IMG/VR virus record: IMGVR_UViG_3300034071_002938
Direction: 5' to 3' (one strand)
Origin: an uncultured virus (IMG/VR IMGVR_UViG_3300034071_002938)
Taxonomy: Duplodnaviria > Heunggongvirae > Uroviricota > Caudoviricetes
Length of the DNA: 64,000 nucleotides
The notes beneath the pieces are model-generated. The model was given only the letters and a program-made list of their open reading frames with translations. It ran no database searches and was not told where the DNA came from. A program made the position numbers and the translations under genes. Shown here piece by piece: positions 1 through 64,000 of this stretch. Numbering within the stretch: position 1 is the first letter of the stretch; each line of letters begins with the position of its first letter.

Positions 1-21
1 CTTTTGTCTATAGGAGATCAC

Positions 22-675
22 ATGAACAAGCCAGAGAAGCTCTACTTGATCGGCGGTGGGCGTCATATCCAGACGCGCAACCTGCGCCGTGCCAATCGTT
101 TCCCCCGCCGTGTTGTTCGCATCGGCGAACTCACGATCCGTCACCAGCGCGCGGACGTCGATCTCGATTTCGTCCGCAAGCATCTTCAGCTCATCATCAC
201 CGAGATGCGCAAGGGATCCCTCATCGTTGCGCACAGCGCGGACAAGTTCGTTGATGAGGCCGAGCTGCTTGAGTTCTTCAGCGATGAACTCGAGCCCGCG
301 GCCCTCCTCGAGGCGCCCGAGTTCTCAGATCCACACCCAGCCGATGCTGATGACATTGATGACAATGTCCCCGGAGACTTCAATGTCACTGCCCTGATGG
401 AGACGTCGCCGGTCCTGACGGAGCCTGAGGAGGCAAAGACGACGGAGCTGGAAGAGGCAAAGACGGAGGATGCTCCGAAGATCGATGATGCAGTGAAGGA
501 CGCACCAAAGGCAGAGGGTTCGGTGGTTGAGGGGTTCGAAAAGGAGCTTCCCGACCTCACAGGTCTCGTCAAGAAGCAGCTCGTGGCACTCTGCCAGGAG
601 CGCGGAATCGAAGTACCGGCTTCGCCGTCCAACGCCGTTCTGGTCGATCTTCTCACGGCCTGGAAAAACAGCTGA
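22..675 (+). CDS. Hypothetical protein with acidic linker and C-terminal HeH/SAP/Rho-N-like helical domain
   Basis: AGGAG SD before ATG22; C-terminal LTGLVKKQLVALCQERGIEVPASPSNAVLVDLL resembles a helix-extension-helix motif. Confidence 0.55.
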   Translation: MNKPEKLYLIGGGRHIQTRNLRRANRFPRRVVRIGELTIRHQRADVDLDFVRKHLQLIITEMRKGSLIVAHSADKFVDEAELLEFFSDELEPAALLEAPEFSDPHPADADDIDDNVPGDFNVTALMETSPVLTEPEEAKTTELEEAKTEDAPKIDDAVKDAPKAEGSVVEGFEKELPDLTGLVKKQLVALCQERGIEVPASPSNAVLVDLLTAWKNS

Positions 676-693
676 TCAACAAGTCGAGGGTGT

Positions 694-1203
694 ATGCCGC
701 AACTACAAGGTCTTGGTCAACCGCCCAACCCCGCAGTGTTCGAGTCACACGTTCAGAGCGTGCGCTTGTTCATGCGGGATTTTGCGCAGCTCAACCTGCT
801 AATCGCGGGCGAGGAGAGTAGCGACAGAATGATCGCATGGGCCACGATGGACTTCCTGTCGAACTTCAACGGCACAACCCCCTTCAGCGCATACACCCTC
901 GACGATCTTCTTCTGAGCTACCAACTCCAGAGCTTTGCAGTCCGAGGCACCACAATCAGCCTGCTCCAAAGCCTCATGATCCTGTATGCCAGGAATCATC
1001 TTCCGTTCAGCGATGGCGGTCTCAGCGTCAACTTCAACGACAAGGCCCCGCTGATTCAATCCATGCTTCAACTCTTCCAAGCCGCATACGAGCAGGAGAA
1101 GAGGCAGATCAAAACAGCGATCAACATTGCGAGCATCATGGATACCGGTCCGAGCGGTGTCCACAGCGACTACCTGACCCTTTCCCAAGTCGGATACTAC
1201 TGA
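694..1203 (+). CDS. Probable head completion / head-tail connector (neck) protein
   Basis: 169-aa ORF with GAGG SD in the structural module; FSDGGLSVNF motif followed by a C-terminal helix resembles connector proteins; function inferred mainly from position. Confidence 0.45.
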   Translation: MPQLQGLGQPPNPAVFESHVQSVRLFMRDFAQLNLLIAGEESSDRMIAWATMDFLSNFNGTTPFSAYTLDDLLLSYQLQSFAVRGTTISLLQSLMILYARNHLPFSDGGLSVNFNDKAPLIQSMLQLFQAAYEQEKRQIKTAINIASIMDTGPSGVHSDYLTLSQVGYY

Positions 1204-1209
1204 GGAGCC

Positions 1210-1686
1210 ATGCCCTACAAATCAATCGTTGCAGATCTTCAAACCATCACGGACCGCCTCAATGGCGCCGTGATCTTTGGCCCATTCCCGAACAATGGCA
1301 TTCCTGCTGGCGGGCTCACCATCAGCTTCACCGCTCCTGCCGCGACAGTGACCTTCTCAGGCTCAGCCGGAGACATGCTCACGATTACCGAAGTCGTGGA
1401 TCAACTGAGAACACAGTTGAACGCAGCTGGTGTGGCTCGGGTCTCTAAGCGATCCCTGCATAACCAGGGAAATGGGATCACGACGGATAATGCTGGTGGT
1501 CCGGCCAACGCAATGGTGTCTATCGTAATCACCGCAACGGAAGTGGTTATCGAACCAGGGGGCACTGCTGACTCCCTGTTCGGCATTGCAGGCACAATCA
1601 ACGCGAATGAGGTGGATCCCGCGAAGATCTATGGGTTCTCTCAGGGCACTCATCCTGGTTACTTCGTCATCCTGATCGGAGAATGA
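1210..1686 (+). CDS. Virion structural protein (beta-rich, resembles segments of the sheath insertion domains)
   Basis: GAGGAG SD; TVTF..G..LTITEVVDQL and GGTADSLFG patterns resemble segments within the sheath ORF. Confidence 0.45.
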   Translation: MPYKSIVADLQTITDRLNGAVIFGPFPNNGIPAGGLTISFTAPAATVTFSGSAGDMLTITEVVDQLRTQLNAAGVARVSKRSLHNQGNGITTDNAGGPANAMVSIVITATEVVIEPGGTADSLFGIAGTINANEVDPAKIYGFSQGTHPGYFVILIGE

Positions 1687-3311
1687 ACATGGAAGGCTTT
1701 AATCGCACCGACGCACTGGTCTTCGTTCATGCTCTCCGCAAGATTGCGGCCGGACCTGACGCAGACTTCGTAAACCGCGCAGAGAAGGTTGAGACTGGCG
1801 AGGCATCTACGCCAGATGAGGCCATGCAGCGCACTCTTGCCGGATCACCCGATCCTACACAGCGATATGAGGGCGACTACGCAGTCCCGCCTGAACAGGT
1901 CGTTCCTGTTCTCGGGCAGATCGTGGCGAACAGTCAGCGCCAGCACCTTGCCTACTCCTTCTACGCCGAGATGATTCGCGGCGCAGGACGCGGCGATCTT
2001 GCTGACCTGTTCGAAGAGCAGGGAGCCGGTGAACTCAAGGAGATGTCCTACTTCCTCCGCCGCCTGTCTATCCTGGCTCCTGGGGGCGCTCCTATTCCGG
2101 TTGCCCCCACCCCAGAGCCTACGAACGACATCGGTAAGGCCCTGAACTACCTCATTGCGGGAGAGCAGCAAGCGCTGGTTCTTTTCAAGAGCCTACACTC
2201 GATGCTTGGTGACAACCCCATGAAGTACATGATCGAGCAGATCATGACGGATGCTCAGGGTCACCACGACAAGCTCGTTCAGAACCTCCCGGCAGCAAGC
2301 CCGAAGTCCAAGGTGGCTTCTGTGCTCGCCAAACTCAGCAACAAGGTTCCCGTTGGGGCTCCGGGCACAGAGCCTGCGGAGGTCGTTGCGCAGCGCGAAG
2401 CAGTCCTTCAGCAGCAACAGCTTGTCGGGGAGAATCAGGCTCTTCGTGCTCAGCTCGATCAAGCCGGTCAGGTTGCAGTGGGGCAACAGCAGCAGCTCGA
2501 GAGCCTTGGCGCCGAGAATCAGAACCTTCAGGCTCAAGCCCAGATTGCTGGAGATCAGGCGCACGCGGCTACAGAACAGGCTCAGCTCAATGCCGAGCAA
2601 GCCGCAGCACAGGCCGATGCCAAGATGCGTCTGGCTATCCGCATTCAGCAGTTCCGTCAGACTCTTGCTGATACCGTCGCTGCTGACCCAGTTCAGGAAG
2701 AGGGCGTTGGGTTTGGCGAGCAGGCCGGTCCCGGAACCATCCAGACCTCGAGTCAACAGAATGCAGCTGCCCAGGAAGCCGCTGCAATGGACCCTACAGG
2801 CGGCGTAGGGGCTGCGCCCACCCAGACGGCGGCCAAACAGCAACAGGAGGCCGCAGGAGCCCAGCAGGAGGCCAAGAAGCAGACGGCACAGGCCCAGCAA
2901 GCCACGAAGCAGGCAAACATGGAGTCTGGATCGATTGGCAACAACAAGGCAATGAAAAGGAAGATCGATAAGCTTGTTGGTGCTCTGGCTGCGGCCAAGA
3001 ACCATCAGACATCGACTCCTGCTGGGCGTCTCGCACTGGGCATCGGTGGAACCGCTGTGGTCGGAACGCTGCTTCACAAGGCACTCAAGAAGGAGCGCGC
3101 CAAGTCAGCTGGTGACTACACCGAGGGCCTCCGTCTGATGGCAAAGGCGAAGAAGGCTGGAGTTCAGACCGTTGGTCAAGTCGACAATGGTGATCCCGAG
3201 AACCCGCGTCTCCCGCTCGCAGGCATGGGGACTGAGGTTGATAGGCGCAACCCCCGTCTGGCTCCGGCTGAGACTCACAAGCAGCACATCAATCTAGCCA
3301 AGAAGGTCTGA
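1683..3311 (+). CDS. Putative virion protein with ferritin-like four-helix domain and Gln/Ala-rich coiled coil
   Basis: aa ~72-200 follow the bacterioferritin/Dps pattern (LAY..YA.M..G.G..DLADLFEEQ...E......RRL..L ... E..AL ... GD....MIEQI..D...H.DKL); ATGA overlap with upstream gene. Confidence 0.65.
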   Translation: MNMEGFNRTDALVFVHALRKIAAGPDADFVNRAEKVETGEASTPDEAMQRTLAGSPDPTQRYEGDYAVPPEQVVPVLGQIVANSQRQHLAYSFYAEMIRGAGRGDLADLFEEQGAGELKEMSYFLRRLSILAPGGAPIPVAPTPEPTNDIGKALNYLIAGEQQALVLFKSLHSMLGDNPMKYMIEQIMTDAQGHHDKLVQNLPAASPKSKVASVLAKLSNKVPVGAPGTEPAEVVAQREAVLQQQQLVGENQALRAQLDQAGQVAVGQQQQLESLGAENQNLQAQAQIAGDQAHAATEQAQLNAEQAAAQADAKMRLAIRIQQFRQTLADTVAADPVQEEGVGFGEQAGPGTIQTSSQQNAAAQEAAAMDPTGGVGAAPTQTAAKQQQEAAGAQQEAKKQTAQAQQATKQANMESGSIGNNKAMKRKIDKLVGALAAAKNHQTSTPAGRLALGIGGTAVVGTLLHKALKKERAKSAGDYTEGLRLMAKAKKAGVQTVGQVDNGDPENPRLPLAGMGTEVDRRNPRLAPAETHKQHINLAKKV

Positions 3312-3312
3312 C

Positions 3313-3726
3313 GTGATCGCTTACGAGCTAATCCTTGAGCGTCTCAAGACAGCATCTATGCCCACGCTTGCGATGACGGCCGCCTCACAGGCCAATCATC
3401 TCAGGCGTGCAGGCGCATTTGCGCAACGCACGCAAGGCGTAGCCAAGGACGTGGTCGCGTCCACCAACCATGCCCTTGCGAACTTCAAGCCCAAAGCACC
3501 CGTGGCCATCCCGCGACCTGCGCCAAACGCAATCGCGCAAGTAGCTCGGAAGACAACACCCACACAAGCGATCGATGGTATGGCGCTCCCGCGCCATCTG
3601 GCAAAGACGAACCCAGAGCAGGCCATTCAGGCTGGTAGGCAATACGGAGCCAAAGTCGTTGGGAACGCATCGGTGCTGGATCAGCTGTCTCGAACCAGCT
3701 TCGACAAACTTGCACGGAGGCGATGA
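3313..3726 (+). CDS. Ala-rich hypothetical virion-associated protein
   Basis: GTG start, packed between structural genes; contains LKTAS and DKLA motifs. Confidence 0.5.
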   Translation: MIAYELILERLKTASMPTLAMTAASQANHLRRAGAFAQRTQGVAKDVVASTNHALANFKPKAPVAIPRPAPNAIAQVARKTTPTQAIDGMALPRHLAKTNPEQAIQAGRQYGAKVVGNASVLDQLSRTSFDKLARRR

Positions 3727-4628
3727 TGCCTACTCTTCCGATCGAAAAGCTTCAGGTACGAAGCCTGGATGTCGACTCGAATGAAGTGACCTGGGAGGTT
3801 GCTAGCCCGACGCATGAAGATGCGCTGGACTACACCTTCCAGATTCTTCGGTCGGAGAGCCCTGAGGGACCCTTCGAAGCAATCACTCAGGCGTTCGAGG
3901 AGCGTTACATCTTTGTCGACCGTAGGCTTCCTGCTGGCGATAAGTTCCGTCAGATCTGGTACCGCCTCCGCGTGACCCACAAGGCTACAACAGAGGTGGT
4001 TGACTTCGGCCCCGTAACCCGGCAGGCCGAACCAGATCTGATCGCGAACTACATTCGCAGGATGGAACTGACGCTCTTCACGCAGGCTACGGGCAGGCTG
4101 TGCTGGCTCTTCAAACGCCGGAGCTTCGGCGCGCGTTGCCCAAGCTGCTGGGACAGCGTTACGAACAAGAAGCTGAAGTCGAGTTGCATGACCTGCTACC
4201 AGACCGGATTCCTTCGTGGCTATCTGAATCCGATCGAGGTTTGGGTCCAGATCGATCCAGCGGCAAAGGCTCAACAGAACAACTCTCAGCAGGTAGATCA
4301 GCAAACAGGCACCACTGCCCGTATGTCGTTCTATCCCAACGTCGTTCCTGGTGATGTTCTTGTGGAGGCCGAGAACAAGCGTTGGAGGGTCGTGAAGATG
4401 ACGCTGAGCGAGCGTCTTCGCTCTCCGATCAAGCAAGAGCTTGTGCTGATCCAGATCAACGATACGGACATCGAGTATAGGCTTCCGATCCATCTCGACG
4501 AAGCGTTGCGGGACATCCAGCCATCCCCTCCACGCATGTACACGAATCCGACTGATCTCCAAAACTCGATTGATGAGCGGATTCCAGATATCTTTGCGAA
4601 CTACAGAACCTACCCAAGAGACCCCTAA
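3723..4628 (+). CDS. Probable neck/head-closure protein with N-terminal FN3-like domain and CxxC..CxxC zinc finger
   Basis: VTW...FQILRS.S.EGPF...FVD...YRLRV FN3-like pattern; CPSCWD...CMTCYQTG; PGDVLVE..NKRWRV closure-protein-like motif. Confidence 0.5.
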   Translation: MMPTLPIEKLQVRSLDVDSNEVTWEVASPTHEDALDYTFQILRSESPEGPFEAITQAFEERYIFVDRRLPAGDKFRQIWYRLRVTHKATTEVVDFGPVTRQAEPDLIANYIRRMELTLFTQATGRLCWLFKRRSFGARCPSCWDSVTNKKLKSSCMTCYQTGFLRGYLNPIEVWVQIDPAAKAQQNNSQQVDQQTGTTARMSFYPNVVPGDVLVEAENKRWRVVKMTLSERLRSPIKQELVLIQINDTDIEYRLPIHLDEALRDIQPSPPRMYTNPTDLQNSIDERIPDIFANYRTYPRDP

Positions 4629-4653
4629 GACTCACGGAAAGCAGGAGATGACT

Positions 4654-5277
4654 ATGAAACAAAGCATGGAAGCAGCCAAGTTGGCTGGATTCGCTGATCG
4701 TCTGAAGGAGGCCAGCGTGGAGGATCGTGGCGCAGTTGGTAGCCGCCGTTCAGGGTCGTTGCCTTCAGGCGGCACCAGCCATTCTGAGCGCCGTGTCGCC
4801 TTCCTACATTCGCCCGCTGGGTTTTCGGATCACATGAAGGCACTGGAGGGCGACTCCACGAGGAGTCTCAACTCTGCCTTCCAAAACATCAGCAACAAGA
4901 TCAAGGCGGATGCGCTTCATCGTGCTGACTCCACATCCCTCCGACGTGCTGGTGGGGCTGGTAAGGCTGGGCTCATTGCTGCTGGTGGGGTCGCCGCTGG
5001 CATTGCTGGCAAGCACCTCTACGACAAGCACAAGGAAAAGCACAAGGAGGCCTCGATTGCAGGCGGTCTCGGATCACTGGGCAGCCGTGTGATCGGCGCT
5101 GGTACTCGAGTGGCGAAGGCCGTTGGTCAAGGTGAGAACTACGGCAAGCTCATGCGTACTGGCGCGCATATGAGTGGTGGTGGCAAGGCGCTGGCCAAGA
5201 ACGTCGGGATCGGTACCATTGGTGCCGGACTCGCAGCTGCTGGTGCAGGCGGTGCCCTGTTGGGTCGTGCATCATGA
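4654..5277 (+). CDS. Gly/Ala-rich putative internal virion protein with glycine-zipper-like hydrophobic segments
   Basis: AGGAG SD; GxxxG-rich segments; KLAG and KEAS (twice) motifs. Confidence 0.55.
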   Translation: MKQSMEAAKLAGFADRLKEASVEDRGAVGSRRSGSLPSGGTSHSERRVAFLHSPAGFSDHMKALEGDSTRSLNSAFQNISNKIKADALHRADSTSLRRAGGAGKAGLIAAGGVAAGIAGKHLYDKHKEKHKEASIAGGLGSLGSRVIGAGTRVAKAVGQGENYGKLMRTGAHMSGGGKALAKNVGIGTIGAGLAAAGAGGALLGRAS

Positions 5278-6080
5278 GCCTGGATACGGCATCTTTCGAA
5301 GATCTTCGACGCAGTGCTCGCGTGGGAGATATCTTGGTTATGTCTCCCAAGATCCCTCCTGGGGGCGAAGATCTCGTATCCAAGGCCTTCAATGCTGTCT
5401 CCAGAAAGATTCAGGGTGACCTGACTCACTCAGCTATTTACGCAGGAAAGGGAAAGGTTATTGACTTTCGCCTTGATCACGGGATCAAGCGCATGTCGTT
5501 GTCCGACGCGGTTAGCGGCCTGGACGTTGCGCTGGTTCGCCCGTCTGTGTCAGATGAGGAAAAGCTTCGTGCCGTGAACAAGATCGATAAGGCGCGAAAA
5601 AATGAATCGGTACAATACAGCGTACCACAGCTGTTCAAGACACTTGGAACACGACTTGCCCCCGCTCTTGGCAACGATTCAAAGCGATTGTCATCAGAGA
5701 TCTGTTCTACTCTGATTGCAAAATCCTTCGACAAGAAGATCGTTAGAGGAATGTCTCGAGATGCTGTTGTTCCATCTGATTTTCTGAACTCCCCAAAAAC
5801 AGAGCACATCATGACTCTTCGACAAAAAGTAGCTGAGTACGAGAAGATGTCTCCGAGTAAGTGGCGACGGACTGCACAGGATGCTCCTGTTGCAGTCTTG
5901 GCCAGCGGCCTTGGGTACGGTATCGGAAGAACACTAGCAGAGGTGATTGGGAAGGGGCCTAGTGCTCCGACATGGGCCAAGTCCCTCCCCGCCATCGCCA
6001 CGGGCGTGTCTCTGGTGGGCGCTTACGCGGGTCTTATGGCCAGGGACGAACTGGCCCGACGACGAGCAGAGGCTGTGTGA
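5274..6080 (+). CDS. Permuted papain-like (YaeF/YiiX, permuted NlpC/P60) amidase domain protein with C-terminal hydrophobic helices
   Basis: GDILV...THSAIY.G.G.VI...VRP...Y...ICSTLIA...PSDF: His before Cys, the permuted arrangement. Confidence 0.75.
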   Translation: MSLDTASFEDLRRSARVGDILVMSPKIPPGGEDLVSKAFNAVSRKIQGDLTHSAIYAGKGKVIDFRLDHGIKRMSLSDAVSGLDVALVRPSVSDEEKLRAVNKIDKARKNESVQYSVPQLFKTLGTRLAPALGNDSKRLSSEICSTLIAKSFDKKIVRGMSRDAVVPSDFLNSPKTEHIMTLRQKVAEYEKMSPSKWRRTAQDAPVAVLASGLGYGIGRTLAEVIGKGPSAPTWAKSLPAIATGVSLVGAYAGLMARDELARRRAEAV

Positions 6081-6895
6081 GTGCACAAACACCATCGATT
6101 CCGGAAGGCCCGATCGGCCTGTCCCCATTCTACGAAGTCGTTCGCCTGATGACGAGCTTCTTGCAATGGCGTTTCTCGAAGCTTCCAGCCGGAAGTTATC
6201 GTTTCGATCCGGATTCTGGTGGTCCCGAGCAGAAGAACACTGAGATCTTCATCGGAGCAGACACTCCTATCAACACGGAGACAGTTGGGCGACGTCCGGC
6301 AATCACCGTGTTGAGGAGTCCTGTGTCCGCAGCAGGCCTCAGTCTTAACGACATGGCCTTCGTGGATATTGCTACAGGCGGCAAGACACGGATGGACATG
6401 TACCCCACCAACTTGATGATCAATGTTCTCAGCACCGAGCCGGTGGAAGCTGAGAACATTGCGTTCTTCGTGATGGAGCAGATCTCCGCTTTCCGAGAAG
6501 AGATCTGCAAGGAGTCCAAGGGACTCATCATGCTGATCGGTCCGCGCCCAGTGATGAGCGCAGCATCACCTGCTGGGTCGCTAGTGGAGTCGACCTCGTA
6601 CGAATGGGTGGCGATCACTGTTTCGTTCCCCTGCTACCTCCAGCATGCCACCACGAATCTTCCTCTCAACAGGCCCATCTTGTCCGGATTCAAGATCGGA
6701 GGGCCCGTAGGAGGACCACAACCAGCTCCGGTGCAGCCAGTGGTGCTTCTTCAGGGAAGCGCCGTTATGCAACCAGCTCAGGATGAGAAGAGCCGAAGCG
6801 CTGCCACAAGCGCGATCGGCGACCTTCCACAAACAGGCGTAGGCGAGGCACAATACAGTGAGCCTCTGACGATTGAGATCAAGACTAGGACATAA
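6077..6895 (+). CDS. Probable tail terminator/tail completion protein
   Basis: GTG start overlapping upstream TGA; immediately precedes the sheath; RPAITV.R...INVLS....EAE.IA pattern. Confidence 0.45.
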   Translation: MSAQTPSIPEGPIGLSPFYEVVRLMTSFLQWRFSKLPAGSYRFDPDSGGPEQKNTEIFIGADTPINTETVGRRPAITVLRSPVSAAGLSLNDMAFVDIATGGKTRMDMYPTNLMINVLSTEPVEAENIAFFVMEQISAFREEICKESKGLIMLIGPRPVMSAASPAGSLVESTSYEWVAITVSFPCYLQHATTNLPLNRPILSGFKIGGPVGGPQPAPVQPVVLLQGSAVMQPAQDEKSRSAATSAIGDLPQTGVGEAQYSEPLTIEIKTRT

Positions 6896-6905
6896 GGAGA
6901 ACACA

Positions 6906-9900
6906 ATGGCGACTAGCCCCACGATTGAGAGGCCTGGAGTACAGGTCATTCAGCAGTTCCGTACTGCAAGCCCGACGATCCTCATCCCGACTCTGCCTGC
7001 ATGTATCGTTGGTCCATGCAATCAGATCATCGAGGCTGTGCAGGACGACGGGAGCCTGAACCCCGCGGCACGTATTGCGCTTCCTGCGCGTTTCGCCTTT
7101 GCCTACGTCTCGAGCCCGTTCGAGTACACAAGCGTCGGCACCAACACACTCGAGCTGAGCGTCAACAACGCTGCGGCAGAACAGGTCGTGTTTGGAACAG
7201 GACCCAACCTCACGGTCGATCAGGTTGTCGATGCCATTCTCACGGCAGAGATTCCTGGCCTGACCGCTGTCGTGGAGGAGAGCGGAACGCAGAAGCGTGT
7301 TGTTGTCTACACCACAAGCTCGGGAGAGAATGCGAGCCTTGAGGTCGGAACAGGCACAAGCTCGCCCTGCCTCACGGCGTTTGGGATCACAAAGGGGCTT
7401 CGTAGCACCGGTTCTTCGGGCTACATGAACTTCATTGATCTCAAGATGGGTATTGGTGACTATCCCGATCCACGATCGAACATCGACCTGGTCGTTGTTG
7501 ACTACGACACAGTTCGCGCATTCATGAACGACGGGAGCGGCAAGATCCGAGAGGTTCTTCGCACCGAGTCGTTCCTCGAGGGCGCCACTTCTGCTGTCAC
7601 GGTTCAGGACGACGGCGACGGGGACAACCTCAGCCCGTACCTCAACTTCTCGGGCGGCGTCTTCCACACCAAGCCTGCAACGCTACTTGGAAGCGTTGAC
7701 TGGTCTGGGCTTTCGTACCCAGCGGCTTTTGGTACATCCACACTCGAGTTGATCGTCAACGGAGTCACTGTGGTGGTGACCTTTGCCAACCCCGGCAATG
7801 CCACCGCAGCTGCTCTTGCAGTCAACACGGCGCTTGGTGTGAACGGCACGTGCGTTATCAGCGGCGGATTCCCGCTTCTGACTTCGGCGCTTTCAGGCGT
7901 TAGCTCGAGCATCGAGATTGGTGCCGCGGGTACGATCAACGAGGCGACCATCGGTCTTGTCGTTGGACGCTACGCAGCGGGCAAGCCTGCTCGTGCCCGT
8001 GCACAGGGCAACGCCGACCTCACGGCCATCACCTATGCCACATCTGTGCAGGGACGAGTTCTCCGCATGAGTGTGGGTGGCGGTGAGTACCAGCAGCTGG
8101 TCTTCGGTACTGGAGTTGCTTCGGCGGCAAACGTCATCACGGCGATCAATGAACTCTGGGGGTCCGTCTCCAGCCTCAACGGGGCGAACAACCTCGTTCT
8201 TCGTGCGGCCGATAACTTCGGTGGTGCTGAGTCGGAGATTCGCATTGACAAGAACGCTTCTGACTCGACGCTCCTCACGGCTCTTGGGCTGATCGGTGCT
8301 GGTGCACCCTTCAACTCTACGAGTGTGGTGTTCGGCGGTGCCTTCGCCCCACGTGTTGGTGATGAGGTCTGGGCCAACGGTGTTCGCCTCGGTCAGATCA
8401 CCGAAGTCCCTGCCACGCCGGACAACCGTCTTCGCATCAGCGTTGAGCAGCTGCTTTCATACTCGGCTTCGAGCTGGACGATCATCGCGAAGGGCTTGGA
8501 CAACCAGGCTGCGACGCTCTCCCGCCCGTCCTCGGACCTCATCGTGGACACGACGAGCGGCTCGGTGAGGATCAAGCACGGCATCTTCCGCGAGACAGGT
8601 GGCACTCCCACGGCAGCAGGGCCGCTCGGCACCTACCTGGCCTACAACGGTCTTCGTCAAGACGTCAGCCCTGCAAACGAGAGCTTCAATCTGCTTTCGT
8701 ATGGTACGACCACCGATCTCGAAGCCGACCTCTCCCCGATCGATCCGCAGAACCCGCTTGGTTTCGGCATCTACTTCGCTCTGCTCAATGCCCCCGGTGT
8801 TGAGGTCAGCGGTGCTGGTGTCGGTGAAGCGACGACTGGGGAGCCTGAGGGCAGCCTTGATGCCTACATCCAGGCGTTCGAGTTCCTCGAGAGCAAGAAC
8901 GTCTACGCCATCGCCCCGATGACGCATGCCGACGCAGTCGGTCAGGCGCTTCAGGTGCACGTCAACGAGCTGAGCAAGCCGGAGAACGGCCTCGAGCGCA
9001 TTGCAGTGCTCAACCCCAAGCGCCCAACCCGCAAGTCAGACACACTCGTCGCGTCCGTCTCTACGGCGAACGTGGCCGGTGCTCCGACCGACGTGATTGG
9101 AAGCGGGCTGGCTGATCTTCAGGCCAAGCTTGCTGCACTTGGCAAGGCTGGACCGACGTACACGATCACTGACGGTGTGTTCGTGGTGTTCGAAGATGAT
9201 CAGAACCGCTATCTCGTTGAGAGCATCAGCGGCCCCTCGATCACCATCAACAACGGCCCTCTCACGCAGACCGATGCGTTCTTCCTCGACGGTGGTGGTT
9301 CGGCCGTCTTTGCGGATGCAATCGTCGACCGACCAATGACCGTGTTCATCCGCGGCGGAAGCCTTGGCAACCGTACGGATGAGGCAGCGGCCTACGCAGA
9401 CCTTGCACGCAGCTACGCAGATCGCCGAGTCATCGTCACGGCGCCTGATGCAGCTCGAGCGTCTGTTGACGGTCTCGAGACCGGCATTGAGGGTTACTAC
9501 CTCTCTGCGGCACTGGCGGGCGTGTTCTCGTCGGTTGGTCCGAGCAAGCCACTCACTGAGGAAAGCCTGGCCGGGTTCAAGGGCGTCACTGGTTCGTCAG
9601 ACCGGTACTCCGAACTCCAGCTTCGCATGATGAGTGGTGGAGGCCTCTGGGTCTTCTACGCTGAGTCGGATCAGTCGGTGGTTCGCACGCGCCACCAACT
9701 GACGTCGGATGTCAGCACGATCGAAAAGCGAGAAAGCAGCATCACAAGGGCTGTTGATTTCTCGGCCATCTTCCTTCGCACTGGCCTCAAGAACTTCATT
9801 GGCCGGTTCAACATCACCACGACGGTTCAGGATGCAGTCAGCCTTGTTCTCGACGGTCTTTCGACCTTCCTGATCAAGAACGGAGTCCTGAAGTCCTTCG

Positions 9901-10010
9901 CGGTCAACGCGGTCCGTCAGTCGGCGAGCGCACCAGACACGCTCGAGATTGATGTGACTCTCGAGGTCCTCTACCCACTCAACTACATCAAGATCACTCT
10001 CGTGATCTGA
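6906..10010 (+). CDS. Tail sheath protein (contractile tail), ~1034 aa with large insertion domains
   Basis: AAGGAG SD; N-terminal RPGVQV; C-terminal sheath core (Y..AFE.LE, ERIAV, YLSAALAG, RHQLT...E.SI.RAVDF, YPLNYIKITL). Confidence 0.85.
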   Translation: MATSPTIERPGVQVIQQFRTASPTILIPTLPACIVGPCNQIIEAVQDDGSLNPAARIALPARFAFAYVSSPFEYTSVGTNTLELSVNNAAAEQVVFGTGPNLTVDQVVDAILTAEIPGLTAVVEESGTQKRVVVYTTSSGENASLEVGTGTSSPCLTAFGITKGLRSTGSSGYMNFIDLKMGIGDYPDPRSNIDLVVVDYDTVRAFMNDGSGKIREVLRTESFLEGATSAVTVQDDGDGDNLSPYLNFSGGVFHTKPATLLGSVDWSGLSYPAAFGTSTLELIVNGVTVVVTFANPGNATAAALAVNTALGVNGTCVISGGFPLLTSALSGVSSSIEIGAAGTINEATIGLVVGRYAAGKPARARAQGNADLTAITYATSVQGRVLRMSVGGGEYQQLVFGTGVASAANVITAINELWGSVSSLNGANNLVLRAADNFGGAESEIRIDKNASDSTLLTALGLIGAGAPFNSTSVVFGGAFAPRVGDEVWANGVRLGQITEVPATPDNRLRISVEQLLSYSASSWTIIAKGLDNQAATLSRPSSDLIVDTTSGSVRIKHGIFRETGGTPTAAGPLGTYLAYNGLRQDVSPANESFNLLSYGTTTDLEADLSPIDPQNPLGFGIYFALLNAPGVEVSGAGVGEATTGEPEGSLDAYIQAFEFLESKNVYAIAPMTHADAVGQALQVHVNELSKPENGLERIAVLNPKRPTRKSDTLVASVSTANVAGAPTDVIGSGLADLQAKLAALGKAGPTYTITDGVFVVFEDDQNRYLVESISGPSITINNGPLTQTDAFFLDGGGSAVFADAIVDRPMTVFIRGGSLGNRTDEAAAYADLARSYADRRVIVTAPDAARASVDGLETGIEGYYLSAALAGVFSSVGPSKPLTEESLAGFKGVTGSSDRYSELQLRMMSGGGLWVFYAESDQSVVRTRHQLTSDVSTIEKRESSITRAVDFSAIFLRTGLKNFIGRFNITTTVQDAVSLVLDGLSTFLIKNGVLKSFAVNAVRQSASAPDTLEIDVTLEVLYPLNYIKITLVI

Positions 10011-10017
10011 GGCGCAC

Positions 10018-10278
10018 ATGGATTATCGATACAACGATAGGCAACGTGCGTTCGACGAGTCTCTTTCGAAGGAGCTTAACCAGATCGAACTGGACAAGCA
10101 GTCTTCGGACGAGGTTCCCGAGGAGAGCGGTATCAGGCGCATCGCTCAGAAGAAGACCCCTCTCGACCAAGTCAAAGAGGTGATCGAGGCGAGTCAGCGG
10201 AAGAGTGCTGCGGAAGAGATTCGAGAGTTTGGAGTTCGGCGAAAGCTCGCCGCGCTCAAGAACAACAGGAACGGCTGA
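10018..10278 (+). CDS. Hypothetical protein
   Basis: GAGG SD; 86 aa between sheath and tube. Confidence 0.55.
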   Translation: MDYRYNDRQRAFDESLSKELNQIELDKQSSDEVPEESGIRRIAQKKTPLDQVKEVIEASQRKSAAEEIREFGVRRKLAALKNNRNG

Positions 10279-10296
10279 GGCCGTTAGGAGATCAGA

Positions 10297-11004
10297 ATGG
10301 CCAGCTACAACAACTGGAAGCCGTACGAGAACTACGTTCAGAGTGGAGGCGAAGGCCCCGGAATGGTGGACGGTAAGTTCATCAGTGGTGCCTTCTGCGG
10401 CATCTTCGCCGGACCCCCGCGCTTGGCAACGATTGGTGGTGCACTGACCCTGGGAGCTTCTTTGAGTTCCCCGGCGTCTGCATCGCAGATCGTTTACCCG
10501 GTCGGTGTCACCCAGAACCTCAACCTGAGCAACAACCGCCAGTTCAGCCGCATCTTCGAACTCGGCAGTGAGCGCTCATACTTCATCTCGGGACGCACGA
10601 TCGGCCAGCTTGGTCTGAGCCGTGTCCTGTACCACGGCCCAAGCGTTCTCCGAACGCTCTACGCCTACTACAACGACAACGTGCCGAGCACGCTCGTCCC
10701 ATCGATGTTCCCGAACGTCGGTGCAGGGGCGATGCCGAATCCGCACGATGTCGTGATCCCGCCTGGCTACGAGAACTTCTATGGCAACCTTGCCTCGGAT
10801 CTGTTCTCACAGCCGGTTGGATTGCTGATCGTTCTGAAGGACTCGAACCAGGACACCTACGGTTCGTTCTACCTCGAGAGCTGCGTCATTCCCAACCACA
10901 CCATCGCAACTGACGCGCAGGGTGTGATCATGCAGGAGTCCGTGGCAATCCAGTTCGAGCAGATGGTTCCGATCGCTACGAAGCAAATCGAGCTTGTGGC
11001 CTGA
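10297..11004 (+). CDS. Probable tail tube protein
   Basis: Follows sheath; PVGVTQN...RIFELGSERSYFISG...LSRVLY...YLESC.I..H......G....ESV.IQFE resembles myovirus tube proteins. Confidence 0.65.
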   Translation: MASYNNWKPYENYVQSGGEGPGMVDGKFISGAFCGIFAGPPRLATIGGALTLGASLSSPASASQIVYPVGVTQNLNLSNNRQFSRIFELGSERSYFISGRTIGQLGLSRVLYHGPSVLRTLYAYYNDNVPSTLVPSMFPNVGAGAMPNPHDVVIPPGYENFYGNLASDLFSQPVGLLIVLKDSNQDTYGSFYLESCVIPNHTIATDAQGVIMQESVAIQFEQMVPIATKQIELVA

Positions 11005-11019
11005 AGATGTAAGAAGCTT

Positions 11020-11059
11020 GGCCTGGGTATGTTTAGGCATGCCCAGGCCTTTTCTTTTT
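11020..11059 (+). terminator. Rho-independent terminator after the tail tube gene
   Basis: GGCCTGGGTATG/CATGCCCAGGCC stem followed by TTTTCTTTTT. Confidence 0.75.
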
Positions 11060-11069
11060 GGAGGATCAA

Positions 11070-12614
11070 ATGGCACTGTCGAAGGTTCCGAAAACACCAC
11101 ACCTTACCCGCGCCGGAAATGGTCTTGCCGGTGAACTCTGGAGTCTGCGCCAGGAAGCGAGCGCAGCAATCTCAGCTCTCACAGATCGAATCTTTCCTCC
11201 TACTCCGATCACTGATTTGTACGTCAGTGCTCTGAACGGCAGCGACTCCAATACGGGGTTGAGTCCAAGCTCTCCGCTTGCCAGCATTGTTGCCGCTGAG
11301 GCACTACTGCCGTCGATCATCACAACTCGTGTGCGCATCCATATCGGAAGGGCTGGGCTGGGATCGGAGTCCTATGCCTTCCCCTCTTTCCGCAGGCGCG
11401 AGCTTCGCGGAGACATCGTGCTTGTCGGCGATGGTGCTGGTCAAAGCGGCGCAGCCGGAGTCAGCGTCATTGAGGTTCTGCCTTCCACAGCAGCAGAGGC
11501 ACCGGACTCAGGACAGGGCTCAGTCCAGGTGGCGGGGACGGGCTGGACTGTCAATGCATTCGAGAACAAGACCATCGAGATCCTCAGCGGTGCCGCCGCT
11601 GGTGACAGGAAGATGATCAACAGCAACACGGCCACTCGGATCTACGTCGATGGTCCGTTCAGTCAGCCCGTGGCAAACGGAGACCTGTTCCGCATCACCG
11701 GCCCTACCGCTGTTATCGGCGTGCCCGATGTAGCTGTAGGCGAGTCTATCCTTGTCGAGGGGTGCGGGACTCCGGACACAAGCTCAACCGTAGAAAGGTT
11801 GAACTCTTCGTTTGTTCTGATGAACATTGGGTTCACGCCAGTCTCTCCCTCTGGGACCGTTGGCTTCAACATGAAGAACAGTGCGGTCTGCTTCTTTGGT
11901 GTTGAGATCTCAGGAGCTACCACGATACAGATTCGAACAGACGGCAGCAGCTTGAGCATCGGACAGAACGCTACCGACGCTACTCGAGCATTGGGTGTGT
12001 ATGGCTTCAGCGATCTGGGCGCGCCGAACTCCAACTCATGGCTCGGCTGGGGATTTGGAAGCCCAGGCGCCTCAGGCGCCTCTACTGCTCAGAGCTTCTC
12101 AAGCGGAAATATTGACGGATACATCTGCACCACGCGGGGCCTGACCTGCCGAGATGGAGCCCGGCTCGTAGTTCGTGGCGGTCGTATCGTCTCGAAGTCG
12201 GCAAGCCCAGCGCTTCAGGTCACAAACCTCGGTCTGGTCTACCTGCTTGGAGGGGCAACTACTCCGATCGTGCTCGAGGGCCTCTCCACCTCAGTGGGAG
12301 GTATCTGCTATGGCTACGATCTTGCAAAGATTGCCATGGCGAACGTCACGATCAATGGTTCAGTAGCTGGTATCAGCGGCATCCATGCGCAGTTCGGTAC
12401 AATCGTCGAATGCTCGGGAGGAATCACGGGCACTTGTGGTGGGTACGGACTACTTGCTATGTTTGGTGGCGTGATCAAGCATTCTGGCGCGTTCGGAGGT
12501 CTCACAGGAACTCTCGGGACCATCAGTGTGGACAACCATACCCCCTCTGCGATCACTGACCTGACATCTTCAGGCAAAGAGGCTCAAGGCCATGGCCAGA
12601 TTGTGAGGCTGTAA
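11070..12614 (+). CDS. Putative tail spike/fiber-associated protein with beta-helix (pectin-lyase-like) regions
   Basis: GGAGG SD; LYVS...GSDSNTGLS.SSPLASI..A motif; W..N.F....IEILSG..AG..K.I.SNTAT insert; Gly-rich beta repeats at the C-terminus. Confidence 0.55.
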   Translation: MALSKVPKTPHLTRAGNGLAGELWSLRQEASAAISALTDRIFPPTPITDLYVSALNGSDSNTGLSPSSPLASIVAAEALLPSIITTRVRIHIGRAGLGSESYAFPSFRRRELRGDIVLVGDGAGQSGAAGVSVIEVLPSTAAEAPDSGQGSVQVAGTGWTVNAFENKTIEILSGAAAGDRKMINSNTATRIYVDGPFSQPVANGDLFRITGPTAVIGVPDVAVGESILVEGCGTPDTSSTVERLNSSFVLMNIGFTPVSPSGTVGFNMKNSAVCFFGVEISGATTIQIRTDGSSLSIGQNATDATRALGVYGFSDLGAPNSNSWLGWGFGSPGASGASTAQSFSSGNIDGYICTTRGLTCRDGARLVVRGGRIVSKSASPALQVTNLGLVYLLGGATTPIVLEGLSTSVGGICYGYDLAKIAMANVTINGSVAGISGIHAQFGTIVECSGGITGTCGGYGLLAMFGGVIKHSGAFGGLTGTLGTISVDNHTPSAITDLTSSGKEAQGHGQIVRL

Positions 12615-13069
12615 TGACTCAGTCAGTAGAAGAACTCAGAATCCCGGGATGCCACCGGTTCACCTTTCAGGGCGCCCTCTCTGGACTACCTCCAGGAGCC
12701 TCCGCCGTTGGCACTGCTACACCGGGTGACGGAGGGACAGTTGGTGTGATCGGTGTGATGCACATGATGGTGGGCATGTGCTTGGCAGATCTTCGGCTTC
12801 ATCGGGTAGTTCCTGGGACCGGTGCTGGCATTACCTCAACCACGGTGCAGTTCCATCGCGTCCGCGCCGGTGCCTGGCAGGAGCTTGGTACATTGTCGAT
12901 CAAATCAGCAGTGGCCTTCGATACTGCTACCGTCAGTATTCCGGGTTCCGTTAGCCTACTTCCGAACCCAATAGCCCTTTTGCTGAAGGGGGACCTTATC
13001 GTCGTCCGGCTTGTTGACGCCGAGCAGGGAACCCCAGCAAACATCACCGCCACAGTGGAGACACGATGA
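12614..13069 (+). CDS. Hypothetical beta-rich structural protein
   Basis: TAATG coupling with upstream gene; L..GD.I.V motif. Confidence 0.5.
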   Translation: MTQSVEELRIPGCHRFTFQGALSGLPPGASAVGTATPGDGGTVGVIGVMHMMVGMCLADLRLHRVVPGTGAGITSTTVQFHRVRAGAWQELGTLSIKSAVAFDTATVSIPGSVSLLPNPIALLLKGDLIVVRLVDAEQGTPANITATVETR

Positions 13070-14568
13070 CCCGCAAGTTGCACGGCCGAATGAAGCTCTA
13101 TGGCTTCGAGATCAGCATCGAGAATGCCAAGGGGACTACGCGCAAGTGGTATGATCCACACGGCAAGGAGTCCGGCAGCACCTACATGCACTGTGACTAC
13201 GGTTACATCCGAGGGACTGAGGGCACGGATGGCGATCATGTTGACGTCTACATCGGTCCTCATCACGACAGTGATCGTGCTTTCGTCATCGATCAGATGA
13301 AGAAGCCCGGATTCACCGAGTTCGATGAGCAGAAGGTGATGCTTGCCTTCCGAACTGCGGAAGAGGCGAAGAAGGCCTATCTGCGCCAGTACAACGACAA
13401 GCGCTTCTTCGGAAGCATGAAGGAGATGTCCATGGATGAGTTCAAGCAGAAAGTCCTGGATCGTAAGAATAGGGGCAAAAAAGTGGCTGGCTTTGTTGCC
13501 CTGAACTTGGCTCGCGGACTCAACGACCTCATCCTTCCGCATCACATCAAGTCCGCGCAGATCATGGGAAGCCCTGGTGGCGTAGACGCCGTCCCTCCAC
13601 AAACCGGCTACGGCAACGCAGTCACAACGAAAGCTGATCGTATTGAAGCTTCGCAGGAAGTGAAGGTTGCAGGTGGAGATCGAGTCGGTGCTATCTCAGA
13701 CCGAATCGATGATGCCGGTATTGGCTTGCTCGCAGCTCCGTATCTTGCACAGGCTGGGGGCAAGGTACTGGCGAAGTTCAAGAACCCGAAGCTTCAGGCA
13801 GCTGGTGCTGGGCTCAGCAACTTCGGGCGGCACATCGAGCATAGCCACGGGCGCGAGATCGCAGGTCTCGCCATGGTTGCTCCTGGTGTGACCCACGCTG
13901 TGGCGCGGGGGATCGACAAGGCGATGCCCTCGAAGAAGCTCGAGAAGGTTGCAGAGAAGCTGTTCCCCGACTTCGAGTACAAAACGGAGCAAGAGAAAAC
14001 TGCGATCCTCGCTGGTCTTGGTCGGCTGGCCGGAGACCTCGTTCATGCCGGAAGTCAGCTTCGCCCTATGGCTGCTCAGGTTGTGTCTCGTGCTGGAGGC
14101 ATGAAGAGTCAGATCAGTCCTATGGCTGCGAAGCTTGTTGACGGGGCAAAGGGCAGACTCCAAGGAGCGGTGAGCGGGGCGCAGAATGCAGTGTCCCGCC
14201 AACTCGCTGGTGCCAAGGATAGCTACAACCTCGCTAAGGCTGGGCTCCCACCTACACGAGTCCCAACCCCACAACCCAAAGTGACAGCATCAGTAACGGC
14301 TCCGATATCCCATGCCCACCCCGGACATACCCCCGCACCAGCGCTCTCTGCCAATGCCCCAGTGGTACCGGCCGCGGCCCCCGCGACGAAGTCGAAGTGG
14401 AACCCAGCGACCGCCAAGAACCTTGCTCTTGGCGCCGGGGCAGTTGGTGTTGGCGGAGCTGCCTACGGCGGCTACAAAGGCATCCAGACGACAGCATCCA
14501 TGCTACAGAACCACCACGAGGCACCTCTTGTCCCGCCAGGGTTCGTTGGGGCTGGCAGGGTGTTTTAG
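13066..14568 (+). CDS. InPase (inorganic-pyrophosphatase-like) domain protein with Gly/Ala-rich C-terminal region
   Basis: ISIEN.KG..R...DYGYIRGT.G.DGDHVDVYIGP...FVIDQ...FDE.KVML.F...EEAK.AYL..Y matches the InPase domain of phage/plasmid polyvalent proteins. Confidence 0.8.
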   Translation: MTRKLHGRMKLYGFEISIENAKGTTRKWYDPHGKESGSTYMHCDYGYIRGTEGTDGDHVDVYIGPHHDSDRAFVIDQMKKPGFTEFDEQKVMLAFRTAEEAKKAYLRQYNDKRFFGSMKEMSMDEFKQKVLDRKNRGKKVAGFVALNLARGLNDLILPHHIKSAQIMGSPGGVDAVPPQTGYGNAVTTKADRIEASQEVKVAGGDRVGAISDRIDDAGIGLLAAPYLAQAGGKVLAKFKNPKLQAAGAGLSNFGRHIEHSHGREIAGLAMVAPGVTHAVARGIDKAMPSKKLEKVAEKLFPDFEYKTEQEKTAILAGLGRLAGDLVHAGSQLRPMAAQVVSRAGGMKSQISPMAAKLVDGAKGRLQGAVSGAQNAVSRQLAGAKDSYNLAKAGLPPTRVPTPQPKVTASVTAPISHAHPGHTPAPALSANAPVVPAAAPATKSKWNPATAKNLALGAGAVGVGGAAYGGYKGIQTTASMLQNHHEAPLVPPGFVGAGRVF

Positions 14569-14572
14569 TCCC

Positions 14573-14618
14573 GGTGGAGGAGAGAGACCCAGCACGATTA
14601 GGGTCTCTCTCCTCCATC
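14573..14618. terminator. Long hairpin between convergent operons (probable bidirectional terminator)
   Basis: GGTGGAGGAGAGAGACCC-N10-GGGTCTCTCTCCTCCATC, 18-bp stem; weak U-tracts. Confidence 0.6.
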
Positions 14619-14620
14619 TC

Positions 14621-14998
14621 CTATCGACACTGCCCACCTAGCCTTAGTGCTCTAACGAGCCTACTCGCGATCTTGGGGCCGGGGCTTCGCTGCTTGCTGT
14701 ACGGACTTGATTCCCACAGGGCTGGGCCATACACAGCTATCGCTGTCAGGAAGGCATCCGTTTTCCGCCCGCTACCAACAAGGTAGTAGCTCTGCACGCC
14801 GTTATACGCCATCTCTTCAACGAAGATCAGGTCGTCGCCTTCAGCAGAGTAATCATCAGCGTAACCGGCCGAGGAAGACATCCCATACGATCTCTTTCTC
14901 TTTCTATACGCCTCATCGATCTCTTTGCCTAGTTTCATCGGCAAGTTGCCTTCGAGCAGGTGGTAGGTCTGGATCTGTATTGGCACGAACTTATCCAC
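14621..14998 (-). CDS. FxP-motif array protein 10
   Basis: GTG start; MDKFVPIQIQTYHLL. Confidence 0.7.
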   Translation of the reverse strand: MDKFVPIQIQTYHLLEGNLPMKLGKEIDEAYRKRKRSYGMSSSAGYADDYSAEGDDLIFVEEMAYNGVQSYYLVGSGRKTDAFLTAIAVYGPALWESSPYSKQRSPGPKIASRLVRALRLGGQCR

Positions 14999-15296
14999 GC
15001 GATCCCTCCCGCGCCATCCATCTCAGCTTCCTGTGAAACCGATCGACCAGCTTCTCGATGCTATCTATCCTGTAGAAAACAGGACCCATAGCCTTTGGTT
15101 CATAGTCCGAGACTGCCTCCATGAACTTAACGGCTCGTGGGCAGCTCGGCAGGAAATGGGTTTCAGGCCAAGATGTCTTCCTGTTGAGTACGATAGGGAT
15201 CAGGTAGTTGCCCTGATCCATCTCGATGAATACTTTCGTGGGAAGATCACTACTCAGTAGGTGCTGAGCTTGCACGGAGGCAGGGACGAACTTCAT
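14991..15296 (-). CDS. FxP-motif array protein 9
   Basis: MKFVPASVQAQHLL; overlaps next gene by 8 nt. Confidence 0.7.
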   Translation of the reverse strand: MKFVPASVQAQHLLSSDLPTKVFIEMDQGNYLIPIVLNRKTSWPETHFLPSCPRAVKFMEAVSDYEPKAMGPVFYRIDSIEKLVDRFHRKLRWMAREGSRG

Positions 15297-15651
15297 GGCA
15301 CGATCTCTTTATTCGATAGTTGAGTACGGTCGCCTGAACGCCCCTGTTGATGTTCTCCGACATGCTTGTGTGCAGGACGTTTTCGTAGATCTCGGGATAG
15401 TAGAGACTGACTGCATTCAAGAAAGCATGCGACCAAGCATCGCACGTGAGCAGCCAAGCTCGAGGCAAGTCACCTGTTCGTCGACTGTCTATGGCATCTA
15501 CGATCACAGCCAGGCCACTGCGAGGAATGGTGTAGTTGCGATCGACTGCGACTATTCTCTGTGCCGTTCTCAGCTCGCTATCGAGTCGTGAGGGCAGGCT
15601 TGCGTCCAGGAGGTAGGTTGCCTGCACGTGGCTGGGGACAAACGCGCTCAT
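15250..15651 (-). CDS. FxP-motif array protein 8
   Basis: MSAFVPSHVQATYLL; ATGA overlap with upstream gene. Confidence 0.7.
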   Translation of the reverse strand: MSAFVPSHVQATYLLDASLPSRLDSELRTAQRIVAVDRNYTIPRSGLAVIVDAIDSRRTGDLPRAWLLTCDAWSHAFLNAVSLYYPEIYENVLHTSMSENINRGVQATVLNYRIKRSCHEVRPCLRASSAPTE

Positions 15652-15965
15652 AGTGGCCACCGCAACCTCGGCAGAATAATCGGGTCGTTAAGGACCGAAC
15701 AATAGCTCTGTAGATAACCGCTAACCCACATGCGATCTACTCCAGTGCGATCCCACACCAACTGTTGATCCGTGTAGGATAGATCTGTGTCGCAGAACTC
15801 ACCAAGAACGACAAGGACGGGGTGGGGTCGCACCGATCCCCGTTTTTCCCTCAACGAATGTGCTGCGCCAAAGAATCTCTGGTCAAGGAGTCGGTTAGCA
15901 TGATCCAGAAGCTTCGTCCTGACGATCTGGTCTGCCTGTATGATTTGCGGGACAAAGCTATGCAT
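15648..15965 (-). CDS. FxP-motif array protein 7
   Basis: MHSFVPQIIQADQI. Confidence 0.7.
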   Translation of the reverse strand: MHSFVPQIIQADQIVRTKLLDHANRLLDQRFFGAAHSLREKRGSVRPHPVLVVLGEFCDTDLSYTDQQLVWDRTGVDRMWVSGYLQSYCSVLNDPIILPRLRWPL

Positions 15966-16173
15966 AGCGTTCCATCACCAATCTGAGTTGGGTGTTTGGG
16001 CGAGACGACTCAGGAACGAGTGCATTCAAGACAAGAGCGAACAGCCTGGGTCCTGGCTTCCTCTGTTCTTCGGGAATGGACAGGAATCTGTTGAAGTCTT
16101 CGCGGATCGCGCTTATCGCACAACTCTCACGCATCTGTTCACGCTGGATCTCGATCGGAATGAACCTATCCAT
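15958..16173 (-). CDS. FxP-motif array protein 6
   Basis: AAAGGAGG SD; MDRFIPIEIQREQM. Confidence 0.7.
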   Translation of the reverse strand: MDRFIPIEIQREQMRESCAISAIREDFNRFLSIPEEQRKPGPRLFALVLNALVPESSRPNTQLRLVMERYA

Positions 16174-16184
16174 CAATCCTCCTT

Positions 16185-16604
16185 TCAACCGGCGTCCCAA
16201 TCATCGCCATGATCATCATGTGAGTAGTTGCTCTGCTTCCAAGCATCTGAGATCAGAATCCAGTGAGACACTGCCGAGTTACGGGGCCATGGCCATGGCG
16301 ACGCTGTTTTGGGGTCCATGCTGCGGAGATGGACATCGCAGATATGGGTGGGGTTGAAGAACTGTCTGTTAGATCGGGGAACGGTCATTGTCGCTGGTAG
16401 AAGCTTCATTGACGGAGCCTGCGAGTCCAGTCCGCGCAGATCATAACTTCGTAGGAAATCATCAGCGAGCCCGAACGAATATATGCCGTCGTGGCCGCTA
16501 GCTTCAAAACAAGCCCAGCGGGGCATGCTCTCAAAGGCAAACTGGGCAAGGTTGATCTTTTTGAAGTGCTTGCGTGTTATTTCGTGGGGACAGAATGTTC
16601 GCAT
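16185..16604 (-). CDS. FxP-motif array protein 5
   Basis: MRTFCPHEITRKHF. Confidence 0.65.
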   Translation of the reverse strand: MRTFCPHEITRKHFKKINLAQFAFESMPRWACFEASGHDGIYSFGLADDFLRSYDLRGLDSQAPSMKLLPATMTVPRSNRQFFNPTHICDVHLRSMDPKTASPWPWPRNSAVSHWILISDAWKQSNYSHDDHGDDWDAG

Positions 16605-16786
16605 AGGTGATCGCTCATCTTGCCAATCAGCTCAGTAAGCATCAACCCGAAGAGGTATTGGCGTAGATCTTCCGGGTACTCTGAGAGGAAATACTCCAGA
16701 GGATCATGTTGGGTAGGATTCTTCCAGCCCGCGCGTGCTTGTCGCAGATAGTCTATCTGGACAGCCCCCGGGCAGAACCTATTCAA
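16577..16786 (-). CDS. FxP-motif array protein 4
   Basis: Probable TTG start overlapping the upstream stop; (M)NRFCPGAVQIDYL; start uncertain. Confidence 0.6.
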   Translation of the reverse strand: MNRFCPGAVQIDYLRQARAGWKNPTQHDPLEYFLSEYPEDLRQYLFGLMLTELIGKMSDHLCEHSVPTK

Positions 16787-17234
16787 GCGGCTTCGGCGTG
16801 TAGTAGTGCTCAACCATTTCCACAGTCATTAGGTCGTAAATGTACGGGGCCAGATTCATCGGATAGACAGCGAACCGCGTCGAGGCGTTAAGCGAGGTAC
16901 GATCGAACAGATCAATCTTCCGCATGTAACGACCCTGTTCATTCCAAGGATTGAACGTCTTCGGAATGAAGTAGGTATCATAGATCTCCAACGCGTTCTG
17001 TGTCCGATTCCTATGTATTCCGAGAAAAGGATCGATCATGAAAGCAAGAATGAACACGTCTAGTGGATCGTAGTATGAGGACCTCTCCTCAGATTCCAGG
17101 ATGCCCGCCTGACCATCAGCTCGCCAGATGAGTCGCTGAGTTCGTTGAAACTCTTCCTCCTCGATCAGCAGCGTCTTCAGCCGATCTACCTGGTTGAGGT
17201 ACTCGGCTTGCACAGTTTGTGGATGAAAGATCAT
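16779..17234 (-). CDS. FxP-motif array protein 3
   Basis: MIFHPQTVQAEYLNQVDRL; extended similarity to 17231-17650. Confidence 0.7.
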   Translation of the reverse strand: MIFHPQTVQAEYLNQVDRLKTLLIEEEEFQRTQRLIWRADGQAGILESEERSSYYDPLDVFILAFMIDPFLGIHRNRTQNALEIYDTYFIPKTFNPWNEQGRYMRKIDLFDRTSLNASTRFAVYPMNLAPYIYDLMTVEMVEHYYTPKPLE

Positions 17235-17650
17235 ATTGCCTTAGCCAGACGATAGTACATGCGGACATCTTCTCCTTGGAGAGGCAGCTCGGTCCAGGGA
17301 TAGTCATAGGAGAGCACAGGGTCTGGAGCCCTGTAGGTGTGACCACACCGCCGTAGATAGGCGCCCTGCTCACTCCAGGGGTTGAAGTCCGGGATGCTCC
17401 GGTACTCGTCATAGATCGCGCTAACTTCGCTATCTCTTCGGTGAGCCTCTTGTGAAGGCCTCAGTAGGTGTAACTCGAGATAGGGATCTAGGTGCGACCG
17501 GAGCAGCAGCGCCTCCATAGAGCCAGCGTTTCGCAGCCTCAGGTACTCACGCTCATTCTCTAGCATCAGATTAAGGCGATCTGCCTTATTCAGATACTCG
17601 GCCTGAATGCCGTGTGGATGAAATACTTCAGAGACGATCGCCGAGTTCAA
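17231..17650 (-). CDS. FxP-motif array protein 2
   Basis: VFHPHGIQAEYLNKADRL; shares IYD.Y....FNPW.EQG.Y.R with its neighbour. Confidence 0.7.
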   Translation of the reverse strand: MNSAIVSEVFHPHGIQAEYLNKADRLNLMLENEREYLRLRNAGSMEALLLRSHLDPYLELHLLRPSQEAHRRDSEVSAIYDEYRSIPDFNPWSEQGAYLRRCGHTYRAPDPVLSYDYPWTELPLQGEDVRMYYRLAKAI

Positions 17651-17924
17651 GGCGGTACTCCTTGATCACCAACGTGACCTGGACGTAGAAGTAGTCGGAC
17701 ATAGTCATCTTAGATCCGCGACGAGGTCGCAGGACAAGCGGTTCATATGTCCCACGCAGCTGCTCTAGCGCATCCAAGAACCCCGGGTAGATCAGTTGCC
17801 TAGCAGCAGTGGCGCGCCGGTGGTTATCCATGATGAGACCGATCTCCTCCAGTGGTCTAAGACGCTCCCGCTGTACATCTCGAGGACAGAATCTAGGTAT
17901 CGTTGGGGTAGGCGATGTCTGCAT
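17628..17924 (-). CDS. FxP-motif array protein 1
   Basis: IPRFCPRDVQRERL. Confidence 0.65.
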   Translation of the reverse strand: MQTSPTPTIPRFCPRDVQRERLRPLEEIGLIMDNHRRATAARQLIYPGFLDALEQLRGTYEPLVLRPRRGSKMTMSDYFYVQVTLVIKEYRLELGDRL

Positions 17925-18318
17925 ATAGAGATCTCAGTATCTTGCCTGGCGCGCGCTCGATGGCTCTTAGGAAAGAGTTGATGCCGCTTCGGTACATCGC
18001 GTACTTCTTCACACGACTAACGATCTCCACGTATCCGAGGTCCTTGTTGACACAGGCAATCGCCCACTCGTCCATTCCCAGCATGTTCTCAGATGGGTTC
18101 TTGGTCTTCGTCTTGATCCAAGTGGAGCGGTCCATCAGCTCGAAGGCTTCTTGGACGCTGAGCCGCCTAACGATGCGAAAGCATTCGTAGTCGCGGACGA
18201 AAGTCCCGTGAGGGGAGAACCTTTGTACCTCGGGGTGTATAAGATCAAAAGCAAAAAGAGGAGCGCACTCGCACTCCTCTTTTGAACACCCGCATGTGTC
18301 GCAGGCTCCGTAGGCCAT
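17893..18318 (-). CDS. Hypothetical protein with N-terminal Cys cluster (CDTCGC...CEC)
   Basis: TAATG coupling at 18316-18320. Confidence 0.55.
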   Translation of the reverse strand: MAYGACDTCGCSKEECECAPLFAFDLIHPEVQRFSPHGTFVRDYECFRIVRRLSVQEAFELMDRSTWIKTKTKNPSENMLGMDEWAIACVNKDLGYVEIVSRVKKYAMYRSGINSFLRAIERAPGKILRSLYADIAYPNDT

Positions 18319-18623
18319 TACGCCTGGAACCCTGTGTGGCCGAAGAGACGGCGCGCACGCGACTCCACGAGGAGCTTCAGACACTCTGCGTTGTCGATCT
18401 CCGCTTCGTATGCCGCGAGGCATCCGCGCATCAGGATCTCACCCGGGAAGGGCCCCAAGGACCCATTCTCGATGCGGACCTTCAATGCGTTCCCCTGGCG
18501 GGACAGCTCGTGGAGCTTCATCAGGCTGGCGGTGTAGACGTCAAGCGTCTCATTCAGGTCGTTGTCGTTGAGCGCGCGAAGTTTGTTGATCTCGGACAGT
18601 CTCTGGTTCAGAAGTTCATTCAT
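18318..18623 (-). CDS. Hypothetical helical protein, first gene after a CTATAAG motif
   Basis: GCTATAAG-N6-GGAGG-N5-ATG. Confidence 0.65.
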   Translation of the reverse strand: MNELLNQRLSEINKLRALNDNDLNETLDVYTASLMKLHELSRQGNALKVRIENGSLGPFPGEILMRGCLAAYEAEIDNAECLKLLVESRARRLFGHTGFQA

Positions 18624-18638
18624 TGGATCCTCCACTAG

Positions 18639-18646
18639 CTTATAGC
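18639..18646 (-). promoter_or_regulatory. CCTATAAG-family putative phage promoter (GCTATAAG variant) upstream of the FxP array operon
   Basis: Same motif-SD-ATG geometry as 12 other copies. Confidence 0.5.
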
Positions 18647-18649
18647 CGA

Positions 18650-19090
18650 TCAGACCAGTGTTTTGTCATCGGGGTGCTGCTTCTCGAAGACAAGCTCCTC
18701 AGTCTCCTGTGGCTTGCTCCCGTCCTCCAGCACAGTCTCGTCTTCCTCGGGCTTGGGTGGTGGCTTCTTTACCTTCTTCGGGCGAGACACCTCCATGAAG
18801 GATAAAAGGAGGGCATTCTTCTCTTCATCGGTAGCACCCTCCTTCTTGTCGATCAGTTCTTGCGCGATCTCTTTTTGCCTGGGTGAGTAATGGTCTGGTC
18901 TGAGCTGCGTGTCTCGGAGCAACTCTCGCGGATCCGTCATGTATAGATCCAACAGATTCGAGGGCCGACTAGGCTTGGTGTCGGCCACCGCAGCGAACGT
19001 TCCCGAGTAGGTTTCGAACGACTTTGCAAACTCCTCAGGAGGAGATGCTATGAGGGTGTGCAAGGCATCGTAGTGCTTATGTCGGGTCAT
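18650..19090 (-). CDS. Hypothetical protein
   Basis: ATGA-coupled 146-aa ORF. Confidence 0.6.
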   Translation of the reverse strand: MTRHKHYDALHTLIASPPEEFAKSFETYSGTFAAVADTKPSRPSNLLDLYMTDPRELLRDTQLRPDHYSPRQKEIAQELIDKKEGATDEEKNALLLSFMEVSRPKKVKKPPPKPEEDETVLEDGSKPQETEELVFEKQHPDDKTLV

Positions 19091-19734
19091 GATTCAGCGT
19101 ACTTCTCCAGTGCCTCTTCGGGCAACGCTAGAAACTCAACACAGTCGTGCTCGTCCCAGTAACTTGCCTTGGCAAGCCAGGACTGGCCGCTGTGCCCAGA
19201 TACCCAGTCATCGTATCCAATCCCAGTCTGCTCGAGGATATGCTCGATCGCATAGTAGTACAGCATTGCCTCTACCGGGAGGATGCCCAGCCTGTCGATC
19301 TCTGTGGACTTGTAGTCTCGAAGAACACCTATCGCGGCCGCGGCACCAACACTGAGTCCGGGATCTTTGATTCGGTGAAGATGAATGCGTGCATGCGCGT
19401 ATGTCGCAATCTGGACTCGGCCAGCTCGCATGAATCCCTTGACGTCTTTCCCGTTCAGGAACTTTGCCATCCACGTATCCCGGCTCATCAGGTTGTGTCG
19501 ATTCAAGAAGAGATCGAAGCACATTCGCGCTTTCCTTTTGTCGTCATCGCTCCGAGGATCGAAGACCTTCGCCATGATGTCTGCGGGCTCGAGGCGAGAC
19601 CACATACCGATGCTTCTAGCCCAGCGGGCGCTGAGGGCCCTTTTGTGCCCGGTGTGGTGAATCCTGTCAGCCGGATCAAGCCCTCGGATCTTCAAGTCTT
19701 TAGACGAGCACATCAACCAGTCCCACCATTTCAT
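19087..19734 (-). CDS. Hypothetical protein
   Basis: ATGA-coupled 215-aa ORF. Confidence 0.6.
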   Translation of the reverse strand: MKWWDWLMCSSKDLKIRGLDPADRIHHTGHKRALSARWARSIGMWSRLEPADIMAKVFDPRSDDDKRKARMCFDLFLNRHNLMSRDTWMAKFLNGKDVKGFMRAGRVQIATYAHARIHLHRIKDPGLSVGAAAAIGVLRDYKSTEIDRLGILPVEAMLYYYAIEHILEQTGIGYDDWVSGHSGQSWLAKASYWDEHDCVEFLALPEEALEKYAES

Positions 19735-20396
19735 TTCTTCTCCGATCTACAACGCAAGCTACAGAACTGACCGTAGGAAGGATCACACTCTCGGCCGCAT
19801 GACTTACAAGCAACGCCCACACGACTTAGATGAGCTGCCTCCACTGCGATAGCCATCTCCGCATCGCGGAGACGAAGCCCAACTGCCTTGGCTATTGTGT
19901 CTGCGGACATGCCAAGCTGAGAATGAAGAAAATGAAGCGCACGTGTGAGCTGATCGTAGTCGAGTGGAAGACGAAGGACGTATTCCGGAAGGTCCCACTG
20001 TCCTTTGACCACACTCTCTGTTCTCTGGATGTCAGAGACATAGCCCGTACCGAACGGATCGATGGCCCACACCTCTATCTCTCGACGCCTCTCATGCCCT
20101 CTCTTCCTCTTGATGCCCCTTTCCTTCCGCCACTCCAAGACAGCGGTCAGGCTAACGTTGGCGGCTCGCGCAAGCGAGTCGTCTGGCATACCTGCGTCTG
20201 CCTCAGCTCTAAACCCATCCAGGTCTCTGAACGACTCCTCGTGGGTTTTGGCTCGAGTGGGTCGTTGCTTCTTCGGTGGGGTACGTGGTGGTGGCTTCAG
20301 GAAGTCAGCCATCACGGCCTTCTTTCCAACCTTCTTCTCCGCCTCAGCCACGATGCTATCCAGTGAGTCGAGTAGGTGACTCGGGATTGTTGTCAT
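19731..20396 (-). CDS. Putative DNA-binding protein (two HTH-like segments, C-terminal CxxC..FCSxxC zinc motif)
   Basis: PDDSLARAANVSLTAVLEWRKERGI; MSADTIAKAVGL; CKSCG...FCSLRC. Confidence 0.55.
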   Translation of the reverse strand: MTTIPSHLLDSLDSIVAEAEKKVGKKAVMADFLKPPPRTPPKKQRPTRAKTHEESFRDLDGFRAEADAGMPDDSLARAANVSLTAVLEWRKERGIKRKRGHERRREIEVWAIDPFGTGYVSDIQRTESVVKGQWDLPEYVLRLPLDYDQLTRALHFLHSQLGMSADTIAKAVGLRLRDAEMAIAVEAAHLSRVGVACKSCGRECDPSYGQFCSLRCRSEKK

Positions 20397-20439
20397 ACAC
20401 CCTCTTTTGGAATCCAGTACTGACGAGATATCTGTATTG

Positions 20440-20585
20440 GCTTCTAGGTCTTTCCACCCCTTTACATACTTACCTTACTATTCCTTTTACATATTAAGAG
20501 AGAAATAGACTAGATAACCCAACACAAGCCAACCAAGAACCAAAACTACAACGAGACGACAGTATGTAAGTATCGTCGTATGGAT
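20440..20585. other. AT-rich, strand-asymmetric divergent intergenic region (candidate replication origin or control region)
   Basis: Conspicuously AT-rich noncoding tract; TTACATACT...AGTATGTAA inverted repeat; lies at the strand switch. Confidence 0.35.
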
Positions 20586-20608
20586 GTAGAGCACCGGGAA
20601 GGTGACCC

Positions 20609-21187
20609 ATGGATGAGATTCGAATAGCCGGGGTGTTCGCGAGCCTCGGGGTGCTGGACAAGAAGTCCCAATCACTGATCTACAAGCACTGTCTTGCAGG
20701 CAACTCGGACGAGATGGGGAGGTCAGTAGCTCGGTACCTCTTGGGAGTCGGGATTGCCTCAAAAGAGATCCCGCTCAACACAGGGGTTCAGACAGATGAG
20801 CTGACGAGACGAGCGCAAGATGCATGTAGGAGATCGGCCATCAACTACCGAGATCAAGGAGGCATCCTTATCGCAAAAGGGTTCTCGACAGTGGACGTGT
20901 TGTCCGAGATGATGTCAGAGCTGTGGCGTCGTACATTCTCTCCACCGATACCAGTTACCAAGAAGTGGGAACTGACGGAAGAGATGCAAGATCGTCTCAC
21001 AGTCGTGGCCCTTCAGTCCTCGGAGGTGCTGACCAAGGCGTTTGTTCCGATCGACTACGAGGGGCCGGTCTACCTTCTTCCGGTATCCGCCCTCGAGGGG
21101 GTCTGCTCCTCGCTGGCCCGCAAGATGTACGAAGCTCTCGAGGAACCGAACGAGACAATCCAAAAGATGGTACACGGAGAGACATGA
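20609..21187 (+). CDS. Hypothetical protein
   Basis: 192-aa ORF coupled to the exonuclease gene. Confidence 0.6.
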   Translation: MDEIRIAGVFASLGVLDKKSQSLIYKHCLAGNSDEMGRSVARYLLGVGIASKEIPLNTGVQTDELTRRAQDACRRSAINYRDQGGILIAKGFSTVDVLSEMMSELWRRTFSPPIPVTKKWELTEEMQDRLTVVALQSSEVLTKAFVPIDYEGPVYLLPVSALEGVCSSLARKMYEALEEPNETIQKMVHGET

Positions 21188-21783
21188 AGAAGCTGTCAGA
21201 AGAATATGATCAGAGGTGGGATTCATTCCCATTCATTTCCCTCGACACTGAAACGACTGGATTTGGAAAGAACGACAGGATCTGTGAGATCGCGATGTTG
21301 ATGATCCAAGGGGACAAGGTGGTGGATGAGTTCCACAGCCTTGTGAATCCCGAACGCGTGATGAACGAGTCTGCGCGGGCCGTTCATGGCATTCTTGATG
21401 ATGCGCTACAAGACGCTCCGCGGTTCGATGAGATACGAGATCAGGTCATCGAGTTCTTGAGCCGAGGGGCGCCATGGGTGGCACACCAGCTCTCCTTCGA
21501 CGCACGTATGCTCTCGTACGTCATCCCCGAGGATCTGTGGCCAAAGGGGGTGCCTACTCTTTGCTCCATGGACTTTGCCAAGAAGCACCACTCGATGCTT
21601 CGTATGTGCAATGGGCACAAGCTCATGAACCTGGCTGGGTATCTTCAGATCGACTACAGGGCGGCGGATGCACACTCGGCCAAAGTCGATGCCACATTGC
21701 TCGGTAAGATCGTACCGAAGATGATGGGGACTCGTCTGGTCTCGGAGTCCTACACGAAGTTGTCTGAAGAGTGGCTGAAGTGA
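21184..21783 (+). CDS. DEDDh 3'-5' exonuclease (DNA polymerase III epsilon-like)
   Basis: LDTETTG...ICEIA...VHGI...AP.F...VAHQ..FD...H.A..DA. Confidence 0.9.
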   Translation: MKKLSEEYDQRWDSFPFISLDTETTGFGKNDRICEIAMLMIQGDKVVDEFHSLVNPERVMNESARAVHGILDDALQDAPRFDEIRDQVIEFLSRGAPWVAHQLSFDARMLSYVIPEDLWPKGVPTLCSMDFAKKHHSMLRMCNGHKLMNLAGYLQIDYRAADAHSAKVDATLLGKIVPKMMGTRLVSESYTKLSEEWLK

Positions 21784-21785
21784 GC

Positions 21786-21813
21786 AAAAAAGGAGGGCCC
21801 GCGCCCTCCTTCT
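21786..21813. terminator. Bidirectional intrinsic terminator
   Basis: A-tract, AGGAGGGC-CCGC-GCCCTCCT stem-loop, TCTT; between convergent genes. Confidence 0.7.
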
Positions 21814-22536
21814 TCACTTCTTGAGGATGTCGCGGAAGCGATCCTCAACACACACATCCCCGTTAGGCCCGAGGTAGTAGGGGTCTACGGGGCGGAACAT
21901 GATCTCTTCCAGCCCGAGTAGGGCAGCGGTGTGGACAGTGGCTTCCTCGAAGCTGAAGGGTCTATCGAGGTTCTCGCCGTTTTTGTAGAGATCGGGCGCC
22001 AGGTCGTAGGTGTACGGGGCTACAAGGCCCTTCGAGTCGTAGCCCATGAACGGTGCCCGGGCTTCGTCCAGGATGTTTGTCCATGGCTGGTTCAGCTCGC
22101 GGAACGGGATGAGCTTGAGGTTCCTCTCATGGATCCACGCGGCACTGTCGGGGTAGATCCCGTGGGGGAATGCGTGACAGTACATAATCGGGCGGGTGTA
22201 CTTGGTGGCGTAGAAACCCTGCTGCTCGAGCAGGGCGACTGCGTGGTCGATGCCCTGGATGGTGCCGAGGTTGTGGCTGTGCACGAGCCTCATAAGCTCG
22301 TGTTGCCAGGCCGAGATGATGAAGCGGATTTGCCACATCCTCGGAATGAGCCGTGACGAATGCCTTTGGTATGGTGTAGCCTCCGTGATGTAACAGAGAT
22401 CTCCCGCCTTGAACTTTGTGTGCGGAGGATGCTCAGCCATGGCGGCGATCATGTTGGCATCCGCCTCAGTCATGGCTCTTGGATCGATGATGTTGATTGG
22501 CAGGTCAGTGGTGAAACCGTTCGGAAGAGAAATCAT
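21814..22536 (-). CDS. Hypothetical protein (stand-alone inverted cassette)
   Basis: Own CCTATAAGATCTTGGAGG leader and terminator. Confidence 0.7.
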   Translation of the reverse strand: MISLPNGFTTDLPINIIDPRAMTEADANMIAAMAEHPPHTKFKAGDLCYITEATPYQRHSSRLIPRMWQIRFIISAWQHELMRLVHSHNLGTIQGIDHAVALLEQQGFYATKYTRPIMYCHAFPHGIYPDSAAWIHERNLKLIPFRELNQPWTNILDEARAPFMGYDSKGLVAPYTYDLAPDLYKNGENLDRPFSFEEATVHTAALLGLEEIMFRPVDPYYLGPNGDVCVEDRFRDILKK

Positions 22537-22540
22537 GGTA

Positions 22541-22558
22541 CCTCCAAGATCTTATAGG
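22541..22558 (-). promoter_or_regulatory. CCTATAAG putative promoter plus SD (18-bp exact repeat, copy 1)
   Basis: Identical to 44157-44174 and 47437-47454. Confidence 0.65.
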
Positions 22559-22656
22559 AGATACGAATGCGTATTCACCTATGAGCGAAAGGAAGAACTC
22601 GTTGATGACATCCGACTGGAAGAGTGGTTGAATCCCAAGTAACGGATCGAGGTAAT

Positions 22657-22977
22657 ATGAGCAGAGCGAAGCGTGCGTGTTTGAACTGTGGGTCGTCCGA
22701 ACTCTTTGCGATCGTGACCATGACGAAGGCAATGCCTCTTGCGGACAAGGGCGGCACTGTTAAGGTCAACGGAATCAAAGTCGGACAGGTTGACCTGAAG
22801 AATGCCTGGGATACGGTCTCAGGAGTTGAGGGATCTCCAGAACGGGAGATCCGCGGACCCATTCGCTGCGGTGAATGTGAGTCAGAGCATTTCTATGTCT
22901 CGGACTCCAAAGATCCACTGCGCCTTGGATCCTACGAAGAAGCGGTCAGCATCGGAATCGAAGAACTCAGAAAGTGA
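22657..22977 (+). CDS. Zinc-ribbon hypothetical protein
   Basis: GAGG SD; CLNC and CGEC pairs. Confidence 0.6.
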   Translation: MSRAKRACLNCGSSELFAIVTMTKAMPLADKGGTVKVNGIKVGQVDLKNAWDTVSGVEGSPEREIRGPIRCGECESEHFYVSDSKDPLRLGSYEEAVSIGIEELRK

Positions 22978-22983
22978 GGACAA

Positions 22984-23538
22984 GTGGCAGCAAAAAAGAA
23001 GACGGTCGTTGAAGAGAAGCAACCATTGCCGAATCGGATCATGCGAGTGATGCTTGATCAGGTCGGAGACGGAAACGCCCTGATCGGGTTTACGTTTGCC
23101 GAGATCCGTGAGGCGCTCGGCCTCCTGCCTCCGGATGAGGAGTTCGCAGAAGTCGTGTCCGTGATGTCGGAGATGCGTGATCACTGCTTCCTGGCACACA
23201 AGTTCAATCACCCGGCACTCGAGGAGAACTTCTACGAGGGCGACCCGACAGACATCCCGAACATCCAGAAGAGGGAGAACTCTTCGAAGGTGAAGCAGCT
23301 CGTCTTCTTCGTGCACCCACGCGCGATCATGATCGACGACGACACCGTCATGCGAGGACTGGGGGAGCCCCTTCCGGACGTGAGTGGTAGCGGGGAAGAG
23401 TTCAAGATGCAGCTCGTCTTCACGCGAGAGAACATCCGTGGCTGGTTTGATGGCCTCGCCGAGCTGATCGACCTGCACATGGAGGAGGAGCTTGTTCAGC
23501 TCTCGAACAAGATGATTCTCGCGCTCCAACCATCCTGA
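22984..23538 (+). CDS. Hypothetical protein
   Basis: GAGGA SD, GTG start, followed by a terminator. Confidence 0.65.
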   Translation: MAAKKKTVVEEKQPLPNRIMRVMLDQVGDGNALIGFTFAEIREALGLLPPDEEFAEVVSVMSEMRDHCFLAHKFNHPALEENFYEGDPTDIPNIQKRENSSKVKQLVFFVHPRAIMIDDDTVMRGLGEPLPDVSGSGEEFKMQLVFTRENIRGWFDGLAELIDLHMEEELVQLSNKMILALQPS

Positions 23539-23556
23539 TCTTTCTGTCGTTCACCC

Positions 23557-23588
23557 GCAGCCGTCAGAAATGGCGGCTGCTTTTCTTT
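23557..23588 (+). terminator. Intrinsic terminator
   Basis: GCAGCCGTCA-GAAA-TGGCGGCTGC followed by TTTTCTTT. Confidence 0.7.
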
Positions 23589-23597
23589 GGAGGAATC

Positions 23598-24086
23598 ATG
23601 TACCAGAAGTCCTATACGTTCGCGATGATCAAGCCTGACGCAGTGAAGAACAAGTTCGATGGCCTCATCATTGACAAGATCATCACATCCGGATTCCTGA
23701 TCGAGGGAGTTCTCCTTACGACCTGGTGTGCAAGCATGGCCGAGGAGTTCTACAAGGAGCACAGCGAGCGCACGTTCTTCAAGGATCTCGTGGCGTTCAC
23801 TACGAGCGGCCCGTCTTACAGCCTGATTCTGAGCCTACCGACGCCAGATTGCGTGGAGGCGTGGAGGGCTCGCATCGGCTCCACTGATCCGACGAAGGCG
23901 CCTGTGGGGACTCTTCGAAAGATGTACGGTTCGCAGAGCGGGCCGATGATGCACAACGCTGTGCACGGGTCGGACTCGCCGCAGTCAGCCCTGCGTGAGA
24001 TCAAGTGCGTCGCCCCATACCGCGGGTCGGGCTTCGGGACCCATCTCATTGGGCGTGACTGGTTGATGGCAGCGGGAGGGCGGTGA
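23598..24086 (+). CDS. ndk: Nucleoside diphosphate kinase
   Basis: TFAMIKPDAV, FY.EH..R.FF.DLV.F.TSGP, G.TDP..A..GTLR, NAVHGSDS. Confidence 0.95.
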   Translation: MYQKSYTFAMIKPDAVKNKFDGLIIDKIITSGFLIEGVLLTTWCASMAEEFYKEHSERTFFKDLVAFTTSGPSYSLILSLPTPDCVEAWRARIGSTDPTKAPVGTLRKMYGSQSGPMMHNAVHGSDSPQSALREIKCVAPYRGSGFGTHLIGRDWLMAAGGR

Positions 24087-24190
24087 CAAATCCAACCCCA
24101 TTACAGTGGTTCCAGTTTGTGACCGATCTTATTCGAATCGCTGTCTATCTGATTGGGTTCGCAGTCATTCTTTGGCATCTACGTAAGTGA
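24083..24190 (+). CDS. 35-aa membrane peptide (not in ORF track)
   Basis: GGAGG SD, GTGA overlap; (M)TNPTPLQWFQFVTDLIRIAVYLIGFAVILWHLRK. Confidence 0.5.
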   Translation: MTNPTPLQWFQFVTDLIRIAVYLIGFAVILWHLRK

Positions 24191-24214
24191 CCAAAGTACA
24201 TGGTAGGTTGAAGC

Positions 24215-24562
24215 ATGAACATCACACGAGACCAGTACGATGCGCTGCTTCAGGCAGCACTGACCCTTGATACGAAAGAGGTGCTTCGGATCCGCGATAT
24301 CGTGGATACGGCCAACAGCATTTCGCGCTACGTCCTGTACTTGCGCTGGCAGGACGTTGGTGGAACTCCTCCGCGGCGTATTGAGCTTGGGAAGCCTTGG
24401 CCAGAGGACAGCACCAAGCTCCTTGAGATGGATCGCCCTATCTCAAAGCAAGATGTCCTGGCAGTAGTCACTAGGGCGGCGGCAAACCCAGTGTCCATCA
24501 TGGTCACTCCCGACAGACTGGGTGTGGTTGGTTGGACCCTGATCGATGACTTTGTCTTCTGA
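24215..24562 (+). CDS. Hypothetical protein
   Basis: 115-aa ORF in the + strand gene run. Confidence 0.6.
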   Translation: MNITRDQYDALLQAALTLDTKEVLRIRDIVDTANSISRYVLYLRWQDVGGTPPRRIELGKPWPEDSTKLLEMDRPISKQDVLAVVTRAAANPVSIMVTPDRLGVVGWTLIDDFVF

Positions 24563-24568
24563 GGTACA

Positions 24569-24850
24569 ATGATCACACCAGAGATGTCCCGGCTTGTGTC
24601 GTGGACACATTCACCGACAGAGGAAGATCTAGCGGAGATCCTTAAGCCGCTTCGAGACGCAGATTTGATGGTCCTGTTCACAGCGTTCGCCGGACAGCCC
24701 GCGGGGCAGCTCGCTTGGGCGGAATACGGACGACGGCAGGGCTACTTCGATTTCAAGATCGTCTCAGTAGTTGGGCAGGGACAGCTGACGGTAACGCTGG
24801 AAGGACCAGCAAAACCCATTCACCACGGAGCCGCGAAGAAAATATGCTGA
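24569..24850 (+). CDS. Hypothetical protein
   Basis: GAGG SD; 93 aa. Confidence 0.55.
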   Translation: MITPEMSRLVSWTHSPTEEDLAEILKPLRDADLMVLFTAFAGQPAGQLAWAEYGRRQGYFDFKIVSVVGQGQLTVTLEGPAKPIHHGAAKKIC

Positions 24851-25371
24851 CCCCCGAAGAGAAGGAAAAGCGACTTGGTGGAGCCTGGTTGAGGCTCGCT
24901 GGATGCGTGGGAAGCAGGAGTTCAAAGGAATCCCCCGCTACGATGGAGGATGCCCACAACATCCTTGAGGCCTTGATCTACAGCGAAGATTTCCGCGAGC
25001 GCGCTGGCCGCCTCTACTCGATGCTCTCGCAGGAGACAGATGCGCAGTCGATGAAGGTCAAGAAGGAAGCTGGTCGCGCCCTGATCATCGTGATGGCACG
25101 AAACATCACGCCGCCAGAGGTTGACCCGGGACCCCAGGAGCTGTTCATCGAAACCTCGGCAGAGTTCTTCACGCTGTGTGGTCCTCTTCCGAACTCGTCA
25201 TGGAATGCCCACGTGAAGGCGAAGTACCGGCCCTCAGGTGCGGCTGAGGAGATGAGCATCTCACCCTTCTTCGCAGAAATCGTGAAGGCGATCGAACGGA
25301 TGTTCGGGTGCGTGGGTCATCTGATCCAGACTCCCAAGGAGACCCATACGGCACAAGCTGTCAGTCCGTAA
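24844..25371 (+). CDS. Hypothetical protein
   Basis: Overlapping start, typical codon usage. Confidence 0.55.
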   Translation: MLTPEEKEKRLGGAWLRLAGCVGSRSSKESPATMEDAHNILEALIYSEDFRERAGRLYSMLSQETDAQSMKVKKEAGRALIIVMARNITPPEVDPGPQELFIETSAEFFTLCGPLPNSSWNAHVKAKYRPSGAAEEMSISPFFAEIVKAIERMFGCVGHLIQTPKETHTAQAVSP

Positions 25372-25414
25372 AAATGGAGCCTCTTACGCCTATTAGTAGG
25401 TACGGAGGCAATCC

Positions 25415-25903
25415 ATGAACAATGATCGTAATCGAGGGCAAGACGAGACCAACCAGCTTCTTCTTCGTGATGGAGAGACGCCAGTCGGTCCGAAAGACAT
25501 GCGGGGCTACACCTTGGCGAGGGTGTACGCGTCGTCAGAGAAGAACGTCACCCCAGAGAAGTACCTTCTGCTCGTGAATGCTGAGCTGAGGTCTGGGGCA
25601 GACGGTTCGACATACATGCGGGCATACCATGCCGGTGATATCCACCGGAATGTCATCCCGCTCTCCATGCTGGATCTGGATGCTCTGATCCCAGTTCTGG
25701 TGCAGGCAAAGGCCGACCTTGACCGGGAGCAGCGGGAGTATCACGCCAGGCGCGTTCGAGAAGAGAGACCCTCCCTGCGGGCAGGTCTCGTCGCGATCGG
25801 TGCCATGCCCTCTGGCGCATCTGTCACGATGGAAGCGCCTGAAGAGAAGGAAGAAGAGGTTCTGGACTTGGGCATGCTGTTCAAGCCCTGGAATCTTGGA
25901 TGA
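25415..25903 (+). CDS. Hypothetical protein
   Basis: Preceded by CCTATTAG and GGAGG; followed by terminator at 25908-25935. Confidence 0.65.
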   Translation: MNNDRNRGQDETNQLLLRDGETPVGPKDMRGYTLARVYASSEKNVTPEKYLLLVNAELRSGADGSTYMRAYHAGDIHRNVIPLSMLDLDALIPVLVQAKADLDREQREYHARRVREERPSLRAGLVAIGAMPSGASVTMEAPEEKEEEVLDLGMLFKPWNLG

Positions 25904-25946
25904 AAGGAATGAAGGCTTAGCGGCCTTCATTTTTTGCAAGGACATC

Positions 25947-26531
25947 ATGAATATCTGCGATCGTACAATCAAGAAGATGATGCCGGAGTTGTTCCCTCCG
26001 GATATGGGAGAGAACTCAAGCATCGACTTCGACAAGCAGATCCAGCCATCGACAATCGACCTTCGGCTGGGCCGTGTGTTTTGGGAGATGCGAAGGACAC
26101 TGTACAACAAGCACCTCGATCCGATCGATCCTCGAACCAGCGACCCACTCAGGTACTTCGACAAGACCGAGGCGGACACCTTTGAGCTATTGCCAGGTGG
26201 CTTTGTCCTGGCACAGACCATGGAGTTCATCTCGGTACCTGAGAACATGGTCGCCTTCGTCGATGGACGAAGTAGCTATGGTCGCTGGGGTCTGCGAATC
26301 CACAGCACAGCAGGTCTCATCGATGCTGGGTTTCGCGGCATCATCACTCTCGAGATCGCGATGGACAGTGCTTTCCCTATGATCTTGCACGCAGGAGACA
26401 GGATCTGTCAGGTTCGCTTCGAACTCTTGGATGAGAAGTGCGAAAAGCCGTATGGCCCCGAACGCTCCTCCAAGTATCACGGTCAGTCAGCAACCCAGCT
26501 GAGCCGCTCTGCCCTCGACACCTCTTCATAA
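25947..26531 (+). CDS. dcd: dCTP deaminase
   Basis: QIQPSTIDLRLG, LAQT.E, GRSS.GR.GL..H.TAG.ID.GFRG.ITLE, RICQ, Y....SKY.GQ. Confidence 0.95.
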   Translation: MNICDRTIKKMMPELFPPDMGENSSIDFDKQIQPSTIDLRLGRVFWEMRRTLYNKHLDPIDPRTSDPLRYFDKTEADTFELLPGGFVLAQTMEFISVPENMVAFVDGRSSYGRWGLRIHSTAGLIDAGFRGIITLEIAMDSAFPMILHAGDRICQVRFELLDEKCEKPYGPERSSKYHGQSATQLSRSALDTSS

Positions 26532-26539
26532 GGAGATCT

Positions 26540-27412
26540 ATGTACGACGTCAAGATTGTCAGCGATTCAATCGCCAAGGGTTCCCGCCTCACAACAGTGC
26601 TCGCCACGTTTCCGCGCATCCTGCTGGCCGAACAGAACACTCACCGTGTCTTCAGTCGCAACACGGCATCCTCGCGAGCCATACCTGTGCTCACTCGCTG
26701 CGATAGCATCGAGGCCAATCCTTTCATCCCCGAGTCCTTTGGTCGTGCAGGGAAGGGCATGCGCGCTGAGCAAGACTTGGATCCAGAATCCAGCGAGAAG
26801 GCGCGCGCTATCTGGGAACGCCTGGTCAAGGAGGCCGTCGCGGGAGCCCGCGAGCTGGCTGCGCTGAAGACGCACAAGGAACATGCGAACCGCCCCACTG
26901 AGCCGTACGCCTGGGTCTCTCAGCTCATCACGAGCACGGAGTGGGAGAACTACTTCAACCTCAGGACCTTCACAACCGCACAGCCGGAGATGATCAAGCT
27001 CTCTGGCATGATCAAAGAGGCCTACGAAAAAAGCTACCCAAAGCAGCTATCAGTAGGTGAATGGCATACTCCGTTCGTGGATGATCAATCACATCCACAT
27101 GATCGTGTTCGACAAAGCGTTGCTCGAGCCGCCGCCGTCTCATACGAGAGGCAGCTCGCAACGAAGACACTGGCTGAGGAGTTCAAGCGACATGACGATC
27201 TCCTCGATGCCCATCACATGAGTCCGTTCGAACACCAAGCCTGCGTCATCGAAGGAGATGACCTCTTGGAACATGCGCTGCATCGCTGGGACAAGGAAAG
27301 CAAGTCCTTCGTCCCGCACAGCATCGGAAACTTCTCGGTCCCCTGGCTTCAGTACAGAAAGATGCTTCCCGGTGAAGCAGTCTTTCGCCCAAACCAGGGA
27401 TCTGCTACATAG
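26540..27412 (+). CDS. thyX: Flavin-dependent thymidylate synthase (phage-type ThyX)
   Basis: PRILLAE.NTHRVFSRNTASSRAIP, K..ANR..EP, W.NYF.LR....AQPE, H.SPFEH.A. Confidence 0.85.
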   Translation: MYDVKIVSDSIAKGSRLTTVLATFPRILLAEQNTHRVFSRNTASSRAIPVLTRCDSIEANPFIPESFGRAGKGMRAEQDLDPESSEKARAIWERLVKEAVAGARELAALKTHKEHANRPTEPYAWVSQLITSTEWENYFNLRTFTTAQPEMIKLSGMIKEAYEKSYPKQLSVGEWHTPFVDDQSHPHDRVRQSVARAAAVSYERQLATKTLAEEFKRHDDLLDAHHMSPFEHQACVIEGDDLLEHALHRWDKESKSFVPHSIGNFSVPWLQYRKMLPGEAVFRPNQGSAT

Positions 27413-27418
27413 GAACTC

Positions 27419-27652
27419 ATGACCTACGTGATCATACTTCTACTCGTGGAGGTCGTACTGATCTTCGCGTTGTGGAAGTGGTTGAATCGTCGTAGGCCTG
27501 TTGATGAAGCTCCTGGCGATAACTCGTCAGATGGCGAGTATCATCATGGAGTGCCAGATCTGGGGTTGCGGAGAACAGGTACTCCGCTCCTCTCGATCTT
27601 CAGCATACGGTGGTACACCGGCGTCAATGGGCCCTTACCCCTTCCAACCTAA
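27419..27652 (+). CDS. Small membrane protein
   Basis: AGGAA SD; N-terminal hydrophobic helix followed by RRR. Confidence 0.45.
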   Translation: MTYVIILLLVEVVLIFALWKWLNRRRPVDEAPGDNSSDGEYHHGVPDLGLRRTGTPLLSIFSIRWYTGVNGPLPLPT

Positions 27653-27775
27653 AGACGGTGCCAACAGCGCCCGCCCCGAAGCAAAGCCAGTTAGGAGAGT
27701 GATCTTACTGGCATGTAACCCCGAAGAAGTAGCGGAATACAGACACTGGCCGCGCTTCTTCGGGTACTTTCTAAA

Positions 27776-28137
27776 GGGCATGACAGGTTTCGACAGAGCT
27801 ATGAATCACGTGTTGCGAGTAGAGGTTGATCGGCTGGCCTCTTAAAAAGCCGATCACACGTAGCTGCGAACGAAAGCAACTACGCTCACGCCGCGCAAGC
27901 AGCCTGAGCCGTTTGGTGAGATAGTGCGGCGGATCTCACCGGGCGTCATTTAGCCGAGGCAGTCTTACACAGGGCATCCAGTGGGTAAGATCAAGGTATA
28001 TCTGGAAGCTGGTGGAGGGGTTGTCGGAACCCCCAAACCGGGATTCATCTCCAAGGGTCGGTTACCCAATAGATGATAGGCTCGTAGACGCACGTGTGGA
28101 TCGGTTCTGGACCCGGGTTCGATTCCCGGCATGTCCA
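27776..28137 (+). ncRNA. ssrA: tmRNA (one-piece); tag reading frame (A)ANESNYAHAAQAA at 27866-27907
   Basis: 5' GGGCATG..GGTTTCGAC pairs with 3' CATGTCC-A including a G3.U70 wobble; T-arm CCGGGTTCGATTCCCGG; PK1-like region then TAGCT-GCG resume context; tag ends in AA-stop. Confidence 0.93.
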
Positions 28138-28176
28138 TCTAGATAACAGGAAGGAGGCGTTATGTAACCCCCGTCC

Positions 28177-28208
28177 GAAAGGCACCCCTCGTGGGTGTCT
28201 TTCTTTTT
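28177..28208 (+). terminator. Intrinsic terminator downstream of tmRNA
   Basis: GAAAGGCACCC/GGGTGTCTTTC stem followed by TTTTT. Confidence 0.7.
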
Positions 28209-28232
28209 GCCCCTATCAGTAGGTGGAGAACT

Positions 28233-28559
28233 ATGCCAGACGACTACAAACGAGTTCCTGGTCACCCCGAGCTGATCGGAAGCCGTGTCTACTCCCCCGA
28301 CGTCGGACGGGGTTGGCTCGGATACGTGGATGGCGTGAGCCCCGCAGAGTTCATTTTTGTGGAAGCTTCTCTGGATGTTCACAGAGATATCCAGTACACC
28401 GAGATCCTAACCGTACAAGAACGAAGCACCAGCGAACTGTGGCTGGTGTTTGTTGATGAGATCTCAGGAAGTTTCAACACCTTCCTGCTGGGTCCAGATG
28501 AAGATCGTGTCATCTTTCAGGTGCCACGCCGAGTTCAACAACTATTGGAGTGCCTATGA
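28233..28559 (+). CDS. Hypothetical protein
   Basis: CCTATCAG motif and GGAG SD; ATGA-coupled to RecD2-N. Confidence 0.6.
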   Translation: MPDDYKRVPGHPELIGSRVYSPDVGRGWLGYVDGVSPAEFIFVEASLDVHRDIQYTEILTVQERSTSELWLVFVDEISGSFNTFLLGPDEDRVIFQVPRRVQQLLECL

Positions 28560-29581
28560 GTGATCTGCTGCACGGAGAGGTGACTTCCATCTCCAAGAGA
28601 TTCTGGTCGGAGGGTTGGGGGTTCGGCCAGGTACGTGTGATGAGCATCGAGAGTGAGAGCTTCCTGAAGAAGGGAGACACAATCAAAATCACTGGACCCC
28701 TCCAAGGCCTTACTGTTGGAGATCACGTAGTAGCTACTGGAGATTTCACTGAAGATTCCTACGGAGTGTCCTTCAAGTGTAAGAGCGTTTTGAAGGACAC
28801 TCCTCGAGACAAGGACAGTGCCAAGCGGTGGATCATCGATACGTTCCCGCAGATCGGTCCGCAGCGGGCTACAGAGATGATCCGTAAGTTCGGAGATAGG
28901 ATCTGGGATGTCATTGAGACGACACCCAGAGACCTCTGCTCCATCAAAGGCATCACAGCTGAGCGCGCAGATGAGATCGCCGCAGCATGGACACTTCACA
29001 AGAGCAAGCGCGAGAAGCACATGGCTCTCTATGCGATGGGTCTTACTCAGCGAGAGGCCTCTCTCGTCGATAAGACCGATCTCACTCTTGAGGAGATAAA
29101 GAAGGAACCTTTCTTCTTGTACCTCATGATCCCCTCGATGACGTTCGTTCGGTGTGACCTCATCGCCTCAAAGGCGGAGGCAGATCCGCGAAGCAACATC
29201 AGGCTTACCGCGGCCGCTGTTCAGGCAACGAAGGAGGCCGCTTACGACGGCCACACTGCGTACGACCAAGAACATATCGCAGAGGCGACCTCGAATATTG
29301 CAGAGGTGTCCACGGACTCAGGATGGCGTGGCCTTTGGGCTGCAATCGAGTGCGATTATTTGATCGTAGAGGACGAGATGGTCATGCTTCCCGCTCTTAG
29401 GGATGCAGAGCAGTTGATCGCAAGGAAGATGAGCACATTGCTCAACGAAGGAGTCAGGAATGACAATAACGCTAGACCCAACGCAGCAGCAGGCAGTGGA
29501 AATGATGATGCGGGAACCCGTAGCGATCGTGACGGGTGGCCCGGGGACGGGGAAGAGCACGATTCTGGCGACATTCCTTGA
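28556..29581 (+). CDS. RecD2-like helicase, N-terminal part (OB-fold and HhH domains)
   Basis: G.V..G.F....YG..F OB-like region; IGP.RA..MI..FG..IW.VIE..P..L..IKGI...RA..I; PF.L...FVRCD.IA; E..IA. Confidence 0.8.
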   Translation: MSDLLHGEVTSISKRFWSEGWGFGQVRVMSIESESFLKKGDTIKITGPLQGLTVGDHVVATGDFTEDSYGVSFKCKSVLKDTPRDKDSAKRWIIDTFPQIGPQRATEMIRKFGDRIWDVIETTPRDLCSIKGITAERADEIAAAWTLHKSKREKHMALYAMGLTQREASLVDKTDLTLEEIKKEPFFLYLMIPSMTFVRCDLIASKAEADPRSNIRLTAAAVQATKEAAYDGHTAYDQEHIAEATSNIAEVSTDSGWRGLWAAIECDYLIVEDEMVMLPALRDAEQLIARKMSTLLNEGVRNDNNARPNAAAGSGNDDAGTRSDRDGWPGDGEEHDSGDIP

Positions 29582-30677
29582 GCGCCTCGATCGTCGATAC
29601 TCGATCGCAATGTGTGCACCCACGGGCAAGGCCGCGAAGCGCATCGCTGAGGTGACAGGCTTTGAGGCCCAGACGGTTCACCGCATGCTCGGTGCCCAGG
29701 GCGGTTCTGGCGGCTGGGTCTTTGAAAAGAACAGGGACAACCTGCTCAGCTACAAAGTGGTCGTGTGTGACGAGTCTTCGATGCTCGACGCACAGACCTG
29801 TGCGGCCCTTGTTGATGCCGTAGGTCTGGGCACGCGCCTTTACTTTGTGGGAGATGCCAATCAGCTTCCCAGCGTGGGCCCCGGACAGGTCTTCTCAGAT
29901 CTGATCGAGAGCGGAAAGATTCCGGTTGCCCGTCTCGAGCGCGTTCATCGTGCGGCGATGGGCAGCTGGGTGTGCAGGAATGCTCCGCAGATCTTGTACG
30001 GGGACATCGAGCTTCAGAACACTACAGACTTCAAGTACTACCGTGTGCAGGATACCGAGAAGCTGGCCAAGACCGTGGTCGATCTCGTGAACGTGCAGAT
30101 GCCGAGTGCCGGGATTCCCTCCGATAGCATCCAAGTTCTCACTCCGCAGAACAGCGGTATGATCGGAGTGGAGAATCTCAACAACTTCTTGCAATCCAAG
30201 TTGAATCCGGTCGTGGATCCAGAAGCTTTGTGGAAGGTGCGGGCGAACAAGGGCACCACCTACATGCTTCGAGATAACGATCGTGTCATCGCTACGGTGA
30301 ACGACTACAACCGCGCAGTCTTCAATGGAGAATCTGGCATTCTCCGAAAGGTTGATGTACACGGGCAATCTCTTGAGATCGACTTCGACGACCGGAAGGT
30401 GGCCTATGACAAAGAAGCGGCTAGCGGACTTCGCCTGGCCTATGCCCTTACCGTCCACAAGTCGCAGGGGTCGGAGTGGGATTGGGTTGTGGTTGTTTGC
30501 CACAGCTCCCACAAGAGCATGTGGAGCAGGCAGCTCCTCTACACGGCCGTTACTCGAGCCAAGAAGGGGGTGATCCTGATTGGGGATGACATTGGACTTG
30601 GGGCAGCCCTCACGAACGATGATCCTCGAAACCGGAAGACCACCCTTGTCCGACGACTGAGAGAATGCGCGTCGTAA
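29460..30677 (+). CDS. RecD2-like SF1B helicase, catalytic part
   Basis: TGGPGTGKS, APTGKAAKR, TVHR.L, DESSM, GD.NQLPSVGPG, QVLTP, LAYALTVHKSQGSE, LYTAVTRAK. Confidence 0.92.
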   Translation: MTITLDPTQQQAVEMMMREPVAIVTGGPGTGKSTILATFLERLDRRYSIAMCAPTGKAAKRIAEVTGFEAQTVHRMLGAQGGSGGWVFEKNRDNLLSYKVVVCDESSMLDAQTCAALVDAVGLGTRLYFVGDANQLPSVGPGQVFSDLIESGKIPVARLERVHRAAMGSWVCRNAPQILYGDIELQNTTDFKYYRVQDTEKLAKTVVDLVNVQMPSAGIPSDSIQVLTPQNSGMIGVENLNNFLQSKLNPVVDPEALWKVRANKGTTYMLRDNDRVIATVNDYNRAVFNGESGILRKVDVHGQSLEIDFDDRKVAYDKEAASGLRLAYALTVHKSQGSEWDWVVVVCHSSHKSMWSRQLLYTAVTRAKKGVILIGDDIGLGAALTNDDPRNRKTTLVRRLRECAS

Positions 30678-31108
30678 TAGCGGGAAGCCGAGATCTCACA
30701 AATCTGAGGTACGTGGATCTCGGCGTCTACGTGTTCGAGCGCGTGCACAAATGGGGAAAGGTTGTGCAGGTCGTAAGCGGTGGTGCTCCGGGAATAGACT
30801 CGCTGGGCGAGGACTACTCGTTTGAGCACGATCTCTGTCTCAAGCGGTTCCCTGTCAGCAAGATGGAGTGGGACCTACTGGGACCTTCGGCTGGGCACCT
30901 GCGTAATGGTAAGATGGCCAGATACGCTGATGCCCTGATCGCCATATGGGACGGGTCATCTCCTGGTACGCGCAACATGATCGGCCAGATGATCGAGTTG
31001 GGTAAGCCAGTAACAGTGCTCCATGTTCTGAAGAGGATGAATGACGACCCGCAACTTCCAGACGCCGCAGTCCGTAAAAGAGGCTCGCGCACGAAAACGA
31101 GTCCTTGA
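30665..31108 (+). CDS. SLOG superfamily (YspA/DUF2493-like) protein
   Basis: RVVIAGSRD, VVSGGA.G.D..GE, AG..RN..MA..ADALIA.WDG.S.GT..MI. Confidence 0.85.
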   Translation: MRVVIAGSRDLTNLRYVDLGVYVFERVHKWGKVVQVVSGGAPGIDSLGEDYSFEHDLCLKRFPVSKMEWDLLGPSAGHLRNGKMARYADALIAIWDGSSPGTRNMIGQMIELGKPVTVLHVLKRMNDDPQLPDAAVRKRGSRTKTSP

Positions 31109-31439
31109 GGGAGACATCCTCAACATAGAGAGGCAGCTAGGGGAGGCTACCCGCACGGAGTACGGACGATCTATGCCAGCGTCCGATTACCGCGTGTGGA
31201 GAGCAAAAGCCCATAGCAGTCTCGTCTATAAGAAAGAGGAGCAATGCTTCTTGAAGGACTGGATCGCTGATCGGAGGCGTGAGATTGAGGCTGGGAAGCT
31301 CGGTATCTACAAGCACAACACAGCCGAGGATCTTCTTCAGAAAACGTTGTGTGAGTTGAAGAAGTTGGGCCGAGATGAGCCGACTCGCATTACGGCGCTG
31401 ATGCACGCAATAGAGATGTTCCTGAAACACGAGGCCTGA
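31041..31439 (+). CDS. Hypothetical helical protein
   Basis: GAGGA SD; 132 aa. Confidence 0.55.
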   Translation: MTTRNFQTPQSVKEARARKRVLEGDILNIERQLGEATRTEYGRSMPASDYRVWRAKAHSSLVYKKEEQCFLKDWIADRRREIEAGKLGIYKHNTAEDLLQKTLCELKKLGRDEPTRITALMHAIEMFLKHEA

Positions 31440-31440
31440 C

Positions 31441-31953
31441 ATGAAGGATGCACTGCTGTACCTAAAAGCGGTGCCTCGTCAGGTACCCCTGATCTGGTTT
31501 ATCGGACATCCCGGTAGAACCTGGTTCGTAGATCAATCCGATATCGCCAATGTCCTAGAAACGCTTCGATCCGCTCGGATGTTCCACCCCGTCCACACTG
31601 CCGGATGGGGATTCGATGCGGCCGTATCGGAGATGTCTCGGATTCTGGGGCTAGTCACAGCCGAGGCTCCCTCATTGAGCGTAGATGATGAGCAGAGGGT
31701 CAGCAGAGACCCTGATACCGTGTTCGCTGTTGATATGATCGTTGCGTTTCCCGAAGAAGAAACGCTTGAGCCTGACAGGCTTGGTAGACCTACCGGATCT
31801 GTCAGAAAGTTGGGCTGGGAGACAGCAGACCCAAGCCTTACCAATGCCATCAGTGCAGGGGGCGTACCCGTGCTGGTGGTCTATCGAACTGGAGAGACGA
31901 CATGGATAAGATCAAGTTCAGCGCAGAAGACATCAACTCATTCCGCGCAATGA
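31441..31953 (+). CDS. Hypothetical protein, possibly a degenerate SLOG fold
   Basis: I.FIG..GR, H.A.WGFD.A, D.IVAFP, VPVLVV pattern. Confidence 0.4.
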   Translation: MKDALLYLKAVPRQVPLIWFIGHPGRTWFVDQSDIANVLETLRSARMFHPVHTAGWGFDAAVSEMSRILGLVTAEAPSLSVDDEQRVSRDPDTVFAVDMIVAFPEEETLEPDRLGRPTGSVRKLGWETADPSLTNAISAGGVPVLVVYRTGETTWIRSSSAQKTSTHSAQ

Positions 31954-32636
31954 AGCGTGACGAGATCTTCGCGCTTTTGGTGAGGGAGGCCCCAGAGGCA
32001 GCCAAGGGCAAGTCCCGGGCAAAGAAGGACGAGCTTCTCGAGATCCTTCAGGGGCTGACTGGGAGTGAGACCTGGGCTGAGCGAAATGCCCGTGCAGACG
32101 CCGCCATTGAAGAGCTGGAGGGTGCTTCTGCTGAGGCGGCCGCCGCCATGAAGGAGGCTGGTGTTTCCTTGGACCAGGATTACGCCAAGATGCTTCGGGA
32201 TGGAGAGGCGGGCCTGGTTACGGCCAACCCGGCTCAGGGCTCAAGCAGCCCATCTGGATTGCTTCCGCGAGAACCCCGTCTTCAGTACCTGAACGCTGCG
32301 AAGAAGATCATCGAGGACAACTCGGATCTTCAGGTCGATTACTCCGCCCTGGAAGTCCGCACGGCGCAGGCCATCGCCGCAGAATCGATCACCCAACCCA
32401 CCGAGACTTCGTTGGTGGGAGCGCCTGAGGTACCTGGTGTTCGGTACACTCGTAGGGAGGAGGTTCTTCGTCAGCTGTCTGGTCTGGACAAGGATCAGCT
32501 TGCGCTGCTGTCTCGCTACAAGGATCTCCCACCGCTCAATCGAGTCATGCGTCGGCATCGCGAATCCCTGTCTCGTCGAATCCAGAGGTTTCTTCCCAAG
32601 GGAGTTGAGATCTACGAAGCTGTGGCGGTGCTGTGA
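31902..32636 (+). CDS. Hypothetical protein with Rho-N-like N-terminal helical motif
   Basis: GGAGA SD; MKRDE.......KS.AKKDELLEIL. Confidence 0.55.
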   Translation: MDKIKFSAEDINSFRAMKRDEIFALLVREAPEAAKGKSRAKKDELLEILQGLTGSETWAERNARADAAIEELEGASAEAAAAMKEAGVSLDQDYAKMLRDGEAGLVTANPAQGSSSPSGLLPREPRLQYLNAAKKIIEDNSDLQVDYSALEVRTAQAIAAESITQPTETSLVGAPEVPGVRYTRREEVLRQLSGLDKDQLALLSRYKDLPPLNRVMRRHRESLSRRIQRFLPKGVEIYEAVAVL

Positions 32637-33046
32637 GCAACGTGATCGTGTGCTCGGAATACGGCGTCAACCCGAGCCTGGAGAAGTGCTACTTCTGCGG
32701 CAAGGACTCGGGTGTTGTCCTCTTCGGCTCTCTCCCGGTAAGTCGGTACGAGAAGATGTTCGGTCACAAGCCGTCCGAGCATAAGAACGGCAAGGCCCAG
32801 GCTCCTAAGAGCGTGGTCAGCAGCCTTACTCCCTGCAAGGACTGTGAGGCCTTCAAGGATATGTCGTCCAAGGGATGCATCCTCATTCGGAGCCAAGGCG
32901 GCTCATTCACCATGGACCATGTCGTGATCACTGACGAGGCCGTCATGAGGACGTTCACGGACAAGGCGGCGAAAGACGTGATCAAGCATCGGATGGCAGT
33001 TCTGGAAAATGATGTCTGGAAGGACCTGGGCCTTCCAGTGCACTGA
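32633..33046 (+). CDS. Zinc-binding hypothetical protein
   Basis: GVNP....CYFCG ... PCKDC. Confidence 0.6.
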   Translation: MSNVIVCSEYGVNPSLEKCYFCGKDSGVVLFGSLPVSRYEKMFGHKPSEHKNGKAQAPKSVVSSLTPCKDCEAFKDMSSKGCILIRSQGGSFTMDHVVITDEAVMRTFTDKAAKDVIKHRMAVLENDVWKDLGLPVH

Positions 33047-33093
33047 TCGGAGAGGAGGGCAACCTCCTCTTTTTGCTTCGTATTGAGGTGGCT

Positions 33094-33291
33094 ATGCATA
33101 ATCAGCGTGCGTTGGATTTGAAGATAGGTACAAAGATCTTGGTTAAGACGAGTTCTGGTGAGTGGGCTTCGGCCAAGGTAGCAGGTAAGCCGACGATAAC
33201 CTGTGGGAAGGTCAATGTGCCTGTCCGCTTGGAAAGCGGTGTCCATTGGACGGTGCGTTCCACCGGTGTTCGGTCGATCGGTCATGGGTGA
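33094..33291 (+). CDS. Small hypothetical protein (possibly SH3-like beta fold)
   Basis: GAGG SD; LKIGTKILV...W..AKV. Confidence 0.45.
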   Translation: MHNQRALDLKIGTKILVKTSSGEWASAKVAGKPTITCGKVNVPVRLESGVHWTVRSTGVRSIGHG

Positions 33292-33329
33292 GGCCGGGAT
33301 TTCCCCTATAAGCAGTAGAAGGAGACTCT

Positions 33330-34370
33330 ATGAAAAACATCATGATCTTGTCGATCCTACTGGTTGGCTGTGGTGAGCAGACGTTCTTCACTGACGCCGG
33401 ATATTCGGCGGACGTGGTGATCACACCGGACGCAGGCGCTGTCGATGCGCCCTACCAAAACGATGCGGGCGTACCAGACGCACCGATCTATCCGGATGCC
33501 TGGATGGCCCTACCCGACTCCGGCGTTGATGCATTCGCCGCAGCGCCTGATGCCTATGTGGCTATCCCGGATGCGCAAGCTCCGGATGCGTTCGTTACGC
33601 CTGACGCCGCAGCAGCGGACTCAGGCCCTCGACGTCCTCGAGGCCGCCCTGTTGACATCACGGGTAACGCCTGTGGTCTCGATGAGGATGGCGCTTTTTG
33701 GTGCTGGGAAACCGGCATCACGGTGTGGTTCGGCGACGGGTTCGATAGTGCCTCGGGCTCATGCGCGTTGCGTGGATCTGAGGTCTGGTGTGCTGACACC
33801 AGCACAACAACCATGCGTGCCGTCACAGATGGTGCTCCGCTACGCCTAGATAGCATCGCAGAGTATAGCGATCGTGCCTTTGGTTGCGGGGTTGGAGCCG
33901 CAGGTGTTCTGTGTTGGACCAACGGCGTGGTCACCGTACGTGACGGCAGCGGTGCGAACTCGGTCGGGGTGATGGCGCCTGGTGCTCGTGATTGGGCATT
34001 GGCTCGCCGACCAGCCCTTCCCCTTTACTTCTCGACGGTCAATACACAGCTCTTCGATATCAACCCTACTGGGGTTTGCCGGACAGATCTTGGCAGCCCG
34101 CGTACGAACTGTACGAGGTATGGCGGATCAGGGGCCACCTATCTCGGGCTTGCTGCTCCAAACAGCATCCTCGGTTTCGGGCAGCTCTGCACACCGAGTA
34201 GCAGCGAAGTGGGCTGCTTCGGTGGCTTCACCTTCTCAGCTCCGGGCCTGATCGACTCAGCGATCTTCGGAAGTGTTGTGGGCGGCCGAAGCACCTGGGG
34301 CGTGTGCGTCAGCGGTACAGACCTGCGCTGCTATGACTCGGACGGGACCTACCGAGTCATCCCTTGGTGA
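33330..34370 (+). CDS. Lipoprotein with PDA/DAG linker repeats and Cys-paired RCC1-like/beta-propeller domain
   Basis: Signal peptide with lipobox LVG-C; repeated PDA/DAG; AC.L...G..WCW, CAL....V.C and FGC.V...GV.CW repeats; own CCTATAAG leader. Confidence 0.7.
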   Translation: MKNIMILSILLVGCGEQTFFTDAGYSADVVITPDAGAVDAPYQNDAGVPDAPIYPDAWMALPDSGVDAFAAAPDAYVAIPDAQAPDAFVTPDAAAADSGPRRPRGRPVDITGNACGLDEDGAFWCWETGITVWFGDGFDSASGSCALRGSEVWCADTSTTTMRAVTDGAPLRLDSIAEYSDRAFGCGVGAAGVLCWTNGVVTVRDGSGANSVGVMAPGARDWALARRPALPLYFSTVNTQLFDINPTGVCRTDLGSPRTNCTRYGGSGATYLGLAAPNSILGFGQLCTPSSSEVGCFGGFTFSAPGLIDSAIFGSVVGGRSTWGVCVSGTDLRCYDSDGTYRVIPW

Positions 34371-34427
34371 ACCGAAAGAAGATCGCTATAGCGGTCTTCT
34401 TTTTGCCTATCAGCTGTTGGAGGATCT

Positions 34428-35069
34428 ATGAAAACCTTGCCAACAGAAGAGGCCGTAGCCAAAGCATTCGAGATCGTGTCAAGGATCGGTGAGAGATACG
34501 AAATACCTCTTCCAGGTGATGACAGCGTTGTGCCCTTTCGAGGACCGACTGGGGAGGCCGACTTCCGTGTCAGCGATGTTGAGGCCGTGCTGCACGAACT
34601 TGCTCACTGTGTCGTCGCGGATATCCCAATCACGGAGACCCTCGTACGCGATATCCCGGCAACCCTCGATACATATGGGAGTGATCTCTCTCGCTGGGTA
34701 GATGAGCTTCAATCGATCTCAATAACTCACGAGGTGATGCGGATGCTCGGCATCGCAGTGGAGACATCGGACGCAGCAGACGATATCAATGAACAAGCCA
34801 GTAGGCTCAAGGAAGTCGAGTTCTCGGACATCGCAGAGAACGAGCTTGTCTACATCGATGAGTTCATCCAGACACCCGGTGGTCGCCTCGCCGTATGGAA
34901 GTTGGCGAAGATCATCGGCATACCTTGTGCGGAACCAACCGTGGAGTCGGAACTCCAAATCGCCCTCGAGCAGAACTCAGCGCGCTGTCTCGACGACACC
35001 GCAGACAGGGAGTTTCTGTATCACGAGATCCTCAGTGCAATCAGGCCCTTTGTTAGGAGTGCTCAATGA
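34428..35069 (+). CDS. HExxH motif protein (possible zinc metallopeptidase-like)
   Basis: VLHELAH with downstream E; CCTATCAG-GGAGG leader. Confidence 0.5.
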   Translation: MKTLPTEEAVAKAFEIVSRIGERYEIPLPGDDSVVPFRGPTGEADFRVSDVEAVLHELAHCVVADIPITETLVRDIPATLDTYGSDLSRWVDELQSISITHEVMRMLGIAVETSDAADDINEQASRLKEVEFSDIAENELVYIDEFIQTPGGRLAVWKLAKIIGIPCAEPTVESELQIALEQNSARCLDDTADREFLYHEILSAIRPFVRSAQ

Positions 35070-35698
35070 TCATCGACGTTTCAGGCAATACACCGATCTA
35101 CATCAACTTCGACCTTGAGACCACAGGGCCGCATCCCGACCACTCAGCGATCCTGAGCATCGGTGCTGTTGCTGTGAGTGAGGCACAGCTTCCCATCGGG
35201 GTACCCAAGACCTTCCAACAGAACATGAAGGTCCCAAGGAATCGTTTCTGGGACAAGGAAACAGAGCGCTGGTGGGAGTTGCACCCAGAGGCTCTCAAAG
35301 AGACGTACAGAAACGCATTGGAGCCACGTGTCAGCATGCGGAGGTTCGTGATCTGGCTCAGCCTACTCATGCAGAACGAATCGCCAATCTGCTTTGTTGC
35401 AAGCCCCTCGAGCTTCGACTGGCCCATCATTCGATCGTACGCCAGCGAGTATGAGCCTGATGTGTGGTTCGCCTTGCTCGAGGCCAGCGGAAACAAGGAT
35501 GCGGTCAGGTGCCTCGATCTCCCGACGTTGGCGATGGCTGTACGGAATACACCTTTCCCGCAGAGCGGCCGCAAGTACTGGCCGGAAGCCTGGACCCCAG
35601 AGGATCTTCCGCACACCCACAAGGCTCTCGATGATGCGACGCTTCAGTCGCATGCATTCTGCTCAATGATGGCAACTCTCGGAAGGATCATGCAGTGA
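35066..35698 (+). CDS. DEDDh 3'-5' exoribonuclease (Rv2179c/RNase AS-like)
   Basis: FDLET.G......ILSIGAV, T.RWW, SFDWPII, H.ALDDA..Q. Confidence 0.85.
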   Translation: MIIDVSGNTPIYINFDLETTGPHPDHSAILSIGAVAVSEAQLPIGVPKTFQQNMKVPRNRFWDKETERWWELHPEALKETYRNALEPRVSMRRFVIWLSLLMQNESPICFVASPSSFDWPIIRSYASEYEPDVWFALLEASGNKDAVRCLDLPTLAMAVRNTPFPQSGRKYWPEAWTPEDLPHTHKALDDATLQSHAFCSMMATLGRIMQ

Positions 35699-35850
35699 AC
35701 AACGAGCTTAGGGAGGAGCCCTTCGACGCATGGCCCTTGGTGGTCCTGGCGCTTGTCTTCCTGTTCATGGTCATCTCGGTTTCATCCAGGGATCAAGCAC
35801 CGCCAATCACGAGGGACCCCGCATGGCGGACCGAGCCTGCGCACTGGTAG
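35695..35850 (+). CDS. 51-aa single-TM membrane protein (not in ORF track)
   Basis: GTGA overlap; WPLVVLALVFLFMVISV hydrophobic segment. Confidence 0.45.
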   Translation: MNNELREEPFDAWPLVVLALVFLFMVISVSSRDQAPPITRDPAWRTEPAHW

Positions 35851-36440
35851 GTGTTGATGAAAGCGGGACCGGTGCGTGGGCCGGTCCTTTTACCGTGTGC
35901 GCATATGCCTCTCGAGCAGGAGACGATCTTGAGCTGATACGGCTCGGCGCCAAGGACTCAAAGAAGCTGACGGATAAGAGGCGGAGAGCCTGTTTCGATG
36001 ATCTCGCATCGTTCGCAATGGCAGCTCACTGTTCTGTGGTGGAAGTTGAGGACATTCGTCGAGTAGGACTTCGTCAGGCATGGAGGGAGGCCGTCGTGAA
36101 CTCCATCCTGTCCGTCGTATCGATCGTTGGTCCGTCTGAGATCACAGTAGATGGGAATGCGGATAGCTGGGTTCGGCAGCACCTAAGCAAGCAGATAGGA
36201 ACCTTGTCGTTCGCGCCTAAGGCTGACGAGAATGTTCCAGTTGTAGGTGCTGCCAGCATCCTGGCGAAGACGATCAGAAATGACAGAATGATCGATCTAC
36301 ACAACGTGTATCCTGAATACGGGTGGGATCGGAACTTTGGCTATGGTAGCCCAGAGCATGAAACGATCCTGAACAAGATCGGAAAGACTGAACAGCATAG
36401 ACCCTGGAAGAATCTAGAGGCGATCTCATTGAGGTCGTAA
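35823..36440 (+). CDS. rnhB: Ribonuclease HII
   Basis: GVDESG.GAWAGP, KDSKKL, VDGN, KAD.....V.AASILAK..R, YP.YGW..N.GYG..EH, HR. Confidence 0.92.
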   Translation: MADRACALVGVDESGTGAWAGPFTVCAYASRAGDDLELIRLGAKDSKKLTDKRRRACFDDLASFAMAAHCSVVEVEDIRRVGLRQAWREAVVNSILSVVSIVGPSEITVDGNADSWVRQHLSKQIGTLSFAPKADENVPVVGAASILAKTIRNDRMIDLHNVYPEYGWDRNFGYGSPEHETILNKIGKTEQHRPWKNLEAISLRS

Positions 36441-36511
36441 ACTGGACAACATACTTGCGATGCCGTAGAGACAGCGTAAGTACTTTAGGATCTGTTTGGA
36501 CGAGGAAACAC

Positions 36512-37129
36512 ATGAGCAAAACAAAGTACATGATCGCGGCTGCAATAGCAGTGATCCTCCTGGCGGTTTCGCCGGTGCGGGGTCAACAGTCGCGCGAGAT
36601 CACACCTCAACTGGCTCTTGCAACGCTCACATGGAGTGAGGCTGGTTTGGTCTCTCGGCAGGAGCTGAACGGTCGGGTGAGATGGGGACAGGATGGCGAC
36701 ATGCGAGCCATCCATGCCGTGATTCTTCGCGGTGCTGAGCGGATGGACACGACGTACATGGGGTTCGCTCGCATGTACGCTCGGCGACTTCTCGGCGGCC
36801 GTGGCAACATCAATCGGCGTTGGTTGTGGGATCTTCATCCCGATGGCTCAGAGCCTACTGGCTGGCCCCGAACAGTCGTGGTTCGCGGAAGCGAGCAACC
36901 GCATCCTCCCTGGGAGAGCTACCGGACACGGTGGCTGAATACCTATGAACGTGCGGGCGAGGTGGTTCAGATGCAGCTCCACAACTGGAGATCATGGGGG
37001 CCTTGTGAAGAGGTACCTGATGACTGGGGAGGGGCCATGGATCACGAGAGAGCGGAGCGCATAGGGCTCCAGCTACTCGAGTGTGATGACAGCGTCCAGA
37101 ACAACTTCTACGTTCGACCCGGACGCTAA
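36512..37129 (+). CDS. Secreted protein, candidate cell-wall hydrolase (SleB/Hydrolase_2-like) endolysin
   Basis: N-terminal signal peptide; LA.LTWSEAG...D..AI.AVI.R resembles the SleB catalytic-Glu region. Confidence 0.45.
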   Translation: MSKTKYMIAAAIAVILLAVSPVRGQQSREITPQLALATLTWSEAGLVSRQELNGRVRWGQDGDMRAIHAVILRGAERMDTTYMGFARMYARRLLGGRGNINRRWLWDLHPDGSEPTGWPRTVVVRGSEQPHPPWESYRTRWLNTYERAGEVVQMQLHNWRSWGPCEEVPDDWGGAMDHERAERIGLQLLECDDSVQNNFYVRPGR

Positions 37130-37131
37130 CT

Positions 37132-37160
37132 AGGGCCCGCTTCGGCGGGCCTCTTTTTTT
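37132..37160 (+). terminator. Intrinsic terminator
   Basis: GGCCCGC-TTCG-GCGGGCC followed by TCTTTTTTT. Confidence 0.8.
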
Positions 37161-37168
37161 GAGGGATC

Positions 37169-37933
37169 ATGAAAGTCAGGCACGACTACAAGTCCGAGAA
37201 AGAGCTTTGCGACGTTCTGATCAACCATGCACGGAGCCATGGTTGGTTGGTATTTCCCGAGACCTCGGAGTTTGATCTTTTGCTGGTCGCTACGAACGAG
37301 GTTCGAGCAGTGCATGCGCGACCCGGGGATCAGATTGGCGTGCATGCAAAGATGCACCCCAACGTAGACGTCCTGGGTCAGGCGTTACCCTCGGCTCATT
37401 CAGAGCGCGGACCCCATTACCACGCAGTTCTGGTACCTGTTGCTACGCAAGAGTTCAAGGCCATCGCCGGTAGATGCCAGATCATGGTCATAGAGGGTGG
37501 GCGCCTAGAGCATCGCGGTAGGCGGTTTGTGCGAGATGTCTCTACGTCGCTCAACTACATGCCAGTCAACAAGAAGATTCCGTACAGCGAGCCACTCTGG
37601 CATCCTGACGTAGAGATCAATACGCCTGCCGGTGTTAGAAGCCCCAAGAAGATCACGCCATGGAAGGTATCTGCCGTACGTCTGTGTCTTCATGGACTCA
37701 AGGAAGGTTATCTCATCAACTCCGACTTCCGCGCAGCTGGAGTGTCGATGGCACTGTGGAGACAGTCCAACTGGGTCATCTCGACGGGACAGAAGATCGG
37801 TAAGTCGTTGAAGTACATTATCAACGAAGCTGCGACACCGCCTCATCTGAAGTGGCCTGAGATAGCTGCCATTTTGAAGGAGGATGAGTATGGAGGCCGT
37901 TCGACAGATCAAAGAAAGCGCTTGGGGTACTAG
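37169..37933 (+). CDS. PD-(D/E)xK-like nuclease-fold protein, possibly inactive
   Basis: SE.EL...GW.VFPE...FDLL.V...IGVHAK..N..V..QA; expected ExK appears as HxK. Confidence 0.5.
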   Translation: MKVRHDYKSEKELCDVLINHARSHGWLVFPETSEFDLLLVATNEVRAVHARPGDQIGVHAKMHPNVDVLGQALPSAHSERGPHYHAVLVPVATQEFKAIAGRCQIMVIEGGRLEHRGRRFVRDVSTSLNYMPVNKKIPYSEPLWHPDVEINTPAGVRSPKKITPWKVSAVRLCLHGLKEGYLINSDFRAAGVSMALWRQSNWVISTGQKIGKSLKYIINEAATPPHLKWPEIAAILKEDEYGGRSTDQRKRLGY

Positions 37934-38258
37934 GTTCTGTCCAAGTGAGGTGGGGATCTCCTACGTACTCCAGGTGCTGCGACGGGACCTTGATTGGCGG
38001 CCAGCAGTCCTGGAGTTGCTCTACTACCGCCTCCTAGGAAGGATCCCTTACCGGCGTGCTGAGAACACCGTAGATCGGGAGCGCGGCATGTGGGCGCGAA
38101 TCCATATGCCGTTACTGGTTGTAGACGAGCTAGCAGCAAAGATAGAAGTGGCTTACGTGCTGATCTATCTTTCTCAGATGGGAACTATCGATGAAGTTTT
38201 GTCCATTCGAGATACATGCGGAACGGTTCTACCCGCTTCTCCGCCATCAGATCAATAA
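37884..38258 (+). CDS. FxP-motif-like protein (RFCPSEV)
   Basis: N-proximal TRFCPSEVGISYV. Confidence 0.5.
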   Translation: MSMEAVRQIKESAWGTRFCPSEVGISYVLQVLRRDLDWRPAVLELLYYRLLGRIPYRRAENTVDRERGMWARIHMPLLVVDELAAKIEVAYVLIYLSQMGTIDEVLSIRDTCGTVLPASPPSDQ

Positions 38259-38865
38259 CGCGGGAGGGATGACCAAGTGGTACGCCGCCTGCTCTGCGGA
38301 TATCCACACACTCACCGACAAGCAGATTACTTCTTGGATAGCTCAGCTTGCTGGGATGGATCAGGGGTTCACCAAGAACAAGACCAAGTTTGAGAAGGCA
38401 AAGAGTCTTCTGTCTGATGCGAGGATAGATCGCGGCGATTTGGTGACCACAAAACCCCGTGCAGCAAAGGGATGGGGCTACCACAACTGGCCCTACTATT
38501 CAGCAGCCCTCCTAGTCATGATACAAGAGGCTAGGAGGTTGCCACCTATGAAATGCATGTCGTGTTCTGTAACCCTTGCCGGACCGAGTCAGATCTTCGG
38601 TACTCTTCTTGTCTGTACGTCTTGCAAGGCGTTGGCGGAGGAAGCTCGCACCAATATCTTCGCCAAGATCGATGAGGCGAAGAAGTCCGCTCTTTCCTGG
38701 CTCGAGGATTACATTCTTCGGGGTGGCCTCCTGAAAGGATCAGATGGACTCAACGGATCAGGACTACCGGTTCACGTTCTCTCTACGCTGCAAGGGCTGC
38801 AAAGCCACAAGGCAGCTGAAGATACCAGCGATACCGCTAGCGGTAGGAAGCACCCTACCGACTAG
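38191..38865 (+). CDS. FxP-motif-like protein with internal CxxC..CxxC domain
   Basis: MKFCPFEIHAERF; in-frame AGGAGG-ATG at 38548 may start a second product. Confidence 0.55.
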   Translation: MKFCPFEIHAERFYPLLRHQINNAGGMTKWYAACSADIHTLTDKQITSWIAQLAGMDQGFTKNKTKFEKAKSLLSDARIDRGDLVTTKPRAAKGWGYHNWPYYSAALLVMIQEARRLPPMKCMSCSVTLAGPSQIFGTLLVCTSCKALAEEARTNIFAKIDEAKKSALSWLEDYILRGGLLKGSDGLNGSGLPVHVLSTLQGLQSHKAAEDTSDTASGRKHPTD

Positions 38866-38992
38866 CTTCGGAGAGGATGCCTCCTGCCATAGGTGCAGGC
38901 GCTGTGAGATGGAGGTCCTCAACACGCCGCCTGCCGATCCACCTCCCCCGGTACCAGTGGGTTGGGTGACTGACCCAAGAGGAAAGAAGTAG
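38744..38992 (+). CDS. Small zinc-ribbon protein
   Basis: AAGGA SD; CKGC, CHRC. Confidence 0.5.
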   Translation: MDSTDQDYRFTFSLRCKGCKATRQLKIPAIPLAVGSTLPTSFGEDASCHRCRRCEMEVLNTPPADPPPPVPVGWVTDPRGKK

Positions 38993-39415
38993 ATGGATAT
39001 CCTACGGATCACAAGGGACGGTCAGTCACTAGCCCGAACAACACTGTGGCTTGTCGATGCCGTGCGAGGCCACACCGTGGTGGCTATTCCGCGGCTTCAT
39101 CTGTCCCAAGAGGCTGCACTCTCGTTCAATGCTGGGCAGAACTACTCTGAGGTGTTTAAGGAAGCGAAGATCAGCGTCCTTGGCAACCCAGAGCGCAACT
39201 TCGTCGTGGTACATGCCAGCCTTGATCTTTACAAGGTTGGTTCTTCTACTATATCGTCGTTTGCCGTGTTCATTCCGAGCGCGGACGCCCCCCTTCCCCC
39301 GTGGGTCGAAGTGATCCGCAAAACAGCAGACATGCTCAGGAGTTCCTCAAATGGATGCAACCCAGTTCAAGACAAAGTTGATGGCAGAGGTCGACAAGCT
39401 TCTCGAGTCGGATGA
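38993..39415 (+). CDS. Hypothetical protein
   Basis: Abuts upstream stop; 140 aa. Confidence 0.5.
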   Translation: MDILRITRDGQSLARTTLWLVDAVRGHTVVAIPRLHLSQEAALSFNAGQNYSEVFKEAKISVLGNPERNFVVVHASLDLYKVGSSTISSFAVFIPSADAPLPPWVEVIRKTADMLRSSSNGCNPVQDKVDGRGRQASRVG

Positions 39416-39518
39416 GTTCGTGGACGCCGAGATGCCATTCTCCGAGTTCTGGGAAAGCGTGAGAGACCAACTCGACGACAACATCTCGGAAGAGGATGAG
39501 GAAGACGAGGAAGACTGA
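39351..39518 (+). CDS. 55-aa highly acidic protein (not in ORF track)
   Basis: AGGAG SD; MDATQFKTKLMAEVDKLLESDEFVDAEMPFSEFWESVRDQLDDNISEEDEEDEED; followed by a terminator. Confidence 0.65.
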   Translation: MDATQFKTKLMAEVDKLLESDEFVDAEMPFSEFWESVRDQLDDNISEEDEEDEED

Positions 39519-39520
39519 AC

Positions 39521-39548
39521 AGAGCCCCGCAAGGGGCTCTTTCTTTTT
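39521..39548 (+). terminator. Intrinsic terminator
   Basis: AGAGCCCC-GCAA-GGGGCTCT followed by TTCTTTTT. Confidence 0.8.
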
Positions 39549-39563
39549 GATCAAGGAGGCTCT

Positions 39564-39869
39564 ATGGCGATAGCTACGATCAGCCCAACCACGGAAGCAC
39601 CAACTACCGAGGAGTATGTCCGCTACCACTACATGAGGAAGCTCGAGCGCAACAGGGACCTGACTGCGCACTACGACCGCGTGTTCTCTGGCTTTGACGG
39701 AACCAACTACCTTTACAAGCGATCGCTCAAGAAGTTGAAGGAGTGGGCTTCTAAGCACGTATCGGAAGTGTGGGTGGTTGGTCACCGCGTCTACACGAAT
39801 GAATGCGAGGGATCAACACACATCACTGCTGAGGAATGCATGCGGATCCTTTTCAAGGATCGTCTGTAA
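39564..39869 (+). CDS. Hypothetical protein
   Basis: AAGGAGG SD. Confidence 0.6.
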   Translation: MAIATISPTTEAPTTEEYVRYHYMRKLERNRDLTAHYDRVFSGFDGTNYLYKRSLKKLKEWASKHVSEVWVVGHRVYTNECEGSTHITAEECMRILFKDRL

Positions 39870-39877
39870 AAAGATCC

Positions 39878-39907
39878 TTGACACGGGATCACACGAGTGT
39901 ATCTAAT
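39878..39907 (+). promoter_or_regulatory. Possible sigma70-type promoter of the histone-like gene
   Basis: Perfect TTGACA; TATCTAAT 16-18 nt downstream; overlapped by GGGATCAC...GTGATCCC inverted repeat. Confidence 0.4.
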
Positions 39908-39985
39908 GCGTGATCCCACTATCAGATCATGTACGGCGATCTGCCTTACGGATCGAAGATTCATCGAACAGGAAAGAGGAACACC

Positions 39986-40327
39986 ATGGCACGCACCGAA
40001 CTCACGAAGACCGAGATCAACAACTACATCGGCGAGTACTCCAAGCAGCTCGGCATCAGCCGCGACGAAGCCTCGCACCGCCTTCTTGCAACTGGCGTGA
40101 GCCGACACCGCGCCCTCAACGCCTACCAGTCGTCCCAGACAAAGACGGCGAAGAAGGCGCCGAAGAAAGCAGCCACGAAGGCAGCTCCCAAGTCGGCTGC
40201 GAAGGCGGCACCGAAGGCAGCCGCGAAGGCAGCTCCCAAGGCAGCGCCGAAAGCCGCGCCCAAGGCAGCTCCCAAGGCAGCGCCGAAGAAGGCCTCGAAG
40301 CCGCCTGTCAGTGAAGGCGAAGAGTGA
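39986..40327 (+). CDS. Histone H1-like (AAPK-repeat) nucleoid protein with N-terminal helical DNA-binding-like domain
   Basis: GAGGA SD; KAAPK/KAAAK tandem repeats at ~40147-40300. Confidence 0.75.
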   Translation: MARTELTKTEINNYIGEYSKQLGISRDEASHRLLATGVSRHRALNAYQSSQTKTAKKAPKKAATKAAPKSAAKAAPKAAAKAAPKAAPKAAPKAAPKAAPKKASKPPVSEGEE

Positions 40328-40348
40328 TCGAGTAGCGAGAGTCTGATT

Positions 40349-40378
40349 AGGCCCGGAGAGATCCGGGCCTTTTCTTTT
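40349..40378 (+). terminator. Intrinsic terminator directly followed by CCTATAAG motif (40381-40388)
   Basis: AGGCCCGGA-GAGA-TCCGGGCCT followed by TTTCTTTT. Confidence 0.8.
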
Positions 40379-40420
40379 GCCCTATAAGTCGGTAGAGACC
40401 GAGACTTCGCAGGAGGGAAC

Positions 40421-41539
40421 ATGAACAAGCTCTATAAGCGCACAGCAACGAACGCCATCCAGGTGTGGTGGCAGGAGATCGTTGGAGGCACCTATCGAAC
40501 ATGCAGCGGACAGGTTGGAGGCGTGATCACGTACAGCGAATACACGAAAGCCGCCGAGAAGAACTCTGGCAGATCCAATGCCACGACGGTCGAAGAGCAG
40601 GCTCGTCTTGAGGTTGAATCGAACTATCGGAGGAAGATCAAAGACGGGTATGTGGACACACCAGAAAGCGCGGGAACGGCAAGCCGCTTCACTCCCATGC
40701 TGGCGAAGTCCTACGAGGACTACGAAGATCAGCTACCCAGTGAGGTGTGGAGCCAGCCGAAGCTCGACGGCATTCGGTGCATCGCGAACAAGGATGGGCT
40801 CTGGTCTCGTAAGGGAGATCGGATTGTGAGCTGCCCGCACATCGAGCAAGCCCTTCGCCCGCTGTTCGATGAGGTACCCGGGATGATCTTGGACGGGGAG
40901 CTTTACAACCACGAACTGAAGGAGAACTTCAACGAGATCACCAGTTTGGTGAAGACGACAAAGCCGACGAGTGCACATCTCGCCAAGACCGCGGCAGTGG
41001 TTCAGTACCATATCTATGACGCGATCGCAGATGCAGAGCATGACTGGCCTCAGCGACTGCTCAACGTCTCAGATGCTGTTCAGCTGGTTGAGTCTCCAGC
41101 GATTGTGGCGGTTCGTACGGCCTCGATCACCCTGATCCATGGCCGAGAGCTTCTGGATGCCATGTACAGCTCGTACCTTGAGGACGGGTACGAGGGTCAG
41201 ATGATCCGGCTCAACAACACATACGAGATGAAGCGCTCCAAGTACTTGCTCAAGCGCAAGGAGTTTGTGGATTCCGAGTTTGAAGTCGTGAGCGTTCATG
41301 AGGGTGTCGGCAATGCATCGGGAGGCGCCAAGATCTGTGTCCTACGACATGACACAGACCCAAGCCGTACATTCTCTGCGGACATCATGGGTACCCGCGA
41401 ATACAGAGCTGATCTGCTCAAGAACAAGGAAGCTCTCATCGGCGCTATGGCTACGGTGAAGTACTTCAAGCAGCGAACACCGGCGGGAATCCCCCGGTTT
41501 GGGAAGGTCAAAACCTTCAACGTCGGTGGGAAATGGTGA
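40421..41539 (+). CDS. ATP-dependent DNA ligase with N-terminal WGR-like domain
   Basis: PMLA, QPKLDGIRC, SR.G, LDGELY, YHIYD, GYEG.MIR, KRS..LLK.K, TVKYF, GIPRF. Confidence 0.93.
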   Translation: MNKLYKRTATNAIQVWWQEIVGGTYRTCSGQVGGVITYSEYTKAAEKNSGRSNATTVEEQARLEVESNYRRKIKDGYVDTPESAGTASRFTPMLAKSYEDYEDQLPSEVWSQPKLDGIRCIANKDGLWSRKGDRIVSCPHIEQALRPLFDEVPGMILDGELYNHELKENFNEITSLVKTTKPTSAHLAKTAAVVQYHIYDAIADAEHDWPQRLLNVSDAVQLVESPAIVAVRTASITLIHGRELLDAMYSSYLEDGYEGQMIRLNNTYEMKRSKYLLKRKEFVDSEFEVVSVHEGVGNASGGAKICVLRHDTDPSRTFSADIMGTREYRADLLKNKEALIGAMATVKYFKQRTPAGIPRFGKVKTFNVGGKW

Positions 41540-41571
41540 TCGCGTTCCCCCTATAAGCAGTAGGAGGAACA

Positions 41572-41754
41572 ATGATCAACGTACATAGGAAAAGCCCCTC
41601 AGGCCACTTCATGGCGCTACCAGTCGCAGACATGAGTGCTGCCTGGAAGCTAGTAGACGAATGGACACAAACCGAAGAGGCTGTGTCCATCCATATCAGT
41701 AGCGGCGATCGTCTGATCGCTACTATTGATAAGAAGGAAGGAAAAGCAGCTTAG
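41572..41754 (+). CDS. Small hypothetical protein in its own promoter-terminator cassette
   Basis: CCTATAAG-AGGAGG leader; hairpin and U-tract at its end. Confidence 0.6.
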   Translation: MINVHRKSPSGHFMALPVADMSAAWKLVDEWTQTEEAVSIHISSGDRLIATIDKKEGKAA

Positions 41755-41778
41755 GCTGCTTTCTTTGTTAGGAGATCG

Positions 41779-42042
41779 ATGAGCAAGTTGCTCAGAACAG
41801 AACACGTGCGATTCATGCCTCGAGAACTTAACGAGGACACGCTCTACATCTCGCTCGAATACGAGGTGGCGATCCACCTCTGTGCCTGTGGGTGCAGAGG
41901 AAAGACAGTCACCCCGCTTGATGAGTCTGGTTGGAGGCTCTCAGAGAACGGGGCTGGGGCTACTCTCTCGCCCTCGATCAGCAACGCAAGCACGTGTGGT
42001 GCCCATTACTGGATTCGTGACGGAAAAGTCGTGCTTGCCTGA
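41779..42042 (+). CDS. DUF6527-like Cys/His protein
   Basis: MP..L....LYIS.EY..AIHLCACGC..K.VTPL...W......TL.PSI.....C..HYWIR.G.V. Confidence 0.7.
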   Translation: MSKLLRTEHVRFMPRELNEDTLYISLEYEVAIHLCACGCRGKTVTPLDESGWRLSENGAGATLSPSISNASTCGAHYWIRDGKVVLA

Positions 42043-42064
42043 AGGCAGCACAGAAAGGGAAGCC

Positions 42065-42430
42065 ATGACCAAGATGTTCGAGATCGCCGAGCGCGCAGAT
42101 AGGATCAAGAAGAGGTTGTGCAACATCGCGAGTATGCTCGTGCAGACCTACCACATAGAGGCCACGTCTGTTGAGACCTCTGATGGCGGGGGCACACCGG
42201 GGTATCTTGATTTCAGCCATGAAAACGGCGTGTTCGATCTGTACTTCGTTGTAGGGGGCAGCAGATATCGCATGTCCTTGCTCGATGCGTACTACGCACC
42301 GTACGCGGCGATCATGGTTCCCGATCTGCTCAACAAGCTCAAGGCTGCGGAAGCAGCTTACGAGATGCGGTTGGGGTACGCGGAGAAGTGTCTGAACGAG
42401 GTGTCTCAGGGAACACTTCCCAATGACTGA
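42065..42430 (+). CDS. Hypothetical protein
   Basis: Part of a tightly packed + operon; resembles 51485-51877 in layout (coiled coil, G.L.F, W/F.L). Confidence 0.55.
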   Translation: MTKMFEIAERADRIKKRLCNIASMLVQTYHIEATSVETSDGGGTPGYLDFSHENGVFDLYFVVGGSRYRMSLLDAYYAPYAAIMVPDLLNKLKAAEAAYEMRLGYAEKCLNEVSQGTLPND

Positions 42431-42866
42431 CCTGACCTACACAGAAAGGTCTTGGGATCCAACTCAGGACCTGAGTCCTCGCAGGAGAGCGCTGCTCGAT
42501 CCCATCCGATGGAAGAGGGGATGTCTAGTTCGGGTCGGGCCGCTATTCCATGCGCCGTTCGAAAGGATCGCGGAGGTCTTTGGTGTGATGGCATCCTCGC
42601 CTCAGCACAGCTTCCACATCCGTGTGGGTGATCCTGCCTGTGCCCAGCGGTTCTTCAAATGGGTGGTGGAGCAGGATGCTGAAGCCACCGGAGGAACTCC
42701 AGGTTTGCTTCACTGCGTCTACTCCGCGCTGCGCGCCGAATCCATCATGAGCGGGGGCGAAGAGCTTCATCAGAAGTACTGTGCGGATTCGAATGGGGAA
42801 TGGCCCCTTACGAACGTTTGGTACGCGATCGATTTCAACAACCTTCCAAAAGGAGATTTCACATGA
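42423..42866 (+). CDS. Hypothetical protein
   Basis: Overlapping start and stop with neighbours. Confidence 0.55.
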   Translation: MTDLTYTERSWDPTQDLSPRRRALLDPIRWKRGCLVRVGPLFHAPFERIAEVFGVMASSPQHSFHIRVGDPACAQRFFKWVVEQDAEATGGTPGLLHCVYSALRAESIMSGGEELHQKYCADSNGEWPLTNVWYAIDFNNLPKGDFT

Positions 42867-43687
42867 CAACAGATACACACGAAGAGGACATGTCGGCCTA
42901 TACGATCACTATCCCAAAGCAGTCTGAAGAGGAGGTCAAGTACCTTCGTGGATACTTCGATCAGCAAGAGACTGATGTTCAGATCCGTGACATTGTCGGC
43001 GTCGAGGTACGGATCACGCCCAAGCTCAACAGCGTTCTCAACATCGACACAGTGTCCTGGACGCTTCGCAAGTTCCTGAAGAAGTTCCGCCCAGATGACG
43101 TGATCTCTTTCGTCTGGGCCACGATCACCGACGATCGAAGGGTTTCGGCGGGAGGTGTCGTCGTGAGTGCAGACGGTGTCAGTCATATCGACCTCGCTGG
43201 TCAGACCATGAAGCGGGAGGATCAGGTCCGAAAGATCTACTCCCCTGTTCATCGCGAGGAGTATCGCCGGTTCGTCAGTATGTTGGCGCGCCACAACCAA
43301 TCAGAAGTCATCATGTTGAAGGTTCGCGACACGATCACCTTCAGCAAGGCAAAGCTGGCCTCAGTCGATCCCTACGAGTTGCATTCTCTCACCAACGCCA
43401 TCTGGTGTGGGCAGGCCGGTGAAGCTCTCGAGGGGAATGGGTGGGAGCGCCTGAACGAGCCAGGAATGGCAGTGCTGGCTTTCATGCAGCATTGGGAGGG
43501 CGTGAGCCTTGCCAGCAGCCGTGAGAGGTTCCTTGAGCTTCTCCGCGCCTACGACCCCAGCAAGAACAACAAGCCCTCATACGAAGACGACGTCTGGTTC
43601 AAGAATCAGATGGAGCAACGCATGTGGTCTCGTCCGTTCATGCTTGGGCCCACAGGAATCTTCCCCGGACAGTCTATCCGCCTATGA
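42863..43687 (+). CDS. Hypothetical protein
   Basis: AAGGAG SD, ATGA coupling. Confidence 0.6.
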   Translation: MTTDTHEEDMSAYTITIPKQSEEEVKYLRGYFDQQETDVQIRDIVGVEVRITPKLNSVLNIDTVSWTLRKFLKKFRPDDVISFVWATITDDRRVSAGGVVVSADGVSHIDLAGQTMKREDQVRKIYSPVHREEYRRFVSMLARHNQSEVIMLKVRDTITFSKAKLASVDPYELHSLTNAIWCGQAGEALEGNGWERLNEPGMAVLAFMQHWEGVSLASSRERFLELLRAYDPSKNNKPSYEDDVWFKNQMEQRMWSRPFMLGPTGIFPGQSIRL

Positions 43688-44109
43688 CTCCTGAGTATTG
43701 GTTGATCAAGCTTCCCGAAAGGGGGTTTTGGTCCGAGGAGATACAGGCGAAGACTACTGAGATCTGGGGAGTCTATGCATTCGCCCGGAATCAGACGACT
43801 CGAGTGTGCGAGATCACAACAAGCTACTGCCTCATGCATCTTGGCGCAGAGCATTCGCCCATTGAGGGCCTATCTGAGAAAGAGATTGAGAAGCTCAGTG
43901 AGGATATCGCTGAGGGAGCATCTCAGTCAGAACCGGTGACGTACATGCATGAGCGCGCCGTGGAGAATCTACTCCTGGCAGACCCGAGCATGGCCAAGAA
44001 GGTCTCTATGGAGTTTGATATCGAAGACTGCTCCACGGATACCGAGCGCTGGAATGCAGAGTTTGATCAACTACAAGAGGGCTGGAATACCGGCGCTCTG
44101 TCGTTTTAG
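43684..44109 (+). CDS. Acidic hypothetical protein
   Basis: ATGA coupling. Confidence 0.6.
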   Translation: MTPEYWLIKLPERGFWSEEIQAKTTEIWGVYAFARNQTTRVCEITTSYCLMHLGAEHSPIEGLSEKEIEKLSEDIAEGASQSEPVTYMHERAVENLLLADPSMAKKVSMEFDIEDCSTDTERWNAEFDQLQEGWNTGALSF

Positions 44110-44156
44110 GCGGAGACGCCTGCCACCTTAGAACAGGTAACCCTGTTCTTTTTCCT

Positions 44157-44174
44157 CCTATAAGATCTTGGAGG
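44157..44174 (+). promoter_or_regulatory. CCTATAAG putative promoter plus SD (18-bp exact repeat, copy 2)
   Basis: CCTATAAGATCTTGGAGG after a hairpin and U-tract. Confidence 0.65.
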
Positions 44175-44178
44175 ATCC

Positions 44179-44706
44179 ATGGATCAGACAATCTGTGAGG
44201 ATATCAAGTCGTATGCTCTTCGCGCGGAGGACGTTCGAACCGTCGTTGAACACAACAAGTGCGCGTTCTGCGTACGCATGCTGTACAAGAACGAAGCTCT
44301 TGTTGCAGTGAACGCCATGCTCGGAAAGGATGGGTACAAGATCACCGCGGGCTTCCACATCTGCGGCGAGTCTGTGCTTCTCAAGAATCTCAACGAAAAG
44401 ATCACTGGCTCGTGGGGACGGTCAGTTGACTCTTCGATCTGCTTCGTGGTGTCGGATGATCCGGGAGGCGTGAGCAAGGTCGCCACGTTTGTGGGTACGC
44501 CGTACAGCGTGTTGGTACGCTCCAACGACCGCGACGGCGGCTTGACGACGTTCACAATCCGTGACGGAGAGAAGACGATCGGCGGAGGAAAGACCTATCG
44601 AACAGGGTGCTTGGACTTCAGCCTGGACGCCTTCATCGAACATCCGGATTTCCTTCCCTTCACCGAGTCCGCCATCTGGTCGATTCACAACGAGTGGTTG
44701 GCATGA
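44179..44706 (+). CDS. Hypothetical protein
   Basis: Motif and GGAGG leader. Confidence 0.65.
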   Translation: MDQTICEDIKSYALRAEDVRTVVEHNKCAFCVRMLYKNEALVAVNAMLGKDGYKITAGFHICGESVLLKNLNEKITGSWGRSVDSSICFVVSDDPGGVSKVATFVGTPYSVLVRSNDRDGGLTTFTIRDGEKTIGGGKTYRTGCLDFSLDAFIEHPDFLPFTESAIWSIHNEWLA

Positions 44707-44936
44707 TTGATCGAGGGCTGCTGTCGAATGTAGTTCGAATCCTCTTGAGGGTTGCACCCGATGCCTCCGATCCCTCGATCAGCGTGCTCAAGGTGGTTTG
44801 GCAGGATCCTGCCTACGAGCACACGACGATATACCTGATTGGATGGCTCCAATCTTCTCTGGTGCAGCAGAAAGTTCTCACGATCGATGACGTTCGGGAG
44901 ATCAACAACGGGCTTTTCGTGGAGGTAACATCATGA
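44703..44936 (+). CDS. Hypothetical protein
   Basis: ATGA coupling at both ends. Confidence 0.55.
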   Translation: MIDRGLLSNVVRILLRVAPDASDPSISVLKVVWQDPAYEHTTIYLIGWLQSSLVQQKVLTIDDVREINNGLFVEVTS

Positions 44937-45430
44937 TCGTGCTGACGTGTACAAACCGGGTTCACTCCCAGAATCCCATTGTGGAGATCCGCGTGTTCCT
45001 TGACCACAACCAAGCACGGCTTGGGGTGATCGACCATATCCTCTACAGGATTCGACAGGACTTCATCGAGGAGGACGTCAGGAGGCGAACCCTCGAGGCG
45101 ATCTCGGTCATGAAGTGCGAGCCCACAGACCCTGATGAGGTGGCGAACATCCAGGCCATCTTCGCGGCTTGTGGGTGGGAGTACCTCGCGACCTACCAGG
45201 CCTACGGCGCTCGTGCAGCTGGTGACGTGAACAAGATCGCGTCATCTCTTCTTTCACAGCCCGAGGGATTCCATATCCTCAACCCGGCTGAATGCAATGA
45301 GATGCTACGCGAGATCCATTCGATCATGGATGGTACGGAGTGGGATAGCGAGACGACCTCCGACATCGCCAACGTCTTCTGGCGTAGGGGTATCGCGCTT
45401 GCGAACAGTGATGAGGTTGAGGACAAATAG
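44933..45430 (+). CDS. Hypothetical protein
   Basis: GGAGG SD, ATGA coupling. Confidence 0.6.
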   Translation: MIVLTCTNRVHSQNPIVEIRVFLDHNQARLGVIDHILYRIRQDFIEEDVRRRTLEAISVMKCEPTDPDEVANIQAIFAACGWEYLATYQAYGARAAGDVNKIASSLLSQPEGFHILNPAECNEMLREIHSIMDGTEWDSETTSDIANVFWRRGIALANSDEVEDK

Positions 45431-45484
45431 CAGCGAAAAGGGCCTATTAGCAGGTGTATGCGGAAACCCCGCTAAGGAGGTCCT

Positions 45485-45673
45485 GTGAAACCGATCGTTG
45501 TGACATTCGAATCCGAGACCCATTTCATGAACGGGACCCCCTGCATGGAGGTCAAGGTCGTGGAGGGGCACCGGGCTGCACTGAAGTTGATCCGCGAGAA
45601 GCGGCTCGCTGGCCACTGTGCCGGAGTCTTCTTCGGAACGGTCCTTCCGCCGATCAAACCATCAACAACTTGA
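45485..45673 (+). CDS. Small hypothetical protein
   Basis: CCTATTAG motif and AAGGAGG SD, GTG start, terminator after. Confidence 0.55.
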   Translation: MKPIVVTFESETHFMNGTPCMEVKVVEGHRAALKLIREKRLAGHCAGVFFGTVLPPIKPSTT

Positions 45674-45713
45674 AGAGGAGAGGCCCCGTGCCTCTTCTTT
45701 TTTTGGATCAACC

Positions 45714-45890
45714 ATGACGGACGAAGAAATCAAGAGTCGGATCCGCACGTACGCCCAGAACAACCTGGCCAGTGATGATCTCGAGATCGAGGAAGGGGCA
45801 GACGTCAGCCTCAATGACGATGATCCTCCAGGGGCTTGGGTAGCCTGCTGGGTGTTCGTGGCTGATTACAAGTCACTCATGCGGCCGTAG
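45714..45890 (+). CDS. Small acidic hypothetical protein
   Basis: DDLEIEE.A.VS......GAWV.CWV.V pattern seen in small phage proteins. Confidence 0.55.
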   Translation: MTDEEIKSRIRTYAQNNLASDDLEIEEGADVSLNDDDPPGAWVACWVFVADYKSLMRP

Positions 45891-45901
45891 AAGGAGTAGT
45901 C

Positions 45902-46123
45902 ATGCGAAATATCCTGGATGTCATGAAAGAGATCACAGACAAGGCACCACACCTGACGGAGCCACTCCAGAAGGTTCGTGATGAGATCGAGCGCGAGGAC
46001 CGATACCTCGCTCCCGAACTCGCACGTCATCGCTGGAGGGAGGTTGCTGTTGTCCTGTCCAAGGAGTGCCCTGAGGGGCACAAAGACTACGAAGCAGTGA
46101 AGAAGATCTTCACAGGAGTGTGA
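45902..46123 (+). CDS. Small hypothetical protein
   Basis: AAGGAG SD. Confidence 0.6.
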   Translation: MRNILDVMKEITDKAPHLTEPLQKVRDEIEREDRYLAPELARHRWREVAVVLSKECPEGHKDYEAVKKIFTGV

Positions 46124-46125
46124 CA

Positions 46126-46734
46126 ATGGATCAGTTTTCAGGACCTCTTACAGCTCAGTACTACGGAAGCGTGCCGCTGACCGACATACTGAAGAAGATC
46201 GACGATGCCATCCCCAGCGTGACGAGCAGTTGGAATGACTACGTGACGCGAGACACTTGGGTGAAGCGATTCTCGTGGGCCATACCAAACAGCTTGGCGA
46301 TCTTGGCTATCCTGGACTGCGGGCCAGTGATTGAACTCGGCGCTGGGTCTGGGTACTGGGCGATGTGGGTGGAACTCTGTGGAGGAGATATCAAGGCATA
46401 CGATATCGATCCGAAGGGTGGGAGCAGCTACCTCGATGCGTCAGCCCCGAAACACTTCGCGGTGCAACCTGGGAGCATTGAGCAGCTTGAGAACGCGCGG
46501 CACCGTACCCTGATGCTCTGTTGGCCTCCCTACGCCGATGACTTCGCCCAGCGTGCGCTCGAGGCCTACCGAGGGGATAGGCTGATCTTCATCGGAGAGG
46601 GTTGGGGCGGATGCACGGCAGATGACACCTTCTTCGATATCCTCGAGACCAGGTGGGAGGAAGAGAAGTACATCGAGATTCCTCGATGGTCGGGGATCCG
46701 AGACAGCCTGAGAATCTACAAGAGGTTGAAATGA
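46126..46734 (+). CDS. Class I SAM-dependent methyltransferase-like protein
   Basis: FSWAIP, VIELGAGSGYW, AYD, LMLCWPPY, LIFIGE..GGCT. Confidence 0.75.
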   Translation: MDQFSGPLTAQYYGSVPLTDILKKIDDAIPSVTSSWNDYVTRDTWVKRFSWAIPNSLAILAILDCGPVIELGAGSGYWAMWVELCGGDIKAYDIDPKGGSSYLDASAPKHFAVQPGSIEQLENARHRTLMLCWPPYADDFAQRALEAYRGDRLIFIGEGWGGCTADDTFFDILETRWEEEKYIEIPRWSGIRDSLRIYKRLK

Positions 46735-46988
46735 AGCTTCTCAACAAAGAGTTGGTCGAGAGGGCTCCTGGGTACTGGGAGCTTGTTGAAGACGGCTTCC
46801 GATTCTGCGTTCGACGAGCAGAAGACAGCTTCAAGGCGTCTGTTCGCAGGGAGACCCCATTCACTGTTCTGCTCAGTGCTTGGGGCAAAACCCCAGAGGT
46901 TGCAGTCGGTAACCTCGAGGCGCAGGCGCTCGAGATGATCACGTATGCAGGCACGCTGAAGAAGTGGATGCATGGCCAATCTACTTAG
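46731..46988 (+). CDS. Hypothetical protein (G-x-T-P-E-x-A family)
   Basis: ATGA coupling; SAWGKTPEVAV. Confidence 0.55.
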   Translation: MKLLNKELVERAPGYWELVEDGFRFCVRRAEDSFKASVRRETPFTVLLSAWGKTPEVAVGNLEAQALEMITYAGTLKKWMHGQST

Positions 46989-47421
46989 TGTCGAGCAGCT
47001 GCGTCTGATCGCTAACCCAATATACCGGGCTGTTGTGATCTGGATGGAGTCTAAGCAGTGGAAACCAGTAGCAAGCTCAGAGATCTGGTCTCTGATGATA
47101 CAGCGCGGTCTGCCACGCGAGGGCTCCGATGTCCCTACCGAGAGGTGGGTCTTCATCGACTACGGAGCACTCTCGAAAGAGGATCAGCAACTCGCTCGAT
47201 CGATGGTCATCCTCCTCGTCGATTCGATCATTCTTCACATTCCAAGCAAGTACAGCCCCTCCACGAAGAATGCAGTTCACGGTCTCCTCAGGCACCCCAG
47301 CATGTGGGGAAACCTGGAGTGGCCTAAAGAAGTAGAGCCTCCGGTGGAGTACACCCAACGTGTAGACGCCGCGGGGCTCTGGGTGCCCGATGATGGCGAG
47401 CTTAAGGAAGAAGAGGCCTAG
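46972..47421 (+). CDS. Hypothetical protein
   Basis: 149 aa ending at a hairpin and U-tract. Confidence 0.55.
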   Translation: MANLLSVEQLRLIANPIYRAVVIWMESKQWKPVASSEIWSLMIQRGLPREGSDVPTERWVFIDYGALSKEDQQLARSMVILLVDSIILHIPSKYSPSTKNAVHGLLRHPSMWGNLEWPKEVEPPVEYTQRVDAAGLWVPDDGELKEEEA

Positions 47422-47436
47422 GCCCTTCTTTTTGCC

Positions 47437-47454
47437 CCTATAAGATCTTGGAGG
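47437..47454 (+). promoter_or_regulatory. CCTATAAG putative promoter plus SD (18-bp exact repeat, copy 3)
   Basis: CCTATAAGATCTTGGAGG. Confidence 0.65.
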
Positions 47455-47458
47455 ATCT

Positions 47459-47932
47459 ATGAAGACTTCAGATACGACGACCACGAAGACGCGGCTACGC
47501 GGACATCGGTATTTCATTGTAGATGAGCTTGGGAAAGAGAAGTCTCCGAGGTTGAGTATCGAAGGAACCTCGTCCGCATTGCGATTTCTGGAGAGCGCGC
47601 CCATGCGTAGCAATCCTAACTGTAGATGTGGCTGGAACGGGACCGGGGATCACCCCTGCCACTACAGAAACTACTCTTGTCGCGCACCAGCTACCCCTAG
47701 ATTCTATGAACCCAGCCCCAGGTACTCGTTGTCGGGTCAGCAGGACAAGCGGTCAGTCACGGAGACCTTCGCCTGTGATGCCTGCTGGAAGGAGTTTGTT
47801 GAATCCCGCAACCGGGCAGAGATCAGTGATATATTGATCGCCCACGGATATACACCAATGACGTACATGCTGATTCCGCTGGATGAGCGGGAGGCTCTAG
47901 CTAGGCGTCTGGCCCCAGAACGATTCAAATAG
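47459..47932 (+). CDS. Cys/His-rich hypothetical protein
   Basis: CRCGW...HPCH...C...CDAC. Confidence 0.6.
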   Translation: MKTSDTTTTKTRLRGHRYFIVDELGKEKSPRLSIEGTSSALRFLESAPMRSNPNCRCGWNGTGDHPCHYRNYSCRAPATPRFYEPSPRYSLSGQQDKRSVTETFACDACWKEFVESRNRAEISDILIAHGYTPMTYMLIPLDEREALARRLAPERFK

Positions 47933-47939
47933 GAGCGGT

Positions 47940-48317
47940 ATGACAAAAATGCTTGATCTGTTCAAGGAAGCGACTGCGAAGTTTCGAGGGATGTCTGGGC
48001 TGACCGAGGCCCAGTCCAAGGAGGTAGATCAAATCTACAGAAGGGTTTCAGTTGGCCTTACCCCAGAGCAAAGCAGGCCACTCAGGGACATCGTCAAGGA
48101 GCTGAAGTACAGCTACCAGATGGATCGGATCTCGGGCGACTTCGTCAAGGAGGCAAACAAGATCGCAGGATACGGCAAGAAGGCCGACTACCTCAGTCTC
48201 ATGCGTAGTTACGCCGCGGCTATCAAGGAACTGAACGAGTTGGTCCGCGCAGATAACATCGCTCAGTACCATGCTGCGTTCGACAGGATGACAGATGCGG
48301 CGGTCAACGCTCGGTGA
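47940..48317 (+). CDS. Helical hypothetical protein
   Basis: AGGAG SD. Confidence 0.6.
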   Translation: MTKMLDLFKEATAKFRGMSGLTEAQSKEVDQIYRRVSVGLTPEQSRPLRDIVKELKYSYQMDRISGDFVKEANKIAGYGKKADYLSLMRSYAAAIKELNELVRADNIAQYHAAFDRMTDAAVNAR

Positions 48318-48376
48318 TCTTGGAGGAGGGCGTAAGCCTTTTTCCTTTGCACCTATAAGCACATGATCGGAGGAAT

Positions 48377-49090
48377 ATGATCGTTGAAGATATGGTCGTT
48401 AGGAAGGTAGCTGTCGGGTATGACTCGTTTCTGCCGTCACTCAATCTGGTTTCTCGGACGGATCTCGGCTCGCCGCCAGTGACGTCGATTCTGATCCACG
48501 GACCCTCAGGCGCTGGAAAGAGTGTGATGGCCATGGATCTGGCAATCAAACTCGCAACGAGGGGTCCTACGCCAATCACAGATCTTCTTCTTGTAACAAC
48601 AGAGGCCTTGCCTTCGGAGATTGTTCTACAGCGGGCAGTGCTGAATGTGCCAAGTGACTCTGCTATCGAGTTCGTCTTGGATTACACCAAGGAACCTATT
48701 CGCGAAAAGTCCGTTGTGTGCTGGACGGGGATGCTGTCCAAGGCCCGCTTGGGGGAAGAATACACAGATGAGCTTGGGGAGATCTACGGTACGACAGCTC
48801 GGCGTGCTGTGGCGCGCGGTTCCCATTTGGGTGTGATGATTCTGGATGCGGTGTCTCCGGGTACACACAACGATCGGAATAACTGTGACGACGTGACGAA
48901 GTTCTGCATGATGCATGGAGTGTCATTGATCGTTGTCGCTGATGGGCCGACCCTCTATGAATCCTTCGCCGACGTGGTCATCAGGCTAGGGCGCGGATCA
49001 GCGTATCTTTCAAAGAACAGATTCGGTCCTGCGCCGGAGTACACGCATAGGTTTGATATCACAGAGGGTAAAGGGGTGGTGTTCCGATGA
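48377..49090 (+). CDS. RecA-superfamily (KaiC/RAD55/RadA-like) P-loop ATPase
   Basis: ILIHGPSGAGKS Walker A; TTE; MILD Walker B; ADVVIRL...L.KNRFG. Confidence 0.75.
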   Translation: MIVEDMVVRKVAVGYDSFLPSLNLVSRTDLGSPPVTSILIHGPSGAGKSVMAMDLAIKLATRGPTPITDLLLVTTEALPSEIVLQRAVLNVPSDSAIEFVLDYTKEPIREKSVVCWTGMLSKARLGEEYTDELGEIYGTTARRAVARGSHLGVMILDAVSPGTHNDRNNCDDVTKFCMMHGVSLIVVADGPTLYESFADVVIRLGRGSAYLSKNRFGPAPEYTHRFDITEGKGVVFR

Positions 49091-49794
49091 AAACGATGTA
49101 CGAACTTCTCAAGCAGTGTGCGATCTCCGGTGCAGACTTCGACGGTTACATCCCGCACGTCTTGAGGGAGCGTAACGACATGGCAAACCTCGAGGAGCTT
49201 GGTTTGGTGCGCCCAGTAGGTAAGGGGGTTTGTCACGAGTGCGCTGATGTAGCGCACAACGGATCTCCGACTGAAGGCCAGGTATATGCGGCTACTGATC
49301 TCGGTAAGGCTATGCTCGGGGATCTGCCGAGCACTGAACTACCTGGGTGGCTTTCAGATCGCATGTACAGCGGTAGTATCCTGCCTCGATTGATTCGTGG
49401 GCTACCAGGCCTTCCACAGTACAGGCTGAGCCCCATACTCAGATCTCTGGGCCGGACTCGCACAGTAAGTTGGCTGATGGGCAGCGGGTTCGCTTCTGCA
49501 AAACAGGCCTGGGACTCCGCTACGGAAAGTCAGCAGATCCTTGATCTGCTGGTCATACCATATGCCAGGTATGATGCGATCAGGTACCTCGGAGCTGAAG
49601 AGCTTCGTCGGATCTACTCGTTTGAGTACGCAGAGCATAGCCTGATCAGCTATGGGTTCCAGCACCAGTACCTCTTTGTTGAGCGCGATCCAGATAATCT
49701 GCTGTCGTCGGATTCACTGGTCTCTTTGTCTCGGTGGGATCTGCCTGGGGTACTGGCAGGTTACCCGCTTCTCGAGGCGTGGATACATTGGTGA
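49087..49794 (+). CDS. Hypothetical protein (wHTH-like N-terminal part; LxPIL-family C-terminal part)
   Basis: LEELGLV...Y..T..G..; RLSPILRSLG. Confidence 0.55.
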   Translation: MKTMYELLKQCAISGADFDGYIPHVLRERNDMANLEELGLVRPVGKGVCHECADVAHNGSPTEGQVYAATDLGKAMLGDLPSTELPGWLSDRMYSGSILPRLIRGLPGLPQYRLSPILRSLGRTRTVSWLMGSGFASAKQAWDSATESQQILDLLVIPYARYDAIRYLGAEELRRIYSFEYAEHSLISYGFQHQYLFVERDPDNLLSSDSLVSLSRWDLPGVLAGYPLLEAWIHW

Positions 49795-49846
49795 CTATTG
49801 ATGTCCCGTGGAGGAACCTGGGAACTGCAAAGATCGGAGCCCTGTC

Positions 49847-50134
49847 ATGGCGTATGTTGTGAAAGTTCGGACAGTCGAACGCACGGTGGGCGGCATAAAC
49901 AGTCGCATCAGTCCTACGGCCTATGTCACTGAGACACGGGTCATGCACATTGCAGAGCTGTTCTTGGATGACAAGGTCGTGTCCAGCAGCGGAGAGGTCC
50001 GTGGCGCTGATGCCGCGCTGCTTGCCCTGAGGGCAAAGGTGTTCGCGGGCTTGCAAGATCAGTACAACGGATTCTTGCGTGCACTAAAAGAAGCGCACGA
50101 AGACATTTCAACAGCCAATAGGAGTGTGGGATGA
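49847..50134 (+). CDS. Hypothetical protein
   Basis: GGAG SD. Confidence 0.5.
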   Translation: MAYVVKVRTVERTVGGINSRISPTAYVTETRVMHIAELFLDDKVVSSSGEVRGADAALLALRAKVFAGLQDQYNGFLRALKEAHEDISTANRSVG

Positions 50135-50826
50135 ACAAGCACGAGCAAGAGTTTCTTGAACTGGCGAAGAGGCTGAAGGCCGACAAACCCAAGGGCGGTA
50201 AGATCCCCAAGGGTGATAAGATCACAAACAATGAAAGGGTCAGGCTGGCTACGCTCTACAAGAACGCCACTGCCGAGCACTCGTTTACGCCGCAGTCCTA
50301 CCCACTCATCGACGCGTACTCGGAGATCTTTCCGATGTGGCGATACGAGATCGTCTTTGGCAACTACTTGAACAGCATCAGCTACTACTTCGGGGTGTTG
50401 GATAACCCTACCAAGATCGAGTTGCTGCGTCTTCACTGCCACTACATCGACCACCTCCATGCAACTCTGCTGTCGGTTCGCTGCGTCAAGGACTACCTTG
50501 AGTACCTGGCCGAAGGGACCCTCTGTACGTTCTCGCGGATCGATGGAGAGGACACGGTCATCGCCCAAAACTGGGTTGAGTCGGAGAGGGGTTGGGGAAC
50601 GCGCCCAGATGGGATCAGTATCCATCGCACAGAGCAGGAACGAGCAGACTATGTGAAGCGGTACTGGGATGGGATGCCGAATACGGTGCCCGACGAGTAC
50701 AGCAGACCCGAGGGTGATCCATATCGCCTTCCTCTCACGCTGGAGACCAACACCCTCATCGGTTGGGATGATGGTGTTCGAGTTTTCGGCGCCGACATTG
50801 CAGCTCTCACGGAGACAAAGAAATGA
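50131..50826 (+). CDS. Hypothetical protein
   Basis: AGGAG SD, ATGA coupling. Confidence 0.6.
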   Translation: MNKHEQEFLELAKRLKADKPKGGKIPKGDKITNNERVRLATLYKNATAEHSFTPQSYPLIDAYSEIFPMWRYEIVFGNYLNSISYYFGVLDNPTKIELLRLHCHYIDHLHATLLSVRCVKDYLEYLAEGTLCTFSRIDGEDTVIAQNWVESERGWGTRPDGISIHRTEQERADYVKRYWDGMPNTVPDEYSRPEGDPYRLPLTLETNTLIGWDDGVRVFGADIAALTETKK

Positions 50827-51488
50827 ACTACGCAGGACAGCGGGTTAGCCTGATCACTGATGCGTCCTACTACCGCGGACAGCACACCTCGGGAGAGGAG
50901 CCTTACTTGTCTCTCCAGGCCGGTCATCGCGGGACCATCCGGTACGTCCTCGAGGAGGAAGGTGCCACGGGAGTTCTCTGGGATGGCGCGAGTTGCGAGG
51001 AGATCAACAATGACAGGATCATTGTCATCCCGCTCGAGAATGAGAAGGAGGCCATGCAGGCTTGCTTCAGCAAGGCAGCGGCTGGGCTCAGGAAACAGTG
51101 GTGGCAGCGAAGTGGTATGTGGGAAGGGGCTCACTTCAACTGCTATTGGCATGTGGGCGGCAAGAAGTGCGGGATCGGCCACCTCTTGGACTTCGACAAG
51201 GTGTCGCGTCATGTGATCTCAGGAGTTGAGCAGAGCGATACCACCGCAGTTGCTCTCCGGCTCTTCGACCCATACATCCAGAGCTACCTGGACTTCAATG
51301 TCGACAGCCCAAAGCTGCTGACGCTTCTTCACCTGATCATGGTGTCTCACGACGATGGCACATCTCCGCGGGATATGAAGGAGCTGCTCATGCTCACGGC
51401 GAAGAAGATGGATCTCGATTCATTCCTCGTCGGAACAATGTACGAGGAGCCCTTGACCATTCGGTCGCTCTCTACCGGACAGTCATGA
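50823..51488 (+). CDS. Hypothetical protein (SH3-like N-terminal part; C.IG.L...HD C-terminal domain)
   Basis: ATGA coupling; C.......KCGIGHL...HD. Confidence 0.6.
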   Translation: MNYAGQRVSLITDASYYRGQHTSGEEPYLSLQAGHRGTIRYVLEEEGATGVLWDGASCEEINNDRIIVIPLENEKEAMQACFSKAAAGLRKQWWQRSGMWEGAHFNCYWHVGGKKCGIGHLLDFDKVSRHVISGVEQSDTTAVALRLFDPYIQSYLDFNVDSPKLLTLLHLIMVSHDDGTSPRDMKELLMLTAKKMDLDSFLVGTMYEEPLTIRSLSTGQS

Positions 51489-51877
51489 AGAAAAGGATCA
51501 TTGATCCCGAGGCAGCTGCGCTGGCAACCAGTACCGACAGGTTGAACGCAAAGCTGTTCGAAGCAGAGAAGGTCCTTCGAGACCTGTGTTTGGGCGTCGA
51601 GGGTTCGGTCCGGCTTGAACAAAACAGAGAGGACAACTTCCTGGGCTTCCACAAGATAGATAAGGGCTGGTCACTCGTCCTTATCTGCCATGGAGCCCTA
51701 GAGGGTCCTCCGCTCGTTAGCCACGTAACATCGGGATCGCGAGATCTGCGGATAAAAGCTGCCAAGAAGCTCGTGGATCTTCTTGAAGTTCTTCGATTGG
51801 AGGTTAGATCGAGCAGACTGCATGTCGATAGTGCAAACGATGCAGTGGATGCATTCTTGAACAGCGTACGTAGTTGA
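51485..51877 (+). CDS. Hypothetical protein
   Basis: ATGA coupling. Confidence 0.6.
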   Translation: MKKRIIDPEAAALATSTDRLNAKLFEAEKVLRDLCLGVEGSVRLEQNREDNFLGFHKIDKGWSLVLICHGALEGPPLVSHVTSGSRDLRIKAAKKLVDLLEVLRLEVRSSRLHVDSANDAVDAFLNSVRS

Positions 51878-51889
51878 TTGGAGGAACCA

Positions 51890-52645
51890 ATGAGCATTTT
51901 TGGGACTGAGACGCCTCGCTTTACCAGTGATGCAGAGCGGGATCGGGATGAGATGATGGCCTTCTTGATGAGGGTCTCGAATCACGGAGGTTCGATTGTC
52001 TCGACGGCTTCGCTGTCGACAATGGAGATCTCGGCCGCGCGCGCAACGGATAGGATGCTTGTCCTGCCGAACGGACTTGGCTTCGTTCATGTGCCAGAAC
52101 AGAAGGGCATCATCGGCATGTCGATCATCAACAGTGATGCCATTCGCAGGCTCGAACTCTACGGTGATGCAAACCCGACGAAGGAGGTTGCTGTGAAGGA
52201 TCAGCTCACTGAAGACTGCGATGGGATCGTGGCTTTCGTACGTGAAGAGATTGCGGATATCGATCCAGGTGTCCGCATACTCGTCTCCGGGCTGAGGCGG
52301 CTTGGTTGGGCCACCACAGATAGCGGGGACGGGTATTCGAAGGCAAAGGAGGATCAGACCATCGAGGGTGCTCACGTCTGTATCCGTATCGGCAGCATCG
52401 CTGCGGTACAGGATGCGATGCAGAATCTCATCGACAATCTCGAGAAGTTGTTTGAGGTCAGCTGTGACTACGAGATCACGGTCTCGTACTCATCAATGGA
52501 TGGACTCACTGTGCTGATTCTCTGTGGTGTCGATGACAACCACATCTCGAAGAAGATGGGCGCAGCGCTTGATCTGGCAAATCGGGCGAAGAAGCATGTG
52601 TTGTCTCCTCGGGCCTTCCGAGAACTTCTGGATGAGGTCTTGTGA
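51890..52645 (+). CDS. Hypothetical protein
   Basis: GGAGG SD; ID.G...LV..L...G..T..S..G motif. Confidence 0.6.
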   Translation: MSIFGTETPRFTSDAERDRDEMMAFLMRVSNHGGSIVSTASLSTMEISAARATDRMLVLPNGLGFVHVPEQKGIIGMSIINSDAIRRLELYGDANPTKEVAVKDQLTEDCDGIVAFVREEIADIDPGVRILVSGLRRLGWATTDSGDGYSKAKEDQTIEGAHVCIRIGSIAAVQDAMQNLIDNLEKLFEVSCDYEITVSYSSMDGLTVLILCGVDDNHISKKMGAALDLANRAKKHVLSPRAFRELLDEVL

Positions 52646-53079
52646 GCAAAACAACAAAGAGGATCATCTACATCGGGGAGCACAGGACGGAGAAGAACGT
52701 TCTGTGCTCCGTTTTCCTCAGTGCTGGCTTTCCTGAGGACTCAACTCAAAGCCTCTACCCAGTCACTCCGATCAAGAAGGGATTGGGCCATAAGCCTGTG
52801 GTCGGGATGATCTACGAAGTGGAGTGCACCAACAACGGCGCAACTATCCAACCCGGAACCATGAAGCCGGTTCAGATGTGGAAGGACAACCAGGACATCG
52901 CGCAATGGCGGATGGAGGAGGAGATCAGCAGGTCCCGTGAACTCGCGGCAAAGAAGTCGAAGCTCGATGCCGACCTCGGGAACCTCAGGCTTGTCGATAT
53001 CCGTGACGCCTATCGGCGCAACGTATTCCAACGCGAGCACTTCCTCGCCAAGGTCGTTGCTTACATGTGCAGGCTATGA
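52642..53079 (+). CDS. Hypothetical protein
   Basis: GTGA coupling. Confidence 0.6.
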   Translation: MSKTTKRIIYIGEHRTEKNVLCSVFLSAGFPEDSTQSLYPVTPIKKGLGHKPVVGMIYEVECTNNGATIQPGTMKPVQMWKDNQDIAQWRMEEEISRSRELAAKKSKLDADLGNLRLVDIRDAYRRNVFQREHFLAKVVAYMCRL

Positions 53080-53378
53080 GTATCGGGAGTCAGATCGAGG
53101 ACTTCTATGATGACCAACTCGCTCGCGCCAAAGAGCTGGTAGCCAAGAACCTCCTCGAGGGCTGGAGTATTGCCTTCTTCACTGGATGGGGATCAGCCAT
53201 CAAGGATCCTGAGGGTCAACAACTCAGGCATGGCGACAAGTGCCCCAAGAGTGTCGAGGACCTGGCTGATTTCGCGGACAAGATCATTGCAGTCGCGGGC
53301 GCCGACAATACTTGGGTAGCAGGGACCAAGAAGCGTAGGAAGCATGCCAAGAAAAATCCGACTGATCCCAATCCTTGA
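53076..53378 (+). CDS. Hypothetical protein
   Basis: ATGA coupling. Confidence 0.55.
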   Translation: MSIGSQIEDFYDDQLARAKELVAKNLLEGWSIAFFTGWGSAIKDPEGQQLRHGDKCPKSVEDLADFADKIIAVAGADNTWVAGTKKRRKHAKKNPTDPNP

Positions 53379-53700
53379 ACACCTCGGTGCGTGTAGACGA
53401 GCACTGGGCTGGCTTGAGGATCAGAAGTACGAGACCTTCGAGACAGCTATCAAGTACGCAAACCCAAGAGACGTGAGTTGGTTGTACAGCGTGCTTGATC
53501 GCGAGGGCTTCAAGTTCGAGGAAATCTATGCCGAGGCTCGGAAGGTCCACACAAATCGCGGACCAGTCTACGAGGGTACGCCGCGAAGTTACGTAGAAGT
53601 CCCGCAAAGCTACATGGATGTACTTCGGGCACATTGGATGGAACTCCAGAAAGCATTGATCGAATATGCCAAACGACACGACTGTCTTCACTACCGCTGA
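53344..53700 (+). CDS. Hypothetical protein (LxPIL..LGAC family)
   Basis: RLIPILEHLGACRRALGWL. Confidence 0.55.
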   Translation: MPRKIRLIPILEHLGACRRALGWLEDQKYETFETAIKYANPRDVSWLYSVLDREGFKFEEIYAEARKVHTNRGPVYEGTPRSYVEVPQSYMDVLRAHWMELQKALIEYAKRHDCLHYR

Positions 53701-54304
53701 GCACAACAAGCACGGCAGCAACGAACTTTCGCGGAGGATCGCCTACATTCACTGGCTGATTCGCCAGGATGATTACGAACAGCGCATTGAAGCCGCGGAA
53801 CATGTTGTCTTGCTGTTTCGCGAACAGATCGACATCAAAGCCTGGCACCGAAGCCAGTATGGAGTCGAGAACCACGCCGAGTACGACATCGTTGTTGCGC
53901 AACACAGGCTCAAGACGCAGCACATCTATGGACGAATCGGAACTCCAGATCAGGACTTCCTACTCCGGGAGTACAGAGACAGCCTGGCTGCACTGCATGA
54001 GCTTCCCTTCCACCCCAACAAGTACCTCGAGGCTGCGGAAGCCATCAGGGATTGCCTGAACCACAGGCTGACGCAGCAACCAAAGGTGTGGATCTACAAG
54101 GCAGATCCCAACTACGTCGTGTCCCTGGTCTATCCAGGAAAGGGAACTGCACCGCGGGCCGAGAATGAGCCCGTGGCTGTAGACCACAATACAAAGATCA
54201 ACCAGTTCCTTGGATGGACTACACACAAGGTACTGACTACACCTGAATACGAAGATCTCAAGGCTGGTAAGACTGTCGCATTGATCAGGCTTCCATCCTA
54301 CTGA
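53666..54304 (+). CDS. Hypothetical protein
   Basis: 212-aa ORF in operon. Confidence 0.55.
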   Translation: MPNDTTVFTTAEHNKHGSNELSRRIAYIHWLIRQDDYEQRIEAAEHVVLLFREQIDIKAWHRSQYGVENHAEYDIVVAQHRLKTQHIYGRIGTPDQDFLLREYRDSLAALHELPFHPNKYLEAAEAIRDCLNHRLTQQPKVWIYKADPNYVVSLVYPGKGTAPRAENEPVAVDHNTKINQFLGWTTHKVLTTPEYEDLKAGKTVALIRLPSY

Positions 54305-54347
54305 AGACACGTTATGTATTCGCTATGTATTCCTACATAGGAGAACG

Positions 54348-54638
54348 ATGACCAGACATGTGATCAAGTGCTGTGCACAGGGTTGTTCTGAGCAGCAGGT
54401 CGTTGATGCGGGGGAGGGGTATGAGAACTCCTTTGCCGCAGCTAAGCGTGTTGGCTACACGACGTTCCTGACTTCCGGAGCTACATCCCAACATCTCTGC
54501 CCAATCCATGGCAACAGACTCAAGGAGCTGATCGATAGAGTGATGGACATGCTTGGTACGAACGAAACCCGCTCCATGTCGCTCTATCTCGTCGTACAGG
54601 ACGTTCTTGCAGACAGGGCCAGACATGAGTCTCCCTAA
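54348..54638 (+). CDS. Zinc-binding hypothetical protein
   Basis: AGGAG SD; CC..GC ... A...GY ... HLCP.H. Confidence 0.6.
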   Translation: MTRHVIKCCAQGCSEQQVVDAGEGYENSFAAAKRVGYTTFLTSGATSQHLCPIHGNRLKELIDRVMDMLGTNETRSMSLYLVVQDVLADRARHESP

Positions 54639-55122
54639 AACCTATCCTGTTGAGACTTACGACCCAGAGAGCGGAACAACCTGGACTAGCTACCGCCTTG
54701 CAGACCGTTATGAACTCAGGCCCATCCTGCTGAGCCTGGACCCCTGCCCAGAGGCCGCAAGTTGGATGGGACGGTGTCTGACTGGTCTGACGGTCTCCGA
54801 GGCTGTGAAGGCCTGTCCATTCAGCTCCTGGCTGTTGTTCGTGATTCGCTGGCTTCCTGGTACAGCGGCAATCGAGATGACAAAGGAGTACGTCTTGTTC
54901 GAGGAGGCCACCTTCAGGCCTACCTCTGATCAGACCCACAAGCAGGCGTACGAAGCCAAGCAGGGCGTGATCAGGAAGTTCTTCGATGCAGACAGGGTTG
55001 CCCGGTTGGAGCGCATGCTGATCAAGTGTGCCGACGAACATCTAGAAGTGGAGCATGTATGGGTGGACGAAGCGAAGACGGTCTGGGTACGCCACCGGGT
55101 GAAACAGATCTCGAGAGACTGA
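54625..55122 (+). CDS. Hypothetical protein (LxPIL family)
   Basis: ELRPILLSLDPCPEAASWM...EAV..C...SWL. Confidence 0.55.
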   Translation: MSLPKTYPVETYDPESGTTWTSYRLADRYELRPILLSLDPCPEAASWMGRCLTGLTVSEAVKACPFSSWLLFVIRWLPGTAAIEMTKEYVLFEEATFRPTSDQTHKQAYEAKQGVIRKFFDADRVARLERMLIKCADEHLEVEHVWVDEAKTVWVRHRVKQISRD

Positions 55123-55367
55123 TTGATGTGTGCTTCACGCTCAAGGAGCGGAAGTTCGAAGCGAGAGGGGACTTGATCGAGGATATCGTCCGCGAAGTGA
55201 AAGCAGACGTTGAACGCGCGGTTACGTGCCCGGAGTGGAAGAACCTCAAAGCCCATACCGAGGATGAGAGCTTTGAGAGGACCATCAGACTGGTCGTGTG
55301 CTCGTTGATCGAATCAAGGGCTCGGCGTGAGAGACTCGGGGCTCTCTTCAGGAGGTATGGGATATGA
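55059..55367 (+). CDS. Hypothetical protein (start uncertain)
   Basis: Fills the gap; ATGA-coupled to next gene. Confidence 0.4.
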   Translation: MGGRSEDGLGTPPGETDLERLIDVCFTLKERKFEARGDLIEDIVREVKADVERAVTCPEWKNLKAHTEDESFERTIRLVVCSLIESRARRERLGALFRRYGI

Positions 55368-55945
55368 GTGATGCGACGAAGGTGTTTGAGGAGACTCGAG
55401 CGATGCGCGCACGGGCAAATGCAGCCGTACTTCCGGCATGTTCTTGTGATGCATTCGCGGATGATCCATGCCCGGTTCACGCGGATGAGAACCGAGAGCA
55501 GGATGAGAGGATACGGAAGGAAACCAATACTCGACTCGCCCAAGGCCAGGCCAAACCAGCTCACGACTTCCCGGACACTGTTGAGGTGTTCGGGGTTCGT
55601 TTTACCGCGGAGAAGCCTGCTGAGTGGTACTACCCGACACACGGGAAGCGTGATTACTCGTCGGGCGCCATTCGACTCATCTGCAACTACAACAGCATGC
55701 CCACTGTACGTGGAAGCCATAAACCTAGTGAGTGGGTAGCTTGGGTCGCATGGTACGCCTTATCAACGATCGGAGGCGAAAGCAAGCCCACACCAGAAGA
55801 GGCGCTGCTTAGCGCCCGCAAGTGGATGGAAGACAACCTAGCCTCCGCTCGTGTCCGCGCTGAGGAAGCACAGCTTGTAGTCACGTCAGCAACTGAACAT
55901 CTCTCGAAGTTCGACTTCTGCATCACCGGAAAGACAGGACAATGA
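55364..55945 (+). CDS. Hypothetical protein (G..F / TPEEA family)
   Basis: AGGAGG SD; DTVEVFGVRF...W.AW...TPEEAL. Confidence 0.6.
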   Translation: MSDATKVFEETRAMRARANAAVLPACSCDAFADDPCPVHADENREQDERIRKETNTRLAQGQAKPAHDFPDTVEVFGVRFTAEKPAEWYYPTHGKRDYSSGAIRLICNYNSMPTVRGSHKPSEWVAWVAWYALSTIGGESKPTPEEALLSARKWMEDNLASARVRAEEAQLVVTSATEHLSKFDFCITGKTGQ

Positions 55946-56574
55946 ACGACACCGCACACTACAGACAAACTCTCACCGGACAGGAACTCGTTGATCGCAC
56001 GGTCGCCCTGATTGGTGTTGTCTTCACCACCATGGATCCGTTCTACCGTGTGACGAAGGCATCGATTGGAGAGATCCTCGACGACATCAAGCCGCGCGTC
56101 GTGCGCGCAGCCGAGGACTTCGAGGAGATCAGGGAGTACACAGCAGGACACAGCTACAATATCACTGCGCGAACTGTGGTAGTGGCGCTGATCAGTGCTC
56201 GAGTCCAGCGGAAGGAGATGGAAGAGTGCATGAACCAGGCCGATGCACGACGCATCCCGTTCTTGGTCAGCCGAAGTGCGGCTCTTGAGTTCCTCCGAGT
56301 TCCAACAAACAGGAGCCTTCGCAACTATGAGCTTGAGGAAGGTCTTGAGAGATCTTTCCCGGTCTCGTCAGAGCTGACGTGGGTGATCTCAGACTGGTGC
56401 CCATACAACGGAGTTCACTGCACCTACTTCAACTACGCTCCGCGTGGAGTTCTCGAGGAGACCCTCACCAGTATCAGGGAGCGAGATCCTGTTGGCGCCG
56501 CCATGATTGAGAAGGAACTGGCGAAACCAGAGAGCAGCACAGAGCGCACGTTTGGGCGTGGGTGGGGTGGTTGA
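55942..56574 (+). CDS. Hypothetical protein
   Basis: ATGA coupling. Confidence 0.6.
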   Translation: MNDTAHYRQTLTGQELVDRTVALIGVVFTTMDPFYRVTKASIGEILDDIKPRVVRAAEDFEEIREYTAGHSYNITARTVVVALISARVQRKEMEECMNQADARRIPFLVSRSAALEFLRVPTNRSLRNYELEEGLERSFPVSSELTWVISDWCPYNGVHCTYFNYAPRGVLEETLTSIRERDPVGAAMIEKELAKPESSTERTFGRGWGG

Positions 56575-56644
56575 CACCGGTTTCTGGGGAGGACATAGAT
56601 ATGACCTCCCTGATAAGAGTGGTTGGCTATCCGTAGCTGATCAG

Positions 56645-56685
56645 GAGGCCCTGAGTGGTTCGAGCCGCTCAGGGCTTCTTCTTTT
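56645..56685 (+). terminator. Intrinsic terminator
   Basis: GAGGCCCTGAGTGG/CCGCTCAGGGCTTC stem followed by TTCTTTT. Confidence 0.75.
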
Positions 56686-56694
56686 GGAGGGTGA

Positions 56695-57120
56695 ATGAGC
56701 GATGACATCGTCGATCCAACAGGCGTGAACAGAGACATAGCTTGCATCGAGAAGGCCACGGCACTATTTGCCTTGCGTCCAGTCGATCGGGAATATGCGA
56801 TCATTGCCTTTGAGGGCTTGCTCTCGCCTACCGAGAGCTACGTCGTGCCATACGGGCGGGCGGCTCTGCATGTATCTGGGCATGTCCGGAAGAACCCAAA
56901 GGATAGAGACGAGAATACAAGGTACATGTTTCAAGGCTCCTTCTCTTCGATCGATGACTCAGGCCTGACCTTCCATGGTCCACAAGAGAACGAGGCCAGT
57001 GCCACGAGGCGGTACCATGCCTTTGAGTCGTTCATCCGAGAACGGCATCCAATGATGCCCACACTCGAGCAGGTTGAGGAGTGGGGCAAGCGGCATGGTG
57101 TGTACCCGGATCTGTGGTGA
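56695..57120 (+). CDS. Hypothetical protein
   Basis: GGAGG SD. Confidence 0.6.
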   Translation: MSDDIVDPTGVNRDIACIEKATALFALRPVDREYAIIAFEGLLSPTESYVVPYGRAALHVSGHVRKNPKDRDENTRYMFQGSFSSIDDSGLTFHGPQENEASATRRYHAFESFIRERHPMMPTLEQVEEWGKRHGVYPDLW

Positions 57121-57134
57121 AGATCGGAGGACAG

Positions 57135-57809
57135 ATGAGTGACGAGGACGATGACGTTGACTACCACTACAACCCAAGCCTGGGCGAGAGGATACGGGAG
57201 AACGATAGGCGGGTAGCTGCTGAAGCTGTGATGAGTTACGCCGAGCAGAAGCGATGTATGGGCTGCCCTGCCAAGGGGGTTGCTCGGATACACGGGTTGC
57301 AGATCGGAAAGTCTGGATTGCTCTGCATGGATTGCTTCAATAAGTCGCGGAAGCCGCCACCCGTGATGCCTGCTGCGCCCGCAGAAACGGTAGAGATCTA
57401 CACGGTGAAGACATCGCGGGAAGATCGTCCTGTGCGCCATCCATGCACAACAGCAGGGTTCGTATCGGAGTTGTTCGATAGCGAAGGCGAGAGCGTATAC
57501 GTCGCCACGGGCACAGATGCATCCGAGGCACTTGAAGTACTTGCCTATCTCATCGACCGAGATCGCTTCATCACCCACGTCGCCAAGACAAAAGCACGGG
57601 CAGCCGCAGTGGCCAAGGCGCGGCTAGAAGAGGCAGCAGCGCGTAATGCTCCGCCGCCGATGGGCTTGTTCACTGTGGCTCTCTACGATTCAGAGGGGTG
57701 CATCAAGTTGTACAACGCCGTTGCGGAGACGCGGGAGCAGGCCGAAGCGAAAGCACTCGCATACTACAGATCGGTTTGGCCCGATCGCGTCTACACTGTG
57801 GGTACATGA
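57135..57809 (+). CDS. Hypothetical protein with CxxC..CxxC finger
   Basis: GGAGG SD; CMGC, CMDC. Confidence 0.6.
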   Translation: MSDEDDDVDYHYNPSLGERIRENDRRVAAEAVMSYAEQKRCMGCPAKGVARIHGLQIGKSGLLCMDCFNKSRKPPPVMPAAPAETVEIYTVKTSREDRPVRHPCTTAGFVSELFDSEGESVYVATGTDASEALEVLAYLIDRDRFITHVAKTKARAAAVAKARLEEAAARNAPPPMGLFTVALYDSEGCIKLYNAVAETREQAEAKALAYYRSVWPDRVYTVGT

Positions 57810-58513
57810 CAACCAAGGAGAGAAGAATGGCCAGAGCTAAGAGGATCCTGATTCGTAAGATCGAGGGCGACACCATCACTGCTGGTGGTATGGCGTTCCA
57901 GCGCGTTCGGAAAGCAGCAACGGATGAGTTCGTGTGCGGACCATTTCGTCTCAGCTATCTGTTCGATGAAGACGACCCGGAGTGGGCGGTCTACGGCCAC
58001 GACACTGAAGCTCGTGGTGTCACCGCAGAAAGCGCCCTTGGACGACTGAAGTCACAGCTCAGCGTGGATCTCTTGAAGTGCTCCGAAGAGTTCAGCCGCC
58101 GTAAGGTGAACCTGCTTCAGAGCAAGAGGCGTGTGAACAACCTCCTTCGACGACTCGCTGGTGTCGACACCATCAGAGATCTCCAAGCAGAAGAGGAGAC
58201 GTTCACTGTTTGTGGGCTTCAGTTCACGAGGATCGCGGACAACAAGTGGAGTTCGGGCCCGGAGGGTGTTGGTCAGATCATTCTCAGCTATACACCGCAG
58301 CACTATTCTAGCTGGACGGCTAAGCTGATCACCAGCGACCCTGGCTACTGGGCGTACCAGAACAGTTCGGGAGAGAATGCCGAAGCTGCGATGCGCGCCC
58401 TGCAAGCTCACCTTCGACGAGAAGTTCGCCGAGCAACAGCCGCTCAGACAAAGGCTCAGAACAATCTCGTTAGGCTCAAGTCGCTTCTGACTGCTGTCAG
58501 TCCTTCAGCTTGA
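57806..58513 (+). CDS. Hypothetical protein with tandem duplicated domain (G..F.R family)
   Basis: DTITAGGMAFQR...W..GVTAESAL and ETFTVCGLQFTR...W.A..GENAEAAM; alternative start at 57827. Confidence 0.65.
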   Translation: MTTKERRMARAKRILIRKIEGDTITAGGMAFQRVRKAATDEFVCGPFRLSYLFDEDDPEWAVYGHDTEARGVTAESALGRLKSQLSVDLLKCSEEFSRRKVNLLQSKRRVNNLLRRLAGVDTIRDLQAEEETFTVCGLQFTRIADNKWSSGPEGVGQIILSYTPQHYSSWTAKLITSDPGYWAYQNSSGENAEAAMRALQAHLRREVRRATAAQTKAQNNLVRLKSLLTAVSPSA

Positions 58514-58524
58514 TCACACAACCA

Positions 58525-58561
58525 GGATCCACCGGCTCAGGTCGGTGGGTCTTTTCTTTTT
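58525..58561 (+). terminator. Intrinsic terminator
   Basis: GGATCCACCGGC/GTCGGTGGGTCT stem followed by a U-tract. Confidence 0.7.
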
Positions 58562-58570
58562 GAGGTACTC

Positions 58571-59278
58571 ATGCGTGCGCGTCTAATCGAGTTCACAAAC
58601 AGCGGAAGCAAGTTCACGGCAAGGATCGCTCTACCACGGGGCTATGGGACGAAACAGGTAACCTTTGTCGTCAGTTCGGGAAACCGGACTGCCTATCGCA
58701 TCATCGATCAAAAGAAGGAACCCTTGACGAGAGCCCAGCTAGTGGAGGTTGGTGAAGCCCTTAGGCATGTAACCGAGGCTTCAGCGGCAAGCTACGAGGG
58801 TCATTACATCTCGATCTCAGCTGCCCTACTCGGCGTCAAGACTCAGGTCACCAACGAGTATTGGTACAGCGAGAGGTTCAAGCACCTCGACAATCCCGGA
58901 GTCGTTGCATCCTTCTTCGACGATTGCTTTATCAGTTCTGCTCTGGATGAGAAGGACACCCGGCTGCTTCCCGCCACACTGATCAAGACGGAGACTGGCG
59001 TCATTGGCTATCGAGTGCGCAAGGCTGACATCGTCCAGTACGAGCACTCCTTCATGGCCATCCCGCTCAACAGCATTGTGAAGCTTCTCTTGGCTGCGAA
59101 CTTGGCTGAGTCGCCCTCGAGGAAGTTCGACCTGGTCGTTGTCCCGAACTGGCTCTGCACAGTCTTGTATTCCTTGCAGGAAGACGGCTTGCCTGGAACC
59201 TTCCAACCCAAGATCGCCGAGTTCCGGGTTGTCTCCGGTGTCAACAGCGAACTCATCTACCTGACTACAGCAGCATAG
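58571..59278 (+). CDS. Hypothetical protein (C-terminal part paralogous to 60292-60789)
   Basis: GAGG SD; LVVVPNWL..VL...P.I..F.V....IYL. Confidence 0.6.
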   Translation: MRARLIEFTNSGSKFTARIALPRGYGTKQVTFVVSSGNRTAYRIIDQKKEPLTRAQLVEVGEALRHVTEASAASYEGHYISISAALLGVKTQVTNEYWYSERFKHLDNPGVVASFFDDCFISSALDEKDTRLLPATLIKTETGVIGYRVRKADIVQYEHSFMAIPLNSIVKLLLAANLAESPSRKFDLVVVPNWLCTVLYSLQEDGLPGTFQPKIAEFRVVSGVNSELIYLTTAA

Positions 59279-59286
59279 GATCAGTC

Positions 59287-59805
59287 ATGTGGGGATCCCT
59301 CAATACCAAACAGCATGCGATCGTCGCGTCCTACGTGGCGGGCAAGACAGTTCACGACCTCGGGGCCGGAGACCTCAAGCTCTCTAAGATCCTCGCGGAT
59401 ATGGGTGCTGACGTTGTGGCGGTAGAGCCGAATACAGAATGCTTCCCAGCGCAGCTCCCCAAAAACATCAAGATCGTTCCGTCGTACTTCAACAACTTCA
59501 GGGGCCCTGTCGATATGGCCTTCATGTCCTGGCCATCCACGCACACCACTGGTGTTGACCGGATCGTGAAGAAGTCTCGGATCGTCATTTACCTCGGCAC
59601 GAACATGAACGGGACGGCTTGCGGCTATCTCGAACTCTGGGACATGCTGTGCAAGCGGGAGATCCTGGACATCTCCGTGGATCGTAAGAACACGCTGATT
59701 GTCTACGGGCCACAGGCGGTCAAGCGAGATCCAGTTCCTGAAGAGCAAGGTGGGCGCTGTCGCGATATCATGTGGTTCGACACCTCGTACCCGGAGCACA
59801 GATGA
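59287..59805 (+). CDS. Class I SAM-dependent methyltransferase-like protein
   Basis: VHDLGAG, VVAVE, AFMSWP, VIYLG.N..GT.CG. Confidence 0.7.
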   Translation: MWGSLNTKQHAIVASYVAGKTVHDLGAGDLKLSKILADMGADVVAVEPNTECFPAQLPKNIKIVPSYFNNFRGPVDMAFMSWPSTHTTGVDRIVKKSRIVIYLGTNMNGTACGYLELWDMLCKREILDISVDRKNTLIVYGPQAVKRDPVPEEQGGRCRDIMWFDTSYPEHR

Positions 59806-60098
59806 CAGAGTCGATCGAGTTCCTTGGCAAGACAATGGAGCGGATCGGGCCTAGACCTGATGATGATGCGTTCGGCATCATGTATGACGGCGGTCCTGAC
59901 ATCTTCGTGACAGACGGTACGGCTGCGATCTATGGGGGCGGTCTCTGGCACGCCACTGTGGCGCATGGCCAGGCTACTCTGGTGATCAAGGAGCCAACCC
60001 TCAAGGCCCTCGAAGAGACCACGGAAAGACATCGCCAGCGTGGGTACATAATGGGCGTGATCTACATCGGACCGACTGAGGAGACATCATGCGAGTGA
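59802..60098 (+). CDS. Hypothetical protein (G..F.R-like family)
   Basis: ESIEFLGKTMER...WHA. Confidence 0.55.
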   Translation: MTESIEFLGKTMERIGPRPDDDAFGIMYDGGPDIFVTDGTAAIYGGGLWHATVAHGQATLVIKEPTLKALEETTERHRQRGYIMGVIYIGPTEETSCE

Positions 60099-60295
60099 AG
60101 ATCGTTCCGAGTTCTGTGTTGAGCAGCTCTGACCTCAGGGCATCGAAGTACGTTGTGAATCCCAAGCGAGCATCGCAAGAACTCGTTCGCAAGTGGAGCG
60201 CTGAGTTCGGAGGAGTCGCCTCCATGAGCAGTCCTGCTGGCAAGAGGCTGGCAGAGTTGGTAGAGATCGAGATACGAAAGGCAATCAACAAATGA
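60089..60295 (+). CDS. Small hypothetical protein
   Basis: GAGGAG SD. Confidence 0.55.
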   Translation: MRVKIVPSSVLSSSDLRASKYVVNPKRASQELVRKWSAEFGGVASMSSPAGKRLAELVEIEIRKAINK

Positions 60296-60789
60296 GTGAT
60301 CAAGCAAGCAAACTGATGATGGAGCGCGCTATATTCGAGGGCACGGCACCTCCGCAGACCTACGATCAGTACGAGTCGCAGCTTCGGCGCAAGAAGACTC
60401 AGGCGGAGATCCTCTCTTACTACCTTCCGCGGCCCATGATCCTGATGGCCGGTGGTATTGAGATGCGCCCGCCCGACTTGATCAAAGTGGGCAACACGCC
60501 GGTGTACCCATACAAGACGAGCAACGTGATGGGTGCGCTCGGTGGCGACTCAAGCAGGGCCCTACCAGCTGTTGTTGGTCTTCTTCTCGAGGCCATGAAT
60601 GCGACCTTCGACGACATCCACCTGATAGCGGTCCCAGAGTGGCTCTACCGAGTTCTCAAGACCGTCCAGTACCCCTATCTCTCGGACAGTCCTGAACCTG
60701 TTATCCTCGGCTACAAGCTCAACATCAGCGCTACCGACACGATACACCTCGTGCTCAAGAGAGATCTGCCTGCTTCGGACGAGCCATGA
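60292..60789 (+). CDS. Hypothetical protein (paralog of the 58571 C-terminus)
   Basis: LIAVPEWL..VL...P.ILGY.L....IHL. Confidence 0.6.
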   Translation: MSDQASKLMMERAIFEGTAPPQTYDQYESQLRRKKTQAEILSYYLPRPMILMAGGIEMRPPDLIKVGNTPVYPYKTSNVMGALGGDSSRALPAVVGLLLEAMNATFDDIHLIAVPEWLYRVLKTVQYPYLSDSPEPVILGYKLNISATDTIHLVLKRDLPASDEP

Positions 60790-60983
60790 TCGACGCATTT
60801 GGGAACGCCGTTACGTTCCTCTACTGCATCTACGCAGTAGCCTGGATCGGATACACCTACCGAGCCCAGCGGGAACGCACCCGCCTCAGGAAGCTCGATC
60901 AGGAGGCTGACCGGAGCAGGATCACAAACAAGCTGCTCATGCGTAGGGGCGCGGTTGACCGCAACGTAGGGAATGGCGCATGA
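60786..60983 (+). CDS. Small membrane protein
   Basis: ATGA coupling; N-terminal hydrophobic helix then basic tail. Confidence 0.55.
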   Translation: MIDAFGNAVTFLYCIYAVAWIGYTYRAQRERTRLRKLDQEADRSRITNKLLMRRGAVDRNVGNGA

Positions 60984-61004
60984 ACTGCGCATAGAGGAGA
61001 GGTC

Positions 61005-61253
61005 ATGAAGCCGCGACGGTTACAGGTACGGATAATCGATCGAGGTGATAGGTTCACCGCGCTGATCTGTCGCGCTGATACACCAGCGTCGATGCAGGAG
61101 CTATTTGCCCTTGCATCGACGTCTGGTCGGACCGAACATCAAGCCAAATCTTTGCTTGCTCGTCTAGCAGCAGGCCTAACCAAGAACCTTCGGGAGATCA
61201 CGAATGACGACAAAGCGACCCATCGTAGTAGGAAACGCCGCAAAGGTCGGTAG
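61005..61253 (+). CDS. Small basic hypothetical protein
   Basis: GAGGAGAGG SD; SGRTE.QA motif. Confidence 0.5.
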   Translation: MKPRRLQVRIIDRGDRFTALICRADTPASMQELFALASTSGRTEHQAKSLLARLAAGLTKNLREITNDDKATHRSRKRRKGR

Positions 61254-62172
61254 ATCAGCACTTGCCTCGTACAGTCAGGGTATTGCGCAGCGCGCCGAGC
61301 AGTCACGCAAGGAAAAGCCGAAGCTCGGCAACATCGCTCAAGCCAATGCAGGCTACAACCCCTTGAAGGACGCACCTGCTACCCTCGGCCAGATGTTCAA
61401 TGCACAGAACGCCGTTGAACAGTCGCAGCAACCTGAGGGCGGATTCTCACCACAGACGATCGCCACCCTCAAGGCTGTTCGCGATGCCTCTGAAACTGCA
61501 AGAGCGGCTAAGGCCGCACAGAAGGAAGCCATGCAAGAGACTGCTGAGACAGCCAAGCCAGAGATCAAGACGGAACCCAAAGTTGAGCCCAAGCTCGAGA
61601 GCAAGGCGGAGCGTGACAAGACCGCGGCCGCGCTTGAGAACATGGATGACTTCGAGCTGGAACGCATCATGCGGGGCATCCAGAACGATGTGATCAACAA
61701 CACGCGCGAACGAGAGCACGTCGACAACATTGCGAACGGCCGCATCAACGAGATCGACTTCGCTGCCGGTGTTGCCAGTGGTGAGTTCAAGCAGATCGTC
61801 GATGTCGTGCCGGGTAGGCTGAAGGTCCACTACAGGACGATCACCTCCGCGGAGAACCAGGGCATCCGCCAGCTGATCTACAAGATGGTCCAACAGGATC
61901 CTACGCTGGACAAGCTGTCTGCGGAGATCTTCGGTCTTGCGCTTCTTGTGGCCAGTGTGACGCAGATCGGATCCAAGGCATACCCAGACCACTTGAAGCG
62001 AACGTCTTCGACCACGTTCGGTGCTGAGTTCGATGAGACTGTGTTCCGCGCGAAGTACCGCGAGTTCTCCTACATGCCTCAGCCACTCCTGCACAGCATT
62101 GGAGTCCACGGTCAGTGGTTCGATCTTCGAGTCCGCTCGCTGTTCACGGTCGACTTCGCAAAAAATGGGTGA
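61204..62172 (+). CDS. Putative tail assembly chaperone (gpG-like)
   Basis: V.YRTIT..E...I motif; ends ...FAKNG-stop over the slippery heptamer A AAA AAT. Confidence 0.55.
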   Translation: MTTKRPIVVGNAAKVGRSALASYSQGIAQRAEQSRKEKPKLGNIAQANAGYNPLKDAPATLGQMFNAQNAVEQSQQPEGGFSPQTIATLKAVRDASETARAAKAAQKEAMQETAETAKPEIKTEPKVEPKLESKAERDKTAAALENMDDFELERIMRGIQNDVINNTREREHVDNIANGRINEIDFAAGVASGEFKQIVDVVPGRLKVHYRTITSAENQGIRQLIYKMVQQDPTLDKLSAEIFGLALLVASVTQIGSKAYPDHLKRTSSTTFGAEFDETVFRAKYREFSYMPQPLLHSIGVHGQWFDLRVRSLFTVDFAKNG

Positions 62173-62194
62173 AGTCTCCAATAGGCTGGGGGCT
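62160..62194 (+). promoter_or_regulatory. Predicted programmed -1 ribosomal frameshift signal
   Basis: A AAA AAT heptamer (62160-62166), 6-nt spacer, hairpin AGTCTCCA/TGGGGGCT; -1 frame open to 62594. Confidence 0.65.
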
Positions 62195-62594
62195 CGCGAA
62201 CATGTGGTACGACAAGTTCGTTGGGATCCCTCCACGCGGAAGCCTATTGGAGATGGTGTTCGTTCTGGTTCACATCGAACGGCACCAAACCAGTCTCTTG
62301 CAGACTCGAGCCACGGTTCAGTCGATCATTGGTCTGCACGAGAAACGCGAAACACAGGATCCTGCGATCAAGGCATTTGCGGCCTACGCCGAGAAGATGT
62401 TCCCCTTCTTGGAGAAAGCAGGAAAGGTCGAAGAGGACGAGCAGTACAAGCGCCTTCGAGACTTTACCAAACACGCAGCAAGGATCGACCTACGTCCCGT
62501 CTATCAGGCCAAGGCAGATGCAGCCAAGCAGGCAGCCCAGGCATCGAATAGAAGGAACTTCAGGCTACGACCCAAGCTACCAGGAACTGTTTGA
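62166..62594 (+). CDS. -1 frame extension (gpGT-like C-terminal part)
   Basis: Open -1 frame WVKSPIGW...; no convincing SD before its first ATG; ends at a terminator. Confidence 0.55.
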   Translation, partial: WVKSPIGWGLANMWYDKFVGIPPRGSLLEMVFVLVHIERHQTSLLQTRATVQSIIGLHEKRETQDPAIKAFAAYAEKMFPFLEKAGKVEEDEQYKRLRDFTKHAARIDLRPVYQAKADAAKQAAQASNRRNFRLRPKLPGTV

Positions 62595-62622
62595 GAGAGC
62601 GCTTCGGCGCTCTTTCTTTTTT
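62593..62622 (+). terminator. Intrinsic terminator directly followed by CCTATAAG motif (62626-62633)
   Basis: GAGAGAGCGC-TTCG-GCGCTCTTTC followed by TTTTTT. Confidence 0.8.
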
Positions 62623-62648
62623 GCACCTATAAGCCATTGGAGGAACTA

Positions 62649-63152
62649 ATGAGCATATTCGATCGACCAAGCAAAGTACTTCGGGATGAGGTGAAGTCGG
62701 ACTGGCGTGACTTCCACAGCAACTCAACTCTCTGGGCGGCCCTGGCCAACAAGTACGCCAGGTACATCCAGGAACTCAAAGAACATCTCGAGGCGGCCAA
62801 GACACCGGAGATCCGACTGATGATCGAAAGTGTGATCTTCGATTACACCAGGATCCAGCAGCTGCTCAGCTCGCACTCCACACAAACTTTCGGCGGGGAA
62901 CTACTCGAGGATATGCCACGGCTGAAGAAGGCACTTCAGAAGACACTCGATCAGTCAGAGTCAGCGGAGGCATCAAGAAAGAAGCGCGGCCTACCCGTGA
63001 TCAAGACCTGCGCTGACTGCGCACACATGAGGGAGCGCGAGGCCTCTTACTTCTGTGAGTGGACGGGGCATATCACGGCGGTGCGCCTCTACTCCAACGG
63101 GAATCAACCACCACGACCACCGACAGAATGCCCACTTAGGAACGATCAATGA
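62649..63152 (+). CDS. Hypothetical protein with C-terminal Cys cluster
   Basis: Motif and GGAGG leader; CADC..C...P..CPL. Confidence 0.65.
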   Translation: MSIFDRPSKVLRDEVKSDWRDFHSNSTLWAALANKYARYIQELKEHLEAAKTPEIRLMIESVIFDYTRIQQLLSSHSTQTFGGELLEDMPRLKKALQKTLDQSESAEASRKKRGLPVIKTCADCAHMREREASYFCEWTGHITAVRLYSNGNQPPRPPTECPLRNDQ

Positions 63153-63643
63153 GCGACGAGCGTAACTGGCGCGGTGAGCCAGCCAAGAAGTGTTGGATGT
63201 GCGGATCTCACCGGACGTGCCGACAAGATGAGACGTCTAGGAAGTGCGGCGAGTGCGGCAATCTATACGCCGTGGAAGGAGGGATCATGGAAACGAAAGA
63301 CAGTCCACAAGATCTGGAGAGGCAGGACAACGCCTTCAGCGGGCTCAGCCACCACAAGCTGAAGTACGTCCTCGTAGCGGAACGTGCGGCATGGCGTCTC
63401 CTGTACATCAAGACAGACCCTGCCGGTCAGAAGCACAGGTGCCTTCAGGTGAAGATCTCTCAGGAGATGGAGTGGTCAGCACAGGGCCTCGAGTTGATCG
63501 AAGGCAGCTACGGAGTACATGTCGGCGACACTGTCGAAGCGCTGTCGGTTCGTCGCCAGTCCTTGGAGCAGGCAGAGAAGCTGTTTGAGGCCGTCGTCGA
63601 CAACATCACGTTGAAAGATCTTCGAAAGTTGGGGTTCATATGA
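63149..63643 (+). CDS. Zinc-ribbon hypothetical protein
   Basis: CWMC, CGECG; ATGA coupling. Confidence 0.6.
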   Translation: MSDERNWRGEPAKKCWMCGSHRTCRQDETSRKCGECGNLYAVEGGIMETKDSPQDLERQDNAFSGLSHHKLKYVLVAERAAWRLLYIKTDPAGQKHRCLQVKISQEMEWSAQGLELIEGSYGVHVGDTVEALSVRRQSLEQAEKLFEAVVDNITLKDLRKLGFI

Positions 63644-64000
63644 CAACTATCCCTTGGCCAAAGTCCTTTCGTGCGGCCACGTTCACGACGGACGTCAAGT
63701 CCTTCACGGTCGGCCATCTACTGTTCAAGCGCCGAAGCGATCTGATACTCGATGCCAAGGTGTACGCCCGGTATCGGTACCGCTTCAACAAGGCCACCAT
63801 TGACCTGAGCGCTGTCGTTCGGAACGGTAAGCCAGTATCGGAGTGGTACATCCACGGCGAGGGCTACGCAGCGAACGGTAAGACACCAGACCAGGCCGTA
63901 CGTCGCTGGCGGAAGCAGATTCAGTATCGAGTTGAGGAGGCTGTCCTCATAGCCCGTGACGCCTTTGTGCATGCGTTCCTCACGATTGATCATGTGGACG
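63640..64000 (+). CDS. Hypothetical protein, truncated by window end (G..F.R / GKTP family)
   Basis: ATGA coupling; MTTIPWPKSF...SFTVGHLLFKR...W...ANGKTPDQAV; no stop before 64000. Confidence 0.55.
   Translation, partial: MTTIPWPKSFRAATFTTDVKSFTVGHLLFKRRSDLILDAKVYARYRYRFNKATIDLSAVVRNGKPVSEWYIHGEGYAANGKTPDQAVRRWRKQIQYRVEEAVLIARDAFVHAFLTIDHVD

Follow-up and report, generated by a model that had tools for sequence, protein, structure and literature searches.

Ten coupled genes on the minus strand of the window (the whole 64,000-nucleotide stretch of DNA analysed here, from a large uncultured freshwater myophage) encode small proteins that share a short element near their N-termini (positions 14621–17924; Table 1), and selection keeps these 12–13 residues while the remainder of each protein diverges beyond recognition. 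The family to which the array belongs is accessory and is found in one clade of 160–180 kb phages. The reading we tentatively prefer, at a little short of an even chance, is that the motif is a conserved binding helix carried on fast-diverging, non-virion accessory proteins.

The array and its N-terminal motif

All ten open reading frames and the ten N-termini quoted in the preliminary description are present; the products are 69–151 aa long, and eight of the nine junctions overlap by 4–47 nt with an 11-nt gap at the remaining one, in agreement with an account of consecutive, mostly overlapping minus-strand frames. A codon model scores the gene's own frame best in all ten cases. The bodies are 13–27% identical to that of g1, the closest pair, g8 and g9, reaching 39%. 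Eight of the proteins are found by exact look-up in a protein collection, where they lie in clusters of one to three without real variants; in a protein atlas, g3 is associated with unnamed clusters, and P0022, listed below among the x2 orthologs, with fungal, partly BTB-labelled ones.

Table 1. Coordinates of the array genes, internal motif copies, further motif carriers and flanking features
Feature	Position	Strand	Description
InPase-domain (PF18823) gene	13066..14568	+	convergent flank; last gene of plus-strand structural block
Inverted repeat	14575..14616		perfect, 16 bp; in gap between convergent array and InPase-domain gene
g1	14621..14998	-	125 aa; GTG start; FVPIQIQTYHL at residue 4; subfamily g1–g3
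g2	14991..15296	-	101 aa; FVPASVQAQHL; subfamily g1–g3
g3	15250..15651	-	133 aa; FVPSHVQATYL; subfamily g1–g3; GTG at 15660 would add 3 residues
g4	15648..15965	-	105 aa; FVPQIIQADQI
g5	15958..16173	-	71 aa; FIPIEIQREQM; AGGAGG upstream; weak body link to g1 and g7
g6	16185..16604	-	139 aa; FCPHEITRKHF; internal copy
Internal motif copy in g6	16323..16358	-	residue 83; FNPTHICDVHLR; p 0.0065; in-frame ATG 10 codons upstream
g7	16577..16786	-	69 aa; TTG start; FCPGAVQIDYL
g8	16779..17234	-	151 aa; FHPQTVQAEYL; internal copy; 39% identity to g9
Internal motif copy in g8	16920..16955	-	residue 94; FNPWNEQGRYMR; p 0.0185
g9	17231..17650	-	139 aa; TTG start after AAGGAG; FHPHGIQAEYL at residue 10; internal copy
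Internal motif copy in g9	17351..17386	-	residue 89; FNPWSEQGAYLR; p 0.0005
g10	17628..17924	-	98 aa; first gene of array; FCPRDVQRERL at residue 12
g11 (Cys-rich), g12, g13, g14, g15	17893..20396	-	upstream in same run; without motif
x1	37884..38258	+	124 aa; FCPSEVGISYV at residue 18
x2	38191..38865	+	224 aa; FCPFEIHAERF; fused to CxxC..CxxC domain

The motif consensus is F-x-P-x-x-[IV]-Q-x-[ED]-[YH]-L. A six-frame scan of the 64 kb with F[VICH]P..[IV]Q, the pattern first proposed with its Gln in nine of ten genes, returns nine matches, all inside the array, and in the array gene that misses the strict pattern T replaces Q. Of the 389 window ORFs of at least 60 aa, 12 have the looser F-x-P-x-x-[IV] within their first 30 residues, namely the ten array genes and the overlapping pair x1 and x2. 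Two motif carriers therefore lie outside the coordinates originally given, at 37.9–38.9 kb. The best common spaced three-residue pattern is found in 9 of the 10 N-termini, whereas 300 shuffles never give more than 4 of 10, so that the motif clearly outscores shuffled N-termini.

We regard it as very improbable that the element acts at the DNA or RNA level, as a translation start or recombination site, or that it arose by chance or misassembly. It is located at gene starts, and two gene pairs are 71–79% identical in DNA across it, but synonymous positions vary freely (all four Pro codons, both Phe and both Gln codons are used), indicating that the constraint acts on the protein, and the distance from the start varies. 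The shuffles never approach the motif score, and two other phages carry the motif at the corresponding site. Among 44 contigs from four other lake-water runs, which cover the region patchily and none of which spans the entire stretch, no difference from it is listed, and this match argues against an assembly artefact.

The motif consists of Phe-x-Pro and, behind it, a predicted helix bearing Val/Ile, the near-invariant Gln, an acidic residue and Tyr/His-Leu; an aromatic-x-Pro ahead of a helix is a common N-cap. Across 14 array members F and P are present in all (the alignment is anchored on both), Q in 13, D or E at position 9 in 10, and Y or H in 11. A polar Gln fixed among bodies only 13–27% identical to that of g1 suggests a recognised surface.

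The preliminary description did not recognise the motif as a named family, and the collections searched give none: neither the ten array proteins nor their relatives have a meaningful match in Pfam, PHROGs, NCBIfam or PADLOC, with 0 of 13 proteins matching a PADLOC defence profile at E<=0.05. The best match to PDB sequences has an E of 0.42. A model of a related array member from phage G001 (pLDDT 76) gives a best BFVD E of 3.2 and a best PDB Z of 4.1, nothing above background, and the predicted model of g8 (pLDDT 39) is too poor for a fold search. A limited literature search produced nothing relevant to the motif family, which does not imply its absence from print.

The locus and its relatives

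On one side the array borders a conserved three-gene cassette, on the other the end of the virion block. The InPase-domain gene is present in all related loci, and g13 and g15, the latter with a weak HTH and a C-terminal Cys4, occur in 6 of 6 relatives, serving as markers of the site. The inverted repeat beyond g1 folds into a hairpin of -37.7 kcal/mol (z -6.3; 0 of 200 shuffles as stable) and likely represents a transcript end. A scan for sigma-70 promoters found 3, no more than chance would give (4.5 expected).

At the matching site in six related phages there are three array copies in G001, one in G005 and none in the four others; G002 was not counted, being identical to G001 over 12,363 bases, nor were L015 and L016, both of which end before the site. 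With a profile built from the window alone, the three syntenic G001 genes take the top ranks in 172 kb, and with a 15-seed profile the single syntenic gene of G005 comes out top of ~296,000 positions. The resulting series of 10/3/1/0/0/0/0 copies marks the array as dispensable accessory DNA, and such variation at one locus supports the earlier proposal of expansion by serial duplication.

Profile searches of protein and contig collections returned no family members outside this phage clade. A g8/g9 profile recovered only g8 and g9 themselves (2 of 68 candidates), a 13-row profile only its own seeds and one G001 member (4 of 995), and a G005/G001 family profile only G001 and G005, while the G005 protein had no match in any cultured phage. 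A 40-column profile run against 1.84 billion proteins yielded 13 matches, the 10 seeds and three repetitive, translated-repeat-like proteins, and is too short for a distant member to reach significance, so that absence is not proven by it. A degenerate DNA pattern matched 11 loci in viral contigs, one real (in G001) and ten in short non-gene frames, and no tube or g15 relatives were found in genome contigs. The NDK gene is uninformative as to the host, its best matches (40–49%) being spread over many phyla.

The x2 gene is conserved, with orthologs in G001, G003, G005 and P0022 that all start F-x-P-F-[DE]. The genes at the x1 position start FDAEAIQIAHL in G001 and FSPEAIQIAYL in G005, and their bodies have no detectable match to that of x1. 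When x1/x2-type N-termini are scored on the array-only profile, six of nine have p<=0.001 and the other three 0.015, 0.059 and 0.108. The x1 and x2 families each have their own, different conserved body.

Bodies and internal motif copies

The three FVP neighbours g1–g3 do form a subfamily, and between subfamilies the sequences downstream of the motif are unalignable, both as initially described. No universal second motif is detected in bodies stripped of the first (score 114.7 against a null of 96.5–120, with 2 of 25 higher; 230.5 with the motif included), and no cross-subfamily HMM match can be told apart from those in 554 control frames (best E 0.71). In four of five profile-profile comparisons the alignment covers the first 9–19 columns only, and the fifth gives nothing significant.

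Nonetheless, the G001 trio and the single G005 copy are homologous along their full length (body p<=0.006), so there is no need to see the bodies as unrelated domains attached to a tag; duplication of whole genes and a later loss of similarity accounts for them equally well. The original view of a constant peptide on variable domains thus holds for the motif, which is constant and selected as protein, and has to be qualified for the bodies. Weak cross-subfamily links are also in excess, with 12 of 105 pairs at p<0.05 where ~5 are expected (for example g1–g5, g7–g8 and g5–g7); the C-terminal part of g7 weakly resembles the end of g8 (z 4.2), and only in global mode does the G005 body match g4 (p 0.001). 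In the G001/G005 subfamily the motif is accompanied by a conserved C-terminal I-x-x-Y-x-L helix; as a universal feature it failed our tests and holds for that subfamily only.

These observations bear on the main alternative, which we hold somewhat unlikely: one small all-alpha domain would be common to all members, with the motif as its N-cap and first core helix, and there would be no common partner. The proteins would then be very fast-evolving full-length paralogs with specificity in their diverged surfaces, and those with two motifs would have two domains. The homology beyond the motif in G001 and G005 and the excess of weak body matches are in keeping with this, as is the helical G001 model, confident at both ends (pLDDT 80–87 and 86, against 66–77 in the middle) as a packed helix would be. 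Against it stand the failure to find a universal second motif, the confinement of four of five profile-profile alignments to the first 9–19 columns and the different conserved bodies of the x1 and x2 families; a fixed Gln would, moreover, be unusual at a core position.

The three longest array proteins, g6, g8 and g9, each contain a second, internal motif copy, all of them F-N-P, whereas none of five neighbouring control genes has an internal score at p<0.1; a nominal score in g1 (p 0.034) is not motif-like. Between g8 and g9 the identity is highest at the two motif copies (9/13 and 7–8/13) and is elsewhere mostly 1–5/13, and we count their internal copies as one event, not two. The FHP genes g8 and g9 are accordingly a subfamily, as first noted, while the FNPW.EQG.Y.R segment then taken as a subfamily feature is the second copy of the motif. 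Its mid-protein position probably reflects the fusion of two neighbouring genes, and the location of the copies at residues 83–94, about one small domain in, would also suit the single-domain alternative.

The internal copies bear too on the suggestion that the motif is a packaging or export signal of the T4 type, a tag loading counter-defence proteins into the head for injection, which we consider improbable. The T-even internal proteins IPI–III, with their capsid targeting sequence, are likewise small, diverse proteins with only a short N-terminal peptide in common, as far as the available portions of two accounts describe them (PMC3012670; 10.1101/2022.04.14.488369), and in the first of these they share with the array a variable locus. 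Here the Phe is at residue 3–4 in eight of the ten proteins and the array adjoins the virion block. In contrast to the T-even proteins, the array motif also occurs mid-protein, may start as far in as residues 10–18 (at 10, 12 and 18 in three genes), and heads the conserved single-copy x2; the array proteins show no sign of virion loading and no Pfam, PHROG or NCBIfam match. The T-even capsid-targeting tag is removed by the prohead protease, and because the motif copies are conserved internally a cleavable packaging tag is disfavoured. The suggestion is further weakened by the orientation of the genes, opposite to that of the virion genes, and by the strong hairpin in between. A K-x-A pattern, a putative head-protease site, occurs four times in the InPase protein and has two loose matches in the ten array proteins, neither beside the motif.

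More doubtful still is that the motif helix pairs with itself, giving combinatorial homo- and heterodimers of which the two-motif proteins would be fused versions. Coupled genes imply co-expression, the tandem fusions retain both copies, and the motif is on both members of the overlapping x1/x2 pair, but only one array copy is present in G005 and none in four relatives, so combinatorial pairing is evidently unneeded.

Possible function and comparison with known systems

Under the binding-helix reading that we prefer, serial whole-gene duplication would expand the family and the copies would then diverge, and the motif helix may dock every one of the proteins on the same partner in the infected cell. 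Candidates for this partner are a host machine, or else a protein of the phage that serves the conserved x1/x2 pair as well. The proteins would be made from one coupled leftward transcript and would not be virion cargo; as counter-defence or host-takeover factors they could direct their variable bodies at different host targets or variants, and those with two motifs would be bivalent. A more specific version is rather unlikely in our estimation: that a portable 12-residue plug of this clade loads one conserved receptor with 0–10 swappable adaptors, on an F-box-like principle. The receptor would be served by the x1/x2 pair in most members of the clade, and the adaptors, some of them bivalent, would redirect it to different host targets.

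The small genes of large phages are mostly without known role, and here one short element picks out an entire accessory family with a natural series of 0, 1, 3 and 10 copies. If the helix is a docking site, its shared target would make a set of host-takeover or counter-defence candidates testable together; if it is a structural helix only, the locus still shows clearly how paralogs can lose all recognisable similarity. New here are the copy series in relatives, the internal motif copies, the conservation of the gene at 38191 in three relatives, and whole-gene duplication followed by divergence.

F-box proteins, which are eukaryotic and viral adaptors, carry a constant docking helix on variable bodies. 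The array, in a tailed phage, is loosely alike in its Pro-capped amphipathic helix; the Gln is to our knowledge not an F-box feature, and the F-box profile of Pfam matches none of the ten array proteins at E<=0.1. Tandem amplification of accessory genes is a counter-defence route in T4, where, in the available part of the report, segmental amplification of dmd-tifA gives identical copies that raise dosage (10.1101/2022.04.14.488369), whereas this array consists of old, diverged paralogs whose counter-defence role is putative. The jumbo phages G and 121Q have tandem arrays of small genes (PMC5646251), and a zinc-ribbon expansion in phage G reaches ~35 copies (PMC7824862). From the available portions of these reports, they share with the present array a lineage-specific, head-to-tail expansion of small genes that is read as tandem duplication; their copies number more than 30 and are very similar, whereas here there are ten, 13–27% identical to g1 and held together by a 12-residue element.

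The motif array and its protein bodies

The ten ORFs of the minus-strand array (g1-g10) are present with the N-terminal peptides of the preliminary description, and the motif F-x-P-x-x-[IV]-Q-x-[ED]-[YH]-L lies near each protein start. The strict pattern matches nine times across the six frames of the window, each time inside the array, and a looser form (F-x-P-x-x-[IV] within the first 30 residues) occurs in 12 of 389 window ORFs, namely the ten array genes and an overlapping pair, x1 and x2, at a second locus. The motif also stands clear of shuffled N-termini, with the best common spaced triplet in nine of the ten versus at most four in 300 shuffles. All ten ORFs score best in their own reading frame, eight of the nine gene junctions overlap, and all four proline codons, both phenylalanine codons and both glutamine codons occur in the motif; a pattern held at the nucleic-acid level or arising by chance is scarcely credible.

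A perfect 16-bp hairpin ends the array run on the side facing the convergent InPase-domain gene. A terminator-like hairpin (13 pairs, T-rich tail) lies within the 5′ coding part of the motif-less gene g11, a short way upstream of the array, and could tune array expression; nine sites of this type were found versus 5.3 expected. Four other lake-water runs (2020-2024) supplied 44 contigs that match positions 13000-20400 with patchy cover and no difference or joint listed, which argues against an assembly artefact; these matches give no sign of current variation, and over the covered parts the phage appears almost clonal.

The proposed picture of a constant motif on divergent bodies holds for the window, given that a motif search of 13 selected bodies scores at shuffle level (114.7 versus 96.5-120 in 25 shuffles; 230.5 with the motif kept), that no HMM of a motif-stripped subfamily picked up another subfamily above the level of 554 control frames, and that, of five pairs in profile-profile comparison, four align over the opening 9-19 columns only and one shows nothing significant. 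Pairwise comparison of the motif-stripped sequences gives p<0.05 for 12 of 105 pairs, the strongest being g8-g9, g1-g5, g1-g3, g7-g8 and one pair from the related genome G001. The array expanded by duplication, and wherever the history is recent enough to follow, entire genes were duplicated before they diverged.

The model of a G001 member is a small helical protein (pLDDT 76, pTM 0.55) whose first helix begins at the motif proline; a fold search with it gave nothing above background, and the g8 model was unusable. The main rival to the common-partner reading given below takes the motif as the core helix in a single small fold that evolves fast; it is rated less likely, and the present alignments suit both readings. 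Family-library searches matched no array-family member, homolog searches found no relative beyond the phage clade, and a literature search for such a family returned nothing relevant; the array represents a real, clade-restricted, apparently unnamed family.

Copy number among related phages

The window is part of the genome of a large uncultured tailed phage, and a protein collection places the array proteins on a contig whose length is given as up to 180,808 bases. The sheath gene has remote, partial matches only, at 26-34%, among phages of Vibrio, Rhodococcus and Mycobacterium, and the tube protein is ∼26% identical to those of four cultured phages. Closer relatives are four near-complete genomes of 161-177 kb (G001, G003, G004, G005), whose tube proteins are 76-86% identical to that of the window, together with the informative metagenome loci L013 and L014. 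An eight-row sheath tree groups the window with L014, G001 and G005 in a single clade (support 99/99) and pairs G001 with G005 (92/97).

The flanking genes g13 and g15 are found in all six relatives. No motif genes occur at the array site in G003, G004, L013 or L014. The profile scan of related phages proposed earlier succeeds in G001, where a profile from the ten window motifs independently recovers syntenic genes, its top three matches in the whole genome being the three genes at the site; the best G005 match to a 15-seed profile is the single gene there. Copy counts of 10, 0, 3 and 1 (window, L014, G001, G005) thus fall within one clade, and the array genes are real, coupled and dispensable. 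Similarity between the G005 body and each of the three G001 bodies is significant (p<=0.006), and this subfamily retains a C-terminal I-x-x-Y-x-L helix; against the ten window bodies local mode gave no match, and g4 reached p 0.001 in global mode only.

A scan of 117 selected G005 ORFs identified a fused RNA polymerase encoded by this phage itself, together with PolA, RecA, primase, helicase and gyrase B; the polymerase carries Rpb2- and Rpb1-type domains in a single chain (first 1500 residues scanned). G001, like the window, encodes a tmRNA.

Coordinates of features in the window and related contigs
Feature	Sequence	Coordinates	Strand	Remark
Ferritin-like protein	window	1683-3311		Pfam E 1.4e-4
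Sheath gene	window	6906-10010
InPase-domain gene	window	13066-14568	+	PF18823
Array g1-g10	window	14621-17924	-
g11-g15	window	17893-20396	-
Hairpin in g11	window	18254-18283	-
tmRNA	window	27776-28140	+	Rfam RF00023, 137 bits; tag ANESNYAHAAQAA
tmRNA	L009	16895-17281		relative
Lipoprotein-like protein	window	33330-34370	+
x1	window	37884-38258	+
x2	window	38191-38865	+
x2 locus	L115	1513-2166
x2 locus	L008	18514-19387
x2 locus	L147	14176-14869
HD-domain gene	L009	657-1211		before x1
HD-domain gene	L147	13246-13797		before x1
HD-domain gene	L115	721-1281		before x1
RNA polymerase	L143	11735-16234		G005

Motif copies elsewhere and possible roles

Orthologs of x2 (in G001, G003 and G005, and protein P0022) all start F-x-P-F-[DE]; a search of the G004 genome found none. 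Genes in the x1 position elsewhere start FDAEAIQIAHL and FSPEAIQIAYL. A profile trained on the array only gives p<=0.001 for six of nine x1/x2 N-termini and 0.015, 0.059 and 0.108 for the rest, and the bodies at this locus group into separate families of their own. In the window and G003 one protein combines the x2 domain with a CxxC..CxxC domain, the two being separate adjoining ORFs in G001 and G005, and database gene calls twice place the x2 start downstream of the conserved motif (P0020, P0021). An HD-domain gene (PF13328 in G005) lies directly ahead of x1 in G001, G003 and G005. In the window this position holds no such gene, and 37169-37933 extends into x1.

A second motif copy, each F-N-P, lies inside g6 (residue 83, p 0.0065), g8 (residue 94, p 0.0185) and g9 (residue 89, p 0.0005), the three longest array proteins. 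The g8 and g9 copies are counted as one event, and identity between these proteins peaks at both motif copies. None of five neighbouring control genes has an internal score below 0.1, and the g1 internal score (nominal p 0.034) is non-motif-like. An in-frame ATG is retained ten codons ahead of the second copy in g6, and fusion of neighbouring genes would be the simplest origin of the internal copies.

Because the motif is kept in mid-protein, a free N-terminus is not required; selection at the protein level maintains a single element at a helix start, including where it sits mid-protein and where it belongs to conserved single-copy genes. T-even internal proteins have a like build, diverse proteins with only a targeting peptide in common (PMC3012670), but the array motif is not N-terminal-only and fails that feature of a packaging tag, a role we consider improbable. 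Self-pairing of the motif is improbable too. We tentatively favour, at somewhat less than even confidence, a reading in which the element would bind one common partner inside the infected cell and the variable bodies would diversify against host targets; a more specific form of it, in which a swappable set of adaptors would plug into one conserved receptor and redirect it to different host targets, is rather unlikely. The gene arrays of phages G and 121Q (PMC5646251) and the zinc-ribbon genes expanded in phage G (PMC7824862) are alike in origin, the present family being far more diverged, and amplification of T4 tifA was demonstrated as a counter-defence route (10.1101/2022.04.14.488369).

Two proteins of the structural block deserve mention, one ferritin-like and the other the InPase-domain protein, last in the block, which bears four K-x-A words. 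Family searches with a lipoprotein-like protein containing PDA/DA repeats gave no match; it has a G001 counterpart at 37% and is reminiscent of myxobacterial lipoproteins, a possible hint of the host.
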